60,816 nt of DNA from a virus (taxonomy: Duplodnaviria > Caudoviricetes). Under the pieces are notes generated by a model, which saw nothing but the letters and a program-made list of their open reading frames with translations, was not told where the DNA came from and did not search any database. The stretch spans positions 1 through 60,816 of the IMG/VR virus record IMGVR_UViG_3300020042_005302. One strand, written 5' to 3'. Shown piece by piece: positions 1-60,816 of the stretch; within the stretch, counting starts at the first letter, position 1; every line of letters starts with the position of its first letter. The position numbers and the translations under genes are program-made.

Positions 1-129
1 CTCAATCCGACGATTCTGCAGAGCCTTAGCACCATGCCACAACAGCGCGTTGATGGTGCCGCTCTTTGGGCGCTCCACGCCGAGGACGATGCGGGCCTGC
101 GATGCTTCGATGATTGTCTGAATAGTCAT
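1..129 (-). CDS. Hypothetical protein, truncated by window edge (MTIQTIIEASQARIVLGVERPK...)
   Basis: ATG at 129 on - strand, AGGAG RBS (ctcct 136-140), frame open to position 1; not in ORF track. Confidence 0.6.
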   Translation of the reverse strand, partial: MTIQTIIEASQARIVLGVERPKSGTINALLWHGAKALQNRRIE

Positions 130-385
130 ATCTGACTCCTGTGTAATGCCTATTGTTATGGGGTAGGCTCCCCGTGTCCCTACTCAGTATGTCGAATAGG
201 GTATACCCCTCCGTGGAATCGGACTAAACACGGAACCGCCGGAACATGGCAAGCATGACACTTTGGTCGCACCAGCAGGGGTACCTAGACATAGCACACC
301 GAGAATGAACCCGGTGCACCGTCTAGCACAGGAGATTGACTATCTGGGAGTTTGGTGCATCTCCGGCAAAATGCACCACTATCTA

Positions 386-426
386 GGTAGAGCTGGTGTT
401 TACTAAGGTTCGATTCCTTAGCTACC
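386..426 (+). ncRNA. Mini tRNA-like element, copy 1 (no anticodon arm)
   Basis: GGTAG/CTACC stem, AGC-TGGT-GTT mini hairpin, CTAAGG-TTCGATT-CCTTAG T-arm; related copies at 666 and 2150. Confidence 0.75.
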
Positions 427-456
427 AATCCCAATAGGGAATGAAGGAGAAAGACT

Positions 457-666
457 ATGAATATCAAGGTTGTTATCAAAGCCGTTGCACAAGGAAAGTG
501 CGTCAGTGAGAACACGTACGAGACACCACGTGGCAAGTTTAGCCACAGTGGTCTTGTTGTGTTTGCTGACAGGCACAAGGTCAGTGTATTTAAGAACGCT
601 CAGCTCGTCTGGGCAACTACTGACGAAATCGAAATCAGGCAGGTGCGTTACGCACGTGCTAACTAG
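457..666 (+). CDS. Hypothetical early protein
   Basis: AAGGAG RBS, 69 aa; stop TAG overlaps the next RNA element. Confidence 0.8.
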   Translation: MNIKVVIKAVAQGKCVSENTYETPRGKFSHSGLVVFADRHKVSVFKNAQLVWATTDEIEIRQVRYARAN

Positions 667-706
667 GTAGGCTGGTGCCTTGTAGGGGTTCGATTCCCCT
701 ACCACC
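666..706 (+). ncRNA. Mini tRNA-like element, copy 2
   Basis: GGTAG/CCACC, (G)GC-TGGT-GC(C), TAGGGG-TTCGATT-CCCCTA; followed by hairpin TTCTCC-CGCAT-GGAGAA. Confidence 0.75.
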
Positions 707-742
707 TTTTCTCCCGCATGGAGAACTTAGGAGACAAAGACA

Positions 743-967
743 ATGTTTGAAGGATGGATAAAGGCAAATGGACTCGTTGCAAAGTGGTGGCCGTGTGAAC
801 ACGGTAACACAATGATCAGCGTTGAGAACGCTAATGGTTTCAACAAGCACAAGGTGTACGTTGTGAATCAAGCACAACTGCGAGAGAAGCTCGCGGATGC
901 AGCTCGCACTCTGCCTAATGGCAGTGATGCAGTACCCACGATCATGCAGATCGAAGGAGGCAAGTAA
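743..967 (+). CDS. Hypothetical early protein
   Basis: TAGGAG RBS; TAATG coupling to next ORF. Confidence 0.8.
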   Translation: MFEGWIKANGLVAKWWPCEHGNTMISVENANGFNKHKVYVVNQAQLREKLADAARTLPNGSDAVPTIMQIEGGK

Positions 968-1182
968 TGAGAAGAGACAGGACTAACATCGTATGGTTTG
1001 GCAACACCTACTTTTACAAGGATGAACTGTTCGTAACCGCATGCATCATCGCCATCGCTTTGATCGGTATGATCTGTGTACAGGTTGGTCGCAATATGGA
1101 CGCTGAGGTAGAGCGTCAACGACAGGTGGAAATGACTGAGATTGCCAACGATAAGGCAATCAACAAGGAGGTTACCAAATGA
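967..1182 (+). CDS. Small single-pass membrane protein
   Basis: Hydrophobic LFVTACIIAIALIGMICV; GGAGG RBS. Confidence 0.75.
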   Translation: MRRDRTNIVWFGNTYFYKDELFVTACIIAIALIGMICVQVGRNMDAEVERQRQVEMTEIANDKAINKEVTK

Positions 1183-1460
1183 CAGTCTACATTGCAGACT
1201 TTCGTAAGGGTGAGTGGAAGGTGTATGCCAACAAAGGGCGTACACCTATCGTAGTTCCTGACTGGGCAACACATGTCCAGTTCGGACAAGGGTTCGTCAC
1301 ATTTAAAGGTGGCGATCGTGTGGAAACTGAAGGTACAGCAGAGACCACTGGTTGGAATGGGTGGTCTCTTGTTCCTGCAATGAGCGCAGGAATTTCACGT
1401 CCCGGCACATGGGACAACACCATTGAGCGTTCGTACTTGATTGAAAGAGAAAGTAAATGA
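1179..1460 (+). CDS. Hypothetical early protein
   Basis: AGGAGG RBS, ATGA overlap. Confidence 0.8.
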   Translation: MTVYIADFRKGEWKVYANKGRTPIVVPDWATHVQFGQGFVTFKGGDRVETEGTAETTGWNGWSLVPAMSAGISRPGTWDNTIERSYLIERESK

Positions 1461-1570
1461 ACAGAAAAATAACACAAGAACAATATCAACGGGATCTCGT
1501 TGATATCTTCATCCACTTACTATGGATTCTTTTATTCATCATCGGAGTTACATCGGAGTTTTACCTATGA
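1457..1570 (+). CDS. 37-aa membrane peptide (MNRKITQEQYQRDLVDIFIHLLWILLFIIGVTSEFYL)
   Basis: ATGA overlaps at both ends; hydrophobic helix; below ORF-track cutoff. Confidence 0.6.
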   Translation: MNRKITQEQYQRDLVDIFIHLLWILLFIIGVTSEFYL

Positions 1571-2154
1571 ACATGACAATCAACAAGACTCGCATCCGCC
1601 CATCGATCTCGGTTAGCCCTGACCGGATACACGAAGAGGACGATTATGGGTGGAGGCATAAGACTAATCACTACGACATGATCGATCACGAGGTATGTAA
1701 CCTTATTAGAGATCACGTAATCTTATACAATGACGTGCAAGCTGCAATTAAAACCGGTAATACCGCTTTACCTGTATATGATAAACAAAGATTTACACGA
1801 GGTGGAAATTACTTCAAGTGTGCTTTCGTAGCAGGTCGCCTTGATCGTGACTATGGCAAAGCACTTTACTGGCTACGCAAAGCATGGGCATGCTTTGACT
1901 TTGATGGGCACCTCATCATAAAGGATGAGAGCAATGAAGACTCTTACATCTGGTTAACTACAGATATCATTGGCGATTACGACTGGAAGATAGCTGCTAC
2001 AGTTGTGACACGCAGCTTCCTTGGTAAGTCAGAAACACACACACAGATAGGTGTAATCAAAGAGGAACCAGATCTCACACCAGTAACGATACGAGTTGAA
2101 GCATTCAATCGTTACATCGGAATCGAACACGATAAATATCAAGCAATTAGGTAG
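1567..2154 (+). CDS. Hypothetical protein (start moved from 1522)
   Basis: GGAG RBS before ATG 1567 and ATGA overlap with the upstream peptide. Confidence 0.75.
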   Translation: MNMTINKTRIRPSISVSPDRIHEEDDYGWRHKTNHYDMIDHEVCNLIRDHVILYNDVQAAIKTGNTALPVYDKQRFTRGGNYFKCAFVAGRLDRDYGKALYWLRKAWACFDFDGHLIIKDESNEDSYIWLTTDIIGDYDWKIAATVVTRSFLGKSETHTQIGVIKEEPDLTPVTIRVEAFNRYIGIEHDKYQAIR

Positions 2155-2191
2155 AGCTGATGCTAGTCCGAGGTTTGATTCCCCGGCTACC
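2150..2191 (+). ncRNA. Mini tRNA-like element, copy 3
   Basis: GGTAG/CTACC, AGC-TGAT-GCT, CCGAGG-TTTGATT-CCCCGG; followed by hairpin TTCTCC-CTCGT-GGAGAA. Confidence 0.72.
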
Positions 2192-2253
2192 CTTTCTCCC
2201 TCGTGGAGAACATTGGCTGACAACCTACTGTCAATGAGAAAGCAACTATCGAT

Positions 2254-2466
2254 ATGAAGAAAGAGAAAGAAGCAATGGACAAGGCACGACTCGCTGTCCA
2301 TGAATACTATTGGGCACAAACTGACGATAATATACTCGTTCGCTGCCGCAAGCAAAGACAACTCGTCGAAGAGTTGGAACGTGCAGAGAAAGCATACAAA
2401 GAAGCGTACGCCAAGTCCGTACGTGACACATTTCTACAACTAGGAGAATGTTATGAAGCGGTATGA
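2254..2466 (+). CDS. Hypothetical coiled-coil protein
   Basis: 70 aa, charged helical pattern, in operon. Confidence 0.7.
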   Translation: MKKEKEAMDKARLAVHEYYWAQTDDNILVRCRKQRQLVEELERAEKAYKEAYAKSVRDTFLQLGECYEAV

Positions 2467-2869
2467 ATGTGGGTTTGGTAAGAAGCGTGTGGAGATCACA
2501 CTCAATGCAGGTTATGCACTCAAAGGTATTGATCCTGCAAGCATTGAACAGCAATGCAATGAAATATGTGAGGCACTACTGCACACATATGAATTCAGAC
2601 ACCTTGAGACAGATGCACAGTGGTCGTTCGAGACCAAGAAAGTAAATCTCTTTCAAGTAAAATTTACCTACGATACACACACAGGCAAGTACAGAGAGTC
2701 ACTCCAAGTACCTCCTATGGTGTACTTCCACGTTGCCTTGGAAGGTAGGGTAGCCCTACACACAGAAGGCAAGGCAAGCTGTCCAGATACAGCTTGTGGG
2801 CATCTCCGGCCAGCCCTCTACAAACATCTGCCGGATTATCTAATGATTACAGAATTCGAGGTTATCTAA
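2453..2869 (+). CDS. Hypothetical protein
   Basis: AGGAG RBS, 138 aa. Confidence 0.75.
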   Translation: MKRYECGFGKKRVEITLNAGYALKGIDPASIEQQCNEICEALLHTYEFRHLETDAQWSFETKKVNLFQVKFTYDTHTGKYRESLQVPPMVYFHVALEGRVALHTEGKASCPDTACGHLRPALYKHLPDYLMITEFEVI

Positions 2870-3183
2870 TGCAACCAGTTTACACAGCTAAAGAACTAGC
2901 ACAGATCGAACGCATCCGACAACGAGCAATCGCACGAGCAGAGCGAAAGCCCAAGCCTAAGCTTTTCCTTGAGCGACTCAATAAGTCTGAGTACAAGTAC
3001 CTTGTCGCAGCGGTTGGACGTGAACTCATATGCAAATCAACAGGCATCACTAGTGCACAGTCATACTCTAGTGATCCGTGTGCAGAGAAGATGCTTGTTG
3101 CGCTTGATGTCAGCCCACAAGAACACGGAGTCATTCTCAGGTTCGCCAAAATGGTAGCAGACAAGCAGTTCAAGCTGTCATAA
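2869..3183 (+). CDS. Hypothetical protein (start MQPVY)
   Basis: GAGG RBS and TAATG coupling at 2869. Confidence 0.7.
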   Translation: MQPVYTAKELAQIERIRQRAIARAERKPKPKLFLERLNKSEYKYLVAAVGRELICKSTGITSAQSYSSDPCAEKMLVALDVSPQEHGVILRFAKMVADKQFKLS

Positions 3184-3193
3184 GATGCCAAAT

Positions 3194-3310
3194 ATTGAGG
3201 GAGTCAAATTTTACACCCCCTCAATTATTACCGGGGAGGAGGGGTCAGATTTTACCCCCCTCATTACATTGAACAATAATCATATGAACAATATGATTGT
3301 TACGACAATC
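3194..3310. repeat. Iteron-like repeats plus AT-rich dyads, candidate replication origin
   Basis: Two related units GAGGG(A)GTCARATTTTAC(A)CCCCCTCA; TGAACAATA x2; dyads AATCATAT/ATATGATT and GATTGT/ACAATC. Confidence 0.55.
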
Positions 3311-3329
3311 CAGTTAGGAGTTAGTTGAT

Positions 3330-3554
3330 ATGGCTAAGAAGCAAGTAGAGAAAGATATTCGCATCGAATATCCATCAAGGAAGACCGTAGATGGCTCATA
3401 CAAAGCCAAGTGGGGAGTCTATGAGTACGTCACACTCGAAGACGGAACAGTAGACAGAAAATTCCTACAAGAGTTTGATTACAGAGACGCCGCTGTTGAG
3501 GCGTACCCAGATGCAACATTTAAACCAAGCGGATTCAAGAACACAGAACTATGA
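3330..3554 (+). CDS. Hypothetical protein
   Basis: TAGGAG RBS, 74 aa. Confidence 0.8.
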   Translation: MAKKQVEKDIRIEYPSRKTVDGSYKAKWGVYEYVTLEDGTVDRKFLQEFDYRDAAVEAYPDATFKPSGFKNTEL

Positions 3555-3865
3555 GACTACAAGTAGGCACAAAAGTACGAAACGTACGCAGACCAGACGT
3601 CATCGGCGTCATCACATCAATGAATGCACCCAACAATAAATGGATGGTAAGACCAGAAGACCTTAGAGTTATGGTCAGATATCCACGCATGACACTGTTG
3701 TCCAATGGCAAATGGAAAGGAGGTGAACTCGACGAACTACCAGCTGACCTTCTCCCTACTGGAGAAAAGATCCCGGAAGCATTTGAATCATATAAACGTA
3801 GCGGTGACGAAGGTGGCGTCGGCGCACGAATAGCAGCACAAAAAAGAAAGAGAACGCGGAAATGA
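3551..3865 (+). CDS. Hypothetical protein, possible SH3/KOW-like N-terminus
   Basis: LQVGTKVR...GVI motif; ATGA overlap. Confidence 0.65.
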   Translation: MRLQVGTKVRNVRRPDVIGVITSMNAPNNKWMVRPEDLRVMVRYPRMTLLSNGKWKGGELDELPADLLPTGEKIPEAFESYKRSGDEGGVGARIAAQKRKRTRK

Positions 3866-3975
3866 TTATAACTATATGCATCAGCATTGTATTCATATCC
3901 ATCCTGTTTCTACTAGGATGGTTTTTTAATGCAATAGATATCGCACAGGAAGAAATAGACATCAACAATGAGTAA
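3862..3975 (+). CDS. 37-aa membrane peptide (MIITICISIVFISILFLLGWFFNAIDIAQEEIDINNE)
   Basis: ATGA overlap, N-terminal TM helix, fills the gap between ORFs. Confidence 0.6.
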   Translation: MIITICISIVFISILFLLGWFFNAIDIAQEEIDINNE

Positions 3976-4357
3976 CATGATTACCCCACAGCAACTTGCA
4001 CAAGACGTACTGAGAGCCTATGAACGGCAAGACGGAATGATTACTAAGGTCGAGTTCCACAATGCCTCTAATTTCCGAAGCAAGCGACGCGTTAACATCG
4101 ATGGCACGATCGATATTTACTTGATTATGCATTATGAATTCAGGACTGCTGCCCAGTATCGCATCACACTACAAGTGTGGGATGACAAGTGGCAGATCAA
4201 GTCTGAAGGCTTTCTAGATGAAGTCAATGTTGAATACAACAACGATACACACAAGGCCCCAACAACGTTTATGATTCTCAAATCTTGGGCAGAATTGTTT
4301 GTAGATGAAGTACTTAGACTCAAGACAGTTGAAGGCCACGGGTTCATAGCCGACTAA
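3968..4357 (+). CDS. Hypothetical protein
   Basis: 129 aa ORF in operon. Confidence 0.75.
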   Translation: MSNMITPQQLAQDVLRAYERQDGMITKVEFHNASNFRSKRRVNIDGTIDIYLIMHYEFRTAAQYRITLQVWDDKWQIKSEGFLDEVNVEYNNDTHKAPTTFMILKSWAELFVDEVLRLKTVEGHGFIAD

Positions 4358-4363
4358 CACAAC

Positions 4364-4392
4364 GTGAGGGGTGCGTCTCACTAACAACGCAC
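4364..4392 (+). promoter_or_regulatory. Repeated H-type pseudoknot element, copy 1
   Basis: GTGAGG-G-GTGCG-TCTCAC-TAACAA-CGCAC, intergenic. Confidence 0.7.
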
Positions 4393-4405
4393 AGAAAGAG
4401 ACACA

Positions 4406-4612
4406 ATGACCAAAGACGATTACAACTGGATGATCGTGTGTGAATGGGTGGGTCAGATGCGAGCATTCTCAGCAGTGTTCAGCATGCCATTTGAACTACC
4501 AATGCCGTTCGAGCGCAAGTATCTTGACAAACTCGTTGCATTCATGAACGAACACAACAACAACGCAATCAGGGCACTCAATGCCACACGCACAAACACA
4601 GAGGAAAACTAA
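4406..4612 (+). CDS. Hypothetical protein
   Basis: AGAAAGAG RBS-like sequence, 68 aa. Confidence 0.7.
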   Translation: MTKDDYNWMIVCEWVGQMRAFSAVFSMPFELPMPFERKYLDKLVAFMNEHNNNAIRALNATRTNTEEN

Positions 4613-4938
4613 TGCCACCATTACATCATCATAAAAGAATCATTCTTAGCTTTGCATATCTTCATATCCACCCCGGTGGTGGATTGGAGAAAGCTATCTT
4701 GTTAGCTCCAAGCTTTCAACGATTTCTTGATCGCGAAGCACGTCAACACTGTGCTGAGTTACTAGACTTTATCGATGCTCATGTGCCACATGATGCACGT
4801 AACAGACAAGGTTTTGACCTTTGGCACAACACAGACCCTACAGAAGATGAGCGAATTGTTTTTAAACAATGGCTTGATTCAATTACGCCAATACCACGAC
4901 AGACAGAATGGGAGGTAATAGATACAAGTAATGGCTAG
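4612..4938 (+). CDS. Hypothetical protein
   Basis: GAGG RBS, TAATG coupling. Confidence 0.75.
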   Translation: MPPLHHHKRIILSFAYLHIHPGGGLEKAILLAPSFQRFLDREARQHCAELLDFIDAHVPHDARNRQGFDLWHNTDPTEDERIVFKQWLDSITPIPRQTEWEVIDTSNG

Positions 4939-5179
4939 ATACACTTACCACAATCAGATTTATGACTTTCAAGGCCAAGCAATTGGCCTTCCTGATGTTT
5001 ATACAACTGCATTAGCTGCACAAAAAATCGCTGGGCTTCACGTTTATTGTGATCCAACAATCATGCACATCAGGATCACACGATGTCTTGAACATACATA
5101 CGAGTTCAAACCGTATGCGATTGTTTACATGAACATTGTTACTGACAAACCTGTAAGTTCTAAAAGGAAAATATTTTAA
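4931..5179 (+). CDS. Hypothetical protein
   Basis: GGAGG upstream, overlapping ORF. Confidence 0.7.
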   Translation: MARYTYHNQIYDFQGQAIGLPDVYTTALAAQKIAGLHVYCDPTIMHIRITRCLEHTYEFKPYAIVYMNIVTDKPVSSKRKIF

Positions 5180-5434
5180 ATGAAATGCGATTGGGATGTT
5201 GTAATGGGTTCTTTAGTTCTTGAAGAACTACTCGAAGAGAACTTGATAACTAAAGATCATTACAACCATATGTGGGAAATCTTTAAAGATAAACAAGACG
5301 ATGTCAACTGGGTTTTACTTGACATGTCTGAGGTGTTATTGAATCTTGAACAAGATGATTGTGACAAGATCATTACCTACCTAAAAAAAGAGTGTAACCT
5401 CAAGAGTTTCACTGAAGCTAAGATCGCTATCTAA
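5180..5434 (+). CDS. Hypothetical acidic protein
   Basis: AAGGA RBS, abuts previous stop. Confidence 0.7.
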   Translation: MKCDWDVVMGSLVLEELLEENLITKDHYNHMWEIFKDKQDDVNWVLLDMSEVLLNLEQDDCDKIITYLKKECNLKSFTEAKIAI

Positions 5435-5441
5435 TGTTTGT

Positions 5442-5470
5442 GTGAGGGGTGCGCCTCACTAACAACGCAC
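5442..5470 (+). promoter_or_regulatory. Repeated H-type pseudoknot element, copy 2
   Basis: GTGAGG-G-GTGCG-CCTCAC-TAACAA-CGCAC (G-U becomes G-C in stem 1). Confidence 0.7.
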
Positions 5471-5486
5471 AGAAAGAAACATAATC

Positions 5487-5978
5487 ATGTCAGTTAAGCT
5501 TTACACACAGTATTTCCGCGACGCTCTTCTCGGTGTCCCTGCCAAAGTTGCAGACGGTACATTGAGTTCGTACGGTGGTTACTACACAACAGAGCACACA
5601 GATACCGTCGAACTCAACGGGCATTTCATCCAGATGGAATATAGTTTGCGGATGGATGTAGCCAATGGTCAAGAGAAAACACTACACCCTGTTCCTCTTG
5701 TACAGATTGAAGTCACAATGACACTGCGTCCTGAGAAGGATGTCCGTGCTACAGCTTCAATCATGAGTAAAGTAATCAAGGTTCAGTTGAACTCTGAGAC
5801 TCTTGAAGAGCAGATTGATGAAGCGATCCAGACACTAGAACGTGTCATCATTGACGTCAAGTTGCCAACTATAGCCTTTGACTTCTGGAAGTATGTTGCT
5901 ACTGCAATGCCAGACTTTGAGAAGCAGGTTAGCAAAGCGGTTGTAACTAACCATACTCGTCTGTCCTACAAGGACTAG
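5487..5978 (+). CDS. Hypothetical protein
   Basis: 163 aa, flanked by pseudoknot copies 2 and 3. Confidence 0.8.
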   Translation: MSVKLYTQYFRDALLGVPAKVADGTLSSYGGYYTTEHTDTVELNGHFIQMEYSLRMDVANGQEKTLHPVPLVQIEVTMTLRPEKDVRATASIMSKVIKVQLNSETLEEQIDEAIQTLERVIIDVKLPTIAFDFWKYVATAMPDFEKQVSKAVVTNHTRLSYKD

Positions 5979-5984
5979 TTAGAT

Positions 5985-6013
5985 GTGAGGGGTGCGTCTC
6001 ACTAACAACGCAC
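5985..6013 (+). promoter_or_regulatory. Repeated H-type pseudoknot element, copy 3
   Basis: Identical to copy 1. Confidence 0.7.
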
Positions 6014-6039
6014 AACTACACAATACAAAGGACAACACA

Positions 6040-6273
6040 ATGTATCGACAATGGTATGAACGCAGAATCAAACTTAATGATGGATATAAAATACATATTA
6101 ATTGCAAACAACTCGTTAGTTATGATGAGGACGAAAAGTTGTTTGAATGTGCATTAATCACACCAGATGAACATATAGATATGGATTCAATAACATACAA
6201 TTTAGACTTTCATCAAGTAGCAGAATATATCAACAAAGCTAAGGAAAAACATAATGACGATAGGAACAGCTGA
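6040..6273 (+). CDS. Hypothetical protein (start MYRQW)
   Basis: AAAGGA RBS before ATG 6040; track start 5992 falls inside the repeat. Confidence 0.7.
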   Translation: MYRQWYERRIKLNDGYKIHINCKQLVSYDEDEKLFECALITPDEHIDMDSITYNLDFHQVAEYINKAKEKHNDDRNS

Positions 6274-6502
6274 ATATATTAGGCATCACGTATATCGTGA
6301 TTGTCCTAACTACTCGTTTCCACCATGTAAGTATGGACACACGATGTGTTCATGCACAGATGAGGCCGGTGGCCCATGCTCAGATGAGTTAGAAGCAGAG
6401 AACGATCAACGAGTTGATGTGTTTTATGCAGCTCGCATTATTGATGCTATTTACGTCAAGAACAACGATAACTACGAACTACTTATATGGGATGAAGAAT
6501 AA
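6254..6502 (+). CDS. Cys-rich hypothetical protein
   Basis: CPN..PCKYGH.MCSC...GPC; AAGGA RBS. Confidence 0.7.
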   Translation: MTIGTAEYIRHHVYRDCPNYSFPPCKYGHTMCSCTDEAGGPCSDELEAENDQRVDVFYAARIIDAIYVKNNDNYELLIWDEE

Positions 6503-6747
6503 TGGAACACAAGATTTGTTTAGTTAGCGTCGATATGTTTAATGCGCCCGGAATGCTACGTTGGGCGCGTCACTTCTACCGCATGCCGTCATGCTCCAAG
6601 CAGGACAAGAAGTATTTCTTGGGTGTAATGGAAGCATGGATACCTGACAAGAAGACAGCCAAGTATTGCCTCGAATGTCCAGACGATGTCATTGAATGGG
6701 ACTACGAAGAACGGTCTGCGACAATCACAGTAAAGGTAACTAAATAA
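6502..6747 (+). CDS. Hypothetical protein
   Basis: TAATG coupling. Confidence 0.7.
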   Translation: MEHKICLVSVDMFNAPGMLRWARHFYRMPSCSKQDKKYFLGVMEAWIPDKKTAKYCLECPDDVIEWDYEERSATITVKVTK

Positions 6748-7146
6748 ATGACTGACAACATAATGATAGAAGCATGGGATGAGATTATGGCTGATTCACA
6801 AGAAGCCGAAGAATGTATCGTATCCATGTATAGTGTCGAGCGTTATTACGGTGGCCCAGAGGAAGGAGGTTGGTGGGGCAACCTGTTCATACTCAGGAAA
6901 TATGTAAGATGTAGTAATCGTGATGCAGCTGAACAACTACGACGGAAACTTCAAGAACGATGTGAGGAACTAAACAAAGAAGAACAACAACGAGATAGCG
7001 AAGACTGTTTGCGTCACTGCGAACGTGCTTGGTCGCGAGGTGAGGATGTAGATGACTACGGATATGACGGACCAAGTACATATCATGTACTCATTGAAAA
7101 GTTTCCCGGACAGAATCAACAAACAGAACGATCACACTACGAATAA
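6748..7146 (+). CDS. Conserved phage early protein (YGGPEEGGWW motif)
   Basis: Motif recurrent in phage hypothetical proteins, recalled rather than searched. Confidence 0.75.
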   Translation: MTDNIMIEAWDEIMADSQEAEECIVSMYSVERYYGGPEEGGWWGNLFILRKYVRCSNRDAAEQLRRKLQERCEELNKEEQQRDSEDCLRHCERAWSRGEDVDDYGYDGPSTYHVLIEKFPGQNQQTERSHYE

Positions 7147-7158
7147 AGGATAACAATT

Positions 7159-7386
7159 ATGTATTACGATTGGGACGAAGACGATGTTCCTTCTGATGAA
7201 GACGAGATGATTGAACAAATGTTTGAGCATCCACACGGTGCTTCAGCGTTGCGCAGAGCAACTAAAAGTAATCCACGCAATCTGCCGTGCCCGACATGTG
7301 GCGAGCCTAACAGGCTTACACCAATGGATGTATGGAAAGGATATCAATGCGACGAATGCGCTAATCAAGCAGAACGAGGCTGGTAA
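7159..7386 (+). CDS. Zn-ribbon protein
   Basis: CPTC...CDEC; AAGGA RBS. Confidence 0.75.
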   Translation: MYYDWDEDDVPSDEDEMIEQMFEHPHGASALRRATKSNPRNLPCPTCGEPNRLTPMDVWKGYQCDECANQAERGW

Positions 7387-7907
7387 TGCCACTAAAAAAA
7401 CTGACACCTGAACAAACAGCATCAATACGGCATCAAGCAAATAATGGCGTAAGTGTATTAGCACTTGCAGCTAAATACAACATATCTACACAACACATAT
7501 ACAGAATCAAAAGCAACGAAAGACGAGATAGAAAGAAAAAACAAATGAGTACATATAACGGCTGGACAAATTACGCAACATGGTTATTTTATTTACATCA
7601 CCAAGAAAATGTAGAGCACTGGTATTACGATGAGCCAGCAAGCACACGCAAAGACCTTGATGAAACACATCTTCAAAATTATTTTGAAGAGATGTATAGC
7701 GAACTAATGCATGATGTTGCGAACACTTACATCACTGATGTTTTCAATAACGAGTTGCGTGATGTGAATTGGAGGGAGGTAATGAACACACTACCAAAAG
7801 ATAACGAATCGTCTGACGATGGATATGACGCCAACTGGACAGAAGAAGGCGCAATAACAAACTACCTAGATCATGTAGCAGAAAATAAAGAAAGAGAAAG
7901 AAACTAA
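7386..7907 (+). CDS. HTH domain fused to YNGWTNY-type acidic domain
   Basis: N-terminal GVSVLALAAKYNISTQHIYRI HTH; second domain begins MSTYNGWTNYATW. Confidence 0.65.
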   Translation: MPLKKLTPEQTASIRHQANNGVSVLALAAKYNISTQHIYRIKSNERRDRKKKQMSTYNGWTNYATWLFYLHHQENVEHWYYDEPASTRKDLDETHLQNYFEEMYSELMHDVANTYITDVFNNELRDVNWREVMNTLPKDNESSDDGYDANWTEEGAITNYLDHVAENKERERN

Positions 7908-8800
7908 TGACCGCACAAGAATACCTCGCTAAGTTTGGGCTGGATGCAAATCCGGCCCTTTTTACCAATGTACGTAACGGCAAAGACATGAAGCCAAAGT
8001 ACAACTCATACTGTATCTATGATGGAGTTAGTCAACTAGACAGACGATCTCGCATTATATGCGTCATATCTAACTGTGAGACCAACAATAATGACTGGAA
8101 CATCAAGACTGGTGACATGATCCAGTCTTACATCATCATGCGTAATGTGCATCCACAGGCTGCCATCGACAAGCTCCTTGATGGCTGTATCTGTGGTAAC
8201 TGCACACACCGCAAGCGACGTAAGCGCAACAATCGCACAGGCAAAATCAAAGATGTTCGTACGTGCTATGTCAATATCGGCAAGGGTACATCAGCTGTAT
8301 GGGAATCATTCCGAAAAGGCAACATACCAATTGTGTCCAGTACTGTTGCCTCTACCATTCAGGTAGTTGCTGGTAAGAAACTACGCATGGGTACATACGG
8401 TGACCCAGTTGCCGTACCATTCCCAATCTGGGGTGACATGCTACGCTATGAGCTTGGTCATACTGGCTATACACATCAATGGCGTATGCCAATAGCCAAG
8501 CCGTTTCGTGGTGTCCTTCAGGCATCATGTGACTCATATGTTGATCGATGGGAAGCCAAGGAAGCTGGCTGGGGCACATTCCTAGTCCGTCCACATGACG
8601 GCTACATTGACAAGCGTCACACAGCTTATGCTCGTGGCGCCAAACAATGCCCAAGTGATCCATTCATCAACGAGATGCGAGCAATGCGCAATATGCTACC
8701 AATGCATACCACATGCGACACTTGTCCTGCATCTCTACGCTGTGATGGCGATAGCGATATTGTCATCCGTGCCCACGGTTCAGCTGCGCTGTGGGTTTAA
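7907..8800 (+). CDS. Cys-rich putative Fe-S / radical-SAM-like protein (gp88-like phage family)
   Basis: CICGNC...CYV, LRMGTYGD, GYTHQW, ASCD, C-terminal CDTC..C and AHG. Confidence 0.6.
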   Translation: MTAQEYLAKFGLDANPALFTNVRNGKDMKPKYNSYCIYDGVSQLDRRSRIICVISNCETNNNDWNIKTGDMIQSYIIMRNVHPQAAIDKLLDGCICGNCTHRKRRKRNNRTGKIKDVRTCYVNIGKGTSAVWESFRKGNIPIVSSTVASTIQVVAGKKLRMGTYGDPVAVPFPIWGDMLRYELGHTGYTHQWRMPIAKPFRGVLQASCDSYVDRWEAKEAGWGTFLVRPHDGYIDKRHTAYARGAKQCPSDPFINEMRAMRNMLPMHTTCDTCPASLRCDGDSDIVIRAHGSAALWV

Positions 8801-8821
8801 TTAAACACAAGGTAAATAAAC

Positions 8822-9235
8822 ATGTTTTATTCAATATGCGAAGAAGACGAATGGTCCCAAGATTGTTGGGACCAAGCCGGTCACTACACAAAGGATGGCG
8901 AGTGTCACTCGCCATCTAACGGTGTGTACTTGGCCTACTACATAGCTCGACGTATCTTTGCAGACATCAGCGTTAGATATACAGACGAAGGTGTAAAGCG
9001 ATTCATTCAGGAAGAATGCGACAAAGGGAAATGCCGTGTTGATTCTGATGAGATTGATACATTCTGCAAAGCTATACAAGATGCGTATGATGCTGAGACC
9101 GTAGAAGAATTCAATGAGGCGCTATGGGATTTTGTTCATGATAGCGACTTCAGTGAGTGGAATGACATATTTTGTGGGAATGACCTTGCTTATGCATGCA
9201 AGTTAGAAGAACCAGAAGGGTGGCCAGTGCCATGA
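8822..9235 (+). CDS. Acidic hypothetical protein
   Basis: AAGGT RBS, 137 aa, D/E-rich. Confidence 0.75.
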   Translation: MFYSICEEDEWSQDCWDQAGHYTKDGECHSPSNGVYLAYYIARRIFADISVRYTDEGVKRFIQEECDKGKCRVDSDEIDTFCKAIQDAYDAETVEEFNEALWDFVHDSDFSEWNDIFCGNDLAYACKLEEPEGWPVP

Positions 9236-9525
9236 CAGTAGAAGAGATTGATGAAGACGAAAATAATTTCATGAATGAGTTGCGATGGCTGCGGGAGAAA
9301 TACCCGCAGTTCTACGTTGAAGCATGGGGTCCATATGACTTTGCACTGCAACTTAATAATGATGCATATATACATGGAGATGCACTTGCAGAGGCTGCAG
9401 CAGACAATTGGGATGAATGGGCAGGTGTAGTCGAAATATTACACGACACATTTGATGCTCATGTTGGTACAAACTGGGATCGCATACGCGGAGCAATAGA
9501 GGAGATTAAAAGAGATGCAAAATGA
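9232..9525 (+). CDS. Acidic hypothetical protein (start MTVEE)
   Basis: ATGA overlap. Confidence 0.7.
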   Translation: MTVEEIDEDENNFMNELRWLREKYPQFYVEAWGPYDFALQLNNDAYIHGDALAEAAADNWDEWAGVVEILHDTFDAHVGTNWDRIRGAIEEIKRDAK

Positions 9526-9844
9526 TTACACACCTGAACACATGACGTTCACCATTCAATCCATCAACACAGAGTGGTGGTACATGATGATGATGGACAT
9601 GATTCAGTACAACGATTGGGTCAAGAATGTGCGTACAGTTGAACATACAGATACAAACTGGGTGCTTGAGATTATTGATGATGAATGTGAAACACATCTC
9701 ATATCAGATCTAAACCTATTGGAACATTTACGTACGTGCTGGGCAAAAGGCGATCGTATGTTTGTAGAACCACAGAACATTGACTACGACTTTATTGACT
9801 GCATAGTACAAGAACTATGTTTTGGTGAGTTAGTTTACGGATAA
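9515..9844 (+). CDS. Acidic hypothetical protein
   Basis: AGGAG RBS; C-terminus D.IVQ..CFGELVYG. Confidence 0.75.
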   Translation: MQNDYTPEHMTFTIQSINTEWWYMMMMDMIQYNDWVKNVRTVEHTDTNWVLEIIDDECETHLISDLNLLEHLRTCWAKGDRMFVEPQNIDYDFIDCIVQELCFGELVYG

Positions 9845-9855
9845 GGAATAACACA

Positions 9856-10356
9856 ATGCCTAATTGGTGCGATAACACATTAACAGTATCTGGTGACAAT
9901 ATCGATGACGTGAAGAAATGGGTAGCAGAAAACACAAAGAAAAACGACTATGGAATTGACTGCGTAGACTTCAATGGCTCAGTGCCAATGCCAGACGAGG
10001 AAGATGGTAACGAATGGTACAAGTGGTCTATGACTAACTGGGGTACTAAGTGGAATGCTTGTTATTGTTGTGTGCTAGAAGGCAACGACAATGAAGCACG
10101 TTATAATTTTGACACCGCATGGGGGCCACCCGGTGCATGGTTCATTACTATGAGTGCTAAGTATCCCAAGCTTAACTTTGTAATGCACTATTCAGAACCG
10201 GGCATGTGTTTTGCTGGCACTATGTCTAGACAAGATGGCTACTTTGATGACGTGTATCGCGAAAACGAAGACATTACTGATGATGATAAAGAAAATATGG
10301 GCTGGACACTATGCGAGGCATGCGGTGGATGGGAGCAAGAATGCATGTGTGATTGA
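9856..10356 (+). CDS. DUF1281/YubB (Api92-like) ferredoxin-like fold protein
   Basis: MPNWCDN, NWGTKW, FDTAWGPP and EPGM.FAG signature motifs. Confidence 0.85.
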   Translation: MPNWCDNTLTVSGDNIDDVKKWVAENTKKNDYGIDCVDFNGSVPMPDEEDGNEWYKWSMTNWGTKWNACYCCVLEGNDNEARYNFDTAWGPPGAWFITMSAKYPKLNFVMHYSEPGMCFAGTMSRQDGYFDDVYRENEDITDDDKENMGWTLCEACGGWEQECMCD

Positions 10357-10372
10357 TTACCTACGGTATAAT
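10356..10372 (+). promoter_or_regulatory. Phage promoter/operator ATTACCTACGGTATAAT
   Basis: Perfect TATAAT; identical copies at 56903-56919 and 58839-58855 on - strand. Confidence 0.75.
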
Positions 10373-10393
10373 CAGTTACGTAATTAATCAATA

Positions 10394-10435
10394 TTTGTGG
10401 AGTCTGAATTACAGTTTAGGCTCCACAAACTTTTT
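10394..10435 (+). terminator. Intrinsic terminator-like hairpin
   Basis: TTTGTGGAG...CTCCACAAA stem followed by CTTTTT. Confidence 0.6.
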
Positions 10436-10448
10436 ACTAAGGAGATTC

Positions 10449-10856
10449 ATGTTAGAAGAATTATCAAATTTAGTTAACGCAATGTCTGTCACTAGCGAGT
10501 ACCGCAATGGATGGAAACAAATTGAAACAACCATCGCAACAAACGGTATTGTCACACTGAACTGGCCAAAGCTTAAGCTAAAGATCATTTCATTCAAGAT
10601 GCCTGTCAATTGGAATGGATCAACAGAGGATGCGGAGTCAATCGTTACAATTGATACTCTGTATTACACTGATAGCACAGAGTCGGAAATCGCGTGGCGC
10701 ACCAACAGTAATCATGTTCAGCATGATTGGGAAACACTGCAGCGAGTTCGTGTGTCAGATATCGTTGATCGATTTTTTGATGGCTCTTGGACACCACCAT
10801 GGAAATGTGGATTCTGTTCAAGCCGTCATGCTGGCAAATTGAAACCTAAGTTCTGA
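10449..10856 (+). CDS. Hypothetical protein (start MLEEL)
   Basis: AAGGAG RBS before ATG 10449; C-terminal CGFC...H. Confidence 0.7.
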   Translation: MLEELSNLVNAMSVTSEYRNGWKQIETTIATNGIVTLNWPKLKLKIISFKMPVNWNGSTEDAESIVTIDTLYYTDSTESEIAWRTNSNHVQHDWETLQRVRVSDIVDRFFDGSWTPPWKCGFCSSRHAGKLKPKF

Positions 10857-11464
10857 TGCCATTGCCAACATCCAGAGTTAATCGGCCCGTGCTCTACGAA
10901 CTAGAGTACGGGTCAGAGTCCTTGTATGTACGCAGTGGTGAGACAGCTGTTGCTATATACAAAGAATGGGTGGCACATGCCATCAGCGCAAAAGACACAT
11001 GTGACCTGACACTGTACGCTTTGTTGAGTCCAACACCATCAAAGGTTTACACTGTTACACAGATAACACTATTGCTAAATGGAGGATGGGAGTCAGCGAA
11101 AATGCAGCACTACTCAATACGTGATGGCGAGATAGTTGATGTTTACATTGGCAAACGCGCACACAGATATGAGTATGGTCATTACAAATATAGAAAAACA
11201 AGGAGGATGAACAAAGACTACGCAGAGGTTTTCACTCTGTTCTGTGCAGATAAAAACCTTGTAGAGATGTGTATAAGATCTCCTAACTACGGCATCTTTT
11301 ACGGTGCTCTTACATTGGAGAATCAAACAGATGAAATTCAAAGAATCAAAAAGTACTCACGGCAGCTATACAATTTGTGTAATAGGCGTGGCAGATATAT
11401 TGAATCCAAAGCCCCTCTACAAATGCGGGTGCGAAAGTTGCCAGCTGGCATACGGAATCAATAG
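10856..11464 (+). CDS. Hypothetical protein
   Basis: TGATG coupling, 202 aa. Confidence 0.7.
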   Translation: MPLPTSRVNRPVLYELEYGSESLYVRSGETAVAIYKEWVAHAISAKDTCDLTLYALLSPTPSKVYTVTQITLLLNGGWESAKMQHYSIRDGEIVDVYIGKRAHRYEYGHYKYRKTRRMNKDYAEVFTLFCADKNLVEMCIRSPNYGIFYGALTLENQTDEIQRIKKYSRQLYNLCNRRGRYIESKAPLQMRVRKLPAGIRNQ

Positions 11465-11521
11465 ATCAATAGCCGCACTTGCAAGTTTAGCGATAAAGGT
11501 CTTTGGGTATCTATTAATTAT

Positions 11522-11926
11522 ATGGCTGTACAACTAAGCGAGAAGGACTTGCAGAAGCAAGTCTTCACTGTGTTGACTAACCTTGGTTATCATGTTTTTG
11601 AAACAGGGAAAGCAAGATCACAACAAAAGTGCAAGGCATGTGGCGCCAAGCAATACGCAACAGGATGGCAGGGCAACTCACCCGGCCTTCCTGATTTGTA
11701 CATCCACTCTAAACAATGGCCACGTAGCGTAGCTATTGCCATTGAACTAAAGACAGAGAAAGGAGCAATAAGAGATACACAGAAAACAATTAATGAACTA
11801 GGATACACACACATTTGCAGATCGATAGGGTCTGTATTGAGAGCAATACTCACCATCGAGATGCACATGAACAACGAATCAAAGGTTGATCAACTTAAAA
11901 AGGTTATTGATATAAATGGATTTTGA
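11522..11926 (+). CDS. VRR-NUC family nuclease / Holliday junction resolvase with Zn knuckle
   Basis: SEKDLQ...GLPDL...IELKTEKG..Q PD-(D/E)xK motif; CKAC. Confidence 0.85.
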   Translation: MAVQLSEKDLQKQVFTVLTNLGYHVFETGKARSQQKCKACGAKQYATGWQGNSPGLPDLYIHSKQWPRSVAIAIELKTEKGAIRDTQKTINELGYTHICRSIGSVLRAILTIEMHMNNESKVDQLKKVIDINGF

Positions 11927-12581
11927 AGTTTGTAATTTAGAAAACGCTGACTATGTGTTCAAGCAGAATCATTGCGATACGTTTTACGTCGGTGTTGTTG
12001 AAGTCAATGAATCAGATCAATATGCTATTCTGACCAATGCTCACTGGAAGTATCTATTCATTGGTGACAGTGAGCAAGACATCATTGATGACATGGACAA
12101 GTACTCAATACCAATTGTCCCACAAACGTACATCAAGATACCTCTTGTACAGATCATGCGTACATGGCGCTCAGTTGTATACCGTGGGCACAGACTGTTA
12201 GTACTTGGCTGTAACGATGACATGGCAAGTTCCTTGCTTGCGTTTCCCAGTGGCCCCGTTTATCCATCTGTTCATCAAGGTGTTTTGTATGTACGCATGA
12301 TTCCCGGCGATGATTCGTCAATCTATCTGCATCAAGGGCATCCACTAATTGCTGGCTCTTATGATGATTTGGTTGCTCAAATTATACAGATCAGCCAAGA
12401 TGTAGCTCTTGGTATTTACAATGGTACACACGAGGTTGTTGGTAGCGACCTGTATAGGTTTTGGAAACGTCACAAAACCGCTATCTATTTCGATAATGTA
12501 TTAGACTTGGTAATCAGTATCAAGAACAGTGCAGCATATCGGGAAATGCAAATCCAGAAAGAGAAAGAAAAAAATGTTTAA
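11916..12581 (+). CDS. Hypothetical protein
   Basis: 221 aa ORF in operon. Confidence 0.7.
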   Translation: MDFEVCNLENADYVFKQNHCDTFYVGVVEVNESDQYAILTNAHWKYLFIGDSEQDIIDDMDKYSIPIVPQTYIKIPLVQIMRTWRSVVYRGHRLLVLGCNDDMASSLLAFPSGPVYPSVHQGVLYVRMIPGDDSSIYLHQGHPLIAGSYDDLVAQIIQISQDVALGIYNGTHEVVGSDLYRFWKRHKTAIYFDNVLDLVISIKNSAAYREMQIQKEKEKNV

Positions 12582-13155
12582 CCCACGAGACCACTTTATT
12601 AACCTCAAAGGCAAGCAATACTTGCCAGTCGCAGCTCGCATTGCTTGGTTTAGAGAAGACCATGTAGACTGGACGATTAATACATATCCTGTGCCCGATC
12701 TTTCGGGCACAGACTACTGTACCTTTGCTGCTGAAATCCTAGATGATGAAGGCAAACTAATTGCCAAGGCACACAAAACGGAACACGAGAAACACTTTGC
12801 TGACTATCGTGAGAAGGCAGAAACGGGCGCCATTGGGCGAGCACTGGCCTTGTGTGGGTATGGCACACTGTTCGCTCAAGAGTTAGAAGAACCTGTTACA
12901 CCAGCTGGCGATATGCGCATAGTAGACGCACCACAACCAACAAAGACAGTACTTACTCCGGGCAAACAGTTTGCTTATGAGTGCAGACGTATATGGGGTG
13001 CTTACATCACGCCAGCTGACATGAAGCGTGTGTTCTTTAAGTTAGCTGGACACAATGACACTAGTGACGCGAATCTAAAGTTGGTCATTGAAGTTCTCAT
13101 GGGATTCAACACACCGGAAGAAGCAGAGTCGGTGTTCTTGGCAGAGGAGGAGTAA
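12574..13155 (+). CDS. Single-strand annealing recombinase (Sak/Rad52-like)
   Basis: KGKQYLPVAARIAWF and EKAETGAIGRAL..CGYG motifs; adjacent to Gam-like gene. Confidence 0.65.
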   Translation: MFNPRDHFINLKGKQYLPVAARIAWFREDHVDWTINTYPVPDLSGTDYCTFAAEILDDEGKLIAKAHKTEHEKHFADYREKAETGAIGRALALCGYGTLFAQELEEPVTPAGDMRIVDAPQPTKTVLTPGKQFAYECRRIWGAYITPADMKRVFFKLAGHNDTSDANLKLVIEVLMGFNTPEEAESVFLAEEE

Positions 13156-13156
13156 G

Positions 13157-13717
13157 ATGGATCTAAGCAAGTTCGATATTATCGACGACAGTTATTATGA
13201 AATAGAAACCGGCGAGTACGCTGGTCCAGTTGGCGGTTGGCTTGGCGAGGAACTGGCATCAGAAGATCAAGTACTTCTCGCAATGCAAAAACTAATGCAA
13301 TACGAAACAGAACTTAAAGCTCAGCAACTTGCAATGCAATCTGTTGTAGAACGCTGTAAATCTATGGTCAAAGATAAAGAACGTAGAGTACAGTGGATTC
13401 AAGATAAGTATGGCGCACAGATTGCAGACTACGCTAAACAACAGCTCACCGGCAAATCCAAAACGTGGAAGTGTCCGTGGGGTCAAGTGTCTTGGCGCAC
13501 ATCATCGCCAACGTTTTCAATACTTGATGAAGAAAAAGCAGCGCTTGTCATTCCGCTATCGCTTGATGCAATCAAGATAGAAACTAAAGTTTACAAGAGC
13601 AAGATACCTAAAGAAGTGCAACTTACACTTGTTGATGAATATCCTGAGCTGTTCAGTATGACAGAACCTGTTGAAAACTTTAGCATAAAGTCATTGACAG
13701 CAACCGAGACTGAATAG
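13157..13717 (+). CDS. Mu Gam-like host-nuclease inhibitor / DNA end-binding protein
   Basis: Coiled coil then KSKTWKCPWGQVSWR; GGAGG RBS. Confidence 0.65.
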   Translation: MDLSKFDIIDDSYYEIETGEYAGPVGGWLGEELASEDQVLLAMQKLMQYETELKAQQLAMQSVVERCKSMVKDKERRVQWIQDKYGAQIADYAKQQLTGKSKTWKCPWGQVSWRTSSPTFSILDEEKAALVIPLSLDAIKIETKVYKSKIPKEVQLTLVDEYPELFSMTEPVENFSIKSLTATETE

Positions 13718-13771
13718 TAAGATTGACTGCTCCGTAAACTATATCAACACGGAGAAAACAACTACCAAATG

Positions 13772-13804
13772 AAGGACCACGGACATCAACACCGTGGTCC
13801 TTTT
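13772..13804 (+). terminator. Terminator/attenuator-like hairpin before replication genes
   Basis: AAGGACCACGG-ACATCAACA-CCGTGGTCCTT-TT. Confidence 0.6.
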
Positions 13805-13818
13805 ACTCCTAACAAGGA

Positions 13819-14424
13819 ATGAGAATGAGTGACCAATTAGTTTATATCAATAGCATTTCCAACTCTGTCAACATATCGGAAGTCGGAATGTCCTTTAGTA
13901 ATGATCTTGAATATGATGAATGGTATCGGTTGATGCAGACACTTGGGCGATTAGAGACTGCATTTCAATTTGCCATTGGAGACGCCCTCAATTATGGGAT
14001 GTCAAAGTATGGCGAGAAGTACTCAAATGCAATCGACGCTACAGGATTTGCGTATCAATCGCTGGCCAACTGGACATGGGTCAGTAAAAGCGTTCCACTT
14101 GACAATCGAGTCAGTGGATTAACGTGGTCTCACCACAGAGCTGTTGCAACGTGTTCGGCTTCTGAGCAACAATCACTTTTGTTGTCTGCAAAAGCACGTG
14201 GTATTAGTGCTTCCGATTTACTTGCTGAAGTACAAGGTGAACCAGAAGAGAAGAAGCAACCCAAAGCCGTATCTATTCCTCCGGGCTGGACAGTAGATGA
14301 TGCCAACAAAGCTTTGGAAATGATCAGTTCCTACAAAGATGGACTCAATGCGCTTTGCGACGCAATAGAAACTAAGACTGAAGCAGTGCAAAGATATTGC
14401 ACTGAATGCCCACACAATAACTAG
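13819..14424 (+). CDS. LmbU-like DNA-binding protein
   Basis: FAIGDALNYG..KYGEKY...QSLAN..WVS...R...LTWSHHRAVA pattern. Confidence 0.65.
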   Translation: MRMSDQLVYINSISNSVNISEVGMSFSNDLEYDEWYRLMQTLGRLETAFQFAIGDALNYGMSKYGEKYSNAIDATGFAYQSLANWTWVSKSVPLDNRVSGLTWSHHRAVATCSASEQQSLLLSAKARGISASDLLAEVQGEPEEKKQPKAVSIPPGWTVDDANKALEMISSYKDGLNALCDAIETKTEAVQRYCTECPHNN

Positions 14425-14433
14425 AGGTAAGAA

Positions 14434-15147
14434 ATGATTACTGTATTCAATGGCAAGTCGTTTGGCTTGTCAGGTGAGCGGTCGTCTGGCTTTGTTCAGA
14501 TTGACCGCCTTTTAGTAGACCACATCACATACTTTACGCCATCAGGGTTTGTTGTGTTCATGGCGATTGTCATGCACGTTGATAACGACGGGTACTGCTG
14601 GCCTAGCGTCAAGAGATTAGTTGAATGTACGGGGTTATCTGAGACAACTGTTAAGACTGCATTGCACTACTTGACGGGTATGAGAATAAACGACAAGCGT
14701 ATACTTGCAATCAATCCTAGAACTTCTCCAAGCGGGAGAACAACTAGTAATGGATACAAGTTGTTTCCTGATTCCATTGTCCATGACGGGGACCGCAATG
14801 TTGTGACCGCTGGCTCCACTAAGAAGGATCCAGCTAAGGAAGATGACCCGGCATACACACTCTACAAGTCGTTCAAGCAAGCCAGATATGGCTTTGATCC
14901 TGAAGCATCTATCACCGACAAGGAGTGGAAGGATGTGCGCTTAACTATCTGGCAGATGCACAAGGCTGGTGTAACACCAGAGCAAGTGGAGGAGAGAGTC
15001 AAAGTGCTTCTTGGGAAATGGAGAAATCAAGATATGATTACAGTCCGCTCATTATGGAAACACTGGGAGACACATGCTCGCCCACAGGTTCTGATAAATG
15101 GTTTACCAAAAATTATAGAAGGATGGTTCGATGACAACAACGGATAA
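14434..15147 (+). CDS. Replication initiator (winged HTH, lambda O/DnaD-like)
   Basis: GYCWPSVKRLVECTGLSETTVKTALHYL...SNGY; lies upstream of loader and DnaB. Confidence 0.75.
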   Translation: MITVFNGKSFGLSGERSSGFVQIDRLLVDHITYFTPSGFVVFMAIVMHVDNDGYCWPSVKRLVECTGLSETTVKTALHYLTGMRINDKRILAINPRTSPSGRTTSNGYKLFPDSIVHDGDRNVVTAGSTKKDPAKEDDPAYTLYKSFKQARYGFDPEASITDKEWKDVRLTIWQMHKAGVTPEQVEERVKVLLGKWRNQDMITVRSLWKHWETHARPQVLINGLPKIIEGWFDDNNG

Positions 15148-15565
15148 ATTATTGGCTGTGCTATCACAGCTTCCTAGTAGCATTCAGTGGAGTGACACGA
15201 GCGAAACTGTGTACCGTGTCGCTATTGCTGGTCTTAGTGACGAAGACATTAAGAATGGGGCCAAGCGAATCTTGATGCGGTCTAAGTTTCGCCCAACCCC
15301 ATCAGAAGTATTGTTGGCTATATCGATTACAAAGTACGGCGATTTTCCACCGCAATCAGTTACGCATGAAATTGCTGATGCTATACGCCTTGGCACTCCA
15401 TCGCACAAACTGCATCCGACTATTCAAATGGTTGTCGGAAAAACTGGTGGATTGAAAGCGTGGAGAGTTGAGCCACCAGTCAAAGGCCAGCAACTACAGG
15501 AAGTACTCAATGACGTTTTATTGATCAGGATAACGGAACACATAGATGAGCAACGCGCAGAATAG
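15131..15565 (+). CDS. Putative helicase loader/inhibitor (G39P / P-like)
   Basis: KFRPTPSEV motif; between initiator and DnaB. Confidence 0.6.
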   Translation: MTTTDKLLAVLSQLPSSIQWSDTSETVYRVAIAGLSDEDIKNGAKRILMRSKFRPTPSEVLLAISITKYGDFPPQSVTHEIADAIRLGTPSHKLHPTIQMVVGKTGGLKAWRVEPPVKGQQLQEVLNDVLLIRITEHIDEQRAE

Positions 15566-16928
15566 AAGCTTAGGCTTCAATATTGAAATCCCATCGGATG
15601 TTATGAGTGAGCAATCGCTCATAGCATCTGTTCTTCTTGGAGGTAACAGACTATTTAAGTCGCTTGGATACATCACTAAGTCAATGTTCTATCGTGTTTC
15701 ACACAGTATGATTTGGGAAGCCTACCAAGAGATTGATAATGCTAACAAAGAAATTGACATCGTTACTCTAAATGAAGAGCTGACAAAGCGTAATGCACTG
15801 GAGTCATGTGGTGGGCTTGGTTACATTATGCAGTGCGCTGAACTATTACCAACAACAAGTAACTACGAATCCTATGCACGACTTGTAACTGAATATCACA
15901 GGCGACGAGAGATTATCTTTGCTTCTGAGTATGCAAGTAAGCGAGCGTCAAATGGAGACGACGCTATAGAGTTAATCGTAACAGAATTAAATAACTCTGT
16001 TTCGTTTACTGATTCCGGAAACATAACAGAAGATTTATCTAAATTAATTTCTGACATTGCCACAACTGCAATGGCCAGAGAGTCAGATGAGATTGATAGC
16101 ACAATCACTAGTGGTTTTACAGAAGTTGACTTACTGACTGGAGGCTGGAGAGATGGAGAGCTTATCATTCTTGGTGGGCGTCCATCTATGGGTAAATCTA
16201 GTCTTGGCTTGCAGTATGCTTGGAACGCAGCGATGCAATTGCGAACAATGGATGAGAAGGTGGGAGTATTGATCGTTAGCGCAGAGATGTCTAAGTCCAT
16301 GGTCACAGCTCGCATGCTGAGCATACACAGTAAGGTGGATAGTCAGAAGATACAGTCACGGAAGTTGACATCGCACGAGAAAGACTTATTGTCTGAGGCA
16401 ATGCGTGTTGCCAAGACGTTGAACATACGGGTCATGGCGGATCAGACTGTAACCTTGCAGTCCATCAGAGAATCAATCAATGGTATGAGGAAGACGTGCA
16501 AGATAGGGCTGGTTGTCGTTGATTACCTACAGATGATTTCAATGCCATCTAATGTCAAGTCAGAGAACAGAACAAGAGACATTGGTGTTATCAGTCGTGG
16601 GCTAAAGGATATAACAAGAGAGTTTAATTGCCCTGTCATTGCATTATCCAGCCTGTCACGTGCAGTAGAGCAACGACAGGATAAACGACCAATGATGTCA
16701 GACCTTAGAGAGTCTGGCGATATCGAATCAGATGCAGATGTCATCCAGTTTATTTACAGGGCTGGTTATTACGAGAAGAAGGAAGCAGCTACTGCTGATG
16801 AATCAGCAGACAAAGCGGAAATCATTACTGCAAAGAATAGAAACGGGCGTACCGGGGTTTCGCTACTTGAGTTTGAACCACAGTACGCACGTTTCAATGA
16901 GTTTCATTTAGGGGCTTGGGACCTTTAG
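15546..16928 (+). CDS. dnaB: Replicative DNA helicase
   Basis: GGRPSMGKS Walker A, VVVDYLQM, LSRAVEQR.DKRPMMSDLRESG.IE.DAD, KNRNG. Confidence 0.97.
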   Translation: MSNAQNRSLGFNIEIPSDVMSEQSLIASVLLGGNRLFKSLGYITKSMFYRVSHSMIWEAYQEIDNANKEIDIVTLNEELTKRNALESCGGLGYIMQCAELLPTTSNYESYARLVTEYHRRREIIFASEYASKRASNGDDAIELIVTELNNSVSFTDSGNITEDLSKLISDIATTAMARESDEIDSTITSGFTEVDLLTGGWRDGELIILGGRPSMGKSSLGLQYAWNAAMQLRTMDEKVGVLIVSAEMSKSMVTARMLSIHSKVDSQKIQSRKLTSHEKDLLSEAMRVAKTLNIRVMADQTVTLQSIRESINGMRKTCKIGLVVVDYLQMISMPSNVKSENRTRDIGVISRGLKDITREFNCPVIALSSLSRAVEQRQDKRPMMSDLRESGDIESDADVIQFIYRAGYYEKKEAATADESADKAEIITAKNRNGRTGVSLLEFEPQYARFNEFHLGAWDL

Positions 16929-17693
16929 GTAGACTTTCTTATGCTCATCATTGACGACAAAATCAATATTGAGACTACGAGTAATATCTCGGATTGATGC
17001 ATACGATTTACCGTTGCGTAAAATACATTGAATGGCCAGTGGTTCACCATTGAACACTGGCCCATCTTCCCAAGATAATGCAGCATCAGTCCCATAAACA
17101 AGCCGAACAAAGTCGCGGATAGGCGCATACGTGCGTCCGTTTTCAAGTAGCGCAACAATGTGCTTATCTCCATTTACTATTTTCCAATCGCCACTAGATT
17201 GAACAAGAGACCACGGGCGAATGAAATAGACTAGTTCTTTTCTGCGATTACCATATAGAGATCTGTGTGCAACCTCATAACCATTGCGGCTACCATCATC
17301 GTTGCTATTGCCCTCAATAGATTTCCAAATACCATTATCGTCTTGCCCTTCAACGATACCGATATGAAATGCATCTTGCCTTCCATTAGGAAGTGTCTTC
17401 ACTAGCAACATCAAGTCTCCAACTTGAGGAGACTTATGTAATATGCCCTGCTTCTTAGCAACAGCAAGCCAGACATCACAGTCTGCACTAAAACATATAG
17501 GCCAGTCTAAACCTGACTTGTATTCCCACTCAAGAGCAACACCACTTACAAATGACGCGCACCAAAAACTTCCCAGTGGCGCATTGACAGACATGTTCCA
17601 ACGATCAATCATTGGCCCACAGTTGCTACCCATTGGTTCTTCTTTTACACCAATATATTTTTGCGCAATATCTACAAACAATTGTTTACTCAT
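16908..17693 (-). CDS. Endolysin, CHAP domain plus copper-amine-oxidase-N-like C-terminal domain
   Basis: FWCASFVS, HIGIV, IEGNS; repeated NGRTYAPIRD / NGKSYASIRD. Confidence 0.85.
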   Translation of the reverse strand: MSKQLFVDIAQKYIGVKEEPMGSNCGPMIDRWNMSVNAPLGSFWCASFVSGVALEWEYKSGLDWPICFSADCDVWLAVAKKQGILHKSPQVGDLMLLVKTLPNGRQDAFHIGIVEGQDDNGIWKSIEGNSNDDGSRNGYEVAHRSLYGNRRKELVYFIRPWSLVQSSGDWKIVNGDKHIVALLENGRTYAPIRDFVRLVYGTDAALSWEDGPVFNGEPLAIQCILRNGKSYASIRDITRSLNIDFVVNDEHKKVYLKVPSP

Positions 17694-20600
17694 TACTTCT
17701 CTGCTCCACCTTCAGCGTATCCAGACATAACACCAGATATACCAGAGTCACGTAACGTGTCATAGAAGTTTCGGTATCGTGTGCTTGCTCTCATTTCTTT
17801 TAGCTTAGTCCTATTTGTCTTATTGCCTGAACGTGCTTCTAAGAAGTCCTTTTCTATCTGGTCAGTAGCCTCTAAATTAAGACCGATCATATTGCTTAAA
17901 GATAAGAATGGTAGAGTATCAAAATTTTCTTTTTCTAATGAATACAGATCCTCACCGCTTCTCATTCTTTGCAAATCAATATCATCTTCAATGGCTTCCA
18001 TTTGAGATAACTCGTTGATAGTAAAGAAGATTTCAGTTGCAAAGCGAGACATTTCCTGCGGAGACATCTTTAAAATGGCTCCAATCAATGGAGTGTCTCT
18101 GTAGTTCTCAAGCAATCTCTTGCGCAACTCACGATAACCTAAACTGTTTTCAAATGAAGCTCGATTGTTGTAATCCTTTCCAGATGTAGCAGTTTTCATT
18201 AACCCTAAGATAGGGCTGATTGCATTCTCAAAGTATTGCCTGAAATAGAATTGCCCCATATTTGCAATGTTAGTATCAGTTGGCCTAAGTGGGCGTAGAC
18301 CTTGACGAGTCATACGTCCAAGAGCACCCGGCATAGACATTGAGTATGTCTTACCATTGTGCTCAAACGTCATCATGCCAGCTAATCCATCTTTTATAGT
18401 GTCAGCAATAAACTGGAATTTATCAGGCTTGTCTTCAGAAGCTTCAACAACTGTACCAATAGCAGATCCGTAAGCCAATAATTTTAGTAAACGCCAACCC
18501 AAAGGACCAACTATAGATGATGTCCAACCTTGTGCAACCTTGCGATTAATGTAGCGTTTTGCATATGGTAAAAATTCATCTGAGCCAAGACCGGGTAATA
18601 CTCTCTCCTCAGTTCTCGTACTGATGCGAACTTTTGATCCGGACTTTTCAAGAGACTTATTTGCAAGTTGTTTGCCAGCATAAAGTATATGACCAACAAA
18701 TGGTGTAAGCACAGTTCTCGTCTTAGTATAAGGAGCAGACATAAACAGTTTAGAGAACTTAGATTGAACCGTGTTAAGGTTCTTGCTGTTACTAAATTCG
18801 CCTTGGTCGTTACCACCTAAGAAGTTAACAGACCACGCAACATCCTCAAGTAATTGGGTTTGGAAATCAGCATCCGTTCCTCTAAATCCTTCAGGACGAC
18901 CCGTGTTCATAACTCTGCTGTACTCATCTTGGAATGCCATTATCTTAGTAAGATCACGATACAGGACGTTCGTTCGCTCAAATGCACTTAGTGTTGGTGT
19001 AATCTTTTTAAAGATAGCAGTGATGTGACCTTCACCCAACATGTCATCAAACTTTGCGTTTAACGGTATATCCTCCTTTCGGATAATAGGGTTATCAGCA
19101 AGCGCGTCTTTAAATAAGTTGTAATGCTTGAGATACTCAAGGTTCAATCCGTATGCCTGCATGTCTTCAATTGTTAGGTCAGGCATAAAGCCAAGCACAC
19201 GATCAATGGCTAAGTGGACCATCTTGTCGCCAAGTGCTGTGTCACCAAACTGTGCTAGAGCATGACGTGGATTAGATACCGATTGCTTAAAGCTTGGCAG
19301 ATTTGGCGCCATAGCAGGGAGGCTTAGCAAAACAGAGGTAAGCATTGGAGGCCTATTGCCACGAGCAAGCGCCATGATGTCGCCCACTGGATTTGCAAGA
19401 AGGTAACTCTGGTTAGCCATTGCAGACAAGTCGCGTGATAACTTAGCAATGCGGATTAACGAGTCAGCTTCAAGTAGGATTTTTTCAACTCCTATTGCTC
19501 CAATTCGTATTCCATCAGCAGCAACCTTTTGCGCTTTAATCCAACGCAAGCCCTTTTCATCCACCGATATTTGCATCTGCCCTTCAGGAAGTGTGTTGTC
19601 TTCCTCAAGGATTTTAGTCATATCTAATTCTGGGTCAGGACGCATTGCCTTTCGCACTTCATCAGCAATATCTTCTTGTGTGTTTACACCACGTAAAGCA
19701 TCAATGTCGCGTTGGCTGAAACCATTTGAAAATAAAGTTAATCCCCACGTTTCATCTGAATCTGCCAGTTTGGATGCGATAGATCTGCCTGTAACAATCG
19801 GGTTACCATTCTTATCCTTGCGTCCAGAACCAGTTACGCTCTTAAGTTTTTCAGCTAATGGAGAATCTGTAGTTAGAGCTTTTTCTGCAAGAATCTTAGA
19901 TATGTGGACTTCAGGTAATGATATGCCTAAGATCTGTGACTTGTCCTGTTGAAGTAATTCGCCAAGACCTAACTTACGTCCTTGAGGAATATCCTCCGTA
20001 AATGGAATACCTCGATCTCGAATACGCCACGCACTTACTGTTTCATCCCAAAGAACTTCAAGTGTGCGTAGTGTGACTAATTCACCCGGAACAGGATTCT
20101 TAAATGCTTGAAGTAATCCATTTAAGTTTTGGAACTTTGAAGTCATGTCAACCTTGCCATTTAGATATGCGTTCCTATGTGGCAAAGCAATGGTAATTAC
20201 TTGAGTCTTACCGGGCACACTTGGATCACGCGCTTGTTGCATAGCTGCAGTCAATACTTGTAATGACTCTGAACCAGCAACAAGAAGGTTATCTTTATCA
20301 AATAACTTTGGTGGCAACACAGAACCTTGTTTCATGTTGATTTGAGGAGACAGATAAACATAAACTTCATTTGGATAAGTGTATGATTTTTCTCCAGTGC
20401 GCTCATTTGTTCCAGTCTCAACTGCTACACCAAATAATTTTTCATCAACTGACAACTTAGCCTTACCAGCTCTATCTGACATCATTGCAGTTGCTTTGTA
20501 TAAGTTAGTGCCTTCATTAACAGTATTCTCTAAAGACGTGTCTCTAAACTGCCACGCACCAGTCTTCTCATTTCGTTCGGCAAGGACAACACGGCCGTCA

Positions 20601-23600
20601 TCTGGATTGACTGCGTAGAATGGCTTTAGTCCTTCCGGTTTCTTTACTGTAGCGAGCGCAGCTCTTTGCTCTGCTGACAATGTTGCATCAGTTGTCTCTG
20701 TGATAACAAGCCATGGAGTTTTACCCCGTGCTTGTATTACGTCTACTAAATCGTAGTTTCTCCATTCACGTAAAGCTCGTGCCCTAAATGCTGCATCGGC
20801 ATTCATTCTCTGAGCAAACGATACAAACTGTCGATACACAGTCGAGTCTTTACCAAGTGGATCATTTAGTTTAGTAAGAAGTTCTGTCATAGAAGTAATC
20901 TTAAATTCATCATGCAGGTCTAAGAATCGCTTCATTACATGAGACAAGATTATGTTTTGATTCCGTACATTTGCCAGATTTAAATTATCACCTGAAGTTA
21001 ACTGCGAAAGGTAATCATAAATAGGCTTCCCATTAATTGGCCCGTTGACATTTTCGGTATAACCAAACGGTAGATTATTTGTTAATAATTCCTTGATAAC
21101 GCCAAGACTATCACTAACTGTAAATTGACGCTTTCCAATGAGACGCGCTTGAGTCAATGCGTCAATGCTAGCTTCATCTATTCCGACTGCTTTTAGGCCT
21201 TTAATAAATGCTTGTATGCCGGGAGCTTCTCGTGCAACCTTAGCAAGAGTAGCCAATGCTACAGTTGGGTTAGCCCCATCGGATCCGCCAGCTAATATTA
21301 ACAAGTCGCTAGCAACAGATTGTCGTAAACCAATTTTTGGATCTGTACGTGCATCACCAACCAAAAAGATTTCAGGTGTTGAAAGATATCCATTGCTGTC
21401 TTTGCGACCATAGAAAGTAGCATTGGTTTTATTTTCACCAGAAGATTGAGCAAATCCATCTGCACTGCCACCAAACATTGCAAGCCTGATATTGTTAAAC
21501 GTTTCTTGCATTCCAATAAATGCCGGGATAACAGATTCTGGTTTTCCTTGACTATCCTTTAGGCCTTCATCAAGTGATGCAGCCCATTCCATTTCATTCT
21601 GTATGCCATCTTTGTAAATTTGTGGACGAGCATTTACGCGAGACTTATTAACCGCTGGGTCATCAAAGTCTTCTGGATTAAATCCTTCTTGAGTACCACG
21701 TGGCATTGTGCCTAGAATATTTTCAGTATCTACTACATCTGAATTTATACTAGCTGCTAGCATTGATTCAGCAGTGGCGACTTGATCAAAACTAGATGCT
21801 CTGGACAAAGTTTGAACAGCTTTTTTTGTTCCACCATACAAACTGTATAGTACTGCAGCGGATTGCTTAGAGAATGCTGCGTTACTGTAACCAGATACAC
21901 GTGCTCCAAAACTATTGATCGCGTCAGCTCGCATCAAAAATCTGTAGGACTCATACTTTTTAGTCTTAGGATTAAAGCTATCCATTTTGACCACATAAGC
22001 TAAGTCACCTTTATTAAAGTTGACAGACTTAGTGACCATCTGTCCATTCTCGCGCACCTTGTATTTAAGTAAAACACCATTGTCAACAACTTGATCTACC
22101 TTGACGTAGTTTATATTTTGGAACTTAGAAAACTCATTTTGTTTTGTTGGACTTGACAACATAACATATGTTCCACGTACTGCATCTTGGTCTCCACTTG
22201 GTGGAGCGTAAACCATGTCTTCAATTTCAACGCTTACATCTCGATAGTTTTTACCAAATGCTCTATTGAATATAGAAGCAAACCTTGTTGCTGCTACATC
22301 TATGCGACTAGACCCTGTTAATGAACCAGCACTTAGATACACACCATCCTTTGATGTTAGAGGGGTCAAGTATTTTGCCAACTCAACGTCATCGTTTACA
22401 GCTAAACGCACAACCCAACCTTTATCAAGAGGAGTGTGAGACACAACATTTGAAGAATCTCTACTGTAGAACGTGTCTCCACTTAAGGTCCATCTAGAAA
22501 GAACTTTGCCTCGCTGAACATCAACAGCGCCATAGTCTATGCTTTCATTCATAAAACGAATTGCTGCGCCTAGTCTATTTCCAATACTACGGAAAACAGC
22601 AGATGCGGCTGCGCCGTACGCATAGTTGTCTGAACCTGCAAATACTTGAGGAGATGACAGCGCCATGTTTGTAAGATAAGAAACAACAATCTCGTTAATT
22701 ACAGGGTCTGTAAACGTAACACTGTTTCGATCAGCAATATCTACCTCATACCGCATTTTAAATTCATCAGGTGACAGTGTTTCTTTTTGTGCATCAACAA
22801 GAAGCTTTTCCTTTTTTAGTGCAGAGTAGGCGCGTTGGATTGCAGCTTCTTTACCCTGCACAAGCTTTGTGTAATTTTTTGATGCCCAAGCTAAAGCGTT
22901 ATTTGCTAGCTTATATTTTTCCATCCAAGGCATTGTGTGGTACAAGCCATGAGTTACCTCATGTGCTAGCGCATAAGCATTGCGACCTACATTAGAAGTT
23001 CTATTGAGGTGCAATACCATGTTGACAACATTACGGCTTACGTCATTAGACTCTGGATAAACCATGTGAATAAATGCTTCAGCGCCACGAATGTTTGAGT
23101 TGGTTGTAAATTTGGTTGGATCAAATCCACCAGACAACAACCTTGCGTTCATTGTGTAGAAGTCATTAGTCAACTGTGCAAGTCTGTGCGTCTGAAGAAA
23201 CTCAGCAACGCTATCTCCAAACGAACTATTTATTCCAGAAAACACACGCTTGATAACAGACTTAGGTGTTCCCTTGCTGTCATATTCAATTAGTGAGTTA
23301 TTTTCCCTTACGTAATCAATTACCTGATCAATAGCAACTGCGTCATTTGGATTTGTTGCTCTATCACGAATGGCTTCAAGTGTACGTATATAAAAAGATC
23401 CAGCCTCAATATTACCAAACAGAAGCTCGTGATCCATAACGCGCATAGCATAACTGCGAGCATTCATGTCCCATAGCAATGCTAAGTCATTAGAGATAGA
23501 CGTGGCTAAAGCAGTAGCCTGATCTCCTGCATTTACTGGAAGACCAAGTGTGCGCTTGAATACTTGCGCCATACCAACTCTATTAGTTGCACCGTACTTA

Positions 23601-26600
23601 GTCAGAGTAACTCGGCCGTCTGGTCCGACAGTAAACGCATCTGCATCACCTGCTAAACGAGCAGCCTCTGTAATAGATCCTTCCAGTACAGCTGCTCCAC
23701 CAATACCCTTACCGGGAACTGGAAGTTGAAAATCAATAGCAGATATGTTTACGTTTCCATATTGCCTTAACCATGCAGCTGTTTCTCTAAGGCTCTTACG
23801 CATTAGTTGCACATCTTCTTTAGATACAACTGCTGGCGCAACAGGAGTATCCACGTTGTCTGCAGATATTTCAGCCAGCTTTACTAAAGCTTCTTGCATT
23901 TCACCAAAATCACTACGTCGTGCTGATGAAGATACACGCTCATTGCTAAGGCCTGTTGTTTCACCGTCAGGTATTTTTGCTAGCACACTCATTGATTCAC
24001 GTTCATAAGCATGAACCTCAGTAAATGCTTTTACTGCTTGCTTGTTACCTGCTTGTACGATTGTGTCAACAAACTCTGGTGTTACGGACTGACTTTTAAA
24101 TAACCCAGTAAGGTCATCAATAAATGTTGCCATGAATTCGCCAAATCCATTTTGCTCAATTTCTTCGGCGTATTTCTGACGGTTATTAAGTAAGAGTGTC
24201 TGTAACTCTTCTTGCTCAAAATACCCCGGTGTTTCAGCAACAAGGTCAAACCATTCATTAAAGCTGTCCATACCTTGGTCGCTTTTTACAGCTGGCTCTG
24301 TGCCTTGCGCCTTTGGTTTTGTTACGGCAATACGAGCAGAAACACCACGAGCAAGTGCGTCTGCAGCGTTCTGCAAATCGGATAAGCTCTTAAGTTTATT
24401 AGACTCAGCAAAGTCAATCAAATCCTTAAGTGATAGATCACCAGCAATCTTTGTAGTTTCCGATAAGAAGTCACCTATCTGCTTGCGAGATCCATCGCTT
24501 AATCCACCAAGAAGACTTTCGACAAAAGTTACACGTTCAGCCTCTGGAAGATTATCTACAAAATATTTGACAGACTGCCCATCAATTGTTGCTGGGTCAT
24601 TTGATCGTGCGTATGCAGCAGCAGATTCCGAAAGCATCTTTCGTGCTGCAATTGATCTACGATCTACTGTTGAGCGCACAACATCCATGTAGGAGTTAGT
24701 AGTGATAGGCGCTGTTGATGTACCAGCTTGACCTCCCAGTTCCCTAAGTGCTGTGTTGAATGTGTCAATACTTCTATTGACTTCAGAAGATTGATCAAAG
24801 AATGTTTCAGAATCTGTAAGCTTAACAAGTAGGTCAATCTGCGCTTCTGGAGAAAGTCTAGCTATGTATGACCAAGCCTCTTTGTTTTGCTTAGGCAATC
24901 GTTGAAGAATTGCGCCAAGTCCAATGTCAATGTTAGCCATTTGCTTAGCACGGGTTGCAATATTAATTGCAGCAGCCTTCTTTGATTCATCAGGTAAACG
25001 GCTATAAGCCTGTGTACCATTTAAAACATTTCTAATATGAGTTTCTAACTTACCAGTCTTCCATGTACGTAACGCATAGTTTGCTACAGTATTAATGTCA
25101 GATAGAGTTAACTCACGTTGAATTCTAGTATTACCGGGCACAGGGTTAGAGAAGAATAATACTTCTGTAGCGTCATCAGATATATATGCAATATCACCAG
25201 TATCTAACCACCGCTTTAATCCATTTAAGGCTTCATTCTGACGGATTACAGAAGACGTATTAGCTGGATCAGTTGCTGGTTCGGCTAAAACAGCTTGAAT
25301 AATATGGTCATGGCTTTCAAGTGATGAATTTTTTAACGCCGTGTAGATGATGTCTCCATATTGATTAGGAGTAAGTCGTCTACGACTTTGAATTTGTCGC
25401 AGAAGAGCTGATGCATCTTCAACAGAACCAACCCTACTTAGCTTGTCGGCGCTTGCAGAAGCAAAGACCTGATCAATATCAGCAAACTGACGCAGGAATG
25501 TGTTTGCTCTCTCCTGTTCTTGCTGCACAGCTTTACGTGCTTCTGTTTCAGCAACCATCTCCTGCGATGCTTTACGTTGCTCGGCAGTAGATCGATTAAA
25601 CGGACGCGATGTAGCCAGCGCCTCATCATCTAAGTTGGCAAGATTAAATACGTCATCAGTGCTTAGTCGCTGTATTTCAGCTGGAACAAGTAGACTCGAA
25701 TGTATGAGGCTAGTTGGATCATCAAAGCGACCAGCCAGTTTAACCCCAACACCTTCCTTGCCAACAGAAACAACAACCGCGCGTTTTGACTCTTCACGCA
25801 ATGGTGTTACACGAATAAGATCCGTACCCTCTTGGCGAGACCGAATAAGTACAATGTCGCCAACTTTAATAGGTTGCTCCATACCTAAGTACATGGAAAC
25901 AGGTTCATCATCGGATTGCCTATTTAAGCCAAGTACATAGTTAGATATCTGGGCTTCATACTTCCTACGTAAAGCCTCTGTATCAGGCGCAGGTTTACTT
26001 TGTTCGGGAAGTAATTCACTATTGTAGTTATCACGCATGCGTTTTATAGCAGCTTGATTTACGTCAGTCAAATGAACACGAACTTGACTGCTAGGGTCAT
26101 CTTTATCTAAAAGAATATCAATTTGATCAGGTATTGTGCCTCGTGCTTGATCAAGTACGCTGGCACTCCATCCATATATACGAGCCTTAGAACTCAATCC
26201 AGTTAATGGAGGCATAGGCTTGTCAGTCATGATGCGACCAGCGGAAGCAGTTTTAATCTGACGAATTACAGCACCCGATGGTAATTGATACCAATAGAAA
26301 TCTCCATTATCTCCTAGGTATCGTGCTTGGAATTTCTTTGCATTGATATATACAGACTGTGGAAAGTCACGAGCGTCAGCAGAACGCTGACCTTCGTCAA
26401 GTAATACAGCATCAACTCTATCCTGTAATGGGTTACCACCATCATTTAATGCTGTTTCAATTTCATTTAGGATGCGCATTCCAGCTTCTCCTTTCGGGAG
26501 AATTTGCTGTAATGACTCACGGCCCATCAACACAGTGCGTGTTAATTCCGCTCCTACATTTACTTCGGGTCTAGCAGATATATAAACTCCACCAGCATCA

Positions 26601-28894
26601 AAACCCTTTGCAGTAAATACAAATCGCTGTTTACCAATTGTGCCAACCCAAGTCTGTTGTTTGCTTAAACCTTTAATCGTTTTAGGGATAGCATCAACAT
26701 CAATACCAGTGCGTTGTTTGCCGGACGTTGTTGCATCAATTGTAAAAGCGGCTTCAGCATCTACGTCGGTAATATCTACAGCAAACTGTAGTTCTGGATC
26801 TAAACCTAAACGTCTAACATTTCCATTTTCATCAGTTGTGACAACTTCTGGGATTTGCAAACGTTGCATACGTTTTTGTACTTCATCTAAAACATCATCT
26901 TTTGACGGACTCCTTGACTGCATAATCTGAGCTGCAATAGTCTTAAAATTGTCACGCGCAAGATTCTTTTCAGTAAGGCGACTATATTTTCCTAGCCCAG
27001 ACTTTTCCAAAATTGTATGCATGGCTTCATCATGCTTATTTGGAATAGGCATTCCTGCATCGTCCATGTCATCAGTGTCAAACCTTTTGGTAGCTTGAAC
27101 TTTTTGCAGTAACTCACTATCCCAGATAGGAGGAAAACCGTCACTGGTGTTACCTCTTTTCTGCCCGTTACTTAAAAAAGCAAACGGCACGTCTTGTGCG
27201 TCGTTAAACTTACTTTGTTGAAACTGTTCAAATGTAACGCCAGACCGTGGGTCCCATGCTTTCTTGGGCTGAGACATTGCATTTAACACAGGGAAATCTA
27301 AATAGGATGATATTGGACGACCAACATTTTTTTCAAACCAAAGATTGAGGTATGAAATTGCTTCGTCTTTATTTAGGCCAGTCCGATCTTGAATAGTTTT
27401 TAATATTGGTAAATCTGTATACAATCCATCAACCGCTTTGTTGTGAGCCATGCGAGCTGTATAGATAGTCTGAGCTTGAGCCGTAATATCATTGAATGAA
27501 CCAGCAGCCTTAGCAATAATACTTGTTTCGGCTGGCTTTAAAATGGCAGCGTTAGCTAATACCTGTAACCATTCACCAGCATCTGGAGCTGGAGTACCTT
27601 TTCCAGTTGTAGGATCATATGGATCAACCATGCTCTTTACTTGTTTGATTGCTGTTGGAACAGTATTAAATACAGCATAAGAAAGGTTAGATGGTATTTG
27701 ACCAGTACCATCCATGGCATCCAAAGTGGACTTAACTAACTCTTTTACCGGCATTGGCTTGACTGGAGCTACAGCTAATCCAGATTCAGCAGCAGTCTTC
27801 TTTAATGCAATTTGATCAGCCTTAATTTGACGTACAGCTTTAACACCCTTCTTTAGAGATGCTACGCCTTCATTTGCTAATCCTTTAGCACCAAGAACAC
27901 CTGCTTGATAAATACTACCAACGACGTTTACGCCAGCACGAGTCATAGGTGCTTGCTGTCGTGTAATTGATTCCGCCTGTTGCAAGGCCTGAGTTAATTC
28001 AGAAGTAGGCTTATATGCAACAGCCATAGATAGAGGGTCAAAAACATTTAACTTTGGATCATTAGTGATAGCGCTAGCAATGCCACCAACAATAGGAATA
28101 CTTTGAACTGCTCCACTGGCAACAATAGGTTTAATACCAAGTTTTGCAGCTCGTTTAGAAGCCATACCTGAAAGGCCGGATAAACCGATAATACTAAGAG
28201 GGTTAAGCGCAACATCAACAAGGCCAGCTCCAAGTTCAGCACCAACAGATTGAGCTTCGTTCTCTGGCTTAAAAACTTGTTCAGCAAGTTTAGATGCTGA
28301 TACAAAAGGCACTTGTTCTCGGTTAGTACTTTCTGGATCATAGAAAGTAAAAGGCCTGATTTCTGTATATGGTTTACCATCAGGAGCAGACACACGTCTT
28401 GTTTCGCCAAGAGCCTGTATCTTTAAAGCAGTATTTTTAATACCGCCTTCCAAACCTTTATATACGTCTGGCGAGAGGCCACCAATATTTTTTAGTATTT
28501 CAACAGGCTCACTTGGTGGTGGTTCACTTATTCCAACCCGTGCCTGTTGCTGTCGTTGTATTAAAGATTCATTTACACCTTCTAGATTACTAGATGGTTT
28601 GTATACACCGTTCTTTACAAATTCAATATGTGTTAATGGTTTACCGTTAGGCTTAGTTAAAGGAATACCATTACGAGTTACAGGTGTGCGTGATAAAGCA
28701 CCTACAGCCTTTTGATAATCAGCAAGTCGTTCATCATATCCACGTTGATCAATTAATCCAGAAGATTTAGCAGCATTTAATACAGCTGTCGTATTGTTTA
28801 CGATAGACGATATTTGTTGCATGCCCTTGCGTTTTGATTTTCGGGCTGCATCATATTGGGCTAACCATCTACGTAACTCTGGATTTACTGCCAT
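17693..28894 (-). CDS. Giant (3733 aa) virion-ejected / large polyvalent protein with zincin HExxH motif
   Basis: Last gene of the ejection cluster; AHEVTHGLYH followed by NEIVV. Confidence 0.7.
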   Translation of the reverse strand: MAVNPELRRWLAQYDAARKSKRKGMQQISSIVNNTTAVLNAAKSSGLIDQRGYDERLADYQKAVGALSRTPVTRNGIPLTKPNGKPLTHIEFVKNGVYKPSSNLEGVNESLIQRQQQARVGISEPPPSEPVEILKNIGGLSPDVYKGLEGGIKNTALKIQALGETRRVSAPDGKPYTEIRPFTFYDPESTNREQVPFVSASKLAEQVFKPENEAQSVGAELGAGLVDVALNPLSIIGLSGLSGMASKRAAKLGIKPIVASGAVQSIPIVGGIASAITNDPKLNVFDPLSMAVAYKPTSELTQALQQAESITRQQAPMTRAGVNVVGSIYQAGVLGAKGLANEGVASLKKGVKAVRQIKADQIALKKTAAESGLAVAPVKPMPVKELVKSTLDAMDGTGQIPSNLSYAVFNTVPTAIKQVKSMVDPYDPTTGKGTPAPDAGEWLQVLANAAILKPAETSIIAKAAGSFNDITAQAQTIYTARMAHNKAVDGLYTDLPILKTIQDRTGLNKDEAISYLNLWFEKNVGRPISSYLDFPVLNAMSQPKKAWDPRSGVTFEQFQQSKFNDAQDVPFAFLSNGQKRGNTSDGFPPIWDSELLQKVQATKRFDTDDMDDAGMPIPNKHDEAMHTILEKSGLGKYSRLTEKNLARDNFKTIAAQIMQSRSPSKDDVLDEVQKRMQRLQIPEVVTTDENGNVRRLGLDPELQFAVDITDVDAEAAFTIDATTSGKQRTGIDVDAIPKTIKGLSKQQTWVGTIGKQRFVFTAKGFDAGGVYISARPEVNVGAELTRTVLMGRESLQQILPKGEAGMRILNEIETALNDGGNPLQDRVDAVLLDEGQRSADARDFPQSVYINAKKFQARYLGDNGDFYWYQLPSGAVIRQIKTASAGRIMTDKPMPPLTGLSSKARIYGWSASVLDQARGTIPDQIDILLDKDDPSSQVRVHLTDVNQAAIKRMRDNYNSELLPEQSKPAPDTEALRRKYEAQISNYVLGLNRQSDDEPVSMYLGMEQPIKVGDIVLIRSRQEGTDLIRVTPLREESKRAVVVSVGKEGVGVKLAGRFDDPTSLIHSSLLVPAEIQRLSTDDVFNLANLDDEALATSRPFNRSTAEQRKASQEMVAETEARKAVQQEQERANTFLRQFADIDQVFASASADKLSRVGSVEDASALLRQIQSRRRLTPNQYGDIIYTALKNSSLESHDHIIQAVLAEPATDPANTSSVIRQNEALNGLKRWLDTGDIAYISDDATEVLFFSNPVPGNTRIQRELTLSDINTVANYALRTWKTGKLETHIRNVLNGTQAYSRLPDESKKAAAINIATRAKQMANIDIGLGAILQRLPKQNKEAWSYIARLSPEAQIDLLVKLTDSETFFDQSSEVNRSIDTFNTALRELGGQAGTSTAPITTNSYMDVVRSTVDRRSIAARKMLSESAAAYARSNDPATIDGQSVKYFVDNLPEAERVTFVESLLGGLSDGSRKQIGDFLSETTKIAGDLSLKDLIDFAESNKLKSLSDLQNAADALARGVSARIAVTKPKAQGTEPAVKSDQGMDSFNEWFDLVAETPGYFEQEELQTLLLNNRQKYAEEIEQNGFGEFMATFIDDLTGLFKSQSVTPEFVDTIVQAGNKQAVKAFTEVHAYERESMSVLAKIPDGETTGLSNERVSSSARRSDFGEMQEALVKLAEISADNVDTPVAPAVVSKEDVQLMRKSLRETAAWLRQYGNVNISAIDFQLPVPGKGIGGAAVLEGSITEAARLAGDADAFTVGPDGRVTLTKYGATNRVGMAQVFKRTLGLPVNAGDQATALATSISNDLALLWDMNARSYAMRVMDHELLFGNIEAGSFYIRTLEAIRDRATNPNDAVAIDQVIDYVRENNSLIEYDSKGTPKSVIKRVFSGINSSFGDSVAEFLQTHRLAQLTNDFYTMNARLLSGGFDPTKFTTNSNIRGAEAFIHMVYPESNDVSRNVVNMVLHLNRTSNVGRNAYALAHEVTHGLYHTMPWMEKYKLANNALAWASKNYTKLVQGKEAAIQRAYSALKKEKLLVDAQKETLSPDEFKMRYEVDIADRNSVTFTDPVINEIVVSYLTNMALSSPQVFAGSDNYAYGAAASAVFRSIGNRLGAAIRFMNESIDYGAVDVQRGKVLSRWTLSGDTFYSRDSSNVVSHTPLDKGWVVRLAVNDDVELAKYLTPLTSKDGVYLSAGSLTGSSRIDVAATRFASIFNRAFGKNYRDVSVEIEDMVYAPPSGDQDAVRGTYVMLSSPTKQNEFSKFQNINYVKVDQVVDNGVLLKYKVRENGQMVTKSVNFNKGDLAYVVKMDSFNPKTKKYESYRFLMRADAINSFGARVSGYSNAAFSKQSAAVLYSLYGGTKKAVQTLSRASSFDQVATAESMLAASINSDVVDTENILGTMPRGTQEGFNPEDFDDPAVNKSRVNARPQIYKDGIQNEMEWAASLDEGLKDSQGKPESVIPAFIGMQETFNNIRLAMFGGSADGFAQSSGENKTNATFYGRKDSNGYLSTPEIFLVGDARTDPKIGLRQSVASDLLILAGGSDGANPTVALATLAKVAREAPGIQAFIKGLKAVGIDEASIDALTQARLIGKRQFTVSDSLGVIKELLTNNLPFGYTENVNGPINGKPIYDYLSQLTSGDNLNLANVRNQNIILSHVMKRFLDLHDEFKITSMTELLTKLNDPLGKDSTVYRQFVSFAQRMNADAAFRARALREWRNYDLVDVIQARGKTPWLVITETTDATLSAEQRAALATVKKPEGLKPFYAVNPDDGRVVLAERNEKTGAWQFRDTSLENTVNEGTNLYKATAMMSDRAGKAKLSVDEKLFGVAVETGTNERTGEKSYTYPNEVYVYLSPQINMKQGSVLPPKLFDKDNLLVAGSESLQVLTAAMQQARDPSVPGKTQVITIALPHRNAYLNGKVDMTSKFQNLNGLLQAFKNPVPGELVTLRTLEVLWDETVSAWRIRDRGIPFTEDIPQGRKLGLGELLQQDKSQILGISLPEVHISKILAEKALTTDSPLAEKLKSVTGSGRKDKNGNPIVTGRSIASKLADSDETWGLTLFSNGFSQRDIDALRGVNTQEDIADEVRKAMRPDPELDMTKILEEDNTLPEGQMQISVDEKGLRWIKAQKVAADGIRIGAIGVEKILLEADSLIRIAKLSRDLSAMANQSYLLANPVGDIMALARGNRPPMLTSVLLSLPAMAPNLPSFKQSVSNPRHALAQFGDTALGDKMVHLAIDRVLGFMPDLTIEDMQAYGLNLEYLKHYNLFKDALADNPIIRKEDIPLNAKFDDMLGEGHITAIFKKITPTLSAFERTNVLYRDLTKIMAFQDEYSRVMNTGRPEGFRGTDADFQTQLLEDVAWSVNFLGGNDQGEFSNSKNLNTVQSKFSKLFMSAPYTKTRTVLTPFVGHILYAGKQLANKSLEKSGSKVRISTRTEERVLPGLGSDEFLPYAKRYINRKVAQGWTSSIVGPLGWRLLKLLAYGSAIGTVVEASEDKPDKFQFIADTIKDGLAGMMTFEHNGKTYSMSMPGALGRMTRQGLRPLRPTDTNIANMGQFYFRQYFENAISPILGLMKTATSGKDYNNRASFENSLGYRELRKRLLENYRDTPLIGAILKMSPQEMSRFATEIFFTINELSQMEAIEDDIDLQRMRSGEDLYSLEKENFDTLPFLSLSNMIGLNLEATDQIEKDFLEARSGNKTNRTKLKEMRASTRYRNFYDTLRDSGISGVMSGYAEGGAEK

Positions 28895-28909
28895 TAATTA
28901 ATCCTCAAA

Positions 28910-30787
28910 TTATTGATCAAATAAAAAACTAGGATCATCTACAACTCCGCTAGATGCAGGAGATCTAAAACCGGCTCCACTAGTCGAACTACCGGGGTCA
29001 TACATTGTATCGATTTCAGGAAGAGAATATAAACGATTTAAAATTTCCTGATTTTTGACACCTGCAATTGGATCAAAATTCATAATCATTCCTATAAATC
29101 TTGCTTCGTTTCCTGCCGATGCACGTAGTAACTTTCGTTGCGTCATAATTTTTGCTTTAATGCTTCGAGCCTCTTTGACTATTTGCATTTGTCCATACAT
29201 TTTATATTTTGGATCTGTAGTATATTTTTGACGTTCTGTTTCAGTTACTTTTGCATTTTTTATTGCATCGGAATACTCTTTAATGATGTTGTCAAGTTCG
29301 ACAATTTCAGGCTTTCCAAAATTTTGAGCCATAGAAACTCTTTGTGGAACGCCTTTAAAAGGACTTGCTGCCTGAGCGCGTCTGCCACCACTTTTATAAT
29401 AATCAACTTCGGCTCTAAGTTTTTCGAGCGTTAATGGTTGTAGGTCAGACTTATACTCTGCTTCACTCTTAGCATCTGTTAAATTCTGTCGTTTAACTGC
29501 GACATCCAATAACGCTTGCTCCATCGCAACTGGCACACGCGCTTGCTTTCCAATGGAATTCAATACACTTCCTTCAAAGTCAGCAAGTACAGATTGATAA
29601 GATTCCGGGCTTGCAAACTTAACGCTAGTCATCAATGGTGCAAGATACTGCCTCATGAGATCAGGATTTGAAATATGCCTATGCCACATCTCCTTAAAAT
29701 CTTTGTTGAGTGGATTGACGTTAAACGTACTTATAGCAAAATCCATAAATCCTTTTTGCAACTCTGACGACGCTTTGACATCATTAGAATCCAAAACAGC
29801 ATCTTCACTGTCCGGAAATAAACGAGATCGCATAGGTCGAACTGGCATAGCAGGAGGAGCTACAGGTGTTTTTTGCGGTATTGGTTTGCCATTCTTGTCT
29901 AACTTTACTGGAGGTTTGGCAACTGGCTTTACTGTTTTACTTGGTGGAGCGGCACCAATTCCAGCTGGCGCATTTACACCGATTCCTAATGACGTAGGAG
30001 CTAATAATGACAACGCATCAATTTGGGACTTGTCGCTAGCAACCTGCATAGGTTCTTCGACGTCTGTTGCAAGTGCACCAACCTTTACTCCAACTGGCCT
30101 AGTTGGCGGTATGTATTCAATTGGTTTTGGTGATTGACCACCGGGAACGGCTTGCTCGCCTTCAACTTTTTTAGCTGGCGCTGCTACTCCTGCTGCCTTT
30201 AAGGCTTTAACTGCATCGTTATAAGTAAGTGGCGTTATGTCAGCTTCAAGAGTTCCTAGCACTGATTCATCTAGCTTAAATGAAGGAGAAACGTATTTCA
30301 GTATTCCCTTTTGCTGGTCAAACGCGGCTTTATAATTGCCCTGCGCTTCAACAAGATTGTTTACAATTGTTGTAAAGTCAGTACGAGTGTATGCGCTTGG
30401 TCTACTTATGGCATTATTATATTTGGTTCGTGCAGCTAAAAGCTTAGACTTTGCAACATTCACTGGCTCAGTCAACATGGCTACAGCTGCAGTACGCTCT
30501 TTGTCTGTTCCTAATTTAGCTGCATCAAGATTGCGCTTATCAATTACCTTTTGTCGCGCAGCAGCATCTCTTTCTAGCCCAAATCTTTCAGTAGCTCGAT
30601 CAGCTTCATTTTGTTGAATGCGCATTTGCTGGCCTTGGACCATGCGCTGATTCAACATGTTTTCTTGTTCTCTGGCTCTATCCATTTGTTGCATACGCAT
30701 TTGAGCAACTTGCTGATCAGCCTGTTGTTGAGGAGCTACCAATGATTGCATGCCAGCCAAAAAAGCTTGTGGATTAAATCTAGCCAT
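28910..30787 (-). CDS. Internal virion (ejection) protein
   Basis: Q/A-rich coiled coil; canonical position between nozzle and giant protein. Confidence 0.6.
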   Translation of the reverse strand: MARFNPQAFLAGMQSLVAPQQQADQQVAQMRMQQMDRAREQENMLNQRMVQGQQMRIQQNEADRATERFGLERDAAARQKVIDKRNLDAAKLGTDKERTAAVAMLTEPVNVAKSKLLAARTKYNNAISRPSAYTRTDFTTIVNNLVEAQGNYKAAFDQQKGILKYVSPSFKLDESVLGTLEADITPLTYNDAVKALKAAGVAAPAKKVEGEQAVPGGQSPKPIEYIPPTRPVGVKVGALATDVEEPMQVASDKSQIDALSLLAPTSLGIGVNAPAGIGAAPPSKTVKPVAKPPVKLDKNGKPIPQKTPVAPPAMPVRPMRSRLFPDSEDAVLDSNDVKASSELQKGFMDFAISTFNVNPLNKDFKEMWHRHISNPDLMRQYLAPLMTSVKFASPESYQSVLADFEGSVLNSIGKQARVPVAMEQALLDVAVKRQNLTDAKSEAEYKSDLQPLTLEKLRAEVDYYKSGGRRAQAASPFKGVPQRVSMAQNFGKPEIVELDNIIKEYSDAIKNAKVTETERQKYTTDPKYKMYGQMQIVKEARSIKAKIMTQRKLLRASAGNEARFIGMIMNFDPIAGVKNQEILNRLYSLPEIDTMYDPGSSTSGAGFRSPASSGVVDDPSFLFDQ

Positions 30788-30798
30788 TATTGTTTCAC

Positions 30799-31635
30799 CT
30801 ACATTGGTCCTACGTTATACTTATTGTTTGCTGCACCAAGTCCGGTGTTACGTACATAGCCACCATTAGGTACATAACCAATTGCGCCAATTGACCCCAT
30901 CTTTGCCAAAAAGTCACTCTGAGCACGTTCTTGAGCAGCCAATTGTTTATTTATATTCCGTTGACCAGCCTGTTGACCAAAATACCCACTAATGCCTGAA
31001 CCAAGAGCTGCAGTCATTGCATTAGCTTCATCATCTGCTGCTTGATTAAACTGATTAATCTGATTACCAATAGCCATTCGACGATCCATGTTGGCGTCAC
31101 TGCTAGCCATGGCGCCTTGCTGTAATCCCATTCCTTGACCATACATACCACTGGCAATGCCTTGCGCTTGCGCTAAACGTTGTGGTGCAGATAATTCATA
31201 GTTACTTGCAAAGTTTCCGATGTTGCTTGCAATGGCAGAGTTAATCGCGTTATTGGCAGACTGACCCATTCCAGCTGCAACGCCCCCGCCTAGTCCGCGA
31301 GACGTTGCTGCCTGTGTTGCTGAGGCTCTTGCTGCATCACCTTGTTGTTGCAATAGTGCAGCAGCTGGGCCAACTCCTTTAAAAATGTCTGAATTACTAA
31401 GAGGCTTGTTTGCATTTTCAATACTAATGTCCGCCATCTTCTGCATAGTCGGCTCGTAACGGGCAGCCATTGATTCGCCACGTTTAAGCATCGAGTCAAA
31501 GTATCTGTCACGAGCGCGTGATTTATTTAATGCAGCATATTGTTCAGACTCAAAAGGATTACGGCGCTTCTTCACAAGGCCGCCTAAAAATTGAGAACCG
31601 ACATTTGCAATAAGACCTAGTGTTGCGGGATCCAT
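30799..31635 (-). CDS. Internal virion (ejection/pilot) protein
   Basis: MDPATLGLIANVGSQFLGG N-terminus, G/A/Q-rich. Confidence 0.65.
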   Translation of the reverse strand: MDPATLGLIANVGSQFLGGLVKKRRNPFESEQYAALNKSRARDRYFDSMLKRGESMAARYEPTMQKMADISIENANKPLSNSDIFKGVGPAAALLQQQGDAARASATQAATSRGLGGGVAAGMGQSANNAINSAIASNIGNFASNYELSAPQRLAQAQGIASGMYGQGMGLQQGAMASSDANMDRRMAIGNQINQFNQAADDEANAMTAALGSGISGYFGQQAGQRNINKQLAAQERAQSDFLAKMGSIGAIGYVPNGGYVRNTGLGAANNKYNVGPM

Positions 31636-31650
31636 AATACCTCCAGTTTA

Positions 31651-32112
31651 CTACACAACAGGCTTAGATAACATTGCTATCCATCTTGCTTGCCTATTGC
31701 TATCGATAACGGACAAAAACTTTACGGTCTCCCATTGTTTAGTTAGACCTGTCCATGTACTGTAATAATTAATTAAATCTGTACCAGTTGGCGTAAATGT
31801 AATTGTATTTACGGAAGAATCAACCTTTATTAGTTCTACATACCTTCCGTAACAGCTTGCCGCTGGTGGAAGTGTCACTACAAATGATGCAGTATTGGCA
31901 TCACATAAAATAATAGATGGGGCTATAGGAACAGTAAACGCAGCGTTGGCAAAATAATTACCAGCAAAACTTGCTGTGTAGGGAACAGTTTCTGTGCCGC
32001 GAAAATTAGAAGTTGGTAAAACAGCATTGGTTTTTCCGGGGCCTCTTAATTTTCTGTCCGGGGGTAAACTGTTACCTCCCTCTGTGGGAGTAATACCTGA
32101 AATAATTGGCAC
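31651..32112 (-). CDS. Tail/structural protein
   Basis: Beta-rich, VTLPPAA...IKVD..NTIT fibre-type module. Confidence 0.55.
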   Translation of the reverse strand: MPIISGITPTEGGNSLPPDRKLRGPGKTNAVLPTSNFRGTETVPYTASFAGNYFANAAFTVPIAPSIILCDANTASFVVTLPPAASCYGRYVELIKVDSSVNTITFTPTGTDLINYYSTWTGLTKQWETVKFLSVIDSNRQARWIAMLSKPVV

Positions 32113-32115
32113 AAT

Positions 32116-35100
32116 TTAACTCCTTGGTGTATTACCTTCTGTTGTCGTAACGTGAAATCCTTGGAAAAGAAAAGACGTTTGTGTGCTTCCAGTTATCTCA
32201 ACGTTAAACGTCTGCCTATCTGCAGATCTTGATATTTGTCGCAAAGACACAACCTTTTCCGTATTTGCTGGCCATGTGTAAGTGCCAGTCGTTGAAACAT
32301 TGTTCATGCCACGTAGGCCCCAGTTTAACAAAATGGTAGATGCAGATTTATTGTTAAAATGTAAATTTAAACTGTGTATTTTATTGGCACTGTAGTACAT
32401 ACTACCTTCTGCAAAAGTTTGCCCATAGGCTCTAGAAATTATATTCCAATCAATTGATGTAAAAGTACGTGCCCCAGCAGCAGAGCTATAAGTGCCATCA
32501 GCAAACCCTTGGAAACGATAGAGTCTTCCATCACGACCACCAGCGTATAGTTCCTGAGTATCATCAGCTGCTTCAACAGATACTAAACTAGTAAAAGCTG
32601 TTGGGTTAGTCCAGTTGACCCAACCCTTATTACGACTGTCAAAAACATAACAACGCGTACACGTTTGCGCAGAGGTCTCATTTACTGTTGGGGCTAACAC
32701 AAATAACCGACGATCGTGTTCCGTAAAAACAATATCAGCGTATGCTTCAGCTCGTATGTATTCCAATGTCCCAGATGGACTAAAGTCTTGACTGCGCATA
32801 TTTAATACGCCTTCAAGTGGTAACCCTATAGGGCTTAATTGAGTACCCGTTAGTTCTGCAATTCCAGAACTAGTTGTAAGCATAAGCCTTCCATTTAATG
32901 TACATGCTCCACGCTTAGCTATTAAGCCATTCCCCTGACCTTGCAAATACCCTTGACTAGCAAAGTTAGCAGGGCTATCTCCAGTGAGTAAATACAAACT
33001 ATATTCACGCATAATAGCCAATGCACTAGATGTACTATTATCACGTAACATGCCATCACCGTTGATAACATACATTGCTTGTATTTTTTCTTCATCGTTC
33101 TTACTGCTGATTGTAAAGCTTGCACCCTTTAACGCAACCTCTGGATCATTTGGATAAGGAACCTCTGTTGTATACAGACCATATTCATTGGTTCTATCTA
33201 AAGCCCATGACGCAAAAATTGTATTTTGTTTTACAGCAAATAAACGATTGTTGAATGAAGCCAACGTGTCACAACCAAGTGGGAACTGATCTCTACCTTC
33301 TTTGAATCTATATCCTCTAGTCCCTGCGCCATTGTCAAACAACAACGATGAATCTTGCACTTGATCTACAAACGTGATTTCACGGGTAGCAACATCCGTT
33401 ATAGATGCACTAGATCCTGTCCATTTGGTGCCATCAACATATGCATTTCCACTATCAAGATCAATCACTGCAATAAGACGTGGAACATTATCTCCAAATA
33501 AAACATTCTTTCTGTAGATCAAAGCGTATTTGTATTCACAGTTAGTTATCGGCCTACGTAAATCTGACGTACTCAAGCGCAACGTAACTTGATTGACAGC
33601 TGCCGTAATGATTACGTCTGCGCTAAATTGAGTAGGTCCAGTTTCAAAACCATCAGCATTCGGGAATTCTGGTAACGTCGCCCATGCATTTCCGGTAGTC
33701 GCTGTAGGGTTACTAGGTAGGGTATATGGACGCCATAAGGTGTACATATATGTGTACTTACTACTTGGTGTAAGTGCTCCTTGTTTAGTAACTTCACCAA
33801 AACTTATAAACCATTCATCTGTTCTAAGATCTGTAAGATCAAAGTCAACTCTAAAGTATAAATATCTAACATCTTTACGGAACGCTTGTGGTACTGGAAA
33901 AAGCTGAAATGTCAAATAACCTTGCTCTTTGTCGTAACTACACTGACCAGTCCATTCTGTCTTGCTTCCAACCCTGAATCCTAGACTAAATGGAGGGACA
34001 CTAGCATTAATTGTTTCTGGAAATGATGCACGGATACTAAGTGATTCCGTTTCTGTAAATTGATAGTTGGCACCAAGATCTATCTTGATATACTCATTAG
34101 CTAAATATTTTGCATATTGATCTATAGGTGCTGTTGCATTAAAAGTTGTGTTTTGCTGTTTACCAACTAGCTTTGCAAGTTTGTTTGGATCATCTTGAAT
34201 TGATGCTACGGCTACAGAACTATTGACAGGATGAATTGAAACGTCTTCAAGTAATACATAACTATCTCCACCTCTGTGGAATGCCGTTGCTATACGAATC
34301 TGTAGGCCTGTAAGAATTTTGTCATATTCTCTAAAATCAACTAAGATTTCAAAGCGTTGCCAATCGTTAGCTGTTCGTGCAGCTCCGGGTTGTGCATTGT
34401 AGTAAACTTCTGCGCCGTCAATTAAGTTAGTGCCAGAAAACGCTGTAGTTGCTGTATTCTTCATTCCTTGGATACGTATATCCATTGTGTTGCCACTTAT
34501 GAAATTAGTAAGGTCATCTTCATTCCATAGATATAACGTCACCACGTACATACCGCAGTTACGCGCAACTTTATATTGCTGATTAGATAAAGCACCAGAG
34601 AACGTAAAGGCAGCACCAGCTAATGTACTGTCAGTTGTCACCTTAAATGTTGTAGACGTGACAATTGTTTTAACGTAATAAATAGTAGTAATAGATACGC
34701 CGCCAACTGCAGCTTGAAAACTAATTTTTTGTCCTAATGAAAGTCCGTGACCAGTTGCTACTACTATGGTGTCAAGCGTTCCAGCAATAACCGAATATGT
34801 AAATGATTCACTATCATCAGTCAGATTAATTGATCGCACATCAATATCCTGAAAGATAAAGTCTTGGATTTGATCAAGCTTTAAACATCGTTGCGATGCT
34901 GCTCCATCTCGCGTAATAATCATGTCCTGTGGATTTTTAGCTGAGTTAGCAAAGGTGTTAAATGTATTAGCACCAACTGTTTTAGTACTACTTGTTATGT
35001 ATTGAACGTCAGTTGTGTTGTAGTTCCATTGCCCAAATCCAGACGATGTGTTGCTAGAAAAGTTTCCGTTTGTAACTACACTAGCAAATAAAGACGCATC

Positions 35101-35748
35101 CAATGAACTGAAACCCGTAGTTAATATTGGAGTTGTGTACAAGCTGCTAATTTGCGGGTCAGCCATTACCTTTAACGATGAAGTAGTTGCAAGTGGCTTA
35201 ATGTTTTTTAATTGGTCATTTGCAAGTTGCGGAATATTTTCTGCCTCTACAGAAGATCCATTCATACGAACACGAAAGAGTGGGCGATTCCCACCACTAG
35301 CTCCGTAAAGATACTGCCCATGCTTAACTATGCGTACATTTTCAGCTGACCCAATATTAATAGGTGAGCCTGTCCATCTATCATTTAATGCAACAGGTTG
35401 ATTGGCTGTAGTCAAAGGAGTATTAAGGTATGCCGATGTGTCATAACTAAAAACGCCAGTACCGCTTGCAAAAACTAATCTACTTGCTTGACCACTATCT
35501 TTAAGCACAGATAACTCACGTATTGGATTAGATGTAGTGTAGTTAAAGTTTGGCCCAGATGGGTTCATCCATACAGAAAGCCATCCGTTACGTGGACGTA
35601 GAGTATTGCCATAGACAAATAGATTTTGTAAAGACTGAAAGTAGTTTTGTTGAAGTTCGTTGGGCTGGTTGTAAGTGTCAATACCAGTAAACGCACGGTC
35701 ACCAATGGTAAAAGCTTGTTGATTGTTTGATACTTGTCGCAATGCCAT
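32116..35748 (-). CDS. Tail nozzle / tubular protein B (P22 gp10-like) with inserted domains
   Basis: FTGIDT N-terminus, beta-propeller-like repeats (NNRLF, YVFD..W), position; start MALRQ by TAATG coupling. Confidence 0.7.
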   Translation of the reverse strand: MALRQVSNNQQAFTIGDRAFTGIDTYNQPNELQQNYFQSLQNLFVYGNTLRPRNGWLSVWMNPSGPNFNYTTSNPIRELSVLKDSGQASRLVFASGTGVFSYDTSAYLNTPLTTANQPVALNDRWTGSPINIGSAENVRIVKHGQYLYGASGGNRPLFRVRMNGSSVEAENIPQLANDQLKNIKPLATTSSLKVMADPQISSLYTTPILTTGFSSLDASLFASVVTNGNFSSNTSSGFGQWNYNTTDVQYITSSTKTVGANTFNTFANSAKNPQDMIITRDGAASQRCLKLDQIQDFIFQDIDVRSINLTDDSESFTYSVIAGTLDTIVVATGHGLSLGQKISFQAAVGGVSITTIYYVKTIVTSTTFKVTTDSTLAGAAFTFSGALSNQQYKVARNCGMYVVTLYLWNEDDLTNFISGNTMDIRIQGMKNTATTAFSGTNLIDGAEVYYNAQPGAARTANDWQRFEILVDFREYDKILTGLQIRIATAFHRGGDSYVLLEDVSIHPVNSSVAVASIQDDPNKLAKLVGKQQNTTFNATAPIDQYAKYLANEYIKIDLGANYQFTETESLSIRASFPETINASVPPFSLGFRVGSKTEWTGQCSYDKEQGYLTFQLFPVPQAFRKDVRYLYFRVDFDLTDLRTDEWFISFGEVTKQGALTPSSKYTYMYTLWRPYTLPSNPTATTGNAWATLPEFPNADGFETGPTQFSADVIITAAVNQVTLRLSTSDLRRPITNCEYKYALIYRKNVLFGDNVPRLIAVIDLDSGNAYVDGTKWTGSSASITDVATREITFVDQVQDSSLLFDNGAGTRGYRFKEGRDQFPLGCDTLASFNNRLFAVKQNTIFASWALDRTNEYGLYTTEVPYPNDPEVALKGASFTISSKNDEEKIQAMYVINGDGMLRDNSTSSALAIMREYSLYLLTGDSPANFASQGYLQGQGNGLIAKRGACTLNGRLMLTTSSGIAELTGTQLSPIGLPLEGVLNMRSQDFSPSGTLEYIRAEAYADIVFTEHDRRLFVLAPTVNETSAQTCTRCYVFDSRNKGWVNWTNPTAFTSLVSVEAADDTQELYAGGRDGRLYRFQGFADGTYSSAAGARTFTSIDWNIISRAYGQTFAEGSMYYSANKIHSLNLHFNNKSASTILLNWGLRGMNNVSTTGTYTWPANTEKVVSLRQISRSADRQTFNVEITGSTQTSFLFQGFHVTTTEGNTPRS

Positions 35749-36017
35749 TATTCGCAAGCCTTTCGTTGCCATGCATTTGTAAGCGTAGCAGACTGAGTAT
35801 ACGATTCAGTTTCTGGAGTAAACACATATAACCTAAATATAGGTAACGTATATGGTAAAGATGAATAACCAACATCGCAAGATTGAGATATCCATTGATT
35901 AATAACACTGCCATCACGTGTGTAAGTAGGACACTCACATCCAGTAGATGGAGAATCTACAGGAGCAGATAATCCACCAACCCATATGAAAAATGGTGAC
36001 CTGAATCCAGCTGCCAT
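35748..36017 (-). CDS. Small structural protein, unknown function
   Basis: Translationally coupled on both sides in the tail region. Confidence 0.6.
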   Translation of the reverse strand: MAAGFRSPFFIWVGGLSAPVDSPSTGCECPTYTRDGSVINQWISQSCDVGYSSLPYTLPIFRLYVFTPETESYTQSATLTNAWQRKACE

Positions 36018-37786
36018 TAGACTGGGTCAATCCCTGTGACTGGATCTGCAGATGCACTAGTTGACAGCGTAGCTGTCCAAGCTGCTGGTAGCGTATCTCC
36101 ATCATCTTCTTTATACACAGTCAACGTATTACCAGTGATTGACGTTTTATTACGCAATACGCGCATTGCATCAGTTACCGTTCGCCCACCATCGGCTCCA
36201 CCGGCAATAGACCTACCAAGTAACTTATCTGCAATCGCGCTAAGCAAGTGTACGTGCATTGGTAGAATCATAAACTCGTCACCTACAGAGGGCTGCTGGT
36301 GAAGTGGTTCGTCAAACACCAAGTTGCCAGATGCGTTAGATGATGAGATTACAGTACACGAACCAGCAATACTTGACCCCTTCAAGAAAATTACAGTTTG
36401 ATCATCAAACGCACTATTGACATATCCGGTTAAGGATGTTTTAACGGTAGTTGTAGTTGGAGCTGGAGATGCTTGCACTGTACCAAATACCGAACAATAT
36501 CCCTTAGCAAGCAACGCCATGACATCAACCATTGAGTAACTACTAAGTTGTCCATATGTTGTAGAGTCTGAAGTAACAATAGTTGTCCATACGTTGAGTG
36601 GTACATTTAAAACGTCATTCTCAACATCCCCAGTCTTGCTTAGATTTTCTCGTAAATATCCACCAGCAGTAGTTGCAACTGGATAAGTAACTGCACTACC
36701 AATATCGGTTAACCAAGGGTTACCCGCAGCGCCAGCATTTTTAAGATATGTACCAGCAAGACCTGCTGTTACGTAAGCACTAACATTGTAATCCCAAATT
36801 TCTTGGACAGCAGAATTGGCAAGTTCAGCATTAGTAATTGCATCTGAAGCAATAACAGTAGATGTAATTGCATCTGTTGCAAACCGTATCTTATTACCGA
36901 GCGCAGCAGCTGACTGAATAACCAATGCGTCATCGGCAAATTTAGCAGCTGTAATAGCGTCAGCAGCAATAGCCGTTGCGGTAATAGCTCCATTAGACAT
37001 TGATGCTACAACATGACCGTTAGCAGTATTGACAGATGATGGTCGGTTAGCAGCAACAGTACGCATCACCTTTGTGCCATACGTATCTGTACCTAGCGTT
37101 TCGTTAGATCCAGCAGTTGCATATGTGGCAACCTGTGCATTCCACACATCATTTGCTACCGAGCCAGCAATAATACGTCCTTCAGAAGCAGTTCCATCTG
37201 TACTAAGCCTGATTGTAATTGCACTGTTTGCAATGGCATCTGCATCAATAGCGTCAGTAGCAATAGCCGCTGCGTTAATAGCGTTAGCCGCAATAGTCCC
37301 TACACCTACGTTATTGGTCACGTTTGTTGTTGTAAATACTGTTGTTGCTGCCAATCCAACTGTAGAACCTTGATTGCCTACATTTCCCCAGTCAACACCA
37401 GCCTCGCCGTTTACGTTGACATCAAGAGTATTGCCAGCAGTTGTTGGATAAAGCGATGCTTGACTGCGTAAGGTAAATCGACCAATACAAGAACCAACAA
37501 CACTGACAGAGTCAACTGTACCAGTGGTAATAACGCACTCAAATTCACTGCCGTTAGCATAAAATGCGTCTGTTGTTGTGACACGTACGTGATTTAAACC
37601 TGTTACACCATCAAAGTCTACGGTAAGTACTACGCCAGTAGTTGTTTGAGTTACATCGTTATCCTTGTATACCGAAACAACTGGAGTGCCAGCAAGCGTA
37701 AATGGCGCACCCGTAGATGGACGGAATGTAGTGAACTTAAAATCTATAATGCTTGACGCACTGAAATCACCTAGATATTTACTCAT
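36017..37786 (-). CDS. Fibre/stalk protein with A/D-I-T repeats and shared C-terminal domain
   Basis: AITATAIAADAITAAK repeats; C-terminus similar to that of 39163-40857. Confidence 0.7.
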   Translation of the reverse strand: MSKYLGDFSASSIIDFKFTTFRPSTGAPFTLAGTPVVSVYKDNDVTQTTTGVVLTVDFDGVTGLNHVRVTTTDAFYANGSEFECVITTGTVDSVSVVGSCIGRFTLRSQASLYPTTAGNTLDVNVNGEAGVDWGNVGNQGSTVGLAATTVFTTTNVTNNVGVGTIAANAINAAAIATDAIDADAIANSAITIRLSTDGTASEGRIIAGSVANDVWNAQVATYATAGSNETLGTDTYGTKVMRTVAANRPSSVNTANGHVVASMSNGAITATAIAADAITAAKFADDALVIQSAAALGNKIRFATDAITSTVIASDAITNAELANSAVQEIWDYNVSAYVTAGLAGTYLKNAGAAGNPWLTDIGSAVTYPVATTAGGYLRENLSKTGDVENDVLNVPLNVWTTIVTSDSTTYGQLSSYSMVDVMALLAKGYCSVFGTVQASPAPTTTTVKTSLTGYVNSAFDDQTVIFLKGSSIAGSCTVISSSNASGNLVFDEPLHQQPSVGDEFMILPMHVHLLSAIADKLLGRSIAGGADGGRTVTDAMRVLRNKTSITGNTLTVYKEDDGDTLPAAWTATLSTSASADPVTGIDPV

Positions 37787-38886
37787 AGTACGTACCCCGC
37801 CATTGGATTAGCTGCTAAACCACCACCGCCAGCAGAAACTGTAGTTACACTATCAAAATCAAGAGCCATCCACGGACGCTGTAGCGTAAACTCTGTGACC
37901 GCATTAGTCGTAAAGTCTACATAAGCGTAACTACCTTGTGAAGGACCCCTCGTCCACCAATTCCAATGACTTACAGCATTTACACTTTGTAAAAACAAAA
38001 CAACATCATATTGTTTTCTGAATCCTACAAATAGTTTTGTATTTGTAGGCACTGTAACATTGCTCGGAAACATTAAGTCGTTCCACGCAGACCATTCATT
38101 GTTATTATTACTTTGTAACAGCGCACCATTAGGAACAATGTCAAACGTACTTATAGGTGTCAGTGTACTTCCAACAATACTTCCTATGCGACATGATATT
38201 CCGCCAGCATTGTTGGTGTTTCCTTTGAATATAGCACGAACACCGCTTAGTGTTGCATTTGTTAAAGTTGCATCACCACCTAATGTAAAAACTGCACCGT
38301 GATACTGACTATTAGTGCCATCGTATTGCGCCCAGCCTTGATAGATATGTCCGTACCATAAAGAACTTATTTGATACCCATAAACATTTCTATCCCAGTT
38401 GTTAAATCCGCCTACAAGACTCCACGCAGTTCCTGACCACGAATATTGATGCGGCTCTGATATATATCGGTCTACGGCGTTTATAAATGTGCCTAAAGTA
38501 AATGGTGTTCCAGTAACATATTCCACAACCCACGCATACGATTCACCTCGTGTAACCGAACCTGAAACTGTAGTAGTAATTTCTTGAGTTGTTTGACTGT
38601 GTGTTGTGTTGACCCACGCCAGATCTCCGTAAGCAACCCACGTTCCTGTAGGCAATCCAGTACTAGCGGTTACTGTCTGTATACCAACTCGTACAGTTCC
38701 AGAACCCGGTGCTTGCGTTCCAGTGTAAATCAGTACTTTAGATACTACGCCTGTTGCTTCCGCACGAAATCTGTGACCCCATTTAGTTGTCGATTGTATT
38801 ACAAACGTTTGCCAGCTCCGGTTATCGCTGATTCCGAACCTATATGGAAGCATTTCAACTGTGTGCTTATAAGGTACAACTGCCAT
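37783..38886 (-). CDS. Putative receptor-binding / lectin-like domain protein
   Basis: Beta-rich, W/T/N-rich; ends GGGGLAANPMAGYVL. Confidence 0.55.
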   Translation of the reverse strand: MAVVPYKHTVEMLPYRFGISDNRSWQTFVIQSTTKWGHRFRAEATGVVSKVLIYTGTQAPGSGTVRVGIQTVTASTGLPTGTWVAYGDLAWVNTTHSQTTQEITTTVSGSVTRGESYAWVVEYVTGTPFTLGTFINAVDRYISEPHQYSWSGTAWSLVGGFNNWDRNVYGYQISSLWYGHIYQGWAQYDGTNSQYHGAVFTLGGDATLTNATLSGVRAIFKGNTNNAGGISCRIGSIVGSTLTPISTFDIVPNGALLQSNNNNEWSAWNDLMFPSNVTVPTNTKLFVGFRKQYDVVLFLQSVNAVSHWNWWTRGPSQGSYAYVDFTTNAVTEFTLQRPWMALDFDSVTTVSAGGGGLAANPMAGYVL

Positions 38887-39153
38887 TTAGATTGCCTTTA
38901 CCCATAAGTCATTAGGATCCGAACATGACAGAGAGACAGTTTTACCTGCAATACTTTCTTGAGTGTAATCAAGTAAAGCCATCAATTTAAGTGTAGGTAA
39001 CCAAACCCCGTCATTACTTAAATACGATTCTAATGTTGCAAAGTCTGTAAAAGTCATACCCGTTTCAGGGCTATCACTAAAGAATGCTGTAATTTGACCA
39101 TCCTGTGATACGTCTACACTTAACAACTGTACTTGTACATTTACAAATGGCAT
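38887..39153 (-). CDS. Small acidic fibre-associated protein
   Basis: AAGGAG RBS; precedes the receptor-binding gene. Confidence 0.65.
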   Translation of the reverse strand: MPFVNVQVQLLSVDVSQDGQITAFFSDSPETGMTFTDFATLESYLSNDGVWLPTLKLMALLDYTQESIAGKTVSLSCSDPNDLWVKAI

Positions 39154-39162
39154 TACGTCTCC

Positions 39163-40857
39163 TTATACCGGATCTACCGTCACGTCAGCTGTATTCGACA
39201 ACGATCCAGTCCACGCTTCCGTTGAGTCATCTTCTTTGTATACAATCATTGTGCCTGTACCTACAGACACCTTATTACGCATTGCTCGCAATGCAGATCG
39301 TACAGTACGCTCGTTTAACGTACCAGCGTTAGCACCGCCACCGATGTCTGCACTTAGAATCTCGTTTGCAACAGATTGCAGCTTGATCGTCATCACCGCG
39401 CCGTTAGTACCTGCAGCACCCTTTACAACAACTGTCACATCATCTGCCCCTGCCGCTATTGCGGCATTAGGTAGATCTAAACGGTAAACACCCGGCATCG
39501 TGCTTGCGTTAACTTCTTTAAATCCGCCAGACACCCAACCGTCAGTCATAAGTGATAAAGACACTAGGGTAATAGGTACGGCTAGACTACGTGTACGGTT
39601 AAATGTAGCCGCTAGACCGGAGGTGTTGAATGCTAGCCCTGTAGCACCTAGGTAGAGTTCGATGCTTTGTGAGGTGGAGCCGGGAGCGATTGTGATTGCG
39701 GAGGCGTTTCGCTCAGTTGGGAGGTAAAACCCAATATTAGAAACACTTCTAAGAGTTGCTGTTCCTAAGTCAGGATTTGCCCCAGTCCACGTCACACCGT
39801 ACATATCTGTTGCTGGCGCAGAGGTTAAATTGCCAAAACTTGTATTTCTGGAATTTATTGATGTTGCAAATGGTGCAAGACTTGCAAACCCTTGTAGAAG
39901 CGATTGACCAAAGTCGATGCCAAGAAAATCCGAGTTAACCGTAGATGTATCCGTAGCAACACCGCCAAGGTTACTAGTAGCATAAATAAGGTTATTCCGT
40001 TGTGTTACTTGATTAGAAGTAATGGAATTGATTCCAGTACCACCGAGTGCAATTATACAATTCTGTACTAAATGCTTATCGGTAACATTCCCGTTTTGAA
40101 ACGCAATTCCAGTTTGTGAGAACTGTGTAATTGTGCAATTGCTAATTGAGACTGATGCAATATTTGTGCCTGAAACAGCAACAACATATATACCGTAACC
40201 GTTTTGCCAACCATTTGTAGATATCCTACAATTAGTTATGACCACCCCGGAAACGCCAGAGGCAACAGGTAATAGTTTTACTTGTATCCCAAACGCACAG
40301 CCAACTATAATATTATCTTGAATTAGAATTGTATTGCCGGTTGTATTTGGTGGGTTGACTTGAATTGCACTACCTACGCCACCACCAAGATAAAACGAAG
40401 CAATAACATTACGTCTAATTGTTATAAAATCACCACTAGACATAATTGCGGCATTTGGCACACCGCCTGAAAAAGCCCCATTATGCTCTATATATAGGTT
40501 CTGTATGGTCACGTAAGACTTACTGCCAAGGTCAATCCTACTAATTCCTAAACTATTCTGTACGTTGGCTGTTATGTCACCTGTTGCCCCTGTGACCCGT
40601 ACTTGATTAGCCACAATGCCAATAAACTGTGATGCGGTTGTGTCACCTGTAATTAGCAAAGTGTTTGTTGCCGTAGGGGTAACCGTCAATATTGGCGATT
40701 CTCTGTAGACACCCGGTGCAATGTATAAGGTATTTACACCAGCGGTAAGCGTCATTGCTGTAAGTGCATACGTTATTGTCTGCCACGCTTGACCAGTGCC
40801 TTGACCAGTGCCAGTATTACCATTACTGCCATCATTACGAACGTAATAAGTAGCCAT
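39163..40857 (-). CDS. Right-handed beta-helix (pectin lyase-like) tailspike/fibre
   Basis: TYYV..DGSNGNTG...AWQTI, YIAPGVYRE, repeated ITNC/ISNC/VQNC; shared C-terminal domain. Confidence 0.8.
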   Translation of the reverse strand: MATYYVRNDGSNGNTGTGQGTGQAWQTITYALTAMTLTAGVNTLYIAPGVYRESPILTVTPTATNTLLITGDTTASQFIGIVANQVRVTGATGDITANVQNSLGISRIDLGSKSYVTIQNLYIEHNGAFSGGVPNAAIMSSGDFITIRRNVIASFYLGGGVGSAIQVNPPNTTGNTILIQDNIIVGCAFGIQVKLLPVASGVSGVVITNCRISTNGWQNGYGIYVVAVSGTNIASVSISNCTITQFSQTGIAFQNGNVTDKHLVQNCIIALGGTGINSITSNQVTQRNNLIYATSNLGGVATDTSTVNSDFLGIDFGQSLLQGFASLAPFATSINSRNTSFGNLTSAPATDMYGVTWTGANPDLGTATLRSVSNIGFYLPTERNASAITIAPGSTSQSIELYLGATGLAFNTSGLAATFNRTRSLAVPITLVSLSLMTDGWVSGGFKEVNASTMPGVYRLDLPNAAIAAGADDVTVVVKGAAGTNGAVMTIKLQSVANEILSADIGGGANAGTLNERTVRSALRAMRNKVSVGTGTMIVYKEDDSTEAWTGSLSNTADVTVDPV

Positions 40858-41084
40858 TACTCGGCATCTCCACTGGCAATCTGTTGAGCCATAATCAACG
40901 CAAACTGATTGACAATGCCATATTGAAATGGTTCATCCTGAGTGACCCACCAAACATTTACGCTGGTTCCATTAGGTTCAAACGTGCCAAGGATATTCCC
41001 TGCGTCATCTGTAATGTCACCAAACACACGCCAGTCAGTCGACGGTGCTGGTTCCTTTTCAATCCTAAAGTTTTGCAGGTTCAT
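40857..41084 (-). CDS. Small acidic fibre-associated protein
   Basis: 75 aa, coupled to the tailspike gene. Confidence 0.65.
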   Translation of the reverse strand: MNLQNFRIEKEPAPSTDWRVFGDITDDAGNILGTFEPNGTSVNVWWVTQDEPFQYGIVNQFALIMAQQIASGDAE

Positions 41085-41173
41085 TTGCCCACCTTCAAAG
41101 CGTTGAAGTCAGTACCCTTGAAAGGCATTGTAAGGAACGCCAGCACACTACTCACCTCGCTTCTATGTGCCAT
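41081..41173 (-). pseudogene. 30-aa micro-ORF, possible gene remnant (MAHRSEVSSVLAFLTMPFKGTDFNALKVGK)
   Basis: TGATG and ATGA overlaps with neighbours; exactly fills the gap. Confidence 0.45.
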
Positions 41174-41364
41174 CACTTCTTCACCTTCCGCTTATCAATA
41201 GCAACCATCGCAAGGTCACGCAACTTCTCAAGGTCTGACACACTCATAAAGTCTAAGTTGTCAGCAATCTGACTGAGTAACATAGCCTCGCCAAAAGGTA
41301 TCTTGACCTCAGGGATGTTAGCGATCTTCTTTACAAATTTGCTTAGCCAAGACATGTTATTCAC
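41173..41364 (-). CDS. Hypothetical protein of lysis cluster
   Basis: Amphipathic MSWLSKFVKK N-terminus; follows holin. Confidence 0.65.
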   Translation of the reverse strand: MNNMSWLSKFVKKIANIPEVKIPFGEAMLLSQIADNLDFMSVSDLEKLRDLAMVAIDKRKVKK

Positions 41365-41641
41365 TTACCTTCTTTAAAGACTTCTCAATGATTAGGTTAA
41401 AAGCTTGTACCGTACGCAGACCAAGAGTGCCAAGTAAAAATGATAATCCAATCATCTGGTGTGGTTTTTCCCAGCCTAGTTGATGAGCCATGATAGGAGT
41501 AAGGTAGATAGCAGACGCAGTACCAGATAGGACCGTAATCGCTCCCTGAATTACATTTCTTATCTTCTTCCAATCAGTGCCTATGAGAGCACCGATGAAC
41601 CCAGCAAGTAGAGTATTAAAATCAATCTGGAACTTATCCAT
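41357..41641 (-). CDS. Putative holin
   Basis: 94 aa, three hydrophobic segments, basic C-terminus. Confidence 0.7.
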   Translation of the reverse strand: MDKFQIDFNTLLAGFIGALIGTDWKKIRNVIQGAITVLSGTASAIYLTPIMAHQLGWEKPHQMIGLSFLLGTLGLRTVQAFNLIIEKSLKKVSE

Positions 41642-41653
41642 TGTCGGTCCTCA

Positions 41654-42346
41654 TTATTTACCTGATGGTGCTATCGGGGGTATTGCAAACAATGCACCGG
41701 GTGTTTTATAAGATGTGTCTAACTGTGCCCACAAGGTCATGCGAGACATGTCGTACCAATCTTTCCAAAATGCACGTCCTACTAAAGATGGATCGTCATA
41801 GTTCTTCATTGCTATTTTAGCAGCTGCGTATGCTGGTAGAGCTTTTAATAAAATATCATCAGGTGCAAATGAAAATGTTCCAGATCCAGCTAAAATTGGC
41901 GTAGCACTAATTGCTCCAGTTATATCAACTGTTACAGCAGTAGCAGGTTTTGGATATAGACCTAATTGGTACGGGCCATTTCGATACCAATACTGTGGTG
42001 CGCCAGTGGTATTTAAATAATTGTAGTTAAATGCTTGTAACTCTTGCTCGCCACAGTGAGTTAACACACTTGACGAAATAATAACAACTTGTGGATACCA
42101 TAAGGCTGTGTTTGCAAATGAGTTTACACGAGCAGTGGTTGTTACAATTTGTATAGTTCCCTGTTCATAACAACAGGTGCGCGTCATTTCTTCAGCGCCT
42201 TCATTTAAGTAATCTAATATTGTGTCGTTAGACGACACAGTTGCAGCGCCACCTACACCAGTGGCTAATTCACCAACGACGCTAGCATTAGTCTCATTAA
42301 GTAATTTGAGTACTTCATTTCGTAATACAGTAAAGCCAAGAGCCAT
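41654..42346 (-). CDS. Head-tail adaptor-like protein 2
   Basis: LRNEVLKLLNE, YLNEG, GAPQYWY...LYPKP, ALPAYAA pattern. Confidence 0.65.
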   Translation of the reverse strand: MALGFTVLRNEVLKLLNETNASVVGELATGVGGAATVSSNDTILDYLNEGAEEMTRTCCYEQGTIQIVTTTARVNSFANTALWYPQVVIISSSVLTHCGEQELQAFNYNYLNTTGAPQYWYRNGPYQLGLYPKPATAVTVDITGAISATPILAGSGTFSFAPDDILLKALPAYAAAKIAMKNYDDPSLVGRAFWKDWYDMSRMTLWAQLDTSYKTPGALFAIPPIAPSGK

Positions 42347-42993
42347 TACACAGATCTCCGTAAATACATGGCAGCATTTGACTCTATATGGCCCAACCTG
42401 TCAAGGTATTCACTCTTGTAAATTGTCATACCATCTATATCACGCAACTGCATAGCGCGTAAATATAACACGTTATAAACAAGACAGTCGTGAGACATTT
42501 CAGGTAAGGGACATGGAGTAGCATCTGTGTTTGCTAAAGGACTGCCAGCTGAATTGTATTGCCAGTTATCACCCGGTTGTGCGTATCCTTCTATTAGCAG
42601 TCCATTAGTAACGCTTACGCTAGGAGGTGGTAATAATACAATTTTGTTCATACCGTGAATGGCACAGTATTGAGGAACATATTCAGCTGGTTGATTTCTG
42701 TAGTCATCAAGAATCTGATCACTAAAACTTGCAAGTTTAATTTCATTGTAATCACCAGTTTCATCTTTGATCCGGATTACTCTAATTTTATAAATGTCAG
42801 GGGAACAATAATCACTTGTTCCCCCGACTGTAGAAAGATATCGCCTTCCAACAAAACAATCTGTTTTACGGGCAATATCATTAGCTGCCTCAATAATAAT
42901 GTAATCTAGGCCAAACGGATCTCGATCATGCTCGCCGCCAAAATAGTGACGACCAATCATGCGAACCTTTTGTTTAATTTGACCTAGATTCAT
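42346..42993 (-). CDS. Head-tail adaptor-like protein 1
   Basis: MNLGQIKQKVR, VPQYC...LLPPP, LPEMSHDCLVY pattern. Confidence 0.65.
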   Translation of the reverse strand: MNLGQIKQKVRMIGRHYFGGEHDRDPFGLDYIIIEAANDIARKTDCFVGRRYLSTVGGTSDYCSPDIYKIRVIRIKDETGDYNEIKLASFSDQILDDYRNQPAEYVPQYCAIHGMNKIVLLPPPSVSVTNGLLIEGYAQPGDNWQYNSAGSPLANTDATPCPLPEMSHDCLVYNVLYLRAMQLRDIDGMTIYKSEYLDRLGHIESNAAMYLRRSV

Positions 42994-43003
42994 TACTTAT
43001 TCC

Positions 43004-43858
43004 TTAAACAACTGCGCCGATACGGGAGTTTGCAATGTACGCATCACGTACTAATACAATTCCACCAGCTGCACCATTACTGGTACATGCCAATCGCAGA
43101 TATGGACGAGCTGTTGGTGCAATCGGAATTACAAACTGTCGCCCAAGATCCGATGTACGAACCTTAGTAAACTGAATTGTAGCTGTACCGTTACTTGCAT
43201 AGTTTCCACTTGCAAGCATTGCATTGTTTACCAGCGGTAATGGTTGTCCACTAAGTGCTCGCAACGTAAATGTTGTTGTACTTGGCACAGTTGCTACTTC
43301 AACCATTTGTCCAACAACTGCAGCAGCTAATGCAAATGCTGGTCCATAGGTACCAGTACCGACGTTGTTGACATAAAGAATGTCTCCAACTGCAAAACTG
43401 TGTGTACCACTAGTAAATACACCAGCTGTAGTTGCAGCAGATGTAGTTACAGCAGTGCCAGCAGCAACAGTTGTTGTCGGAACGTTAGTATCTGCAGTAC
43501 CAATAGTAACCCAGTTAACGTTATCAGCAGAAGCTTGAACGCTAAAAGTTTGTGATGTTACAGTTGAACAGATAGTTGCGTCTACGATTGCATACAAGTC
43601 ATTACGGCTGCTCTGTCCGGGAAGCACAATGGCACCTAGATCAGGAACATCCTCAGCATATGGAGGGCGACCAGCAATAGAAGTCTTAGAAAATCCTCCT
43701 AATGCCATTGGACACGACGTAACAACAGTTGCTGCTGCACCGGGAGTAAAACCACCGTAGTAAGAAACTACACCAGAACCGGGTGCTGCAACAATATTGG
43801 TGGACGAACCTAATGTTCCTGCACCAAATAAAAACGAAAGCTTAAGATCTCTAGCCAT
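43004..43858 (-). CDS. Capsid cement/decoration protein with inserted domain (start MARDLK)
   Basis: GGAGG RBS; directly after capsid gene; C-terminal RPYLRL; insert HSFAVGD...STTTFTL. Confidence 0.6.
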   Translation of the reverse strand: MARDLKLSFLFGAGTLGSSTNIVAAPGSGVVSYYGGFTPGAAATVVTSCPMALGGFSKTSIAGRPPYAEDVPDLGAIVLPGQSSRNDLYAIVDATICSTVTSQTFSVQASADNVNWVTIGTADTNVPTTTVAAGTAVTTSAATTAGVFTSGTHSFAVGDILYVNNVGTGTYGPAFALAAAVVGQMVEVATVPSTTTFTLRALSGQPLPLVNNAMLASGNYASNGTATIQFTKVRTSDLGRQFVIPIAPTARPYLRLACTSNGAAGGIVLVRDAYIANSRIGAVV

Positions 43859-43869
43859 ATTTATCCTCC

Positions 43870-44934
43870 TTACGCAATCTTGACCGCGAGGCGACCGATG
43901 GCGCGTGTGCTCTGTGCCATTAATCCACAGCCCCACTCAAACAGAACATTGTGCATGATTCCGTTCTCCTGTGACTTGCCAAGGTATTCTGGCTTTAACG
44001 GCTTTGGTTGCCATCCCTGAAGGTATCCATCACCATAACGTACAGCATAAATAGTTGTAGAGTTATTGACAGTTACTGCAGATCCAGCAGCATCTAACCA
44101 AGTTGCGGTGACGTTGGATGGGATTACAGGTGTAAGTCCATCTGCCTTACGTCCAACAACACGCACCTTTGCATTCTTGAACTGCTCTACTGGGCGATCA
44201 AAGTTATCCTGTGTTACGTCAAAACCAGAGCCAAGACCCATAACGCGGATTGCCATTTCAAAATGGCGCTTTGTTTGCTCGTTCATGTAGAGGACAATGC
44301 CATCTCCATCTGGAGCTGACATATTGTCAAACAAGTTCTGGACATCATGCATTAAGCGGTTTGCTGCACCAGCTCCTTGCGTAGCATTAGATGTTGCAAG
44401 AATGTTTGCAAATGATAAGTCTGCAGTAGATGCAATGTTCATATCAACAGAAATATCAAACTGTTGCCAGTTGTCTAATCGGTACTTAAGTCCGGGGAAA
44501 CAATCTGCACTGTTACCTGCAACTAAGCTAGTAGGATCATTGTTTACAAACTTATCGTTAAAGTCGTAAGCAAATCCTTCCATAAACATCTTGACCTGTG
44601 CATCAACTGGATCGATGATTGCATCTGGCTGATCAAGAAGTACATGGTCAACAGTAATCATGTTACGCATTAAGAAGAGCTGTTCTTCATACGACTTTGG
44701 CTTACCCTTTACAGCTTGTGGCTGAGCGTTAATTCCAGTCCAAGTAGGAAGAGGAATACCAGAGTTCGTATAGCGCAGACCGATCTGGCGTAACGATGGA
44801 GATGTGTAGAATGGGATGTCCTTGACAGCATTCCACGTCATATGAAGCGATTTGGTGATTTCCTTGACCATTGGATCGTTGGACAAAATTGCCTGATCTG
44901 CAAGTGTCAATGCACCGTTAAAGTCAATAGCCAT
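43870..44934 (-). CDS. Major capsid protein
   Basis: LTLAD N-terminus, LPTWTGIN, FPGL..RL; follows scaffold; AGGAGG RBS. Confidence 0.85.
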   Translation of the reverse strand: MAIDFNGALTLADQAILSNDPMVKEITKSLHMTWNAVKDIPFYTSPSLRQIGLRYTNSGIPLPTWTGINAQPQAVKGKPKSYEEQLFLMRNMITVDHVLLDQPDAIIDPVDAQVKMFMEGFAYDFNDKFVNNDPTSLVAGNSADCFPGLKYRLDNWQQFDISVDMNIASTADLSFANILATSNATQGAGAANRLMHDVQNLFDNMSAPDGDGIVLYMNEQTKRHFEMAIRVMGLGSGFDVTQDNFDRPVEQFKNAKVRVVGRKADGLTPVIPSNVTATWLDAAGSAVTVNNSTTIYAVRYGDGYLQGWQPKPLKPEYLGKSQENGIMHNVLFEWGCGLMAQSTRAIGRLAVKIA

Positions 44935-44946
44935 TTATGGCCTCCT

Positions 44947-45828
44947 TTATCGAATACCTAACATTCTGGAAAAAATGCCACTGGAACTCTGGCGAACAGG
45001 TTCAGTTTGGCGGACTACGGGTTGAGCAGAATTATCTGTACTAATCGGAGTAGGTGCGCGTTTTTGTCTTGCAACTAACTCTGCTAGTTCTGGAACCATG
45101 CTTTCGATTAGGCCTTCAATTTGGTCATGTACATGAGAAGCAGCTTCGCGTGGTGACATACCTGCATTCATCAAGTTGTCAACCATTTGCATTGCTCGTC
45201 TTGCATATGGAAATTCTGTTAATGCAGCATTGCGTTGTTGCTGCATAAGAACCCCATTAACTTGCTGATTTAGCTTTTCGTATCTATACTTCTGAATTTC
45301 GGCTTCTGCTTGCGCATCAGCTAATGCAGGATCAAGATACTCTTCGGCTTGAGCTGCAGCCCATTTTTCCCTAATCTGTTGCTCGTGCTGTTGCTCTTGT
45401 TGCGACTCTAAGGCTTTCCGCACATCCTCAGCTGAATTGAATCCATTCTCTTCAAACTGTTGAATAACATCTGCCCACTGATCGTACTTTGATTGAACTT
45501 CACGACCAACTTTGGCTTGCTCATTAACTTCCCTGAATCTTTCGTATGGAACAGCTTCAGGCTCAGTCCTACCTAAATTATCTAACAGCCTCTGTCGAAC
45601 TTCTTCTTCAGCGCTATATAGATCTAAAGCAGCAGACCACTCTTCGTCATAACCATTGTCGCTATCAGTATCTGTAGTTGAATCACTTTCAGTATCGTTT
45701 AACGCCCATTCCTGATTATCGTCAGTGGCGGCCTGACGTACATGATCAATTAAAGCAGAACCAACGCTCATATCGCCCGTCGCCGCTGCTGGTGAGTCAG
45801 CGGTTCGCATCACCATCTCTTCGGACAT
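44947..45828 (-). CDS. Capsid scaffolding protein
   Basis: Acidic N-terminus, VPYERFREVN, coiled coil; between portal and capsid. Confidence 0.75.
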   Translation of the reverse strand: MSEEMVMRTADSPAAATGDMSVGSALIDHVRQAATDDNQEWALNDTESDSTTDTDSDNGYDEEWSAALDLYSAEEEVRQRLLDNLGRTEPEAVPYERFREVNEQAKVGREVQSKYDQWADVIQQFEENGFNSAEDVRKALESQQEQQHEQQIREKWAAAQAEEYLDPALADAQAEAEIQKYRYEKLNQQVNGVLMQQQRNAALTEFPYARRAMQMVDNLMNAGMSPREAASHVHDQIEGLIESMVPELAELVARQKRAPTPISTDNSAQPVVRQTEPVRQSSSGIFSRMLGIR

Positions 45829-48195
45829 TTACAATATACCCTCATCTTCTTGCATTGTGCCAACTTGTCGCATAGGCATACCTTGCTGCTCCGGCATTTG
45901 ACCACCTTGTTGTTTCTCCATCATTGCCTGTCGAGCAATCTCTGGATCAAACATATCCTCTGGTTCCTGTTCGATGTCCATGGATTCCATTGGAGGTCTA
46001 AGCTGAGGCATCATGTCGCCCATCATTCCGCTCGTGCTACCTAAACCAGCTGACATACCATCTGGTTCATCTTGCGATTCAAGACCTGCCTTTGCTGTTA
46101 ACAGAGCGATGTCTGCTTCTAACTTGGCTTGTATCTCTGCACGTTTCTTCGCAATATCTATTTCAGCCTTAGCTTGTTCAGCTTCCATGTTAAAGGTCTG
46201 AGGTTGTTGTTGTTGTGCTTGGGCTTGCATTTGCATCTGCGCTTGCATCATTTCTTGTTGCTGCACTTGAGCTTGTTTAATCTTGTTTTGTTGTTCTTCA
46301 AGATGATCAAGAATCTTAGATGCTTCTGGCATATTGACCAACTCAATAAACAACTTGTTTGTATCTGGATCTGCAGGATCTCCAAACACACCCATCTGTC
46401 GCAAGGTTGCATACTTTTGAAGTCGTGCTTCTGGTCCATCATCCATTGCTGATCCGGGAACATATACGATTCGATACTGCCCACCACTGCGTATTGCATC
46501 AAATCGCATAACACCTTGTTTTAATTGATCTTTAGGAGCATTGTCTTCTTGCATATTTCCAACAAATGGAACAATGGCAAATTGCTGGACAAGAGATACT
46601 TCCCACTCTTTGATTTTGTAGTTACTTATCTCTATGTCAGCTCGAACGTAACTGTGCTGCGTATTGTCAGCTTTTTGCAAAAGACGAACAGCTTCTGCTG
46701 GAGTTCCAGCTTGAGCCATTCCCTGACTTACATCATGTAGCCCTGCAACGTCCGCCATATCTTTTTCAATAAATTGAAGAACAGGAAAGATGTCACTGCC
46801 TACGCCGGGTGCACGTACAATTTGCGGTGGCTGTGATCCACGATCGTAATATATCTTTCTATAGATACGGTTAGCGTCGTCAATCGTGTCACTCTTGTTA
46901 TCAAATGCATCAGCACCAATCTTACTTAGACGCTCCACCATAATGTAATCTTTTTGGCCCTCAAACTGCTCAAGCAATTTTGACCAAAGGCGATTGTACA
47001 TTAATTGAAGCTGCGTTAAATCAAAACCAAGACTATAGCCATATGGAGTTCCAGCGCGAGGTTGCCAACGTAAAGGAATAAATGGAAAAGAGTCTCGCTT
47101 TTCATATGGCCACACACCAGCGTATAGAAGCTGCGAGTTAGTAGATACTATGTAACGACCTTTCGGATAAAGAGCACTAGGCTTTTCCCAATACTCGTAC
47201 ACAGTTGCAGCATGTTTTCTTGCGTCGTAATTTGTTTGTCTTGCTGGTGTTGGATTGGTGTATCCGAATCCGCTTCCCGCTGCGCCATCAAGATAATTGT
47301 CCACATAACTAGCATTGTTTCCGGTGAGTGCATCCGCTTTTACTCGCTTTCCGATTTCACCGTATGAGTCAACAAACCAACTCAACGGCTTAACCATTGC
47401 ATGTATCAACCAGCGCACATCATCGTCTTGCTTAGCTGTAGGATCTAAATAAACATCAAACGCAGGCAGAATCTGCTCAACTACATCGCCAGCATCAAAC
47501 TGCTTATGACCAACAACATCTTTTCCTGACACATCATAAAGAGGGACAACTTGGCTTTTGTTGCTGTCCCAAAATATTTTTAAATAACTAGTACCGCATA
47601 CACATGCCCAGCGTACACGTTCTTTAAGTTGTGTTTCACGTCCAAACTTTTTAGCATAGTGCTTGATAATATAATTAGCCTCATCGGCTGCTTGACGATC
47701 GCGATCACTTTCCGATAGCGGTACAGCGCTAGCATCAGGGCTACCTTGAGTAAGCTTGCCTACAACTCCGTCAATCAAAGGTCGCATCTTATTGACAACT
47801 ACATATCGAGTTGGTTCTTTGTGATTTTGAAGTTTAACTAAATTACGAGCGTTACTATTGATGCGAAACCATTGTCTACCTTCAAAAAAAGCAACAGACA
47901 AAGCCCATTCGGTTTCCATTTCTTGTCGCGAACGCTGAGCTGTTTCAAATTGCCCTTTGACAAAATCGCATACCTTTATTGCTTCTGCAGGAGTTTCTGC
48001 TGGTAATACTTGCCAGTCTTTTTCTTCGTTATCAAGATTAAGGTTGTCTGGCTTAGTAAGATCTAGGCTAGTTAGTTTTTGTGCGCCAATAGTTCCTTGA
48101 TGCTCAGGTACTTTAAATGCTGTCATATTTGCTTGATCCGAGCCACCGCGCAACATGTTGGCTAGCTTGCTTGGATTAATCATTGGTTTTCTCAT
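45829..48195 (-). CDS. Portal protein (P22-like)
   Basis: FFEGRQW, VVNKMRP, DVYLDP, FPFIP, DVAG..DVSQG; Q-rich C-terminal barrel. Confidence 0.9.
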   Translation of the reverse strand: MRKPMINPSKLANMLRGGSDQANMTAFKVPEHQGTIGAQKLTSLDLTKPDNLNLDNEEKDWQVLPAETPAEAIKVCDFVKGQFETAQRSRQEMETEWALSVAFFEGRQWFRINSNARNLVKLQNHKEPTRYVVVNKMRPLIDGVVGKLTQGSPDASAVPLSESDRDRQAADEANYIIKHYAKKFGRETQLKERVRWACVCGTSYLKIFWDSNKSQVVPLYDVSGKDVVGHKQFDAGDVVEQILPAFDVYLDPTAKQDDDVRWLIHAMVKPLSWFVDSYGEIGKRVKADALTGNNASYVDNYLDGAAGSGFGYTNPTPARQTNYDARKHAATVYEYWEKPSALYPKGRYIVSTNSQLLYAGVWPYEKRDSFPFIPLRWQPRAGTPYGYSLGFDLTQLQLMYNRLWSKLLEQFEGQKDYIMVERLSKIGADAFDNKSDTIDDANRIYRKIYYDRGSQPPQIVRAPGVGSDIFPVLQFIEKDMADVAGLHDVSQGMAQAGTPAEAVRLLQKADNTQHSYVRADIEISNYKIKEWEVSLVQQFAIVPFVGNMQEDNAPKDQLKQGVMRFDAIRSGGQYRIVYVPGSAMDDGPEARLQKYATLRQMGVFGDPADPDTNKLFIELVNMPEASKILDHLEEQQNKIKQAQVQQQEMMQAQMQMQAQAQQQQPQTFNMEAEQAKAEIDIAKKRAEIQAKLEADIALLTAKAGLESQDEPDGMSAGLGSTSGMMGDMMPQLRPPMESMDIEQEPEDMFDPEIARQAMMEKQQGGQMPEQQGMPMRQVGTMQEDEGIL

Positions 48196-48329
48196 ATCCA
48201 GTCACCTGTTTTCTTGACTTCAGCAAGTATCTTTTCAACCCGCTGGTCTTTTAGTTCTTTTAAAACTTCATACATCCACACGAGTGTTAAGATGCCAAAT
48301 AAAGCTTCTGCCACATCACGTACTTGCAT
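48192..48329 (-). CDS. 45-aa membrane peptide (MQVRDVAEALFGILTLVWMYEVLKELKDQRVEKILAEVKKTGDWI)
   Basis: TAATG and ATGA overlaps with terL and portal. Confidence 0.6.
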   Translation of the reverse strand: MQVRDVAEALFGILTLVWMYEVLKELKDQRVEKILAEVKKTGDWI

Positions 48330-50068
48330 TAGATCCAATCCTTTTGTTTACGCTCATTAAACCAGCTCGGCATGTTTTCTTTATTACGAATTCTTTCAGA
48401 TCTAATCTCAGGACATTCTACTGGATATTTCCTCCACATGGCCCCATACCTCATGCTATCAATTGCGTGGTCATTTTTCGTACCATTGTCAATCTCATCA
48501 GGGTCTCTTGGTGACGCCATTGTTTTTTCCAACTGTTTAATAATATTTGGACATTTGCCTTTCACAATTTGTAACTTTGGTCTGCGTTTACCAGCAATAA
48601 ATTCAGATGCGTCCAACATTTCTTTCATCTGTGCCCATCCAGCTTTTCTGTCTTTAACTGCACGTACACAAGGTAGCCCCATGTTCCACCACACTTCGAC
48701 AGGATATTCTCCAATACGTTCTTCGATCTTTGCTGGTGGAAATGTATTAGCCCAGTCAAATGCAATTGCCTCAAGTTTAGTCGCCCACTGATTTCGTTCT
48801 TTAGAAAGGCATGTAGCCAATTCAAATTGAGCAAGCATCTCAACAACATGATTAGCTTGACTTGAACTTACATGTCCTGCTTCATACCATTCAGATAAAA
48901 GATATACATTCTCGCGCTCATCACTAGCAAATAGCAATGTACATGCAGGTGCGCCAGTACCATAGTCATGGCTTGCCCAGAATCTCCACCATGGCTGTAT
49001 TTCTACATGGTCAACCACATGCCACGGATTGCCTTCATTATCAATTTCACGAAATTGAGGAAAGAATCTTCCTCCAACTCCAACCTCATGTTGACATTCT
49101 CGCAAGAACGATGTAAGCCCAAATGTATCAATTTCATCTTGACAAACAGCAATGCTCTTGTGTTTCCAAGCTGGTGTACCACCTGTTATTTTGTAACCAA
49201 CACGCCCGTTGTCGCGTTCACAAGGCTCATACGTCAGGTCCCAAATTGCTGGAACCTTTGGTGACTGTATGCGGTTCTGAAGCATATCAATCTCTCCAGA
49301 CAATGTGCGCGTCATAACACTATTACTGTGGATAGCGTTCTGTACAAAAATAACTGCACAATCAATACTTCTTGCAGGAAGAATTGTTGCAGTCATTGTT
49401 TTTATCTTTTTCTCCACGCGATCAACAGAGTCATCAAGTTCATCAATGTCGTCAAAAATAATGATGTCAGGACGTAGATGATCAAGCTTGACACCGCGAG
49501 CGCCGGTGTCCAAACCAAACGCAAGAACATTGAATCCGTTTGCTGTGCGTAACTTACTCGCACTCCATCCTTTTGAAAACCCATATTGGTTTACAGCTCT
49601 TTCAATTCCGCACTTTTCCATTGCGTTTGCAATGTCATTAACGTGTCTGTTTGCAGCATCCTGTGTATGGCAAACATATAATGCAAATCGCCTTGTAGCT
49701 TTTACTGCAAGTCTAGAAATGATAAGTTCAACAGTAGTTGACTTACCTCCTCCTCGAAACCAGCATTCAATCAATGCAGGTGCTGATGCACCGGGTGTTA
49801 ATTTCTCTGCCCACTCCCATGCTCGTATGTGATGCTCCCCTAAATCAGCGCTGGCTGCATGTCTTGCATAAGACTTTAACCATTGCTTGTAATCTAAATC
49901 TGATCCAGCAATAGGTACGGCTTTACCACTGTCAAAATCTCCTAATTGCAATGTAGTACCAAGTTCATCTTCTAGCGCTTGCAATAAACTTACGGACAAA
50001 GATTTACCAGTCTGCATAAATGGTTTTAATTTGCGTGGCGTAAGTGACTTACCAATACTAGTTTTCAT
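48329..50068 (-). CDS. terL: Terminase large subunit
   Basis: FRGGGKST Walker A, RPDIIIFDD Walker B, HDYG and DHAIDSMRY nuclease motifs. Confidence 0.93.
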   Translation of the reverse strand: MKTSIGKSLTPRKLKPFMQTGKSLSVSLLQALEDELGTTLQLGDFDSGKAVPIAGSDLDYKQWLKSYARHAASADLGEHHIRAWEWAEKLTPGASAPALIECWFRGGGKSTTVELIISRLAVKATRRFALYVCHTQDAANRHVNDIANAMEKCGIERAVNQYGFSKGWSASKLRTANGFNVLAFGLDTGARGVKLDHLRPDIIIFDDIDELDDSVDRVEKKIKTMTATILPARSIDCAVIFVQNAIHSNSVMTRTLSGEIDMLQNRIQSPKVPAIWDLTYEPCERDNGRVGYKITGGTPAWKHKSIAVCQDEIDTFGLTSFLRECQHEVGVGGRFFPQFREIDNEGNPWHVVDHVEIQPWWRFWASHDYGTGAPACTLLFASDERENVYLLSEWYEAGHVSSSQANHVVEMLAQFELATCLSKERNQWATKLEAIAFDWANTFPPAKIEERIGEYPVEVWWNMGLPCVRAVKDRKAGWAQMKEMLDASEFIAGKRRPKLQIVKGKCPNIIKQLEKTMASPRDPDEIDNGTKNDHAIDSMRYGAMWRKYPVECPEIRSERIRNKENMPSWFNERKQKDWI

Positions 50069-50774
50069 CTACTACCTCGACATCAATGACTTCATCTTCT
50101 TGGTATTGACGTAGTAATTTACCAATGCCAGACTTAATGGCATTCATTTCTTCTGCGTCTTTAACACTCCTTTTAATTACATCTAGGACTTGCATAATTA
50201 AACTATATGCTTGATCAACTTCTAATATGTAAGATTTACTTTGCAACATTTTTTGTTCTGTTTCAACAATGAACGCACGTTGCCTAATTAAATCGATTAA
50301 AGCATCGGATGCCTTTGTAGCATCAGCACCTTCTGCAACTGAATCATGAAGATGGTCAATTAATTTTCCGACTTCATCAAAGTTTGAACTTTTCCATTCA
50401 GCTTTTAATGTTTTAACTAAACCTTTAATTTCTGTGTAATGTTCAGTAGTAATGCCTTCGTTAATTGCTTCTGCACGTACATCAAGCAAAGCAGTAATAT
50501 ATGCAGCATCATCTTTCAGTGACCAAAGTTCTGGATCATCTCGCAGTTCACGTATACGCGTAAGTAACTTTGGTGCTACGGATGCAAATCGCTCACGATT
50601 CATTCCGCTTAAGCCAGTTTTAAATGTAGGTGAGTTTATATTACGTGTAGCCCTAGATACATGAAAACTACATAATGTATGACCGTCCATTGCATTTCTT
50701 TTACACTGGCTTTTTTCGCCATGTCTGGTAAAAGTTGCAACGCATCTTTGATTTACCTTTTGTAATTCACTCAT
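50058..50774 (-). CDS. terS: Terminase small subunit (N-terminal C3H Zn finger)
   Basis: C..C..CSFH, FKTG, helical body, VIDVEVV tail; directly upstream of terL. Confidence 0.65.
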   Translation of the reverse strand: MSELQKVNQRCVATFTRHGEKSQCKRNAMDGHTLCSFHVSRATRNINSPTFKTGLSGMNRERFASVAPKLLTRIRELRDDPELWSLKDDAAYITALLDVRAEAINEGITTEHYTEIKGLVKTLKAEWKSSNFDEVGKLIDHLHDSVAEGADATKASDALIDLIRQRAFIVETEQKMLQSKSYILEVDQAYSLIMQVLDVIKRSVKDAEEMNAIKSGIGKLLRQYQEDEVIDVEVVDEN

Positions 50775-50779
50775 ACTTT

Positions 50780-50796
50780 AGCATACTGTAAGTAAT
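50780..50796 (-). promoter_or_regulatory. Promoter/operator ATTACTTACAGTATGCT, probably leaderless terS mRNA
   Basis: Motif variant; ATG 5 nt after the -10 box; no RBS. Confidence 0.6.
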
Positions 50797-51374
50797 TACT
50801 TTTTAATAGGTTGTTTTTTGGGAAGCATTTTATTTTGTTGGAGTCTGCCAGTAAATAAATCAGCTAATGCATTTATAGCTGGCGTTGCATATTTAACAGG
50901 AGTGTTTATGACATCTCCAACTTTAGATATGCCAGACATTCCTTTCCCATACATAGGATTTTCTATAATCTGCTTTGCAATGGGTTTTAATAGTGGACCA
51001 TACATTTCCAACCACATTGCTCGATTTACTGCATCAGGATTGTTATTTACTATTGATTCATCATCTTCAATTTGTTTTCTTAATTCGTAGTCACCAAACA
51101 TATTGTATGCACTGTCAATGCCAAGATTAATATATGGAGCAGCACCACCACTAAATTGCGCAGTTAAATAATCTTGTAGGGCGTTTCCACCTAGTTGTGA
51201 CAAACCATACGTAACTGCTTTTTCTCTTTCTGAAGAATCATCTGATGCTAATCCGCGCAATGTTGCATCAATACCACCAACATATGGCATCACTCCCATT
51301 AGATTTGCTGCCAATGGGAGTGTCTTTCTTACCGTTTTACCTAAAGGTGATTTACTTTTTTGTTGCATTTCCAT
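50796..51374 (-). CDS. Hypothetical protein
   Basis: 192 aa, overlaps end of the 1372-aa gene. Confidence 0.7.
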   Translation of the reverse strand: MEMQQKSKSPLGKTVRKTLPLAANLMGVMPYVGGIDATLRGLASDDSSEREKAVTYGLSQLGGNALQDYLTAQFSGGAAPYINLGIDSAYNMFGDYELRKQIEDDESIVNNNPDAVNRAMWLEMYGPLLKPIAKQIIENPMYGKGMSGISKVGDVINTPVKYATPAINALADLFTGRLQQNKMLPKKQPIKK

Positions 51375-54300
51375 CTCTCACTTGTTGGGATAGATTACTT
51401 CTAACTCGTTCACCAAATACACCTGCTGCTGTTGGAACTAACATCATGCCGGGTTTTCTTATTCTAGATAATAATCCCTTACCCTTTGCCTTCTGGGCCT
51501 GATCTCCAAGAACAACTCCCGGCGCTTTTCTTGGTGCTGGTAAAGCAGGAGATGCACCTGCAATCATCGACCTAGACCCAACTCCAGACAAATCAAATCT
51601 AGACCCCGGTTCAAATCGCAAGAATGACATTGCCATATCTAGCGCTTTGGTGTCTCCTTCAAACCTAGGAGACTTACTTAACTGATCGTACGTTTTACCA
51701 GAAGCCAAATCATCAGCAACACGATTGATAATGATTTTCTCCGCAGGGGTAATTTGATTACCCTTACGGCTACTTGCATTCCATCGATCAATATCAGACT
51801 TAACCTTATCAACCCATGCTTCAGGAGTAAGCTCACCCATAAACTGCTGTGGTATGTAGTTAGACGATACAGTCTGTCCAGTTTTTGTCTTAAACCCAGC
51901 ACCCTCTGGTCCCTTTTCGCCTATGGTTGCTACATTGCGTGGCCCTTCAGTACGACCAGCCTCAACGTTGCGTAAGGCTCGATCAGCAGTTGGATTTTGC
52001 CTACCGCGATTCTTTGCTGGTGGGCGCGGAATACTTCTTTCGAGTGCAACAGAAACTACACGTTGTAAATTTTGTAGTTTTGCAAGCGCTGCTTCTGGTG
52101 AATTGGAGTTGCTGATGATTGATAGGAGGCCACGATGATTTGTTTGATCATTGACAAATTCACGTAACGCTTCTCTTTGTAACGCTAATTTGATTTCACC
52201 AGATTTACCAGATGCTTCTATACGATCAAATTTCTTTTTGTAATCTGGATTCCAGAACAATAAATTTTTGTCTGCTGGACCAAGGCGTTCTGCCATCTGC
52301 CTAATTACTTGTCTAGCAACATCAAATAGCGCGTCTTCTTCTATTACTTGTGAACGCCCAACTCCGGATGCTCCAGATAGTTGCTTAGGAAGAACCTTTC
52401 CTTCACGTAGACCTCGCGCGATGTTATCCAGACCAGCGACAAGACCACCTGTTTTTCCAACAGTTGAAATACCGTCACCAAGTAATCGTTCAGACTGTTG
52501 CGGGATTTTACGTAAAACACTAATAAGTTCTCTGAAATTAGTGTCCTTATCACCCTTTGTGTAACCAATAATACTAGCTGCCTTATTAGGTGTTAAGCCT
52601 TGTATTGCTGTTCTGACTGACGTACCTAAAAGCTCATCAGATAGGTCTTGTCTTTGAAAAGCTGCGCCAAGGCGACCTGCATCTTTTACATAGTCATCCC
52701 ATGCATCCGGATTAGCTGCAATTTTTTCCTGCAAGCCTTTAGGTGAATAGCCTGTTGGCGTCTTGCCTTCTGCATCAATAAGATATGGAGATATACCAAA
52801 AACTCTATATCCGCGCACAAATCCGGTTACCGCATCAGGAACATCAACGTTTTTTTCTGTTCTTTTTGCTTCTGTTATTAATCGACCTTGTACATCTAAT
52901 AACAGGCGGCGTTGACGTAAACGCTCTGGCAATCGATCTTCAGATAGTTCAGTAGCGGAAGTTGCACTTACTACCTGACCACCACGCATTCCTTTGAAAA
53001 CACCTGCTGCTTCAGGTGCTCTGCCCATTAAATCAGACCAAAACTTTAAGTTAGCAATTTTTGGATTACTAACAACAGCTAATGTTTTTTCGTAGAAATC
53101 TAATGGCGTCTTCCTATTTTTTACTGCATACGCTGGATCTAAAGAAGATAGTTCTGCAAACCGCTTGTTAATTAACTGCTCGGTAAGATTATTCTTTATC
53201 TGCATTACGGAATCACGCAGTAAAGCCTCACCCTTTATTCCTCGACCCTTAATTACCAGCTGGCCATCTTCGTTAGTAGATAGTGTAGCTCTAGTTAATC
53301 TCTGAAAATTACGCGCTAGTGCATCAGATAAGATGTCGTCTTTTTCGTATTTTCGCGGAATTAAAACTTCTTGTGGCTTTCCGGTTACAGGGTCTATAAC
53401 CGTCTCTTTGTTTAATCCTCGATATGGATTTTTAGCAAACGTTTTACCGTAACTAGGTGGCAGCATCAATGCAAGTTGTTGTGGTGTTGCATATGGAGAA
53501 AGTTTTTTTGCAAACATTCCCCAGTCTGGCGTGTCTTGTGTGATTGCTTGAATTGCTTGCCTTACACGAGACTCAAATGCACGAGCTGATATTGAATTAG
53601 GATCTCCACTTGTACCAGACCCAAACCAGTCAAGCTTAGTAATTTGTTCAACGATGTTTGCAATATTTAAACGCTGCGCTGCTGCTACGGCGGGTCCAGA
53701 AATTGACTTATTAGTTACTGGGTCGATAAGCGCACCGGCTTTGCCAACCTGCGTACCCGTTTTCATTGCTTCCATCAACTTGACAGCACTCTTGTTGCCA
53801 GAAGCAAGTGTTTGAGCAACTAATCCTTTTTTTGATAAATCTTCAATATTGTTTTCTAAACGAGCAATGAATGGCGGATTAGTTTTAAGTAATGCAGTTA
53901 CAAGATCAAGTACAACCTGTTGCTTGTTGCCAATAGGTGTATCTTTGTACTTGACCTTAAACTGCTCTCCAATGCGTTTTACAACAATGGCGCGAGCTGC
54001 ACCCAGCACGTCTTTTGTAAAGTTTTTGTTAACTTGATCAACAGTAAGACGACCGTCTTCTGCCCAAGGCAATACGTCTTTATTGTCTACTTTAAGTTTT
54101 TGCCAATCATCATAGTTGTTGCCTAATTGCAAAAAGCTAACTAGACCACGATTCATTAGGTTTGATAACGTATCTTGACCAATTAGTTTACTAGTAAGAT
54201 TTTTACCAGCTCCAAATTCGCCCATGTTTTCAAGCGCATCATCAAACATTCCTTGCGCTTGAGTAATTAATTTTTCAGCTACATTGCGTGGTACTTTATT

Positions 54301-55470
54301 TGCAGGATCGTCTAATAAGCCTTGCAGTGTAACAAAGTTGCCAAACCCTTCTGCAATAGCAGTACGATTTTTACCTTGCGCACTTGTATATGCCTCTGCA
54401 AGTCCATCAAGATACTTGCCAATGCTTGCTGCGGCATCAGCACTAGCACCAGACGCTTCCGCTGCTCTGGTAATAATATTCATTCTGTCAATAGATGGCT
54501 TATTTGCTATAGACCCCAAGAACGCACCTGAAGACTGCTTTCCAATAGCACGTTCAATTACACCCATAAACGCTTTGCGATTACCAAACTGTGTAAAGTC
54601 TACAAGATAATTAGTAAATTTCTTAGCTCCGCCAACATTACCTGTTTCTTCTGCACCCGATGGTAACCTATTAAATCTTTTTGTAATTGCACCAAGTAAC
54701 TTGTCATAGGCAGATGTCATTTTAGCTGGAGCTTCACGTGCTTCAGTTATACGAGTACGTATATCATCGGACACCTGCTGTTCAGTTTTACCAGTACGTT
54801 TTGCAATACTAGTAATGCTTGGTGCAACACCAGCAATAAAGTCATCTACCTCCATCCCGCCAGTTGATCGTGATGCGCCAACTACAGCAGGGCGAGTATT
54901 GCCACCAGTAGGGCCACCGCCAGTTTTGACTGGTGTTATTGGTTTAAAAATATTTGGAGTAATAGTAGTACCAGTAGCACCTAATCCACGAGTAACTAAT
55001 TCCTCTGTATCTACTTGTCCAATTTGTCTTTCAGTTTCTTTATCTGCTTGCAGTTCTGCTTTGTACTCACGCGGCCCCGGCATCGACGGAGTGGTTGCAG
55101 TCAAAAAATCAAATGGGTCAACTGATGTGGTAGCAAAACGCGAAATACCTAATCGCTCAAAAATTGGATTAGCAATATCATTAAATTCATCTTTTGGTAA
55201 ACCAGCTGTAATTAAACGGCGTAGTTCACGTTCATCATCTGGGTTTTTTGATAATACGTTTTCAATTCTTGCTTTTACTAAACGCGATACTCCACCCGGA
55301 GCATTCGCAGCATTTCCCTGCATGCCAAGGCCAGTTAATGGTGCAGGTGTAGCCGGAGGAGCTGGTTGTGCTACAGCAGGAGTAATCGGCGGAGCAGTAA
55401 CAGCCTTTGTTACTTTTTCTTTATCAGTGTCAGATTGATTGCCTAATAAAAGAGAACGAAAAGATGCCAT
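51352..55470 (-). CDS. Large (1372 aa) hypothetical protein, possibly virion-associated
   Basis: Long ORF, P/A/G-rich termini, helical; no recognisable catalytic motif. Confidence 0.8.
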   Translation of the reverse strand: MASFRSLLLGNQSDTDKEKVTKAVTAPPITPAVAQPAPPATPAPLTGLGMQGNAANAPGGVSRLVKARIENVLSKNPDDERELRRLITAGLPKDEFNDIANPIFERLGISRFATTSVDPFDFLTATTPSMPGPREYKAELQADKETERQIGQVDTEELVTRGLGATGTTITPNIFKPITPVKTGGGPTGGNTRPAVVGASRSTGGMEVDDFIAGVAPSITSIAKRTGKTEQQVSDDIRTRITEAREAPAKMTSAYDKLLGAITKRFNRLPSGAEETGNVGGAKKFTNYLVDFTQFGNRKAFMGVIERAIGKQSSGAFLGSIANKPSIDRMNIITRAAEASGASADAAASIGKYLDGLAEAYTSAQGKNRTAIAEGFGNFVTLQGLLDDPANKVPRNVAEKLITQAQGMFDDALENMGEFGAGKNLTSKLIGQDTLSNLMNRGLVSFLQLGNNYDDWQKLKVDNKDVLPWAEDGRLTVDQVNKNFTKDVLGAARAIVVKRIGEQFKVKYKDTPIGNKQQVVLDLVTALLKTNPPFIARLENNIEDLSKKGLVAQTLASGNKSAVKLMEAMKTGTQVGKAGALIDPVTNKSISGPAVAAAQRLNIANIVEQITKLDWFGSGTSGDPNSISARAFESRVRQAIQAITQDTPDWGMFAKKLSPYATPQQLALMLPPSYGKTFAKNPYRGLNKETVIDPVTGKPQEVLIPRKYEKDDILSDALARNFQRLTRATLSTNEDGQLVIKGRGIKGEALLRDSVMQIKNNLTEQLINKRFAELSSLDPAYAVKNRKTPLDFYEKTLAVVSNPKIANLKFWSDLMGRAPEAAGVFKGMRGGQVVSATSATELSEDRLPERLRQRRLLLDVQGRLITEAKRTEKNVDVPDAVTGFVRGYRVFGISPYLIDAEGKTPTGYSPKGLQEKIAANPDAWDDYVKDAGRLGAAFQRQDLSDELLGTSVRTAIQGLTPNKAASIIGYTKGDKDTNFRELISVLRKIPQQSERLLGDGISTVGKTGGLVAGLDNIARGLREGKVLPKQLSGASGVGRSQVIEEDALFDVARQVIRQMAERLGPADKNLLFWNPDYKKKFDRIEASGKSGEIKLALQREALREFVNDQTNHRGLLSIISNSNSPEAALAKLQNLQRVVSVALERSIPRPPAKNRGRQNPTADRALRNVEAGRTEGPRNVATIGEKGPEGAGFKTKTGQTVSSNYIPQQFMGELTPEAWVDKVKSDIDRWNASSRKGNQITPAEKIIINRVADDLASGKTYDQLSKSPRFEGDTKALDMAMSFLRFEPGSRFDLSGVGSRSMIAGASPALPAPRKAPGVVLGDQAQKAKGKGLLSRIRKPGMMLVPTAAGVFGERVRSNLSQQVRDGNATKK

Positions 55471-55484
55471 AACTTACCCCACTG

Positions 55485-55649
55485 TTATTTTACACGTGAT
55501 AGTCTTGGGTTAGCTTTTTTAGCCTTAGCTGACGCTTTGCGTGTAGCAGATGCCAAGATGGCACCAGCAGCCTTGGTGCTGATGCCTTGTTTGTTTGCAA
55601 TGTTTTTTTGCACTGCTTTAAATCCCGGATGTGCTTTGTTTTGCATCAT
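55485..55649 (-). CDS. 54-aa basic protein (MMQNKAHPGFKAVQKNIA...ANPRLSRVK)
   Basis: K/A-rich, overlaps upstream stop; below track cutoff. Confidence 0.75.
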   Translation of the reverse strand: MMQNKAHPGFKAVQKNIANKQGISTKAAGAILASATRKASAKAKKANPRLSRVK

Positions 55650-55945
55650 TTCTTTTTAATGCCAAGCATCTGCCCAAATGTTTTAGCTGGGGCATTGCTT
55701 TTTGGTTTAGATGCCGGAATGTCACGCATATTGCGTGGTGCTTTGCTACCGGGCTTAGCGCCATAAGTTTCTGGACCAGTCACATCAGACGCCATAGATG
55801 GCCTACGTGTATCTACCTTTGGCTTTTGCTTAGGCGCAGCATAACCCATTTCAGCATATGGGACTTTACTGCCAGTCTTCATGCCTAACGCAGCAGCACC
55901 AGTTGTTGGATCAGAAAGCTTACCGCTTTTACCTTTTTGCATCAC
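55646..55945 (-). CDS. Small basic low-complexity protein
   Basis: GGAGG RBS; K/P/G/A-rich. Confidence 0.7.
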   Translation of the reverse strand: MMQKGKSGKLSDPTTGAAALGMKTGSKVPYAEMGYAAPKQKPKVDTRRPSMASDVTGPETYGAKPGSKAPRNMRDIPASKPKSNAPAKTFGQMLGIKKK

Positions 55946-55954
55946 AAACCTCCA

Positions 55955-56218
55955 CTAGCAATTCCAAGCCCGTAACGATTTATTAATTCTACTATTAGGA
56001 TCGTTCGCAGTTTTAGCAGATGTTCTAGTTTTTTTCATACCTTCCATGCGAGCACAAAAAGATTTACGCCTAGAAGCATCTTTCGGTGTTTTAGGATTTG
56101 GGGCCGGAGGCTTTAATTTTGATCCAGTAGTACGGTTAAAATGAGCACGTCCTGCTGCATTTAAACCACCTTTAGGATTTTGATATTTTTTAACAACTCC
56201 CATAGTAGACACCGTCAC
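55955..56218 (-). CDS. DUF6321-like small basic protein
   Basis: NPKGGLNAAGR...RRKSFCARM...NSRINKSLRAWNC. Confidence 0.75.
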   Translation of the reverse strand: MTVSTMGVVKKYQNPKGGLNAAGRAHFNRTTGSKLKPPAPNPKTPKDASRRKSFCARMEGMKKTRTSAKTANDPNSRINKSLRAWNC

Positions 56219-56263
56219 TTTACTTGAAGTACTAGCATCATACTACAGATAGCAATAGCATAC

Positions 56264-56280
56264 ATTACTTACAGTACAAT
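56264..56280 (+). promoter_or_regulatory. Promoter/operator ATTACTTACAGTACAAT, probably leaderless luxR-like mRNA
   Basis: Motif variant; ATG 5 nt after TACAAT. Confidence 0.65.
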
Positions 56281-56285
56281 GTAAT

Positions 56286-56492
56286 ATGCACAAGCTTACA
56301 CCTAGAGAAAAAGAGGTCATTATTGCAATTGGCAATAAGATGACCTCTAAGCAAATAGCTACAGCTTTATCCTTAAGTCCACGCACAATCCATGCTTACC
56401 TAGAAAACATATATTGGAAACTTGGAGTGAGTGGACCAAAAGCAAGACTTGAAGCTTACAACGTAGCTCTTAAAAATAATTTACTTGACTAG
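56286..56492 (+). CDS. Stand-alone LuxR/GerE-family HTH regulator
   Basis: LTPREKEV...TSKQIATALSLSPRTIHAYLENIYWKLGV. Confidence 0.9.
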   Translation: MHKLTPREKEVIIAIGNKMTSKQIATALSLSPRTIHAYLENIYWKLGVSGPKARLEAYNVALKNNLLD

Positions 56493-56884
56493 TCCGCAAA
56501 TGGATCATCGATATCATCCATTGGAATACTTCCAGCTGGCTTAGGATTTGGCGGAGGAGCCTGACCGTCTTGTTCTTTACGGGAATCAAGTAATGTCCAT
56601 TGATCAACTAATACTTTGACACCTTGACGCTTTGCGCCTTCTTTATCAGTGTAGTTGTCAATCTGGATTTTTCCAGTAATAGCAATGAGCCTACCTTTTT
56701 GAGCGTATGTACCTAGAGCATCTGCGGTCTGGCCAAATGCAGTACAGCTAAAAAAGTCTGTTTCTTTTTCTCGCCCTTTACGATCAACTGCAATACGAAT
56801 ATTACAAAGACCCTTACCATTACTTGACTGCTTGTGTTCTGGGTCTGCAACAAGGCGTCCAATTAATGTAACATGATTCAGCAT
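56489..56884 (-). CDS. ssb: Single-stranded DNA-binding protein (start MLNHV)
   Basis: LIGRLVADPE, ETDFF, KGRLIAITG, acidic DDIDDPF tail; AGAGGA RBS. Confidence 0.95.
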   Translation of the reverse strand: MLNHVTLIGRLVADPEHKQSSNGKGLCNIRIAVDRKGREKETDFFSCTAFGQTADALGTYAQKGRLIAITGKIQIDNYTDKEGAKRQGVKVLVDQWTLLDSRKEQDGQAPPPNPKPAGSIPMDDIDDPFAD

Positions 56885-56902
56885 ATTGTTTCCTCTATAT
56901 GC

Positions 56903-56919
56903 ATTATACCGTAGGTAAT
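56903..56919 (-). promoter_or_regulatory. Promoter/operator ATTACCTACGGTATAAT for ssb
   Basis: Identical to the 10356 copy. Confidence 0.75.
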
Positions 56920-56962
56920 GCGCTAGATGTGTACAGTAGTATAATTGAGGCAGAGGTGATCT

Positions 56963-57109
56963 ATGATACGTGGAATGATTGAACAAGCAATGATGAAGGG
57001 CAAGACCATGAAAAAGGGTATGTCCAAAGGTATGAAAAAGGGCAAGTCCGTTCCTGCAAAAGAGAAGAAGGCTTGCCCTTACTGTAAATCTGCAAACTGT
57101 AAGTGTTAA
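56963..57109 (+). CDS. 48-aa Lys/Met-rich peptide with C-terminal CPYC...CKC
   Basis: TATAAT at 56940-56945, GAGGTG RBS; below track cutoff. Confidence 0.7.
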   Translation: MIRGMIEQAMMKGKTMKKGMSKGMKKGKSVPAKEKKACPYCKSANCKC

Positions 57110-57381
57110 TCCACAGGATCTAACTCTAACGGTTTTATATCACTGGATAGAAGCCCAGATGCAAACTCTTGAAGCTTCTGGGCTTTATGTCTATCCTTAA
57201 ATAATGCAGCACCTAAAAACCAGATGGCTTTAAGTATGTCATTATTATAAGTGTTGCCAGGTTTGTCACCAGCTCGCTCTATATACTTAACGCAAGAGAA
57301 TTCTTCAGGCGTAAGATCCCATTCCCAAGCAAGTTCAATTGCCTGTATGCGATGCTTTCCGTAATGCCTATTATCTACCAT
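57106..57381 (-). CDS. DUF3310-like protein
   Basis: HY...QAIE...KYIERAG.K...DILKAIWFL. Confidence 0.7.
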   Translation of the reverse strand: MVDNRHYGKHRIQAIELAWEWDLTPEEFSCVKYIERAGDKPGNTYNNDILKAIWFLGAALFKDRHKAQKLQEFASGLLSSDIKPLELDPVD

Positions 57382-57848
57382 TAATAGTCACCAGTGCTTC
57401 CAAAACCACCCTTGCCACGCACTACTGATGGCTCATCAACATCAAATAAAACGCCAGTTCGTACATCTACTGGATTTATGATAACAACTGGAGCAATTAC
57501 AAGCTGAGCTATTGCCATTCCATTTAGAACAATAAAATCTTCTTGTGAAGCATTTTGTAACAACACTTTGATATTGCCTTGATAATCACGGTCTATTGTT
57601 CCGGGTGAGTTAAGTACAAATATTCCATACTTATAAGCCATACCAGACCTAGATCTCACTTGGGCTTCATAACCTTCTGGAATCTTAATTACCCACCCAG
57701 TTTCAATAAGCGCACGAGCACCGGGTTTAATTACAACTCGCTTGTCAATATATGCCTTGAGATCTACACCACTAGACAAATCTGTTTTACGTATCGGTAA
57801 TGATCCTTCATTGTCTTTTCCATTCCAAATAAATTCAACCTGCAGCAT
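57381..57848 (-). CDS. dut: Trimeric dUTPase
   Basis: SGVDL, RSRSG, GTIDRDYQG, IAQLV, RGKGGFGSTG motifs. Confidence 0.95.
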   Translation of the reverse strand: MLQVEFIWNGKDNEGSLPIRKTDLSSGVDLKAYIDKRVVIKPGARALIETGWVIKIPEGYEAQVRSRSGMAYKYGIFVLNSPGTIDRDYQGNIKVLLQNASQEDFIVLNGMAIAQLVIAPVVIINPVDVRTGVLFDVDEPSVVRGKGGFGSTGDY

Positions 57849-58086
57849 TTTTGTTATTCATTTCCTCAATGCGTTCAACAAGTTCACCAATAACATGGTT
57901 TTGAAAATCAATAAACCACTTATTTGGGACTTTGACTCCATTCCTCATAGCAGTGTTTAGCAAAGCAATTGCGCCAACGTTTTCACATTGCGTAGACTCA
58001 CCGTTCTTATTGGTAATAACGTAACGCTTGGATGGCGTCAACTCAACATCAACATCACTATCTCGGCCAATACGTAACATATACAT
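57835..58086 (-). CDS. Hypothetical protein
   Basis: GGGAG RBS, 83 aa. Confidence 0.7.
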   Translation of the reverse strand: MYMLRIGRDSDVDVELTPSKRYVITNKNGESTQCENVGAIALLNTAMRNGVKVPNKWFIDFQNHVIGELVERIEEMNNKNAAG

Positions 58087-58097
58087 AGCTAATCTCC

Positions 58098-58739
58098 CTA
58101 TTCCGACTTTAAATAATACTTTTCAAACGCATCTGCGGTGCATGGTAATACTTTTTTAATTACATTCCAGCAATCTGTAGCAATCTCGCGATGTTCTGTT
58201 TGAGTATGAGAATCCATGCGTACGCGGCAATAGTGCAGCCAATCGCGTACAGTCCCCTTCATGTAAAGGCGTGTGCCAACACACAATGGCAAGATCATTC
58301 TAGCTGACTCTAACGCAACGCCAGAATCAACAAGGTCGTTATATGACCTAATTGCATACAACACTGGGGCTAAGGCCTTGTTATCCATTTGAAACTGGGT
58401 TTCAGGATCATCAAACATAACGCTACCCTGCCTGTTTGTGCTACCCTTGCGTCGCATTACAGGTAGGTCTAATTCAATCTTTCCGGGATTCGCATAGCGT
58501 TGACTAAACTCTTGGAAGTGAAAGCTCCTGTGTCGCAAGATCTGTGCTGCAATAGCCCTTGATGTGTAGATCTCCATTACAACGTCTACCATTTCAAATA
58601 CAGACCAGTGGCCTTCCTTCATGCAGTAGTTGAGTAAACGCTCATAATCAGGGTTGTTCTCGTTGTCTGATGATACACGTGCAAGGTGAATCATAAACTC
58701 TTCTGCGTCAGGTTGTACGTACTTTAATGTTGCTGCCAT
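58098..58739 (-). CDS. thyX: Flavin-dependent thymidylate synthase (start MAATL)
   Basis: GHWSVFE, QILRHRSFHFQEFSQRY, ARMILP, Q.EHR; GGAG RBS. Confidence 0.95.
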   Translation of the reverse strand: MAATLKYVQPDAEEFMIHLARVSSDNENNPDYERLLNYCMKEGHWSVFEMVDVVMEIYTSRAIAAQILRHRSFHFQEFSQRYANPGKIELDLPVMRRKGSTNRQGSVMFDDPETQFQMDNKALAPVLYAIRSYNDLVDSGVALESARMILPLCVGTRLYMKGTVRDWLHYCRVRMDSHTQTEHREIATDCWNVIKKVLPCTADAFEKYYLKSE

Positions 58740-58750
58740 CTTTTTCTCCA

Positions 58751-58831
58751 TACCCCAGACGGGACTTGAACCCGTACACCTTGCGGTAACAGATTTTAAG
58801 TCTGCCGTGTCTACCGTTTCACCACCGGGGC
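58751..58831 (-). tRNA. trnL: tRNA-Leu(UAA), CCA not encoded
   Basis: GCCCCGG/CTGGGGT acceptor, GCAGA-CTTAAAA-TCTGT anticodon arm, long variable arm, ACGGG-TTCAAGT-CCCGT T-arm. Confidence 0.93.
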
Positions 58832-58838
58832 TTGACTG

Positions 58839-58855
58839 ATTATACCGTAGGTAAT
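58839..58855 (-). promoter_or_regulatory. Promoter/operator ATTACCTACGGTATAAT for tRNA-thyX-dut
   Basis: 21-nt identity with the 10356 copy including downstream CAGT. Confidence 0.75.
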
Positions 58856-58871
58856 TGTGGTGAGAATAGGG

Positions 58872-59147
58872 TTAGCACTTTGGTTTATTTGATTTCATGC
58901 TTTGGTCTCTATTACGGCTAAAAGACCTATTAGCTGATGGTGTCTTAAGTGTAAGATTTGAAGCAGCATTAGTACCACCTTTGGACAGTGGTTTCTTGTG
59001 ATCTATGTCTTTACCAGTGCGGTTAATGCCTTTAGCATCCATGGCCCTACGAGCCCTCTGTCGCTCCATACGCAGAGGATGTTCGGCTCTGGCGACCTGT
59101 TGCTCATATTCCTTTTTATATGGCCGTGCTTTGTTAACGTAAGGCAT
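58872..59147 (-). CDS. HNH endonuclease-like protein
   Basis: DIDHKKPLSKGGTN...NL...N. Confidence 0.8.
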   Translation of the reverse strand: MPYVNKARPYKKEYEQQVARAEHPLRMERQRARRAMDAKGINRTGKDIDHKKPLSKGGTNAASNLTLKTPSANRSFSRNRDQSMKSNKPKC

Positions 59148-59536
59148 TATCTATACCTAGATGTTTTTTGTGCAATTGACTTTGGTTGTGCAACAAACTG
59201 TTTACCAGCCTTGTTACCAGCAGCCTTAGCTTTGTTTGTAGCTGCTTTTTCCGCAGCTGATAAGCCGCTCCAAGCTTTATCAGGTAGATATCGTTTCTTA
59301 CCTTCAGATGGTTTATTGTCACTTGTGCGCCACTTTTGATCAGTCCATTTACTTAAACTATTGTCACTAGACTTAGGACCAACATAGCCACCGCCAGAAG
59401 ATTTGTATTTTTGAGTAGCAAGTTGTGCTTTACGAGCTGACCATTCACCGGGGTCTCCGCCTTTAGTACCAGCTTTAACACTAGCTACAATACGTTTCCA
59501 TTTACCGGGATCAGTCTTCTCCGCGCTTGCCATCAT
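59147..59536 (-). CDS. DUF5872-like basic protein
   Basis: GTKGGDPGEWSARKAQL...GGGY...WTDQKWRT...RYLP. Confidence 0.75.
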   Translation of the reverse strand: MMASAEKTDPGKWKRIVASVKAGTKGGDPGEWSARKAQLATQKYKSSGGGYVGPKSSDNSLSKWTDQKWRTSDNKPSEGKKRYLPDKAWSGLSAAEKAATNKAKAAGNKAGKQFVAQPKSIAQKTSRYR

Positions 59537-59771
59537 AATCTCCCTTGTGTTCTACAATTTCGATTCCATCAAGACGCGATAATTTCCACATAGCAAAATA
59601 TTTAGGCATATTAGATTTGTTTAAATCATCATCATCTATATCTTGGCTGTCACACCAATCTCGAAAGTCAAAGTAGTCCTTTACATCACATACTTTATGC
59701 CATATAAGCATCACTGCACTACATGCAGCAAACCCTAGAAGGAATGAATTTATATAGAATGGGTAGAACAT
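59511..59771 (-). CDS. Small membrane protein
   Basis: N-terminal hydrophobic helix; TAATG coupling. Confidence 0.65.
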   Translation of the reverse strand: MFYPFYINSFLLGFAACSAVMLIWHKVCDVKDYFDFRDWCDSQDIDDDDLNKSNMPKYFAMWKLSRLDGIEIVEHKGDYDGKRGED

Positions 59772-60664
59772 TAAATCTCCAGCGTATCTCTTACGACTAC
59801 CGTAGTGCCTTTACCGCGCACGTCTCTAGAATGTGCTGCCGTTAATGTAAGCATAAGTCCACCTTTAGGAAGAGTGGGAGAATCCCACAGTGCAGCATAT
59901 GAATCTTTGCGTCCATGCTTTAGCAACTGCTCACTAGTCGTTCCTACGTATGTATCAAAATAAGATCCAGTACGCAATGTAAGTACATCCCGCGTCATTA
60001 CTCTATTCTCAGGTACAACAACACTCTTGTTGAAGGTTATCTTGTTATCTCTACCAGCTTGCCTATGATGCGTATGTCCACGCCATATAGCATCTGCGCC
60101 TTCTATCCACATAGCAGCCCTTGAGAAGGTGATAGCACCTTTAGTTACTGGCGCGGCGCCCCCGGCTCCATGGTGATAGTGAATGACGTAGTGTCCGTAA
60201 TGAGTGTCGCTGTAAGGATGCAATTGTACATGAATGAAGCCGTGATATCCGCCATATTGAATCTTACCGTCTGCCCCATTTAACATTACTACTAAATGCT
60301 TAACAGGTTCAATGTGGTGGTATCGTGCAACCGCATCATCATGGTTACCGTCACCAATCATAATGATGTCATCTTTATAAGGAGCTAGTATTTCATACGC
60401 CCACCTTATAGACTCACCAAGCATATCGTCACCAGCTTCGTATAAGCGAGGGTGAAGATTGTTTGCTCGGTATCGCTTACGATCACCGGGTAGCACTGCA
60501 TCAAAAACGTCTCCGTTGATGAGTATCTTAGCTCCACGCTTCTTGGCGTCAGCTAATTCCTTATCAATTAATTTGTAATCTACATGTAATCCACCAATAT
60601 GTAAATCACTCATCAAACACAAGATAACGGGATTCTGTTCTGTCTGATACTCAATGACTGTCAT
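59771..60664 (-). CDS. Calcineurin-like metallophosphoesterase
   Basis: SDLH, NGD, GNHD, HHG, GHTH motifs; AGGAG RBS. Confidence 0.88.
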   Translation of the reverse strand: MTVIEYQTEQNPVILCLMSDLHIGGLHVDYKLIDKELADAKKRGAKILINGDVFDAVLPGDRKRYRANNLHPRLYEAGDDMLGESIRWAYEILAPYKDDIIMIGDGNHDDAVARYHHIEPVKHLVVMLNGADGKIQYGGYHGFIHVQLHPYSDTHYGHYVIHYHHGAGGAAPVTKGAITFSRAAMWIEGADAIWRGHTHHRQAGRDNKITFNKSVVVPENRVMTRDVLTLRTGSYFDTYVGTTSEQLLKHGRKDSYAALWDSPTLPKGGLMLTLTAAHSRDVRGKGTTVVVRDTLEI

Positions 60665-60695
60665 TGGTGGCTCCTAGTTACTTTTTGATATTCAT

Positions 60696-60816
60696 GCCAC
60701 GATGATTTGTTTGATCATTGACAAATTCACGTAACGCTTCTCTTTGTAACGCTAATTTGATTTCACCAGATTTACCAGATGCTTCTATACGATCAAATTT
60801 CTTTTTGTAATCTGGA
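60696..60816 (+). repeat. 121-bp exact copy of 52129-52249 at the contig end
   Basis: gccacgatgatt...taatctgga identical in both places, same orientation. Confidence 0.9.

Follow-up and report, generated by a model that had tools for sequence, protein, structure and literature searches.

Mini-tRNAs and H-type pseudoknots in the early-gene spacers of an uncultured phage

Two classes of structured RNA, three mini-tRNAs and three pseudoknots, lie on the coding strand in the intercistronic gaps of the early region of an uncultured phage with a ~61 kb genome and a P22-like portal. The whole stretch of 60,816 nucleotides is here termed the window. We give an even chance to the explanation that these are two independent kinds of cis-acting structured RNA located within the spacers of two early transcription units, the mini-tRNAs being t-element-like and the pseudoknots post-transcriptional elements. 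The preliminary description, which had proposed a single early operon processed through both classes as one system, is partly supported.

Early gene packing and gaps

As had been proposed, most + strand early ORFs abut or overlap. Gaps, defined as at least 40 nt between ORFs, were counted over 380-6040. The gaps and the features associated with them are as follows.

130-456, gap containing mini-tRNA 1
335-384, + strand, conserved leader block preceding the first of the early genes, starting with a TTGAC(T/A) word
386-427, + strand, mini-tRNA 1 (model R1, 60.9 bits; covariation)
429-440, + strand, hairpin 2 of mini-tRNA 1, 4 bp, followed by the SD (444-449) and ATG 457
667-742, gap containing mini-tRNA 2
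666-707, + strand, mini-tRNA 2 (R1, 60.3 bits), T arm 683-688/696-701
709-725, + strand, hairpin 2 of mini-tRNA 2, 6 bp with a 5-nt loop, followed by the SD and ATG 743
1461-1521, possible gap, counted only if the 37-aa ORF 1457-1570 is not real
1482-1507, + strand, plain 10-bp inverted repeat or hairpin in that possible gap, seen in the sequence
2155-2253, gap containing mini-tRNA 3
2150-2192, + strand, mini-tRNA 3 (R1, 58.5 bits), T arm 2168-2173/2181-2186
2194-2210, + strand, hairpin 2 of mini-tRNA 3, 6 bp with a 5-nt loop; ATG 2254
3184-3329, gap containing the 'ori-like' block
3185-3330, + strand, 'ori-like' block (promoter scan; 5-genome alignment; fold z = -3.6)
4358-4405, 5435-5486 and 5979-6039, gaps with a single pseudoknot in each
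4364-4392, + strand, pseudoknot 1, stem 1 4364-4368/4377-4381, stem 2 4371-4375/4388-4392
5442-5470, + strand, pseudoknot 2, 7 nt past the stop of ORF 5180-5434
5985-6013, + strand, pseudoknot 3, 6 nt past the stop of ORF 5487-5978 and 26 nt short of ATG 6040

The placement of the three mini-tRNAs before the 3.2-kb block and of the three pseudoknots after it agrees with the preliminary description. Its statement that the real gaps are filled by one class or the other holds for six gaps; however, the possible gap at 1461-1521, which it did not mention, contains a plain hairpin that belongs to neither class and is listed on the - strand by a terminator-like scan.

None of the six elements is called by ARAGORN or by Rfam 15. 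The sole ARAGORN call in the window is a tRNA-Leu(TAA) at 58751-58831, which is also the sole Rfam match at gathering thresholds. At E<=10, Rfam yields six weak matches over 130-6300, and only one of these touches an element (tmRNA T-arm positions at 684-700 in mini-tRNA 2, 14.4 bits compared with a gathering score of 47). The identification of both classes as structured RNAs of the mRNA strand is upheld by their conservation in related IMG/VR phages and by RNA-type covariation. The mini-tRNA covaries strongly, and the covariation of the pseudoknot, although limited, is consistent.

Structure and covariation of the mini-tRNAs

The window contains exactly three tRNA-like elements that lack an anticodon arm. 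In each, the acceptor-like stem has 5 bp, the D-like hairpin 3 bp and the T arm, which carries a canonical T loop, 6 bp. The UGGU loop of the D-like hairpin can provide both G's needed for a tRNA elbow. Acceptor and T arm together stack to 11 bp, compared with 12 in tRNA. The element is followed by 1-4 nt, a small hairpin and the ribosome-binding site of the next gene. In mini-tRNA 1, the acceptor-like stem (386-390/422-426) encloses the D-like hairpin (391-400, UGGU loop) and the T arm (403-408/416-421, loop 409-415), and is followed by a discriminator-like base at 427; the minimum-free-energy fold recovers this modeled structure. The G1 of mini-tRNA 2 overlaps the TAG stop (664-666) of ORF 457-666, and acceptor positions 3-5 of mini-tRNA 3 are the TAG stop (2152-2154) of ORF 1522-2154. 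Two of the three elements carry one A-C mismatch, located in the acceptor 3' strand (702-706) of mini-tRNA 2 and in the T arm of mini-tRNA 3. The latter also differs from the others in having A rather than G in the D-like loop and U rather than C in the T loop.

The leader block that precedes mini-tRNA 1 contains an 8-bp hairpin at 353-378 and no convincing -10 after the TTGAC(T/A) word. Its ~50 nt are identical in the window, L049 and L034, and it also occurs in G005, where it is joined directly to the ribosome-binding site with no mini-tRNA.

The T-loop 11-mer occurs in three exact + strand copies in the window; allowing up to one mismatch, 5 copies are found where 1.31 are expected, a number reached in 0 of 100 shuffles. 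With filters off, a covariance model that has the three window elements among its 26 training sequences scores them at 58.5-60.9 bits and the next best site at 9.5 bits. Searching 47 sources with the model yielded 35 matches, 32 of them distinct. Pairing is observed in 91.3% of cells compared with 76.6% in shuffles, and falls to 38.5-56.8% when the 3' partners are slid. Changes on both sides occur in 12 of the 14 pairs, and 0 of 500 shuffles reach any of five measures. The T arm is 99% paired and covaries in 4 of its 6 pairs. Because the G-U pairs occur on the + strand only, the mRNA-sense strand is the one that folds. Of 96 distinct elements, only mini-tRNA 3 and its ortholog L049:7721 carry the G-to-A change in the D loop or the C-to-U change in the T loop, and each has both; this coupling fits a tRNA elbow pair, as a single event only. 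The +3 base after the acceptor is T in 26/26 elements, and a local hairpin begins no more than 5 nt past the acceptor end in 19 of the 22 window-clade elements. On a provisional choice of frame, an open frame of at least 40 codons ends in or at the acceptor 5' strand in 13 of 28 elements.

Mini-tRNAs in other viruses and archaea

Elements with this layout are also found in ~100 other viral contigs, as well as in cyanophage Syn5 and certain rRNA spacers. A set of 95 further viral loci contains 76 mini-tRNA matches, only one of which overlaps an ARAGORN call, and in 44 of 51 decisive cases the mini-tRNA is sense to the downstream gene. A haloarchaeal mobile-region operon repeats the order stop, mini-tRNA, hairpin and start in three successive gaps. 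In a cyanopodovirus relative, the mini-tRNA is preceded at a distance of ~200 nt by a Glutamine-II riboswitch.

Some of these loci suggest genes for trans-acting stable small RNAs, which would lie between ORFs simply because they fit there and could be decoys or competitors for host enzymes or defense proteins that recognize the acceptor/T-arm half of tRNA. The viral contig L282 has five mini-tRNAs in 900 nt with almost no ORFs between them, a cluster that looks more like small-RNA genes than punctuation, and in L308 there is an identical pair whose stems have the canonical 7/5 lengths. The acceptor sequences vary freely between copies, and the element is facultative for a given gene, being absent at the homolog of ORF 2254-2466 in G005 and at that of ORF 457-666 in L026. 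We consider a small-RNA role unlikely, because in the window clade and in the haloarchaeal locus the elements are confined to junctions of co-directional ORFs and are always followed by a hairpin and ribosome-binding site, and they have neither an anticodon loop nor an encoded CCA. Such RNAs would also require excision by RNase P and RNase Z, and hence would extend the cis-acting explanation rather than exclude it.

Structure and conservation of the pseudoknots

The second class is a 29-nt H-type pseudoknot, present in three copies in the window. Both of its stems are 5 bp long; loop 1 has 2 nt, the junction a single nt and loop 3, which is A-rich, 6 nt (in pseudoknot 1 the two loops are 4369-4370 and 4382-4387). 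It is followed by an A/C-rich leader with a weak SD. The motif begins 5-8 nt past the preceding stop, as is the case in 80 of 86 instances, and the next start codon follows 8-26 nt after it. Pseudoknot 1 is located 6 nt past the stop of ORF 3968-4357 and 13 nt short of ATG 4406; pseudoknot 2 is 16 nt short of ATG 5487, the start of a conserved 163-aa ORF; and pseudoknot 3 forms the junction with variable downstream genes. The 30-nt pseudoknot word is found three times in the window where 0 are expected.

All 24 distinct 29-mers are 100% paired. The covarying pairs are the outer pair of each stem, with G:C/C:G in one and G:C/A:U/G:U in the other; the variable stem 2 position has 16 A:U, 0 A:C, 17 G:U and 76 G:C (Fisher p = 2e-10, phylogeny ignored). 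Copies retrieved with stem 1 unconstrained add C:G and A:U at one more of its positions, and the stem 2 3' strand, which was outside the scan pattern, is present in 110 of the 139 pattern matches. The remaining 8 of 10 pairs never vary, partly since the retrieval patterns fixed them, and structural support is therefore limited to three positions. The pseudoknot is an unclassified motif with nearly invariant stems, which could also reflect homogenization by recombination. An AT-rich phage group carries the same core between unrelated flanks.

The motif precedes the 163-aa gene in all eight relatives that hold it, down to 31-33% protein identity. This pairing, together with the unstructured A/C-rich leader and weak SD, would fit a translational operator for a phage protein on the model of the T4 gene 32 leader, in which binding along an unstructured leader across the ribosome-binding site is nucleated by a pseudoknot (PMC3014915, for the precedent), the 163-aa product being the candidate. 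However, no homolog of this product was found by tblastn or profile search in 25 AT-rich-group loci (190,642 bases, partial contigs), and the motif precedes unrelated genes as well. The AlphaFold model of the protein is confident (pLDDT 84.9), but structure searches gave no fold match above background. An operator of this kind is decidedly improbable. A small ligand-sensing aptamer or riboswitch, similar in size and topology to preQ1-I, would account for the compact H-type fold, the A-rich loop 3 and the near-invariant nucleotides in two very different phage groups. It is very unlikely, given that no Rfam family matches even at E<=10, the SD and start lie outside the fold, varied ORFan genes lie downstream, and invariant stems are unusual for riboswitches.

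The least probable explanation, to which we give very little weight, is a role at the DNA level, with the elements serving as promoters, as operators or as hairpin promoters of a virion RNA polymerase; alternatively, the mini-tRNAs would be functionless, either attP remnants or tRNA genes in decay. In favor of this, the repeats lie between genes of an early region, the genome contains a virion-size ORF of 3733 aa with no assigned function, and phages often carry tRNA fragments as attP (PMC8707807). G-U-type pairs on the + strand, with A-C never seen, argue against duplex DNA sites and template-strand hairpins, and a real promoter-like block is located elsewhere, at 3.2 kb. Fragments at attP reproduce the 3' portion of a tRNA alone, but the mini-tRNAs have a complementary 5' strand that covaries, and no integrase was seen near the mini-tRNAs. 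Decay is at odds with three copies with different stems in one genome and with the same architecture in archaea.

Two transcription units and separable modules

In the 3.2-kb block, two ~22-bp repeats are followed by a 16-nt word that does not vary and then by a promoter of the sigma-70 type (-35 at 3269-3274, -10 at 3292-3297), which overlaps a palindrome. In the alignment, 5/5 genomes retain a TTGAA(C/T/G) -35, a 17-nt spacer and a TAnnnT -10. The conserved hexamers and spacing behind the repeats therefore mark a regulated promoter that opens a second transcription unit, in place of the origin-like region and single early operon previously proposed, and place the mini-tRNAs and pseudoknots in different transcription units. 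A classic intrinsic terminator is located at 13770-13805. The phage appears to depend on the host RNA polymerase; a search for a T7-like RNA polymerase gave no signal, as did the control for the same search.

Nor are the two classes linked as one system. Complete relatives contain pseudoknots in 5/5 cases and mini-tRNAs in 3/5, with 0 to 4 mini-tRNAs per genome. None of 81 further pseudoknot-pattern loci contains a mini-tRNA, and only 1 of 95 further mini-tRNA loci contains a pseudoknot. The mini-tRNA and the pseudoknot are separable modules, an outcome that the preliminary description had itself named as counting against its proposal.

T4-type phages carry promoter/stem-loop repeats, and both elements might likewise be mainly cassette-boundary linkers for recombination and early-gene swaps, with RNA structure secondary. 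The same upstream gene end (...SYKD*) and pseudoknot are followed by at least five different downstream N-termini, and the window has an extra ORF (4406-4612) directly after pseudoknot 1 relative to 5 of 7 relatives. The varying mini-tRNA number and the near-invariance of the pseudoknot, which fits homogenization, point the same way. However, the mini-tRNAs of a single genome remain paired although their stem sequences differ, which indicates selection on structure rather than on sequence identity. The pseudoknot variants follow RNA pairing rules, including G-U and never A-C, and the core recurs between unrelated flanks in the AT-rich group. A linker role as the main function is distinctly unlikely.

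Proposed processing of the early transcripts

In the cis-acting explanation that we favor, the mini-tRNA would be cleaved by host RNase P at its 5' edge and, just past the discriminator-like base, by RNase Z or, where the host relies on it, RNase E; the two cuts would split the polycistronic early RNA into units. The downstream mRNA would then begin with the hairpin or carry it close to the new 5' end, and this would slow 5'-end-dependent decay; the ~42-nt mini-tRNA may be released. Since the acceptor 5' strand contains or touches the upstream stop, the RNase P cut would strip the upstream message of its stop codon. This counts against the explanation, as do the 11-bp stack, the A-C mismatches in two of the window copies, the absence of the element at some homologous genes and the L282 cluster. 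The pseudoknot would be a post-transcriptional element recognized by a conserved factor, and may serve as a decay barrier or insulate the downstream initiation region. The literature searches found no description of such tRNA-mimic processing in phages, in agreement with the preliminary description, which had regarded processing by tRNA mimicry and pseudoknots as undescribed there.

Comparison with known systems

Animal mitochondrial transcripts are punctuated by tRNAs and the T7 early transcript is divided at RNase III sites. In both, as proposed here, polycistronic RNA is divided at structured signals recognized by host or organelle endonucleases. The mitochondrial signals are functional tRNAs, whereas the mini-tRNAs cannot decode, and the T7 sites are long double-stranded RNase III hairpins, of which there are none in these gaps.

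In the T4/T2 gene 32 mRNA, described as very stable, an unstructured leader and ribosome-binding site are likewise preceded by an H-type pseudoknot, whose two stems are coaxial (PMC3014915). Here, in contrast, two to three pseudoknots per genome precede different genes with no known binding protein, and the nearly invariant core is common to unrelated phages. The tRNA-like domain of tmRNA resembles the mini-tRNA in combining a T arm and acceptor with a D-loop substitute and no anticodon arm, and marine phages have two-piece tmRNA annotations or calls adjoining glutamine riboswitches (PMC9004378). The mini-tRNAs differ from tmRNA in having no tag reading frame and an unpermuted order, and ARAGORN made no tmRNA calls in the window or in the 9 loci tested. 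Candidate structured RNAs from IMG/VR, including tRNA-like candidates and cis-regulatory candidates upstream of genes, are cataloged in PMC10690425, and the mini-tRNA or pseudoknot may already be among them; the tRNA-like candidates in the portion of that paper available overlap ARAGORN calls, unlike the mini-tRNAs.

The mini-tRNAs fit a known kind of RNA, the t-elements, which give tRNA mimicry a direct precedent as a signal for mRNA processing. They serve as processing signals in mitochondrial mRNAs of plants and in the 5S rRNA precursor of Haloferax volcanii, and RNase P and tRNase Z cleave them in Haloferax and in Arabidopsis mitochondria (PMC4326828, PMC1920247); PMC3296008 also reports them as RNase P/RNase Z substrates. 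Plant t-elements were found using the word GGTTCRANYCC (PMC1920247), which the mini-tRNA T loop fits. The mini-tRNAs differ in lacking an anticodon arm, in their 5/6-bp stems (in the window clade), in their fixed downstream hairpin and in lying serially between small ORFs of phage and mobile-element operons, where cleavage is predicted. In common with them, t-elements have a non-canonical tRNA-like fold with a conserved T arm at mRNA or rRNA ends, and the plant nad6 and ccmC messages end within the reading frame at a t-element, which parallels the phage stops in the acceptor stem.

Organization of the early region

The early region of the window contains two classes of conserved, sense-strand RNA structure that occupy fixed intercistronic positions: anticodon-arm-less, tRNA-like elements (mini-tRNAs) and 29-nt H-type pseudoknots. 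The window is about 97% complete according to CheckV. Small genes run on the + strand from about 457 to 16,928, and the rest of the window forms a − strand block with an endolysin gene, a 3733-aa ORF and the genes of the major head protein, a P22-like portal, terminase and ThyX. The replication genes are O-like and DnaB-like. A PHROG search of 20 early ORFs left 19 without a match, and the remaining ORF matched families of unknown function. A blastn search of positions 1–8000 against named phages returned no close relative, and the best named relatives of the portal protein are actinophage portals with 20–25% identity. Judged by these comparisons, no cultured phage is close to the window.

Features of the window discussed in the text
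335–384: leader block, 50 nt identical in several relatives; starts with TTGAC(T/A) and contains an 8-bp hairpin at 353–378
386–427, 666–707 and 2150–2192 (+): mini-tRNAs 1, 2 and 3
3185–3330: conserved block with a sigma-70-type promoter, −35 at 3269–3274 and −10 at 3292–3297
4364–4392, 5442–5470 and 5985–6013 (+): pseudoknots 1, 2 and 3
5487–5978: 163-aa ORF, preceded by a pseudoknot
13770–13805: intrinsic terminator, 9-bp GC-rich stem and T run, between ORFs 13088–13717 and 13819–14424
17693–28894 (−): 3733-aa ORF, adjoining the endolysin gene
58098–58831 (−): ThyX gene and tRNA-Leu(TAA), directly adjoining each other

The early + strand ORFs are packed, abutting or overlapping, as the preliminary description had reported. 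Its further statement that each real gap in 380–6040 holds one of the elements agrees with the sequence, except that a possible gap at 1461–1521, with a plain hairpin inside, had been overlooked. The tRNA T-loop 11-mer does occur in three exact copies (407, 687 and 2172) and the 30-nt pseudoknot word in three (4364, 5442 and 5985). Both counts exceed those of every shuffle, and the observation of the two classes is real.

The sigma-70-type promoter together with the classic intrinsic terminator at 13770–13805 points to transcription by the host RNA polymerase. A six-frame search of the window for phage RNA polymerase (PF00940) gave no match but carries little weight, the control genomes being likewise silent. 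The terminator is strong and is present in a relative (G004) too. The leader block revealed no convincing −10 element, so that no promoter could be assigned to the first unit. The 3733-aa ORF has neither a PHROG match nor a PDB sequence match, and its Pfam match is sub-threshold; its product could be a virion polymerase or some other virion protein that is ejected. The tRNA-Leu(TAA) is the sole canonical tRNA of the phage, and a related locus (L049) has the same tRNA.

Structure and covariation of the mini-tRNAs

Relatives of the mini-tRNAs were collected by pattern scans of IMG/VR, and a covariance model, R1, was built from 26 aligned copies. Applied to the window, R1 identifies exactly three copies (58.5–60.9 bits, all three being training members), followed by a next best hit of 9.5 bits. 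Altogether it finds 35 copies in 47 sources. MAFFT was unreliable for the 5′ strand of the element and a model-based alignment was used instead. In that alignment of 32 distinct sequences, which is fitted to the model and hence biased towards the structure, 91.3% of cells pair versus 76.6% in shuffles. Changes on both sides occur in 12 of the 14 pairs, and none of 500 shuffles reaches any of the five measures. When the partners are slid, pairing falls to 38.5–56.8%.

Three parts make up the fold: an acceptor-like stem of 5 bp; at the place of the tRNA D arm, a 3-bp hairpin whose loop is UGGU; and a 6-bp T arm with a canonical loop. The 2–4 linker bases between the D-like hairpin and the T arm take the place of the anticodon arm. 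The T arm is 99% paired and four of its six pairs covary. All five pairs of the acceptor-like stem change on both sides, with 80.6% of cells pairing, a value lowered in part by one-base alignment slips in copies that lack one A. The length of this stem is 5 bp within the window clade and 6–7 bp outside it. The G-U pairs indicate that the element folds on the mRNA-sense strand. Among 96 distinct elements, only copy 3 of the window and its ortholog carry a U at the T-loop position whose tRNA counterpart pairs with the D-loop G, and the same two alone carry a D-loop A at the matching position. Such a joint change, a single event, is what a tRNA elbow pair would predict.

The surroundings of the element are also regular. 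The acceptor is followed by one variable base and a U-rich stretch, the base at +3 being T in 26/26. In 19 of the 22 window-clade copies a small hairpin of 4–7 bp (hairpin 2) begins no more than 5 nt downstream, and 3′ of it lie a Shine–Dalgarno (SD) sequence and then an ATG 15–62 nt away. In copies 2 and 3 the upstream ORF ends at the element, its stop codon touching or falling within the 5′ strand of the acceptor. An open frame of at least 40 codons, in a script-chosen frame, ends at that strand in 13/28 elements.

Class membership of the mini-tRNAs

The mini-tRNA has a conserved T arm with the word GGTTCRANYCC (three exact matches in the window) and is closed by an acceptor-like stem stacked on this arm, which are structural hallmarks of a t-element. 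On sequence grounds it has features that are read by tRNA-processing enzymes. It is not a canonical tRNA because it has no anticodon arm and neither ARAGORN nor the Rfam tRNA model calls any of the three copies. ARAGORN likewise finds no tmRNA or two-piece tmRNA; the only Rfam contact at E ≤ 10 is a tmRNA T arm in one copy, over 17 positions, with 14.4 bits versus a gathering threshold of 47. The tRNA-like module of bacterial Y RNA (YrlA) gave no Rfam match at E ≤ 10. RNase III sites of the T7 type were rejected upon folding of seven spacers, as the stems in the mini-tRNA and pseudoknot gaps do not exceed 7 bp.

Distribution of the mini-tRNAs

A further viral search examined 95 loci seeded by the D-loop/T-loop pattern, and its results refer to such pattern-seeded loci only. 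It yielded 76 model matches at E ≤ 0.001, one of which overlaps an ARAGORN call. Of 96 distinct elements, 12 lay too close to the end of their locus. Where the comparison was decisive, the mini-tRNA shares its strand with the downstream gene in 44 of 51 cases and with the upstream gene in 38 of 52. Some loci contain several copies. Three mini-tRNAs spaced about 600 nt apart, with small ORFs between them, form an array in L323, and L308 has two identical copies. An IMG/VR contig with a GC content of 34% (L282) gives five R1 matches between 1943 and 2849 on the − strand. These five elements, within 900 nt, have acceptor stems of 6–7 bp and almost no ORFs between them. The array is reminiscent of a tRNA gene cluster whose tRNAs lack anticodons.

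In Synechococcus phage Syn5 (NC_009531, 19754–20017) a mini-tRNA occupies the 263-nt gap between the scaffold and major capsid genes, and in T7-like cyanophages the long leader of the major capsid gene carries a mini-tRNA of this kind. A Glutamine-II riboswitch is located about 200 nt upstream of the mini-tRNA in a Syn5-related contig (L038:3580–3877). This cyanophage pairing may relate to the marine-phage annotations given as "two-piece tmRNA plus glutamine riboswitch" in the retrieved text of PMC9004378.

A loose pattern scan of cellular genome contigs produced at least 24 model matches from 80 loci. In a contig of the haloarchaeon Halopenitus persicus (L077, 1608–2718, − strand), three mini-tRNA-like elements occupy one gap after another in an operon of small co-directional ORFs, which lies beside resolvase, TFB-like and MazE-like genes; a hairpin and then a start codon follow each element. 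Among the matches listed, single copies between ORFs occur in contigs of Haloplanus, Methanolobus, Microcoleus and Treponema. At least five Prolixibacteraceae genomes (L063:3968–4016; L064, L070, L076 and L082) have a mini-tRNA-like element in the 16S–23S spacer, between tRNA-Ala and the 23S gene, where it is likely an rRNA processing signal. To judge from these model matches, the range of mini-tRNAs is much wider than the window alone would suggest.

The pseudoknot and the 163-aa ORF

Two IMG/VR scans were performed with non-overlapping halves of the pseudoknot motif, and each recovered the other half. The scan with the 3′ half retrieved the whole motif in 28 of 30 loci, and the scan with the 5′ half was accompanied by the stem 2 partner within 0–9 nt in 110 of 139 instances. 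The window-clade group (84 instances) has a 6-nt loop 3. An AT-rich group without an SD sequence (25 instances) has loops of 3–4 nt and the same core. MAFFT was unreliable for pseudoknots that differ in loop 3 length, and an equal-length subset was used. Its 24 distinct 29-mers pair at 100%, with covariation at the outer pair of each stem; the remaining 8 of 10 pairs are invariant, partly fixed by the scans, so that this support is limited. The outer pair of stem 2 is A:U in 16 instances, A:C in 0, G:U in 17 and G:C in 76, and copies retrieved with stem 1 left free contribute C:G and A:U at one further position of that stem. The motif, with two stems and covariation in each, belongs to the H-type pseudoknots. 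It starts 5–8 nt after the upstream stop codon in 80 of 86 instances and ends 8–26 nt before the ATG, with an A/C-rich leader of two recurring types downstream.

Comparison with Rfam 15 at E ≤ 10 gave no match for any copy to the preQ1-I/II/III, SAM-II/V, fluoride or guanidine-III riboswitches or to others in that release. Stimulation of readthrough or frameshifting was rejected, as there is no slippery site, an in-frame stop falls within loop 3 after pseudoknot 1, and only one of the three downstream ORFs is in frame. A boxA/nut-like site and a T7/T3-like promoter core, considered on the grounds of resemblance, were dropped too; the pairing rules seen in the RNA oppose a duplex DNA site. Neither version of the pseudoknot was found in named phages, where only chance-level matches of 20–22 nt occurred, and it is absent from all 401 Bacteroidota genomes sampled. 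As an orphan motif the pseudoknot is new, and it is under strong selection.

The pseudoknot precedes the 163-aa ORF in all eight of the relatives with this gene and is kept while the adjacent protein drops to 31–33% identity. The AlphaFold model of this protein is confident (pLDDT 84.9) and shows a four-stranded sheet with helices. Pfam gives a sub-threshold S30AE match only (E = 0.001, 20.2 bits versus a cut-off of 23.7). Structure searches found no solved fold above background: Foldseek against the PDB returned nothing at E ≤ 0.001, the best Z score of the wide VIA-align search was 6.1, under the stated background of 7–8, and the ESM Atlas gave no usable match. In the AT-rich pseudoknot group, the contig parts searched contain no homolog of the protein. 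An autoregulatory operator of the T4 gene 32 type is a candidate role, suggested by the association with the 163-aa ORF.

A conserved promoter separates the two classes

Five complete relatives share the same order of leader block, mini-tRNA zone, conserved block and pseudoknot zone. The conserved block at 3185–3330, formerly called ori-like, instead aligns as a sigma-70-type promoter in all five genomes, with two repeats of about 22 bp, a −35 element TTGAA(C/T/G), a 17-nt spacer and a TAnnnT −10 element. A 16-nt word ahead of the promoter is invariant, and in the window the promoter overlaps a perfect palindrome. The first repeat is not a hairpin in one genome, which favours DNA sites over RNA structure. 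The block is probably the regulated start of a second early, or middle, transcription unit, as read from this alignment. A promoter scan listed no sigma-70 promoter inside either element class. The conserved promoter between the zones places the two classes in different transcription units and thus contradicts the earlier proposal of one early operon.

A check of the relatives for co-occurrence bore out the pseudoknots, present in all five complete genomes with 2–3 copies each, but mini-tRNAs in only three (four copies, one copy and one weak match). For the same gene, the mini-tRNA can be present in one genome and absent in another. No mini-tRNA was found in 81 further pseudoknot-pattern loci (673,488 bases), and of the 95 further mini-tRNA loci only one carries a pseudoknot variant. 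In that locus (L331:9839–10110), which belongs to another phage lineage, the variant follows the mini-tRNA on the same strand after about 190 nt, and two base pairs of its first stem are changed on both sides. Eight cyanopodovirus-type loci and a Syn5 stretch (L259) showed no pseudoknot in the parts searched. The classes co-occur in the clade yet are separable, and a single system made up of both finds no support.

Proposed roles and comparison with known processing signals

Both classes are very probably functional RNA structures. In the proposed mechanism, RNase P and RNase Z (or RNase E) would cut at the mini-tRNA, and the cuts would leave the downstream messages capped by hairpin 2; the pseudoknot would act as a decay barrier, an insulator of the initiation region or a factor-binding site. 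By analogy, cutting of the mini-tRNAs by tRNA-processing enzymes is slightly favoured, whereas any particular role of the pseudoknot is tentative and rather doubtful. The combined statement, mini-tRNA processing signals plus pseudoknot control elements, stands at about even chances. Stop codons inside the acceptor stem, an acceptor plus T stack of 11 bp and the facultative presence of the mini-tRNA all speak against simple punctuation, and the L282 array without ORFs suggests that the small RNA may itself matter.

A wider reading in two parts is possible, and unlikely to hold jointly. Its first part is that the mini-tRNAs would form an unrecognised family common to viruses and mobile elements of bacteria and archaea, that universal tRNA-processing enzymes would cut polycistronic early RNAs at them, and that the released mini-tRNAs may have a role of their own, for instance as decoys for host factors that grip the acceptor/T-arm half of tRNA. 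In the second, the 29-nt pseudoknot of unrelated phage groups, its stems nearly invariant, would be the ligand of a host machine that is universally conserved, with the ribosome, RNA polymerase or a ribonuclease as candidates. If this joint reading were true, the pseudoknot would be a new class of phage control element. It offers a compact target for structure probing and a partner search. Apart from T4 and T7, little is understood of how phages with dozens of tiny, packed early genes control the level and lifetime of each message. If the mini-tRNAs are indeed substrates of RNase P and RNase Z, phages would exploit an essential and universal RNA-processing pair. Cutting could explain the appearance of the design in phages of bacteria, in the capsid-gene leader of a cyanophage, in mobile DNA of haloarchaea and in some rRNA spacers, and would provide a simple annotation signature that current tRNA and Rfam tools miss.

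In the literature as partly retrieved, no paper on t-element-like elements in phages was found, and the IMG/VR catalogue of PMC10690425 may contain them. The mini-tRNA T arm carries the same word as plant mitochondrial t-elements, which were found with the GGTTCRANYCC word; according to the retrieved text of PMC1920247, RNase Z and RNase P generate the 5′ and 3′ termini of mRNAs at these elements, and some of the termini fall inside reading frames. In Haloferax, a t-element upstream of the 5S rRNA is cut by tRNase Z, and a designed RNA was freed by flanking t-elements through RNase P and tRNase Z, as described in the retrieved parts of PMC4326828 and PMC3296008. With this Haloferax precedent (PMC4326828, same parts), mini-tRNAs that are cut would allow host-independent splitting of operon transcripts in synthetic biology. 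By analogy with these systems, the mini-tRNAs are a new phage and mobile-element form of a known kind of processing signal.

Follow-up and report, generated by a model that had tools for sequence, protein, structure and literature searches.

The pseudoknots that stimulate −1 frameshifting in luteovirids are compact H-type folds in which loop 1 is short, loop 3 is A-rich and one junction base is unpaired, and frameshift- and read-through-stimulating pseudoknots in general have a spacer of 5–8 nt. The preQ1-I aptamer (RF00522) is also a small pseudoknot with an A-rich 3' loop and is located just 5' of the ribosome-binding site. In T4-type phages, promoter-early stem-loops form repeated regulatory cassettes at module borders. 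A phage mRNA pseudoknot with two coaxial helices is described for the gene 32 leader of T4 and T2, 5' of a purine-/A-rich ribosome-binding region (PMC3014915). This element is single-copy, lies 67 nt before the start of the autoregulated gene for the ssDNA-binding protein and nucleates cooperative binding. For bacterial operons it is reported that malE is protected by an intergenic 3' structure after a downstream cut; the malE-malF element and the puf stem-loop are described as stable, non-terminating sense-strand structures in the short gap after the upstream cistron, with a proposed stop of 3'-5' exonucleases after downstream cleavage (PMC5927463). At the 3' end of MALAT1 and MEN-beta, as outlined in PMC8457004, a triple helix is followed by a tRNA-like RNA that is cut by RNase P; MALAT1 is a nuclear RNA of eukaryotes in which an A-rich tail is captured by the triple helix.

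The window analysed here is the whole stretch of 60,816 nt of a Caudoviricetes virus record (IMGVR_UViG_3300020042_005302). A pattern scan of the whole window with GTGAGGGGTGCGYCTCACTAACAACGCAC returned three matches, at 4364–4392, 5442–5470 and 5985–6013, all on the + strand, in agreement with the three 29-nt copies listed in a preliminary description of this DNA. No further motif match was found in the window with up to 3 or even up to 9 mismatches, and none of 100 dinucleotide shuffles contained any match. In each copy two pairs of complementary segments are interleaved (positions 1–5 with 14–18 and 8–12 with 25–29), and the complementarity of GTGCG and CGCAC, proposed earlier as stem 2, is thereby present. 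In copy 1, an exact match, stem 1 is formed by 4364–4368 with 4377–4381, loop 1 (GG) by 4369–4370, stem 2 by 4371–4375 with 4388–4392 and loop 3 (TAACAA) by 4382–4387, and the junction base (T) is located at 4376. Copies 2 and 3 have the same layout. Position 13, the junction base, is the only base that differs among the three copies (T, C at 5454 and T at 5997). The covariance model of the family scored copies 1 and 3 with 51.9 bits, the best score, and copy 2 with 49.9 bits.

Each constituent hairpin has about −6 kcal/mol by itself in nested folding. As a rule of thumb, 2 nt over a deep groove of 5 bp and 6 nt over a shallow groove of 5 bp are compatible lengths. When both strands of the window were scanned for double-helix geometries of the type 5-2-5-1-5-6-5, 17 matches resulted, and 20 shuffles gave 3–15. 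Of these 17 matches, only the three copies were intergenic, rich in G+C and without G-U pairs. Since the geometry alone is not rare, the case for the element rests on repetition and conservation.

Copy 1 follows an ORF of 129 aa without a family match (3968..4357, +), the TAA of which (4355–4357) lies 6 nt 5' of the copy, and the ATG (4406) of an ORF of 68 aa (4406..4612, +) is located 13 nt 3' of it. The purine-rich leader AGAAAGAGACACA of the 68-aa ORF is the likely location of its ribosome-binding site. Copy 2 is found 7 nt after the TAA (5432–5434) of an ORF of 84 aa (5180..5434, +) and 16 nt before the ATG of a conserved ORF of 163 aa (5487..5978, +), which fills the interval between copies 2 and 3. 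The TAG of the 163-aa ORF (5976–5978) lies 6 nt 5' of copy 3, and the ATG (6040) of an ORF of 77 aa (6040..6273, +) follows after 26 nt. These distances bear out the earlier statements that the copies start 6–7 nt past a stop codon and precede the next ribosome-binding site. In the window lineage this site is directly 3' of the knot, with no tRNA-like element or terminator there. A consensus scan for promoters and terminators gave fewer promoter-like sites (27) than the shuffles did on average (38), and no such site coincided with the motif.

Orthologues of the 163-aa ORF were present in 9 of 10 aligned relatives with 29–36% identity, and the flanking motif was nearly invariant. The 163-aa protein has a confident predicted fold (pLDDT 88), for which the PDB gave no match at E ≤ 0.001. 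A sub-threshold Pfam match to S30AE (hibernation factor) in 1 of 11 orthologues was probably due to chance and was rejected. A protein search with this gene recovered 32 loci, all on contigs already known to bear the motif, and no more distant relatives. The slot of the 77-aa ORF is occupied by at least five unrelated small genes across the relatives. Similarity to the relatives dropped from 0.86–0.97 to background (≤0.67) exactly across copies 2 and 3. These copies coincide with recombination breakpoints, as was to be expected if the repeats act as recombination joints, a role suggested in the preliminary description. The promoter-early stem-loop cassettes of T4-type phages are likewise identical short repeats between small early genes at borders of gene shuffling. 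They consist of a host-type promoter and a hairpin, whereas the element described here is a pseudoknot with no promoter evident.

Seven short contigs of a river metatranscriptome matched positions 1–17500 of the window, and a second RNA run gave none; stretches without coverage are uninformative here. One RNA-library contig of 204 nt covers 5885–6014, including copy 3, and then runs into the different downstream gene of a relative; it may be DNA carry-over, and as contig-level evidence it does not reveal RNA ends or half-lives.

The same motif was found in contigs from river, lake, marine and bioreactor samples. The pooled set from viral and metagenome contigs comprised 171 distinct instances with 43 distinct 29-mers. 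All instances were on the coding strand, just 3' of a stop codon. A second phage lineage also has the motif, and tblastn of the window ORFs against its examined loci returned no homologue. Stem 1 occurred in 13 sequence versions among the 171 instances, and four of its five pairs changed on both sides among the 43 distinct 29-mers. Membership in this set required all five stem-1 pairs, which inflates the percentage paired but leaves bimodality and covariation unaffected. When stem 1 was left free in a scan of metagenomes, 102 of 115 matches had five pairs and 13 had three or fewer, and no match had four. The stem-1 covariation score was 0.348 compared to 0.106 in shuffles, and none of 500 shuffles reached the observed value.

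The closing pair of stem 2 (positions 8 and 29) was G-C in 118, A-U in 28 and G-U in 25 of the 171 instances and never A-C, while about 19 cases of A-C would be expected if both positions were independent (Fisher test, 9e-18, uncorrected for relatedness). The A-U pair was found in five different stem-1 lineages, and A-C was present in 3 of 17 chance matches. The remaining four stem-2 pairs were invariant, which is neutral with regard to pairing, and the support for stem 2 therefore consists of one covarying pair and the conserved complementarity. Two possible C9-G28 variants (L087 and L084/L088) are of doubtful membership. No new stem-2 version was detected when stem 2 was left free, and a scan of viral contigs with the pairs 3–16 and 10–27 freed returned nothing new. 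The search for covariation in relatives, recommended earlier especially for stem 2, gave compensatory change at four pairs of stem 1 and, in stem 2, at the closing pair.

Position 13 was T in 124, C in 23, A in 23 and G in 1 of the instances. Because this position is unconstrained, stem 1 has five pairs, loop 1 consists of G6 and G7, and the base at position 13 is left unpaired at the junction. A stem 1 of six pairs with a loop 1 of one nucleotide, as first proposed, had to be revised accordingly. The switch from G-U to G-C at position 13 had been put forward as support for pairing; this argument fails since A is as common as C at this position, and the sixth pair is not maintained in relatives. 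G-U pairs at 8–29, 1–18 and 2–17 appeared only on the sense strand, and the opposite strand would have A-C mismatches instead. This argues for a fold of RNA and not for a site in double-stranded DNA. Stem 1 very probably forms in RNA, and the full pseudoknot including stem 2 probably does so as well. Judged from comparative sequence data, the element is a real, conserved RNA element, probably a pseudoknot, that recurs in many unrelated uncultured phages. The earlier reading of a repeated cis-acting RNA pseudoknot was thus upheld against that of a DNA site by covariation in both helices and by the strand-specific G-U pairs.

None of 50,697 deposited phage genomes matched the motif, and DNA relatives among deposited phages were found neither for the 2.4-kb region nor for the 33-nt motif. 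In 185,579 prokaryote genomes, eight pattern matches occurred, all with three or fewer stem-1 pairs and in unrelated contexts, so that no true match was obtained. These eight were all single, lacked stem 1 and were not part of an array, and a CRISPR-repeat mimic was rejected on this basis for the one pattern tested. ARAGORN and Rfam did not identify the motif as a tmRNA or tRNA. It was also rejected as an intrinsic terminator: the window copies precede A-rich leaders, and a U-run directly follows only a variant knot (L079). The 3' half of the motif, which we take to resemble a transcription antitermination box, covaries freely in other lineages, and this identity was dropped for that reason. 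The motif would be a new structured-RNA family with good comparative support.

In 150 of 162 cases a gap of 5–8 nt separated the upstream stop codon from the knot. On the other side, the gap up to the next start codon varied between 2 and 176 nt; it was 8–26 nt in 149 of 171 instances and 62–176 nt in eight. In the second lineage, where the knot is located 3' of a gene of the DUF669 family (linked to ssDNA binding), a tRNA-like element followed the knot after 3–5 nt in all seven folded sequences. It consists of an acceptor-like stem and a T arm, both of which covary. A true tRNA-Asn is present 4 nt 3' of the knot in another contig (L179), and an intrinsic-terminator-like hairpin with a U-run follows after about 25 nt in two more (L110/L146).

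Tentatively, we read the knot as a nuclease barrier or mRNA-end element that protects the upstream cistron, and we regard this function as quite possible rather than probable. Every copy would be transcribed within a rightward early polycistronic mRNA and would fold as a compact H-type pseudoknot. Stem 1 (5 bp) would be free to covary, and stem 2 would be formed by (G/A)UGCG with CGCA(C/U). The loop 1 GG would pack in the deep groove of stem 2, one junction base would stay unpaired, and the A-rich loop 3 (UAACAA, 6 nt) would run along the shallow groove of stem 1. With its start 5–8 nt past the stop codon, the knot would lie just beyond the mRNA covered by the ribosome that terminates on the upstream gene; being outside this footprint, it would stay folded. 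Such a tightly packed fold would stall processive ribonucleases, so that the upstream cistron would retain a protected 3' end after any downstream cut. The structured 5' end of the downstream cistron may also persist, depending on the host enzymes. Being identical, the copies would in addition provide crossover points between co-infecting relatives.

The sense-strand location just 3' of a cistron is the placement of an intercistronic 3' protective element and agrees with the malE-malF element and the puf stem-loop, for which the same stop to 3'-5' exonucleases is proposed. Those elements are hairpins without a fixed sequence, whereas the knot is a 29-nt structure with stem 2 and both loops fixed across unrelated phages, and its protective function is a proposal. 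The fixed sequence of stem 2, loop 1 and loop 3 across lineages speaks against the barrier, since a plain obstacle to nucleases would not require it; this fixation could instead mean a partner, be it a protein, the ribosome or a ligand, and internal base triples may also explain it. Genome compaction alone may account for the short gap after the stop codon. The arrangements in which a tRNA, tRNA-like element or terminator follows the knot favour a nuclease roadblock or mRNA end over a riboswitch or re-initiation, as far as can be judged from sequence context. Among the four functions named in the preliminary description (exonuclease roadblock, translational operator, small riboswitch and re-initiation signal), the roadblock is thus favoured over the latter two, without being singled out among all four.

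In the other lineages, RNase P would presumably cut at the tRNA or tRNA-like element 3–5 nt further on and so turn the knot into the new 3' terminus. A punctuation of two modules, in which the tRNA-like minihelix or tRNA recruits host RNase P and a triplex-type knot caps the new 3' end, is conceivable but rather doubtful. The same holds for the further notion that the knot acts either 3–5 nt upstream of a tRNA-like module or alone. The second lineage and L179 share the order of parts described for MALAT1, with a structure containing an A-rich loop followed within 3–5 nt by a tRNA-like element or tRNA. The comparison differs in that the triplex character of the knot is surmised from loop composition, the RNase P cut is putative, and the window copies have no adjoining tRNA-like element.

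The proximity of the knot to the start codon (8–26 nt in most instances, often with a purine-rich or AGGAG-type site within 0–3 nt) would also suit a translational operator or enhancer of the downstream gene, the fixed loop 1, stem 2 and loop 3 being contacted by the 30S subunit or by a protein of phage or host origin. Invariant stem 2 and loops beside a covarying stem 1 are the pattern of a specific binding surface, and the leader pseudoknot bound by T4 gene 32 protein is a precedent (PMC3014915). We nevertheless consider such an operator rather unlikely, because the start distance is not conserved, a tRNA, tRNA-like element or terminator intervenes in the eight instances with 62–176 nt, and the downstream genes are mutually unrelated. 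The lack of a window-ORF homologue in the examined second-lineage fragments (tblastn) means that no common phage-encoded binder was seen there. The shape of the gene 32 leader is shared, but an autoregulatory operator of the gene 32 type was rejected: the knot is present in two to three copies, 8–26 nt before the start codons of genes that are unrelated and lack family matches, and the knot of the second lineage follows the DUF669 gene. The spacing of 5–8 nt after the stop codon equals that of stimulator pseudoknots, and while the stop codon occupies the A site the knot would touch the mRNA entrance of the ribosome. It could thus act on the ribosome terminating upstream, as a barrier to sliding or re-initiation that uncouples the cistrons or as a stimulator of recoding. 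Both the luteovirid knots and the phage knot lie 5–8 nt from the A-site codon. Unlike the luteovirid signals, the phage knot occurs in several copies per genome of a DNA phage, has a stop codon upstream and lacks a slippery heptamer and a long alternative frame. All three stop codons were used (TAA 100, TAG 54, TGA 8), and the base following the stop was T in 125 of 162 cases, which is a strong termination context. The sense codons just before the stop were non-slippery (ATC 49, GAC 28, AAG 14 and others), and the median read-on was 8, 9 and 2.5 codons in frames 0, −1 and +1. Stimulation of −1 frameshifting or read-through was rejected on the grounds of mixed stops, the missing heptamer and the short extensions, and any device acting on the terminating ribosome appears improbable.

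We consider a very small ligand-sensing riboswitch highly improbable, even though topology and size resemble the smallest known aptamers and ribosome-binding sites follow closely on a fixed core that has one freely covarying helix. The knot shares size, layout, A-rich 3' loop and position with preQ1-I, but the features defining that class are missing: Rfam models including the preQ1 classes gave no match to the motif at E ≤ 10, the sole junction base is unconstrained instead of being a conserved ligand-reading base, and no queuosine genes are nearby. Stem 2 is stable, with five strong pairs and no overlap with the ribosome-binding site, so that no switch is apparent; the downstream genes are unrelated, and true matches were absent from prokaryote genomes. 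A signal at the DNA level, such as a phage RNA polymerase promoter (double-stranded or an N4-type extruded hairpin), an operator or a single-strand initiation site, would fit the three clustered copies before early genes, and the palindromic arms offer, in principle, binding sites for a dimer. A phage polymerase promoter was our first idea, since the window phage encodes a virion-type ORF of 3733 aa and part of the motif looked to us like the promoter cores of the T7 group. It was dropped because the complementarity is kept in 13 stem-1 versions, which a double-stranded promoter does not need. Positions 8 and 29, 21 nt apart, covary without ever being A-C, and G-U is tolerated only on the sense strand, whereas an N4-type hairpin uses the template strand. 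In other lineages the motif is followed by a tRNA after 4 nt or closely by a terminator, always on the coding strand past a stop, and no RNA polymerase was found. The 3733-aa ORF had no PHROG or PDB match and in Pfam a weak OB-fold match below the curated cut-off, and all its relatives are unnamed proteins. Any DNA-level signal is therefore very unlikely in our view. As leads only, this ORF resembles polyvalent virion proteins (Atlas), and the nearest deposited matches of the portal (23–25% identity) are from Microbacterium and Arthrobacter phages, which concerns the host. Finally, the knot is small, repeated and constant on one face, is found in viral and metagenome contigs but not in prokaryote genomes and is common to phage lineages without a shared protein in the examined loci; it might act as an RNA decoy for a defence nuclease of the host, like the phage mimics of type III antitoxin repeats. 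Since the copies are dispersed and flank genes instead of being tandem, the strict placement after a stop codon has no role in this model and there is no known toxin partner, we regard a decoy as extremely improbable.

It is unusual for one helix to covary freely when the second helix and the two loops are frozen. Such a pattern points either to exceptional constraint on the tertiary fold or to a partner of universal occurrence, for instance the ribosome, a ribonuclease or RNA polymerase. If the knot is a nuclease barrier positioned just beyond the terminating ribosome, it would explain how compact phage operons set different stabilities for neighbouring genes, and synthetic operons would gain a very small insulator. 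The link to tRNA-like elements suggests that tRNA-style mRNA punctuation may be common in phages. If knot and tRNA-like module act together, they would represent a counterpart in bacterial viruses of the MALAT1 triple-helix/mascRNA system and a compact, portable part for the stabilisation of mRNA.

A pattern scan confirmed the three copies of the 29-nt motif, the proposed H-type pseudoknot, exactly where the preliminary description had placed them (4364-4392, 5442-5470 and 5985-6013, all on the + strand) and also the reported distance of 6-7 nt from the upstream stop codon (6, 7 and 6 nt). The next ATG follows after 13, 16 and 26 nt, and the identity between copies 1 and 2 runs on for about 15 nt past the motif. 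No fourth copy was found in the window when up to 3 mismatches (0 matches in 100 shuffles) or up to 9 mismatches were allowed.

The motif was detected by IMG/VR pattern scans in about 40 contigs of the same lineage, which are 60-67 kb when complete. Each contig carries 2-3 copies on one strand within about 1.5 kb, and in five of five complete relatives searched whole there were no copies beyond this cluster. Searched at the protein level, the 163-aa gene between copies 2 and 3 (5487-5978, +) gave 32 loci, all on motif-bearing contigs, and the protein showed 29-36% identity in 9 of 10 aligned orthologues. Its predicted fold is confident (pLDDT 88), with a four-stranded sheet against long helices; there was no PDB match at E ≤ 0.001, and the weak rows were actin-capping protein and RAD52. 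The 87 distinct motif instances of this lineage varied solely at positions 1, 8, 13, 18, 19, 20, 22 and 29, the other positions being fixed by the scan pattern; later scans that freed them gave nothing new in the lineage.

The window is the entire viral record (60,816 b; completeness estimate 97%). Small genes and replication genes, including those for a DnaB-type helicase, a replication-initiator-like protein and a Mu Gam-like protein, form a rightward block from about 450 to 16,900. The leftward structural block comprises the major head protein, the portal (45829-48195, -), the large terminase and, as its last gene, a 3733-aa ORF (17693-28894, -). Neither PHROG nor PDB gave a match to this ORF, and Pfam gave one below threshold only; its homologues (3270-3770 aa) are all unnamed, and the Atlas gave only leads to polyvalent virion proteins (LPD38, MuF_C, LPD39). 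A 1372-aa ORF (51352-55470, -) had no PHROG match and only sub-threshold DUF6981 in Pfam, and a 1218-aa ORF (32116-35772, -) matched neither database. None of nine ORFs scanned in the vicinity of the copies was assigned to a PHROG family, and Pfam gave only sub-threshold matches, in two of ten nearby ORFs. No RNA polymerase gene was found in the window, and the sole tRNA gene called is a tRNA-Leu (anticodon TAA; 58751-58831, -). The closest deposited relatives of the portal protein belong to Microbacterium/Arthrobacter podoviruses (23-25% identity); together with the 42% G+C and the river and lake sources this gives a weak lead to a possible freshwater actinobacterial host.

Stem 1 comprises 5 bp, of which 3-16 and 5-14 show only G-C or C-G; GG follows as loop 1. 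Stem 2 is (G/A)TGCG with CGCA(C/T), and one junction base separates the stems. The preliminary description had assumed six stem-1 pairs, the last switching between G-U and G-C, and a loop 1 of one nt. Neither holds: the base counts at position 13 (T 124, C 23, A 23, G 1) show that a sixth pair is not maintained. Loop 3 was TAACAA in 109 and TGACAA in 44 of 171 instances, with rarer variants besides, the pattern itself having restricted loop 3 in some scans. Contig L109 harbors two knots (880-908 and 1472-1500, +), and the diverged second one, with 3 nt in loop 1, 2 nt at the junction and 5 nt in loop 3, shows that loop lengths can shift slightly. Both are followed by about 30 nt of similar conserved sequence, which ends in CTGTGTGAGG. 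In nested folding, each hairpin alone reached about -6 kcal/mol.

With positions 1, 8, 18 and 29 left free, no mismatch appeared in pair 1-18, which was either G-C or C-G, and pair 8-29 was G-C, G-U or A-U and never A-C. A scan with stem 1 free reached other lineages. In viral contigs stem 1 was complementary in every match, including the new versions GGGAG/CTCCC, GCGTG/CACGT and AGGAG/CTCCT. Among 115 metagenome matches, with 12 stem versions, 102 had all five pairs, 13 had three or fewer and none had four. The same pattern gave 8 matches in 185,579 prokaryote genomes, all with three or fewer pairs and in contexts that are unrelated and mostly G+C-rich; this serves as a negative control and shows that the collection lacks the element. 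The pooled set comprises 171 distinct instances, in which stem 1 occurs in 13 versions, a real instance having five of five stem-1 pairs by definition. Pair 8-29 was G-C in 118, G-U in 25, A-U in 28 and A-C in none, with about 19 A-C expected; the Fisher test on this pair ignores relatedness. The A-U pair occurred in five stem-1 lineages, and A-C was present in 3 of 17 chance matches. In 43 distinct 29-mers, double changes affected five pairs, and the covariation score (0.348) was higher than in any of 500 shuffles (mean 0.106) or in any slid register. Covariance in related phages, proposed earlier as a check, was borne out for stem 1 by double changes; in stem 2 it was seen at 8-29 only, the other four pairs showing no variation. 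By these sequence comparisons the proposed stem 1 is well supported and the proposed stem 2 reasonably supported. G-U pairs at 8-29, 1-18 and 2-17 occurred on the sense strand only, which assigns the fold to the transcript or, less likely, to the non-template DNA strand.

A same-strand ORF of at least 40 codons ends upstream in 162 of the 171 instances, with 5-8 nt between stop and knot in 150 of them. The next start lies 8-26 nt away in 149 of 171 instances and 62-176 nt away in 8. Recoding was rejected, since the upstream stops are mixed (TAA 100, TAG 54, TGA 8), T follows the stop in 125 of 162, the sense codons just before the stop are not of the slippery kind, and continued reading would add only a few codons. 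The mRNA stretch covered by a ribosome with a stop codon in the A site ends just before the first base pair that follows such a 5-8 nt gap. Termination would therefore not need to melt the knot.

In a second phage lineage, with AAA_24, DUF669 and DUF3987 as replication genes and no tblastn match of window ORFs to the fetched loci, the knot lies 5-12 nt 3' of the DUF669 gene, and a tRNA-like element begins 3-5 nt downstream of the knot. This element has an acceptor-like stem and a T arm, both with compensatory changes in 7 of 7 folded sequences, and a C- and T-rich insert of about 40 nt. The composite is located between the DUF669 and DUF3987 primase/helicase-type genes in L089 (3560-3680) and recurs in L091, L092, L093, L162, L172 and L081. 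In L179 (2750-2855, -) the knot lies 4 nt upstream of a true tRNA-Asn, which opens a cluster that also holds tRNA-Ser and tRNA-Thr; after this first tRNA comes a partial second stretch with GGGGTGCG. In L110 and L146 a hairpin with a U-run stands about 25 nt after the knot, and in L079 a U-run directly follows a variant knot (33 bits, family model). Contexts of this kind connect the knot with the end of the upstream RNA, not with the downstream gene, and point to a role in marking or protecting a 3' end made by termination or RNase P. PMC12710915 reports that bacterial RNase P can also cleave loop 1 of a small pseudoknot, provided a 3' RCCA is present, a motif that this knot lacks.

A second repeated intergenic element of the window (385-425 and 665-712, +) and its relatives (e.g., L037 5517-5592 and 6191-6266) resembles a tRNA T arm. 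It lies directly after stop codons, ahead of early genes. Its 5-6 bp stem shows compensatory changes, its loop is GTTCGATTC, and the arm is enclosed by a short stem (GGTG and a partner after the arm) with a conserved GCTGGTG before it. In Rfam the only match was a local one to the tmRNA/tRNA T arm, and ARAGORN called no gene; a role as a processing signal of the RNase P type is possible. A simple hairpin (643-655, +; GTGCG-TTA-CGCAC), whose arms are those of the pseudoknot's stem 2, is located within the 3' end of ORF 457-666, 9 nt ahead of the second of these elements.

Flanks of 120 nt were compared with those of 139 copies from relatives; unrelated flanks share 0.56 identity on average and 0.65 at most. 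Among the relatives listed for copy 2, nine had 0.86-0.97 upstream and 0.58-0.67 downstream, and three were high on both sides. Among those listed for copy 3, eight had 0.87-0.92 upstream and 0.53-0.63 downstream, and one was reversed (0.66 and 0.97). A contig from an RNA library diverges from the window exactly at 6014. As proposed earlier, the copies thus delimit gene cassettes that can be exchanged. We take this exchange as a consequence of their identity, not as the selected function.

No Rfam family and no deposited phage genome matched the motif. Literature searches gave only unrelated subjects for an 11-letter piece of it (judged by titles and abstract starts) and, among the titles listed, nothing similar for repeated intergenic phage pseudoknots. 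The likeness to luteovirid frameshift knots, preQ1-I aptamers and the gene 32 operator stood for the shape, but a defining feature of each is missing here. Such a shape would suit a riboswitch, which we nevertheless consider very unlikely. A translational operator, acting on the start that mostly lies 8-26 nt downstream, is the least improbable of the rivals, though still unlikely; the other-lineage contexts point to the upstream RNA. A device coupled to translation termination at the upstream stop appears improbable, and a DNA signal, disfavoured by the strand-specific G-U pairs, is somewhat more so. A decoy RNA is the least probable of all. That stem 2 and the loops are frozen in sequence is the least explained feature of the knot.

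The closest functional precedents are structures that protect 3' ends between cistrons (PMC5927463) and the MALAT1 triple helix, whose tRNA-like neighbour is cut by RNase P (PMC8457004). The knot is a new, widespread phage RNA motif, and we tentatively favour the reading that it may act as a nuclease-resistant punctuation element, which would protect the upstream cistron.
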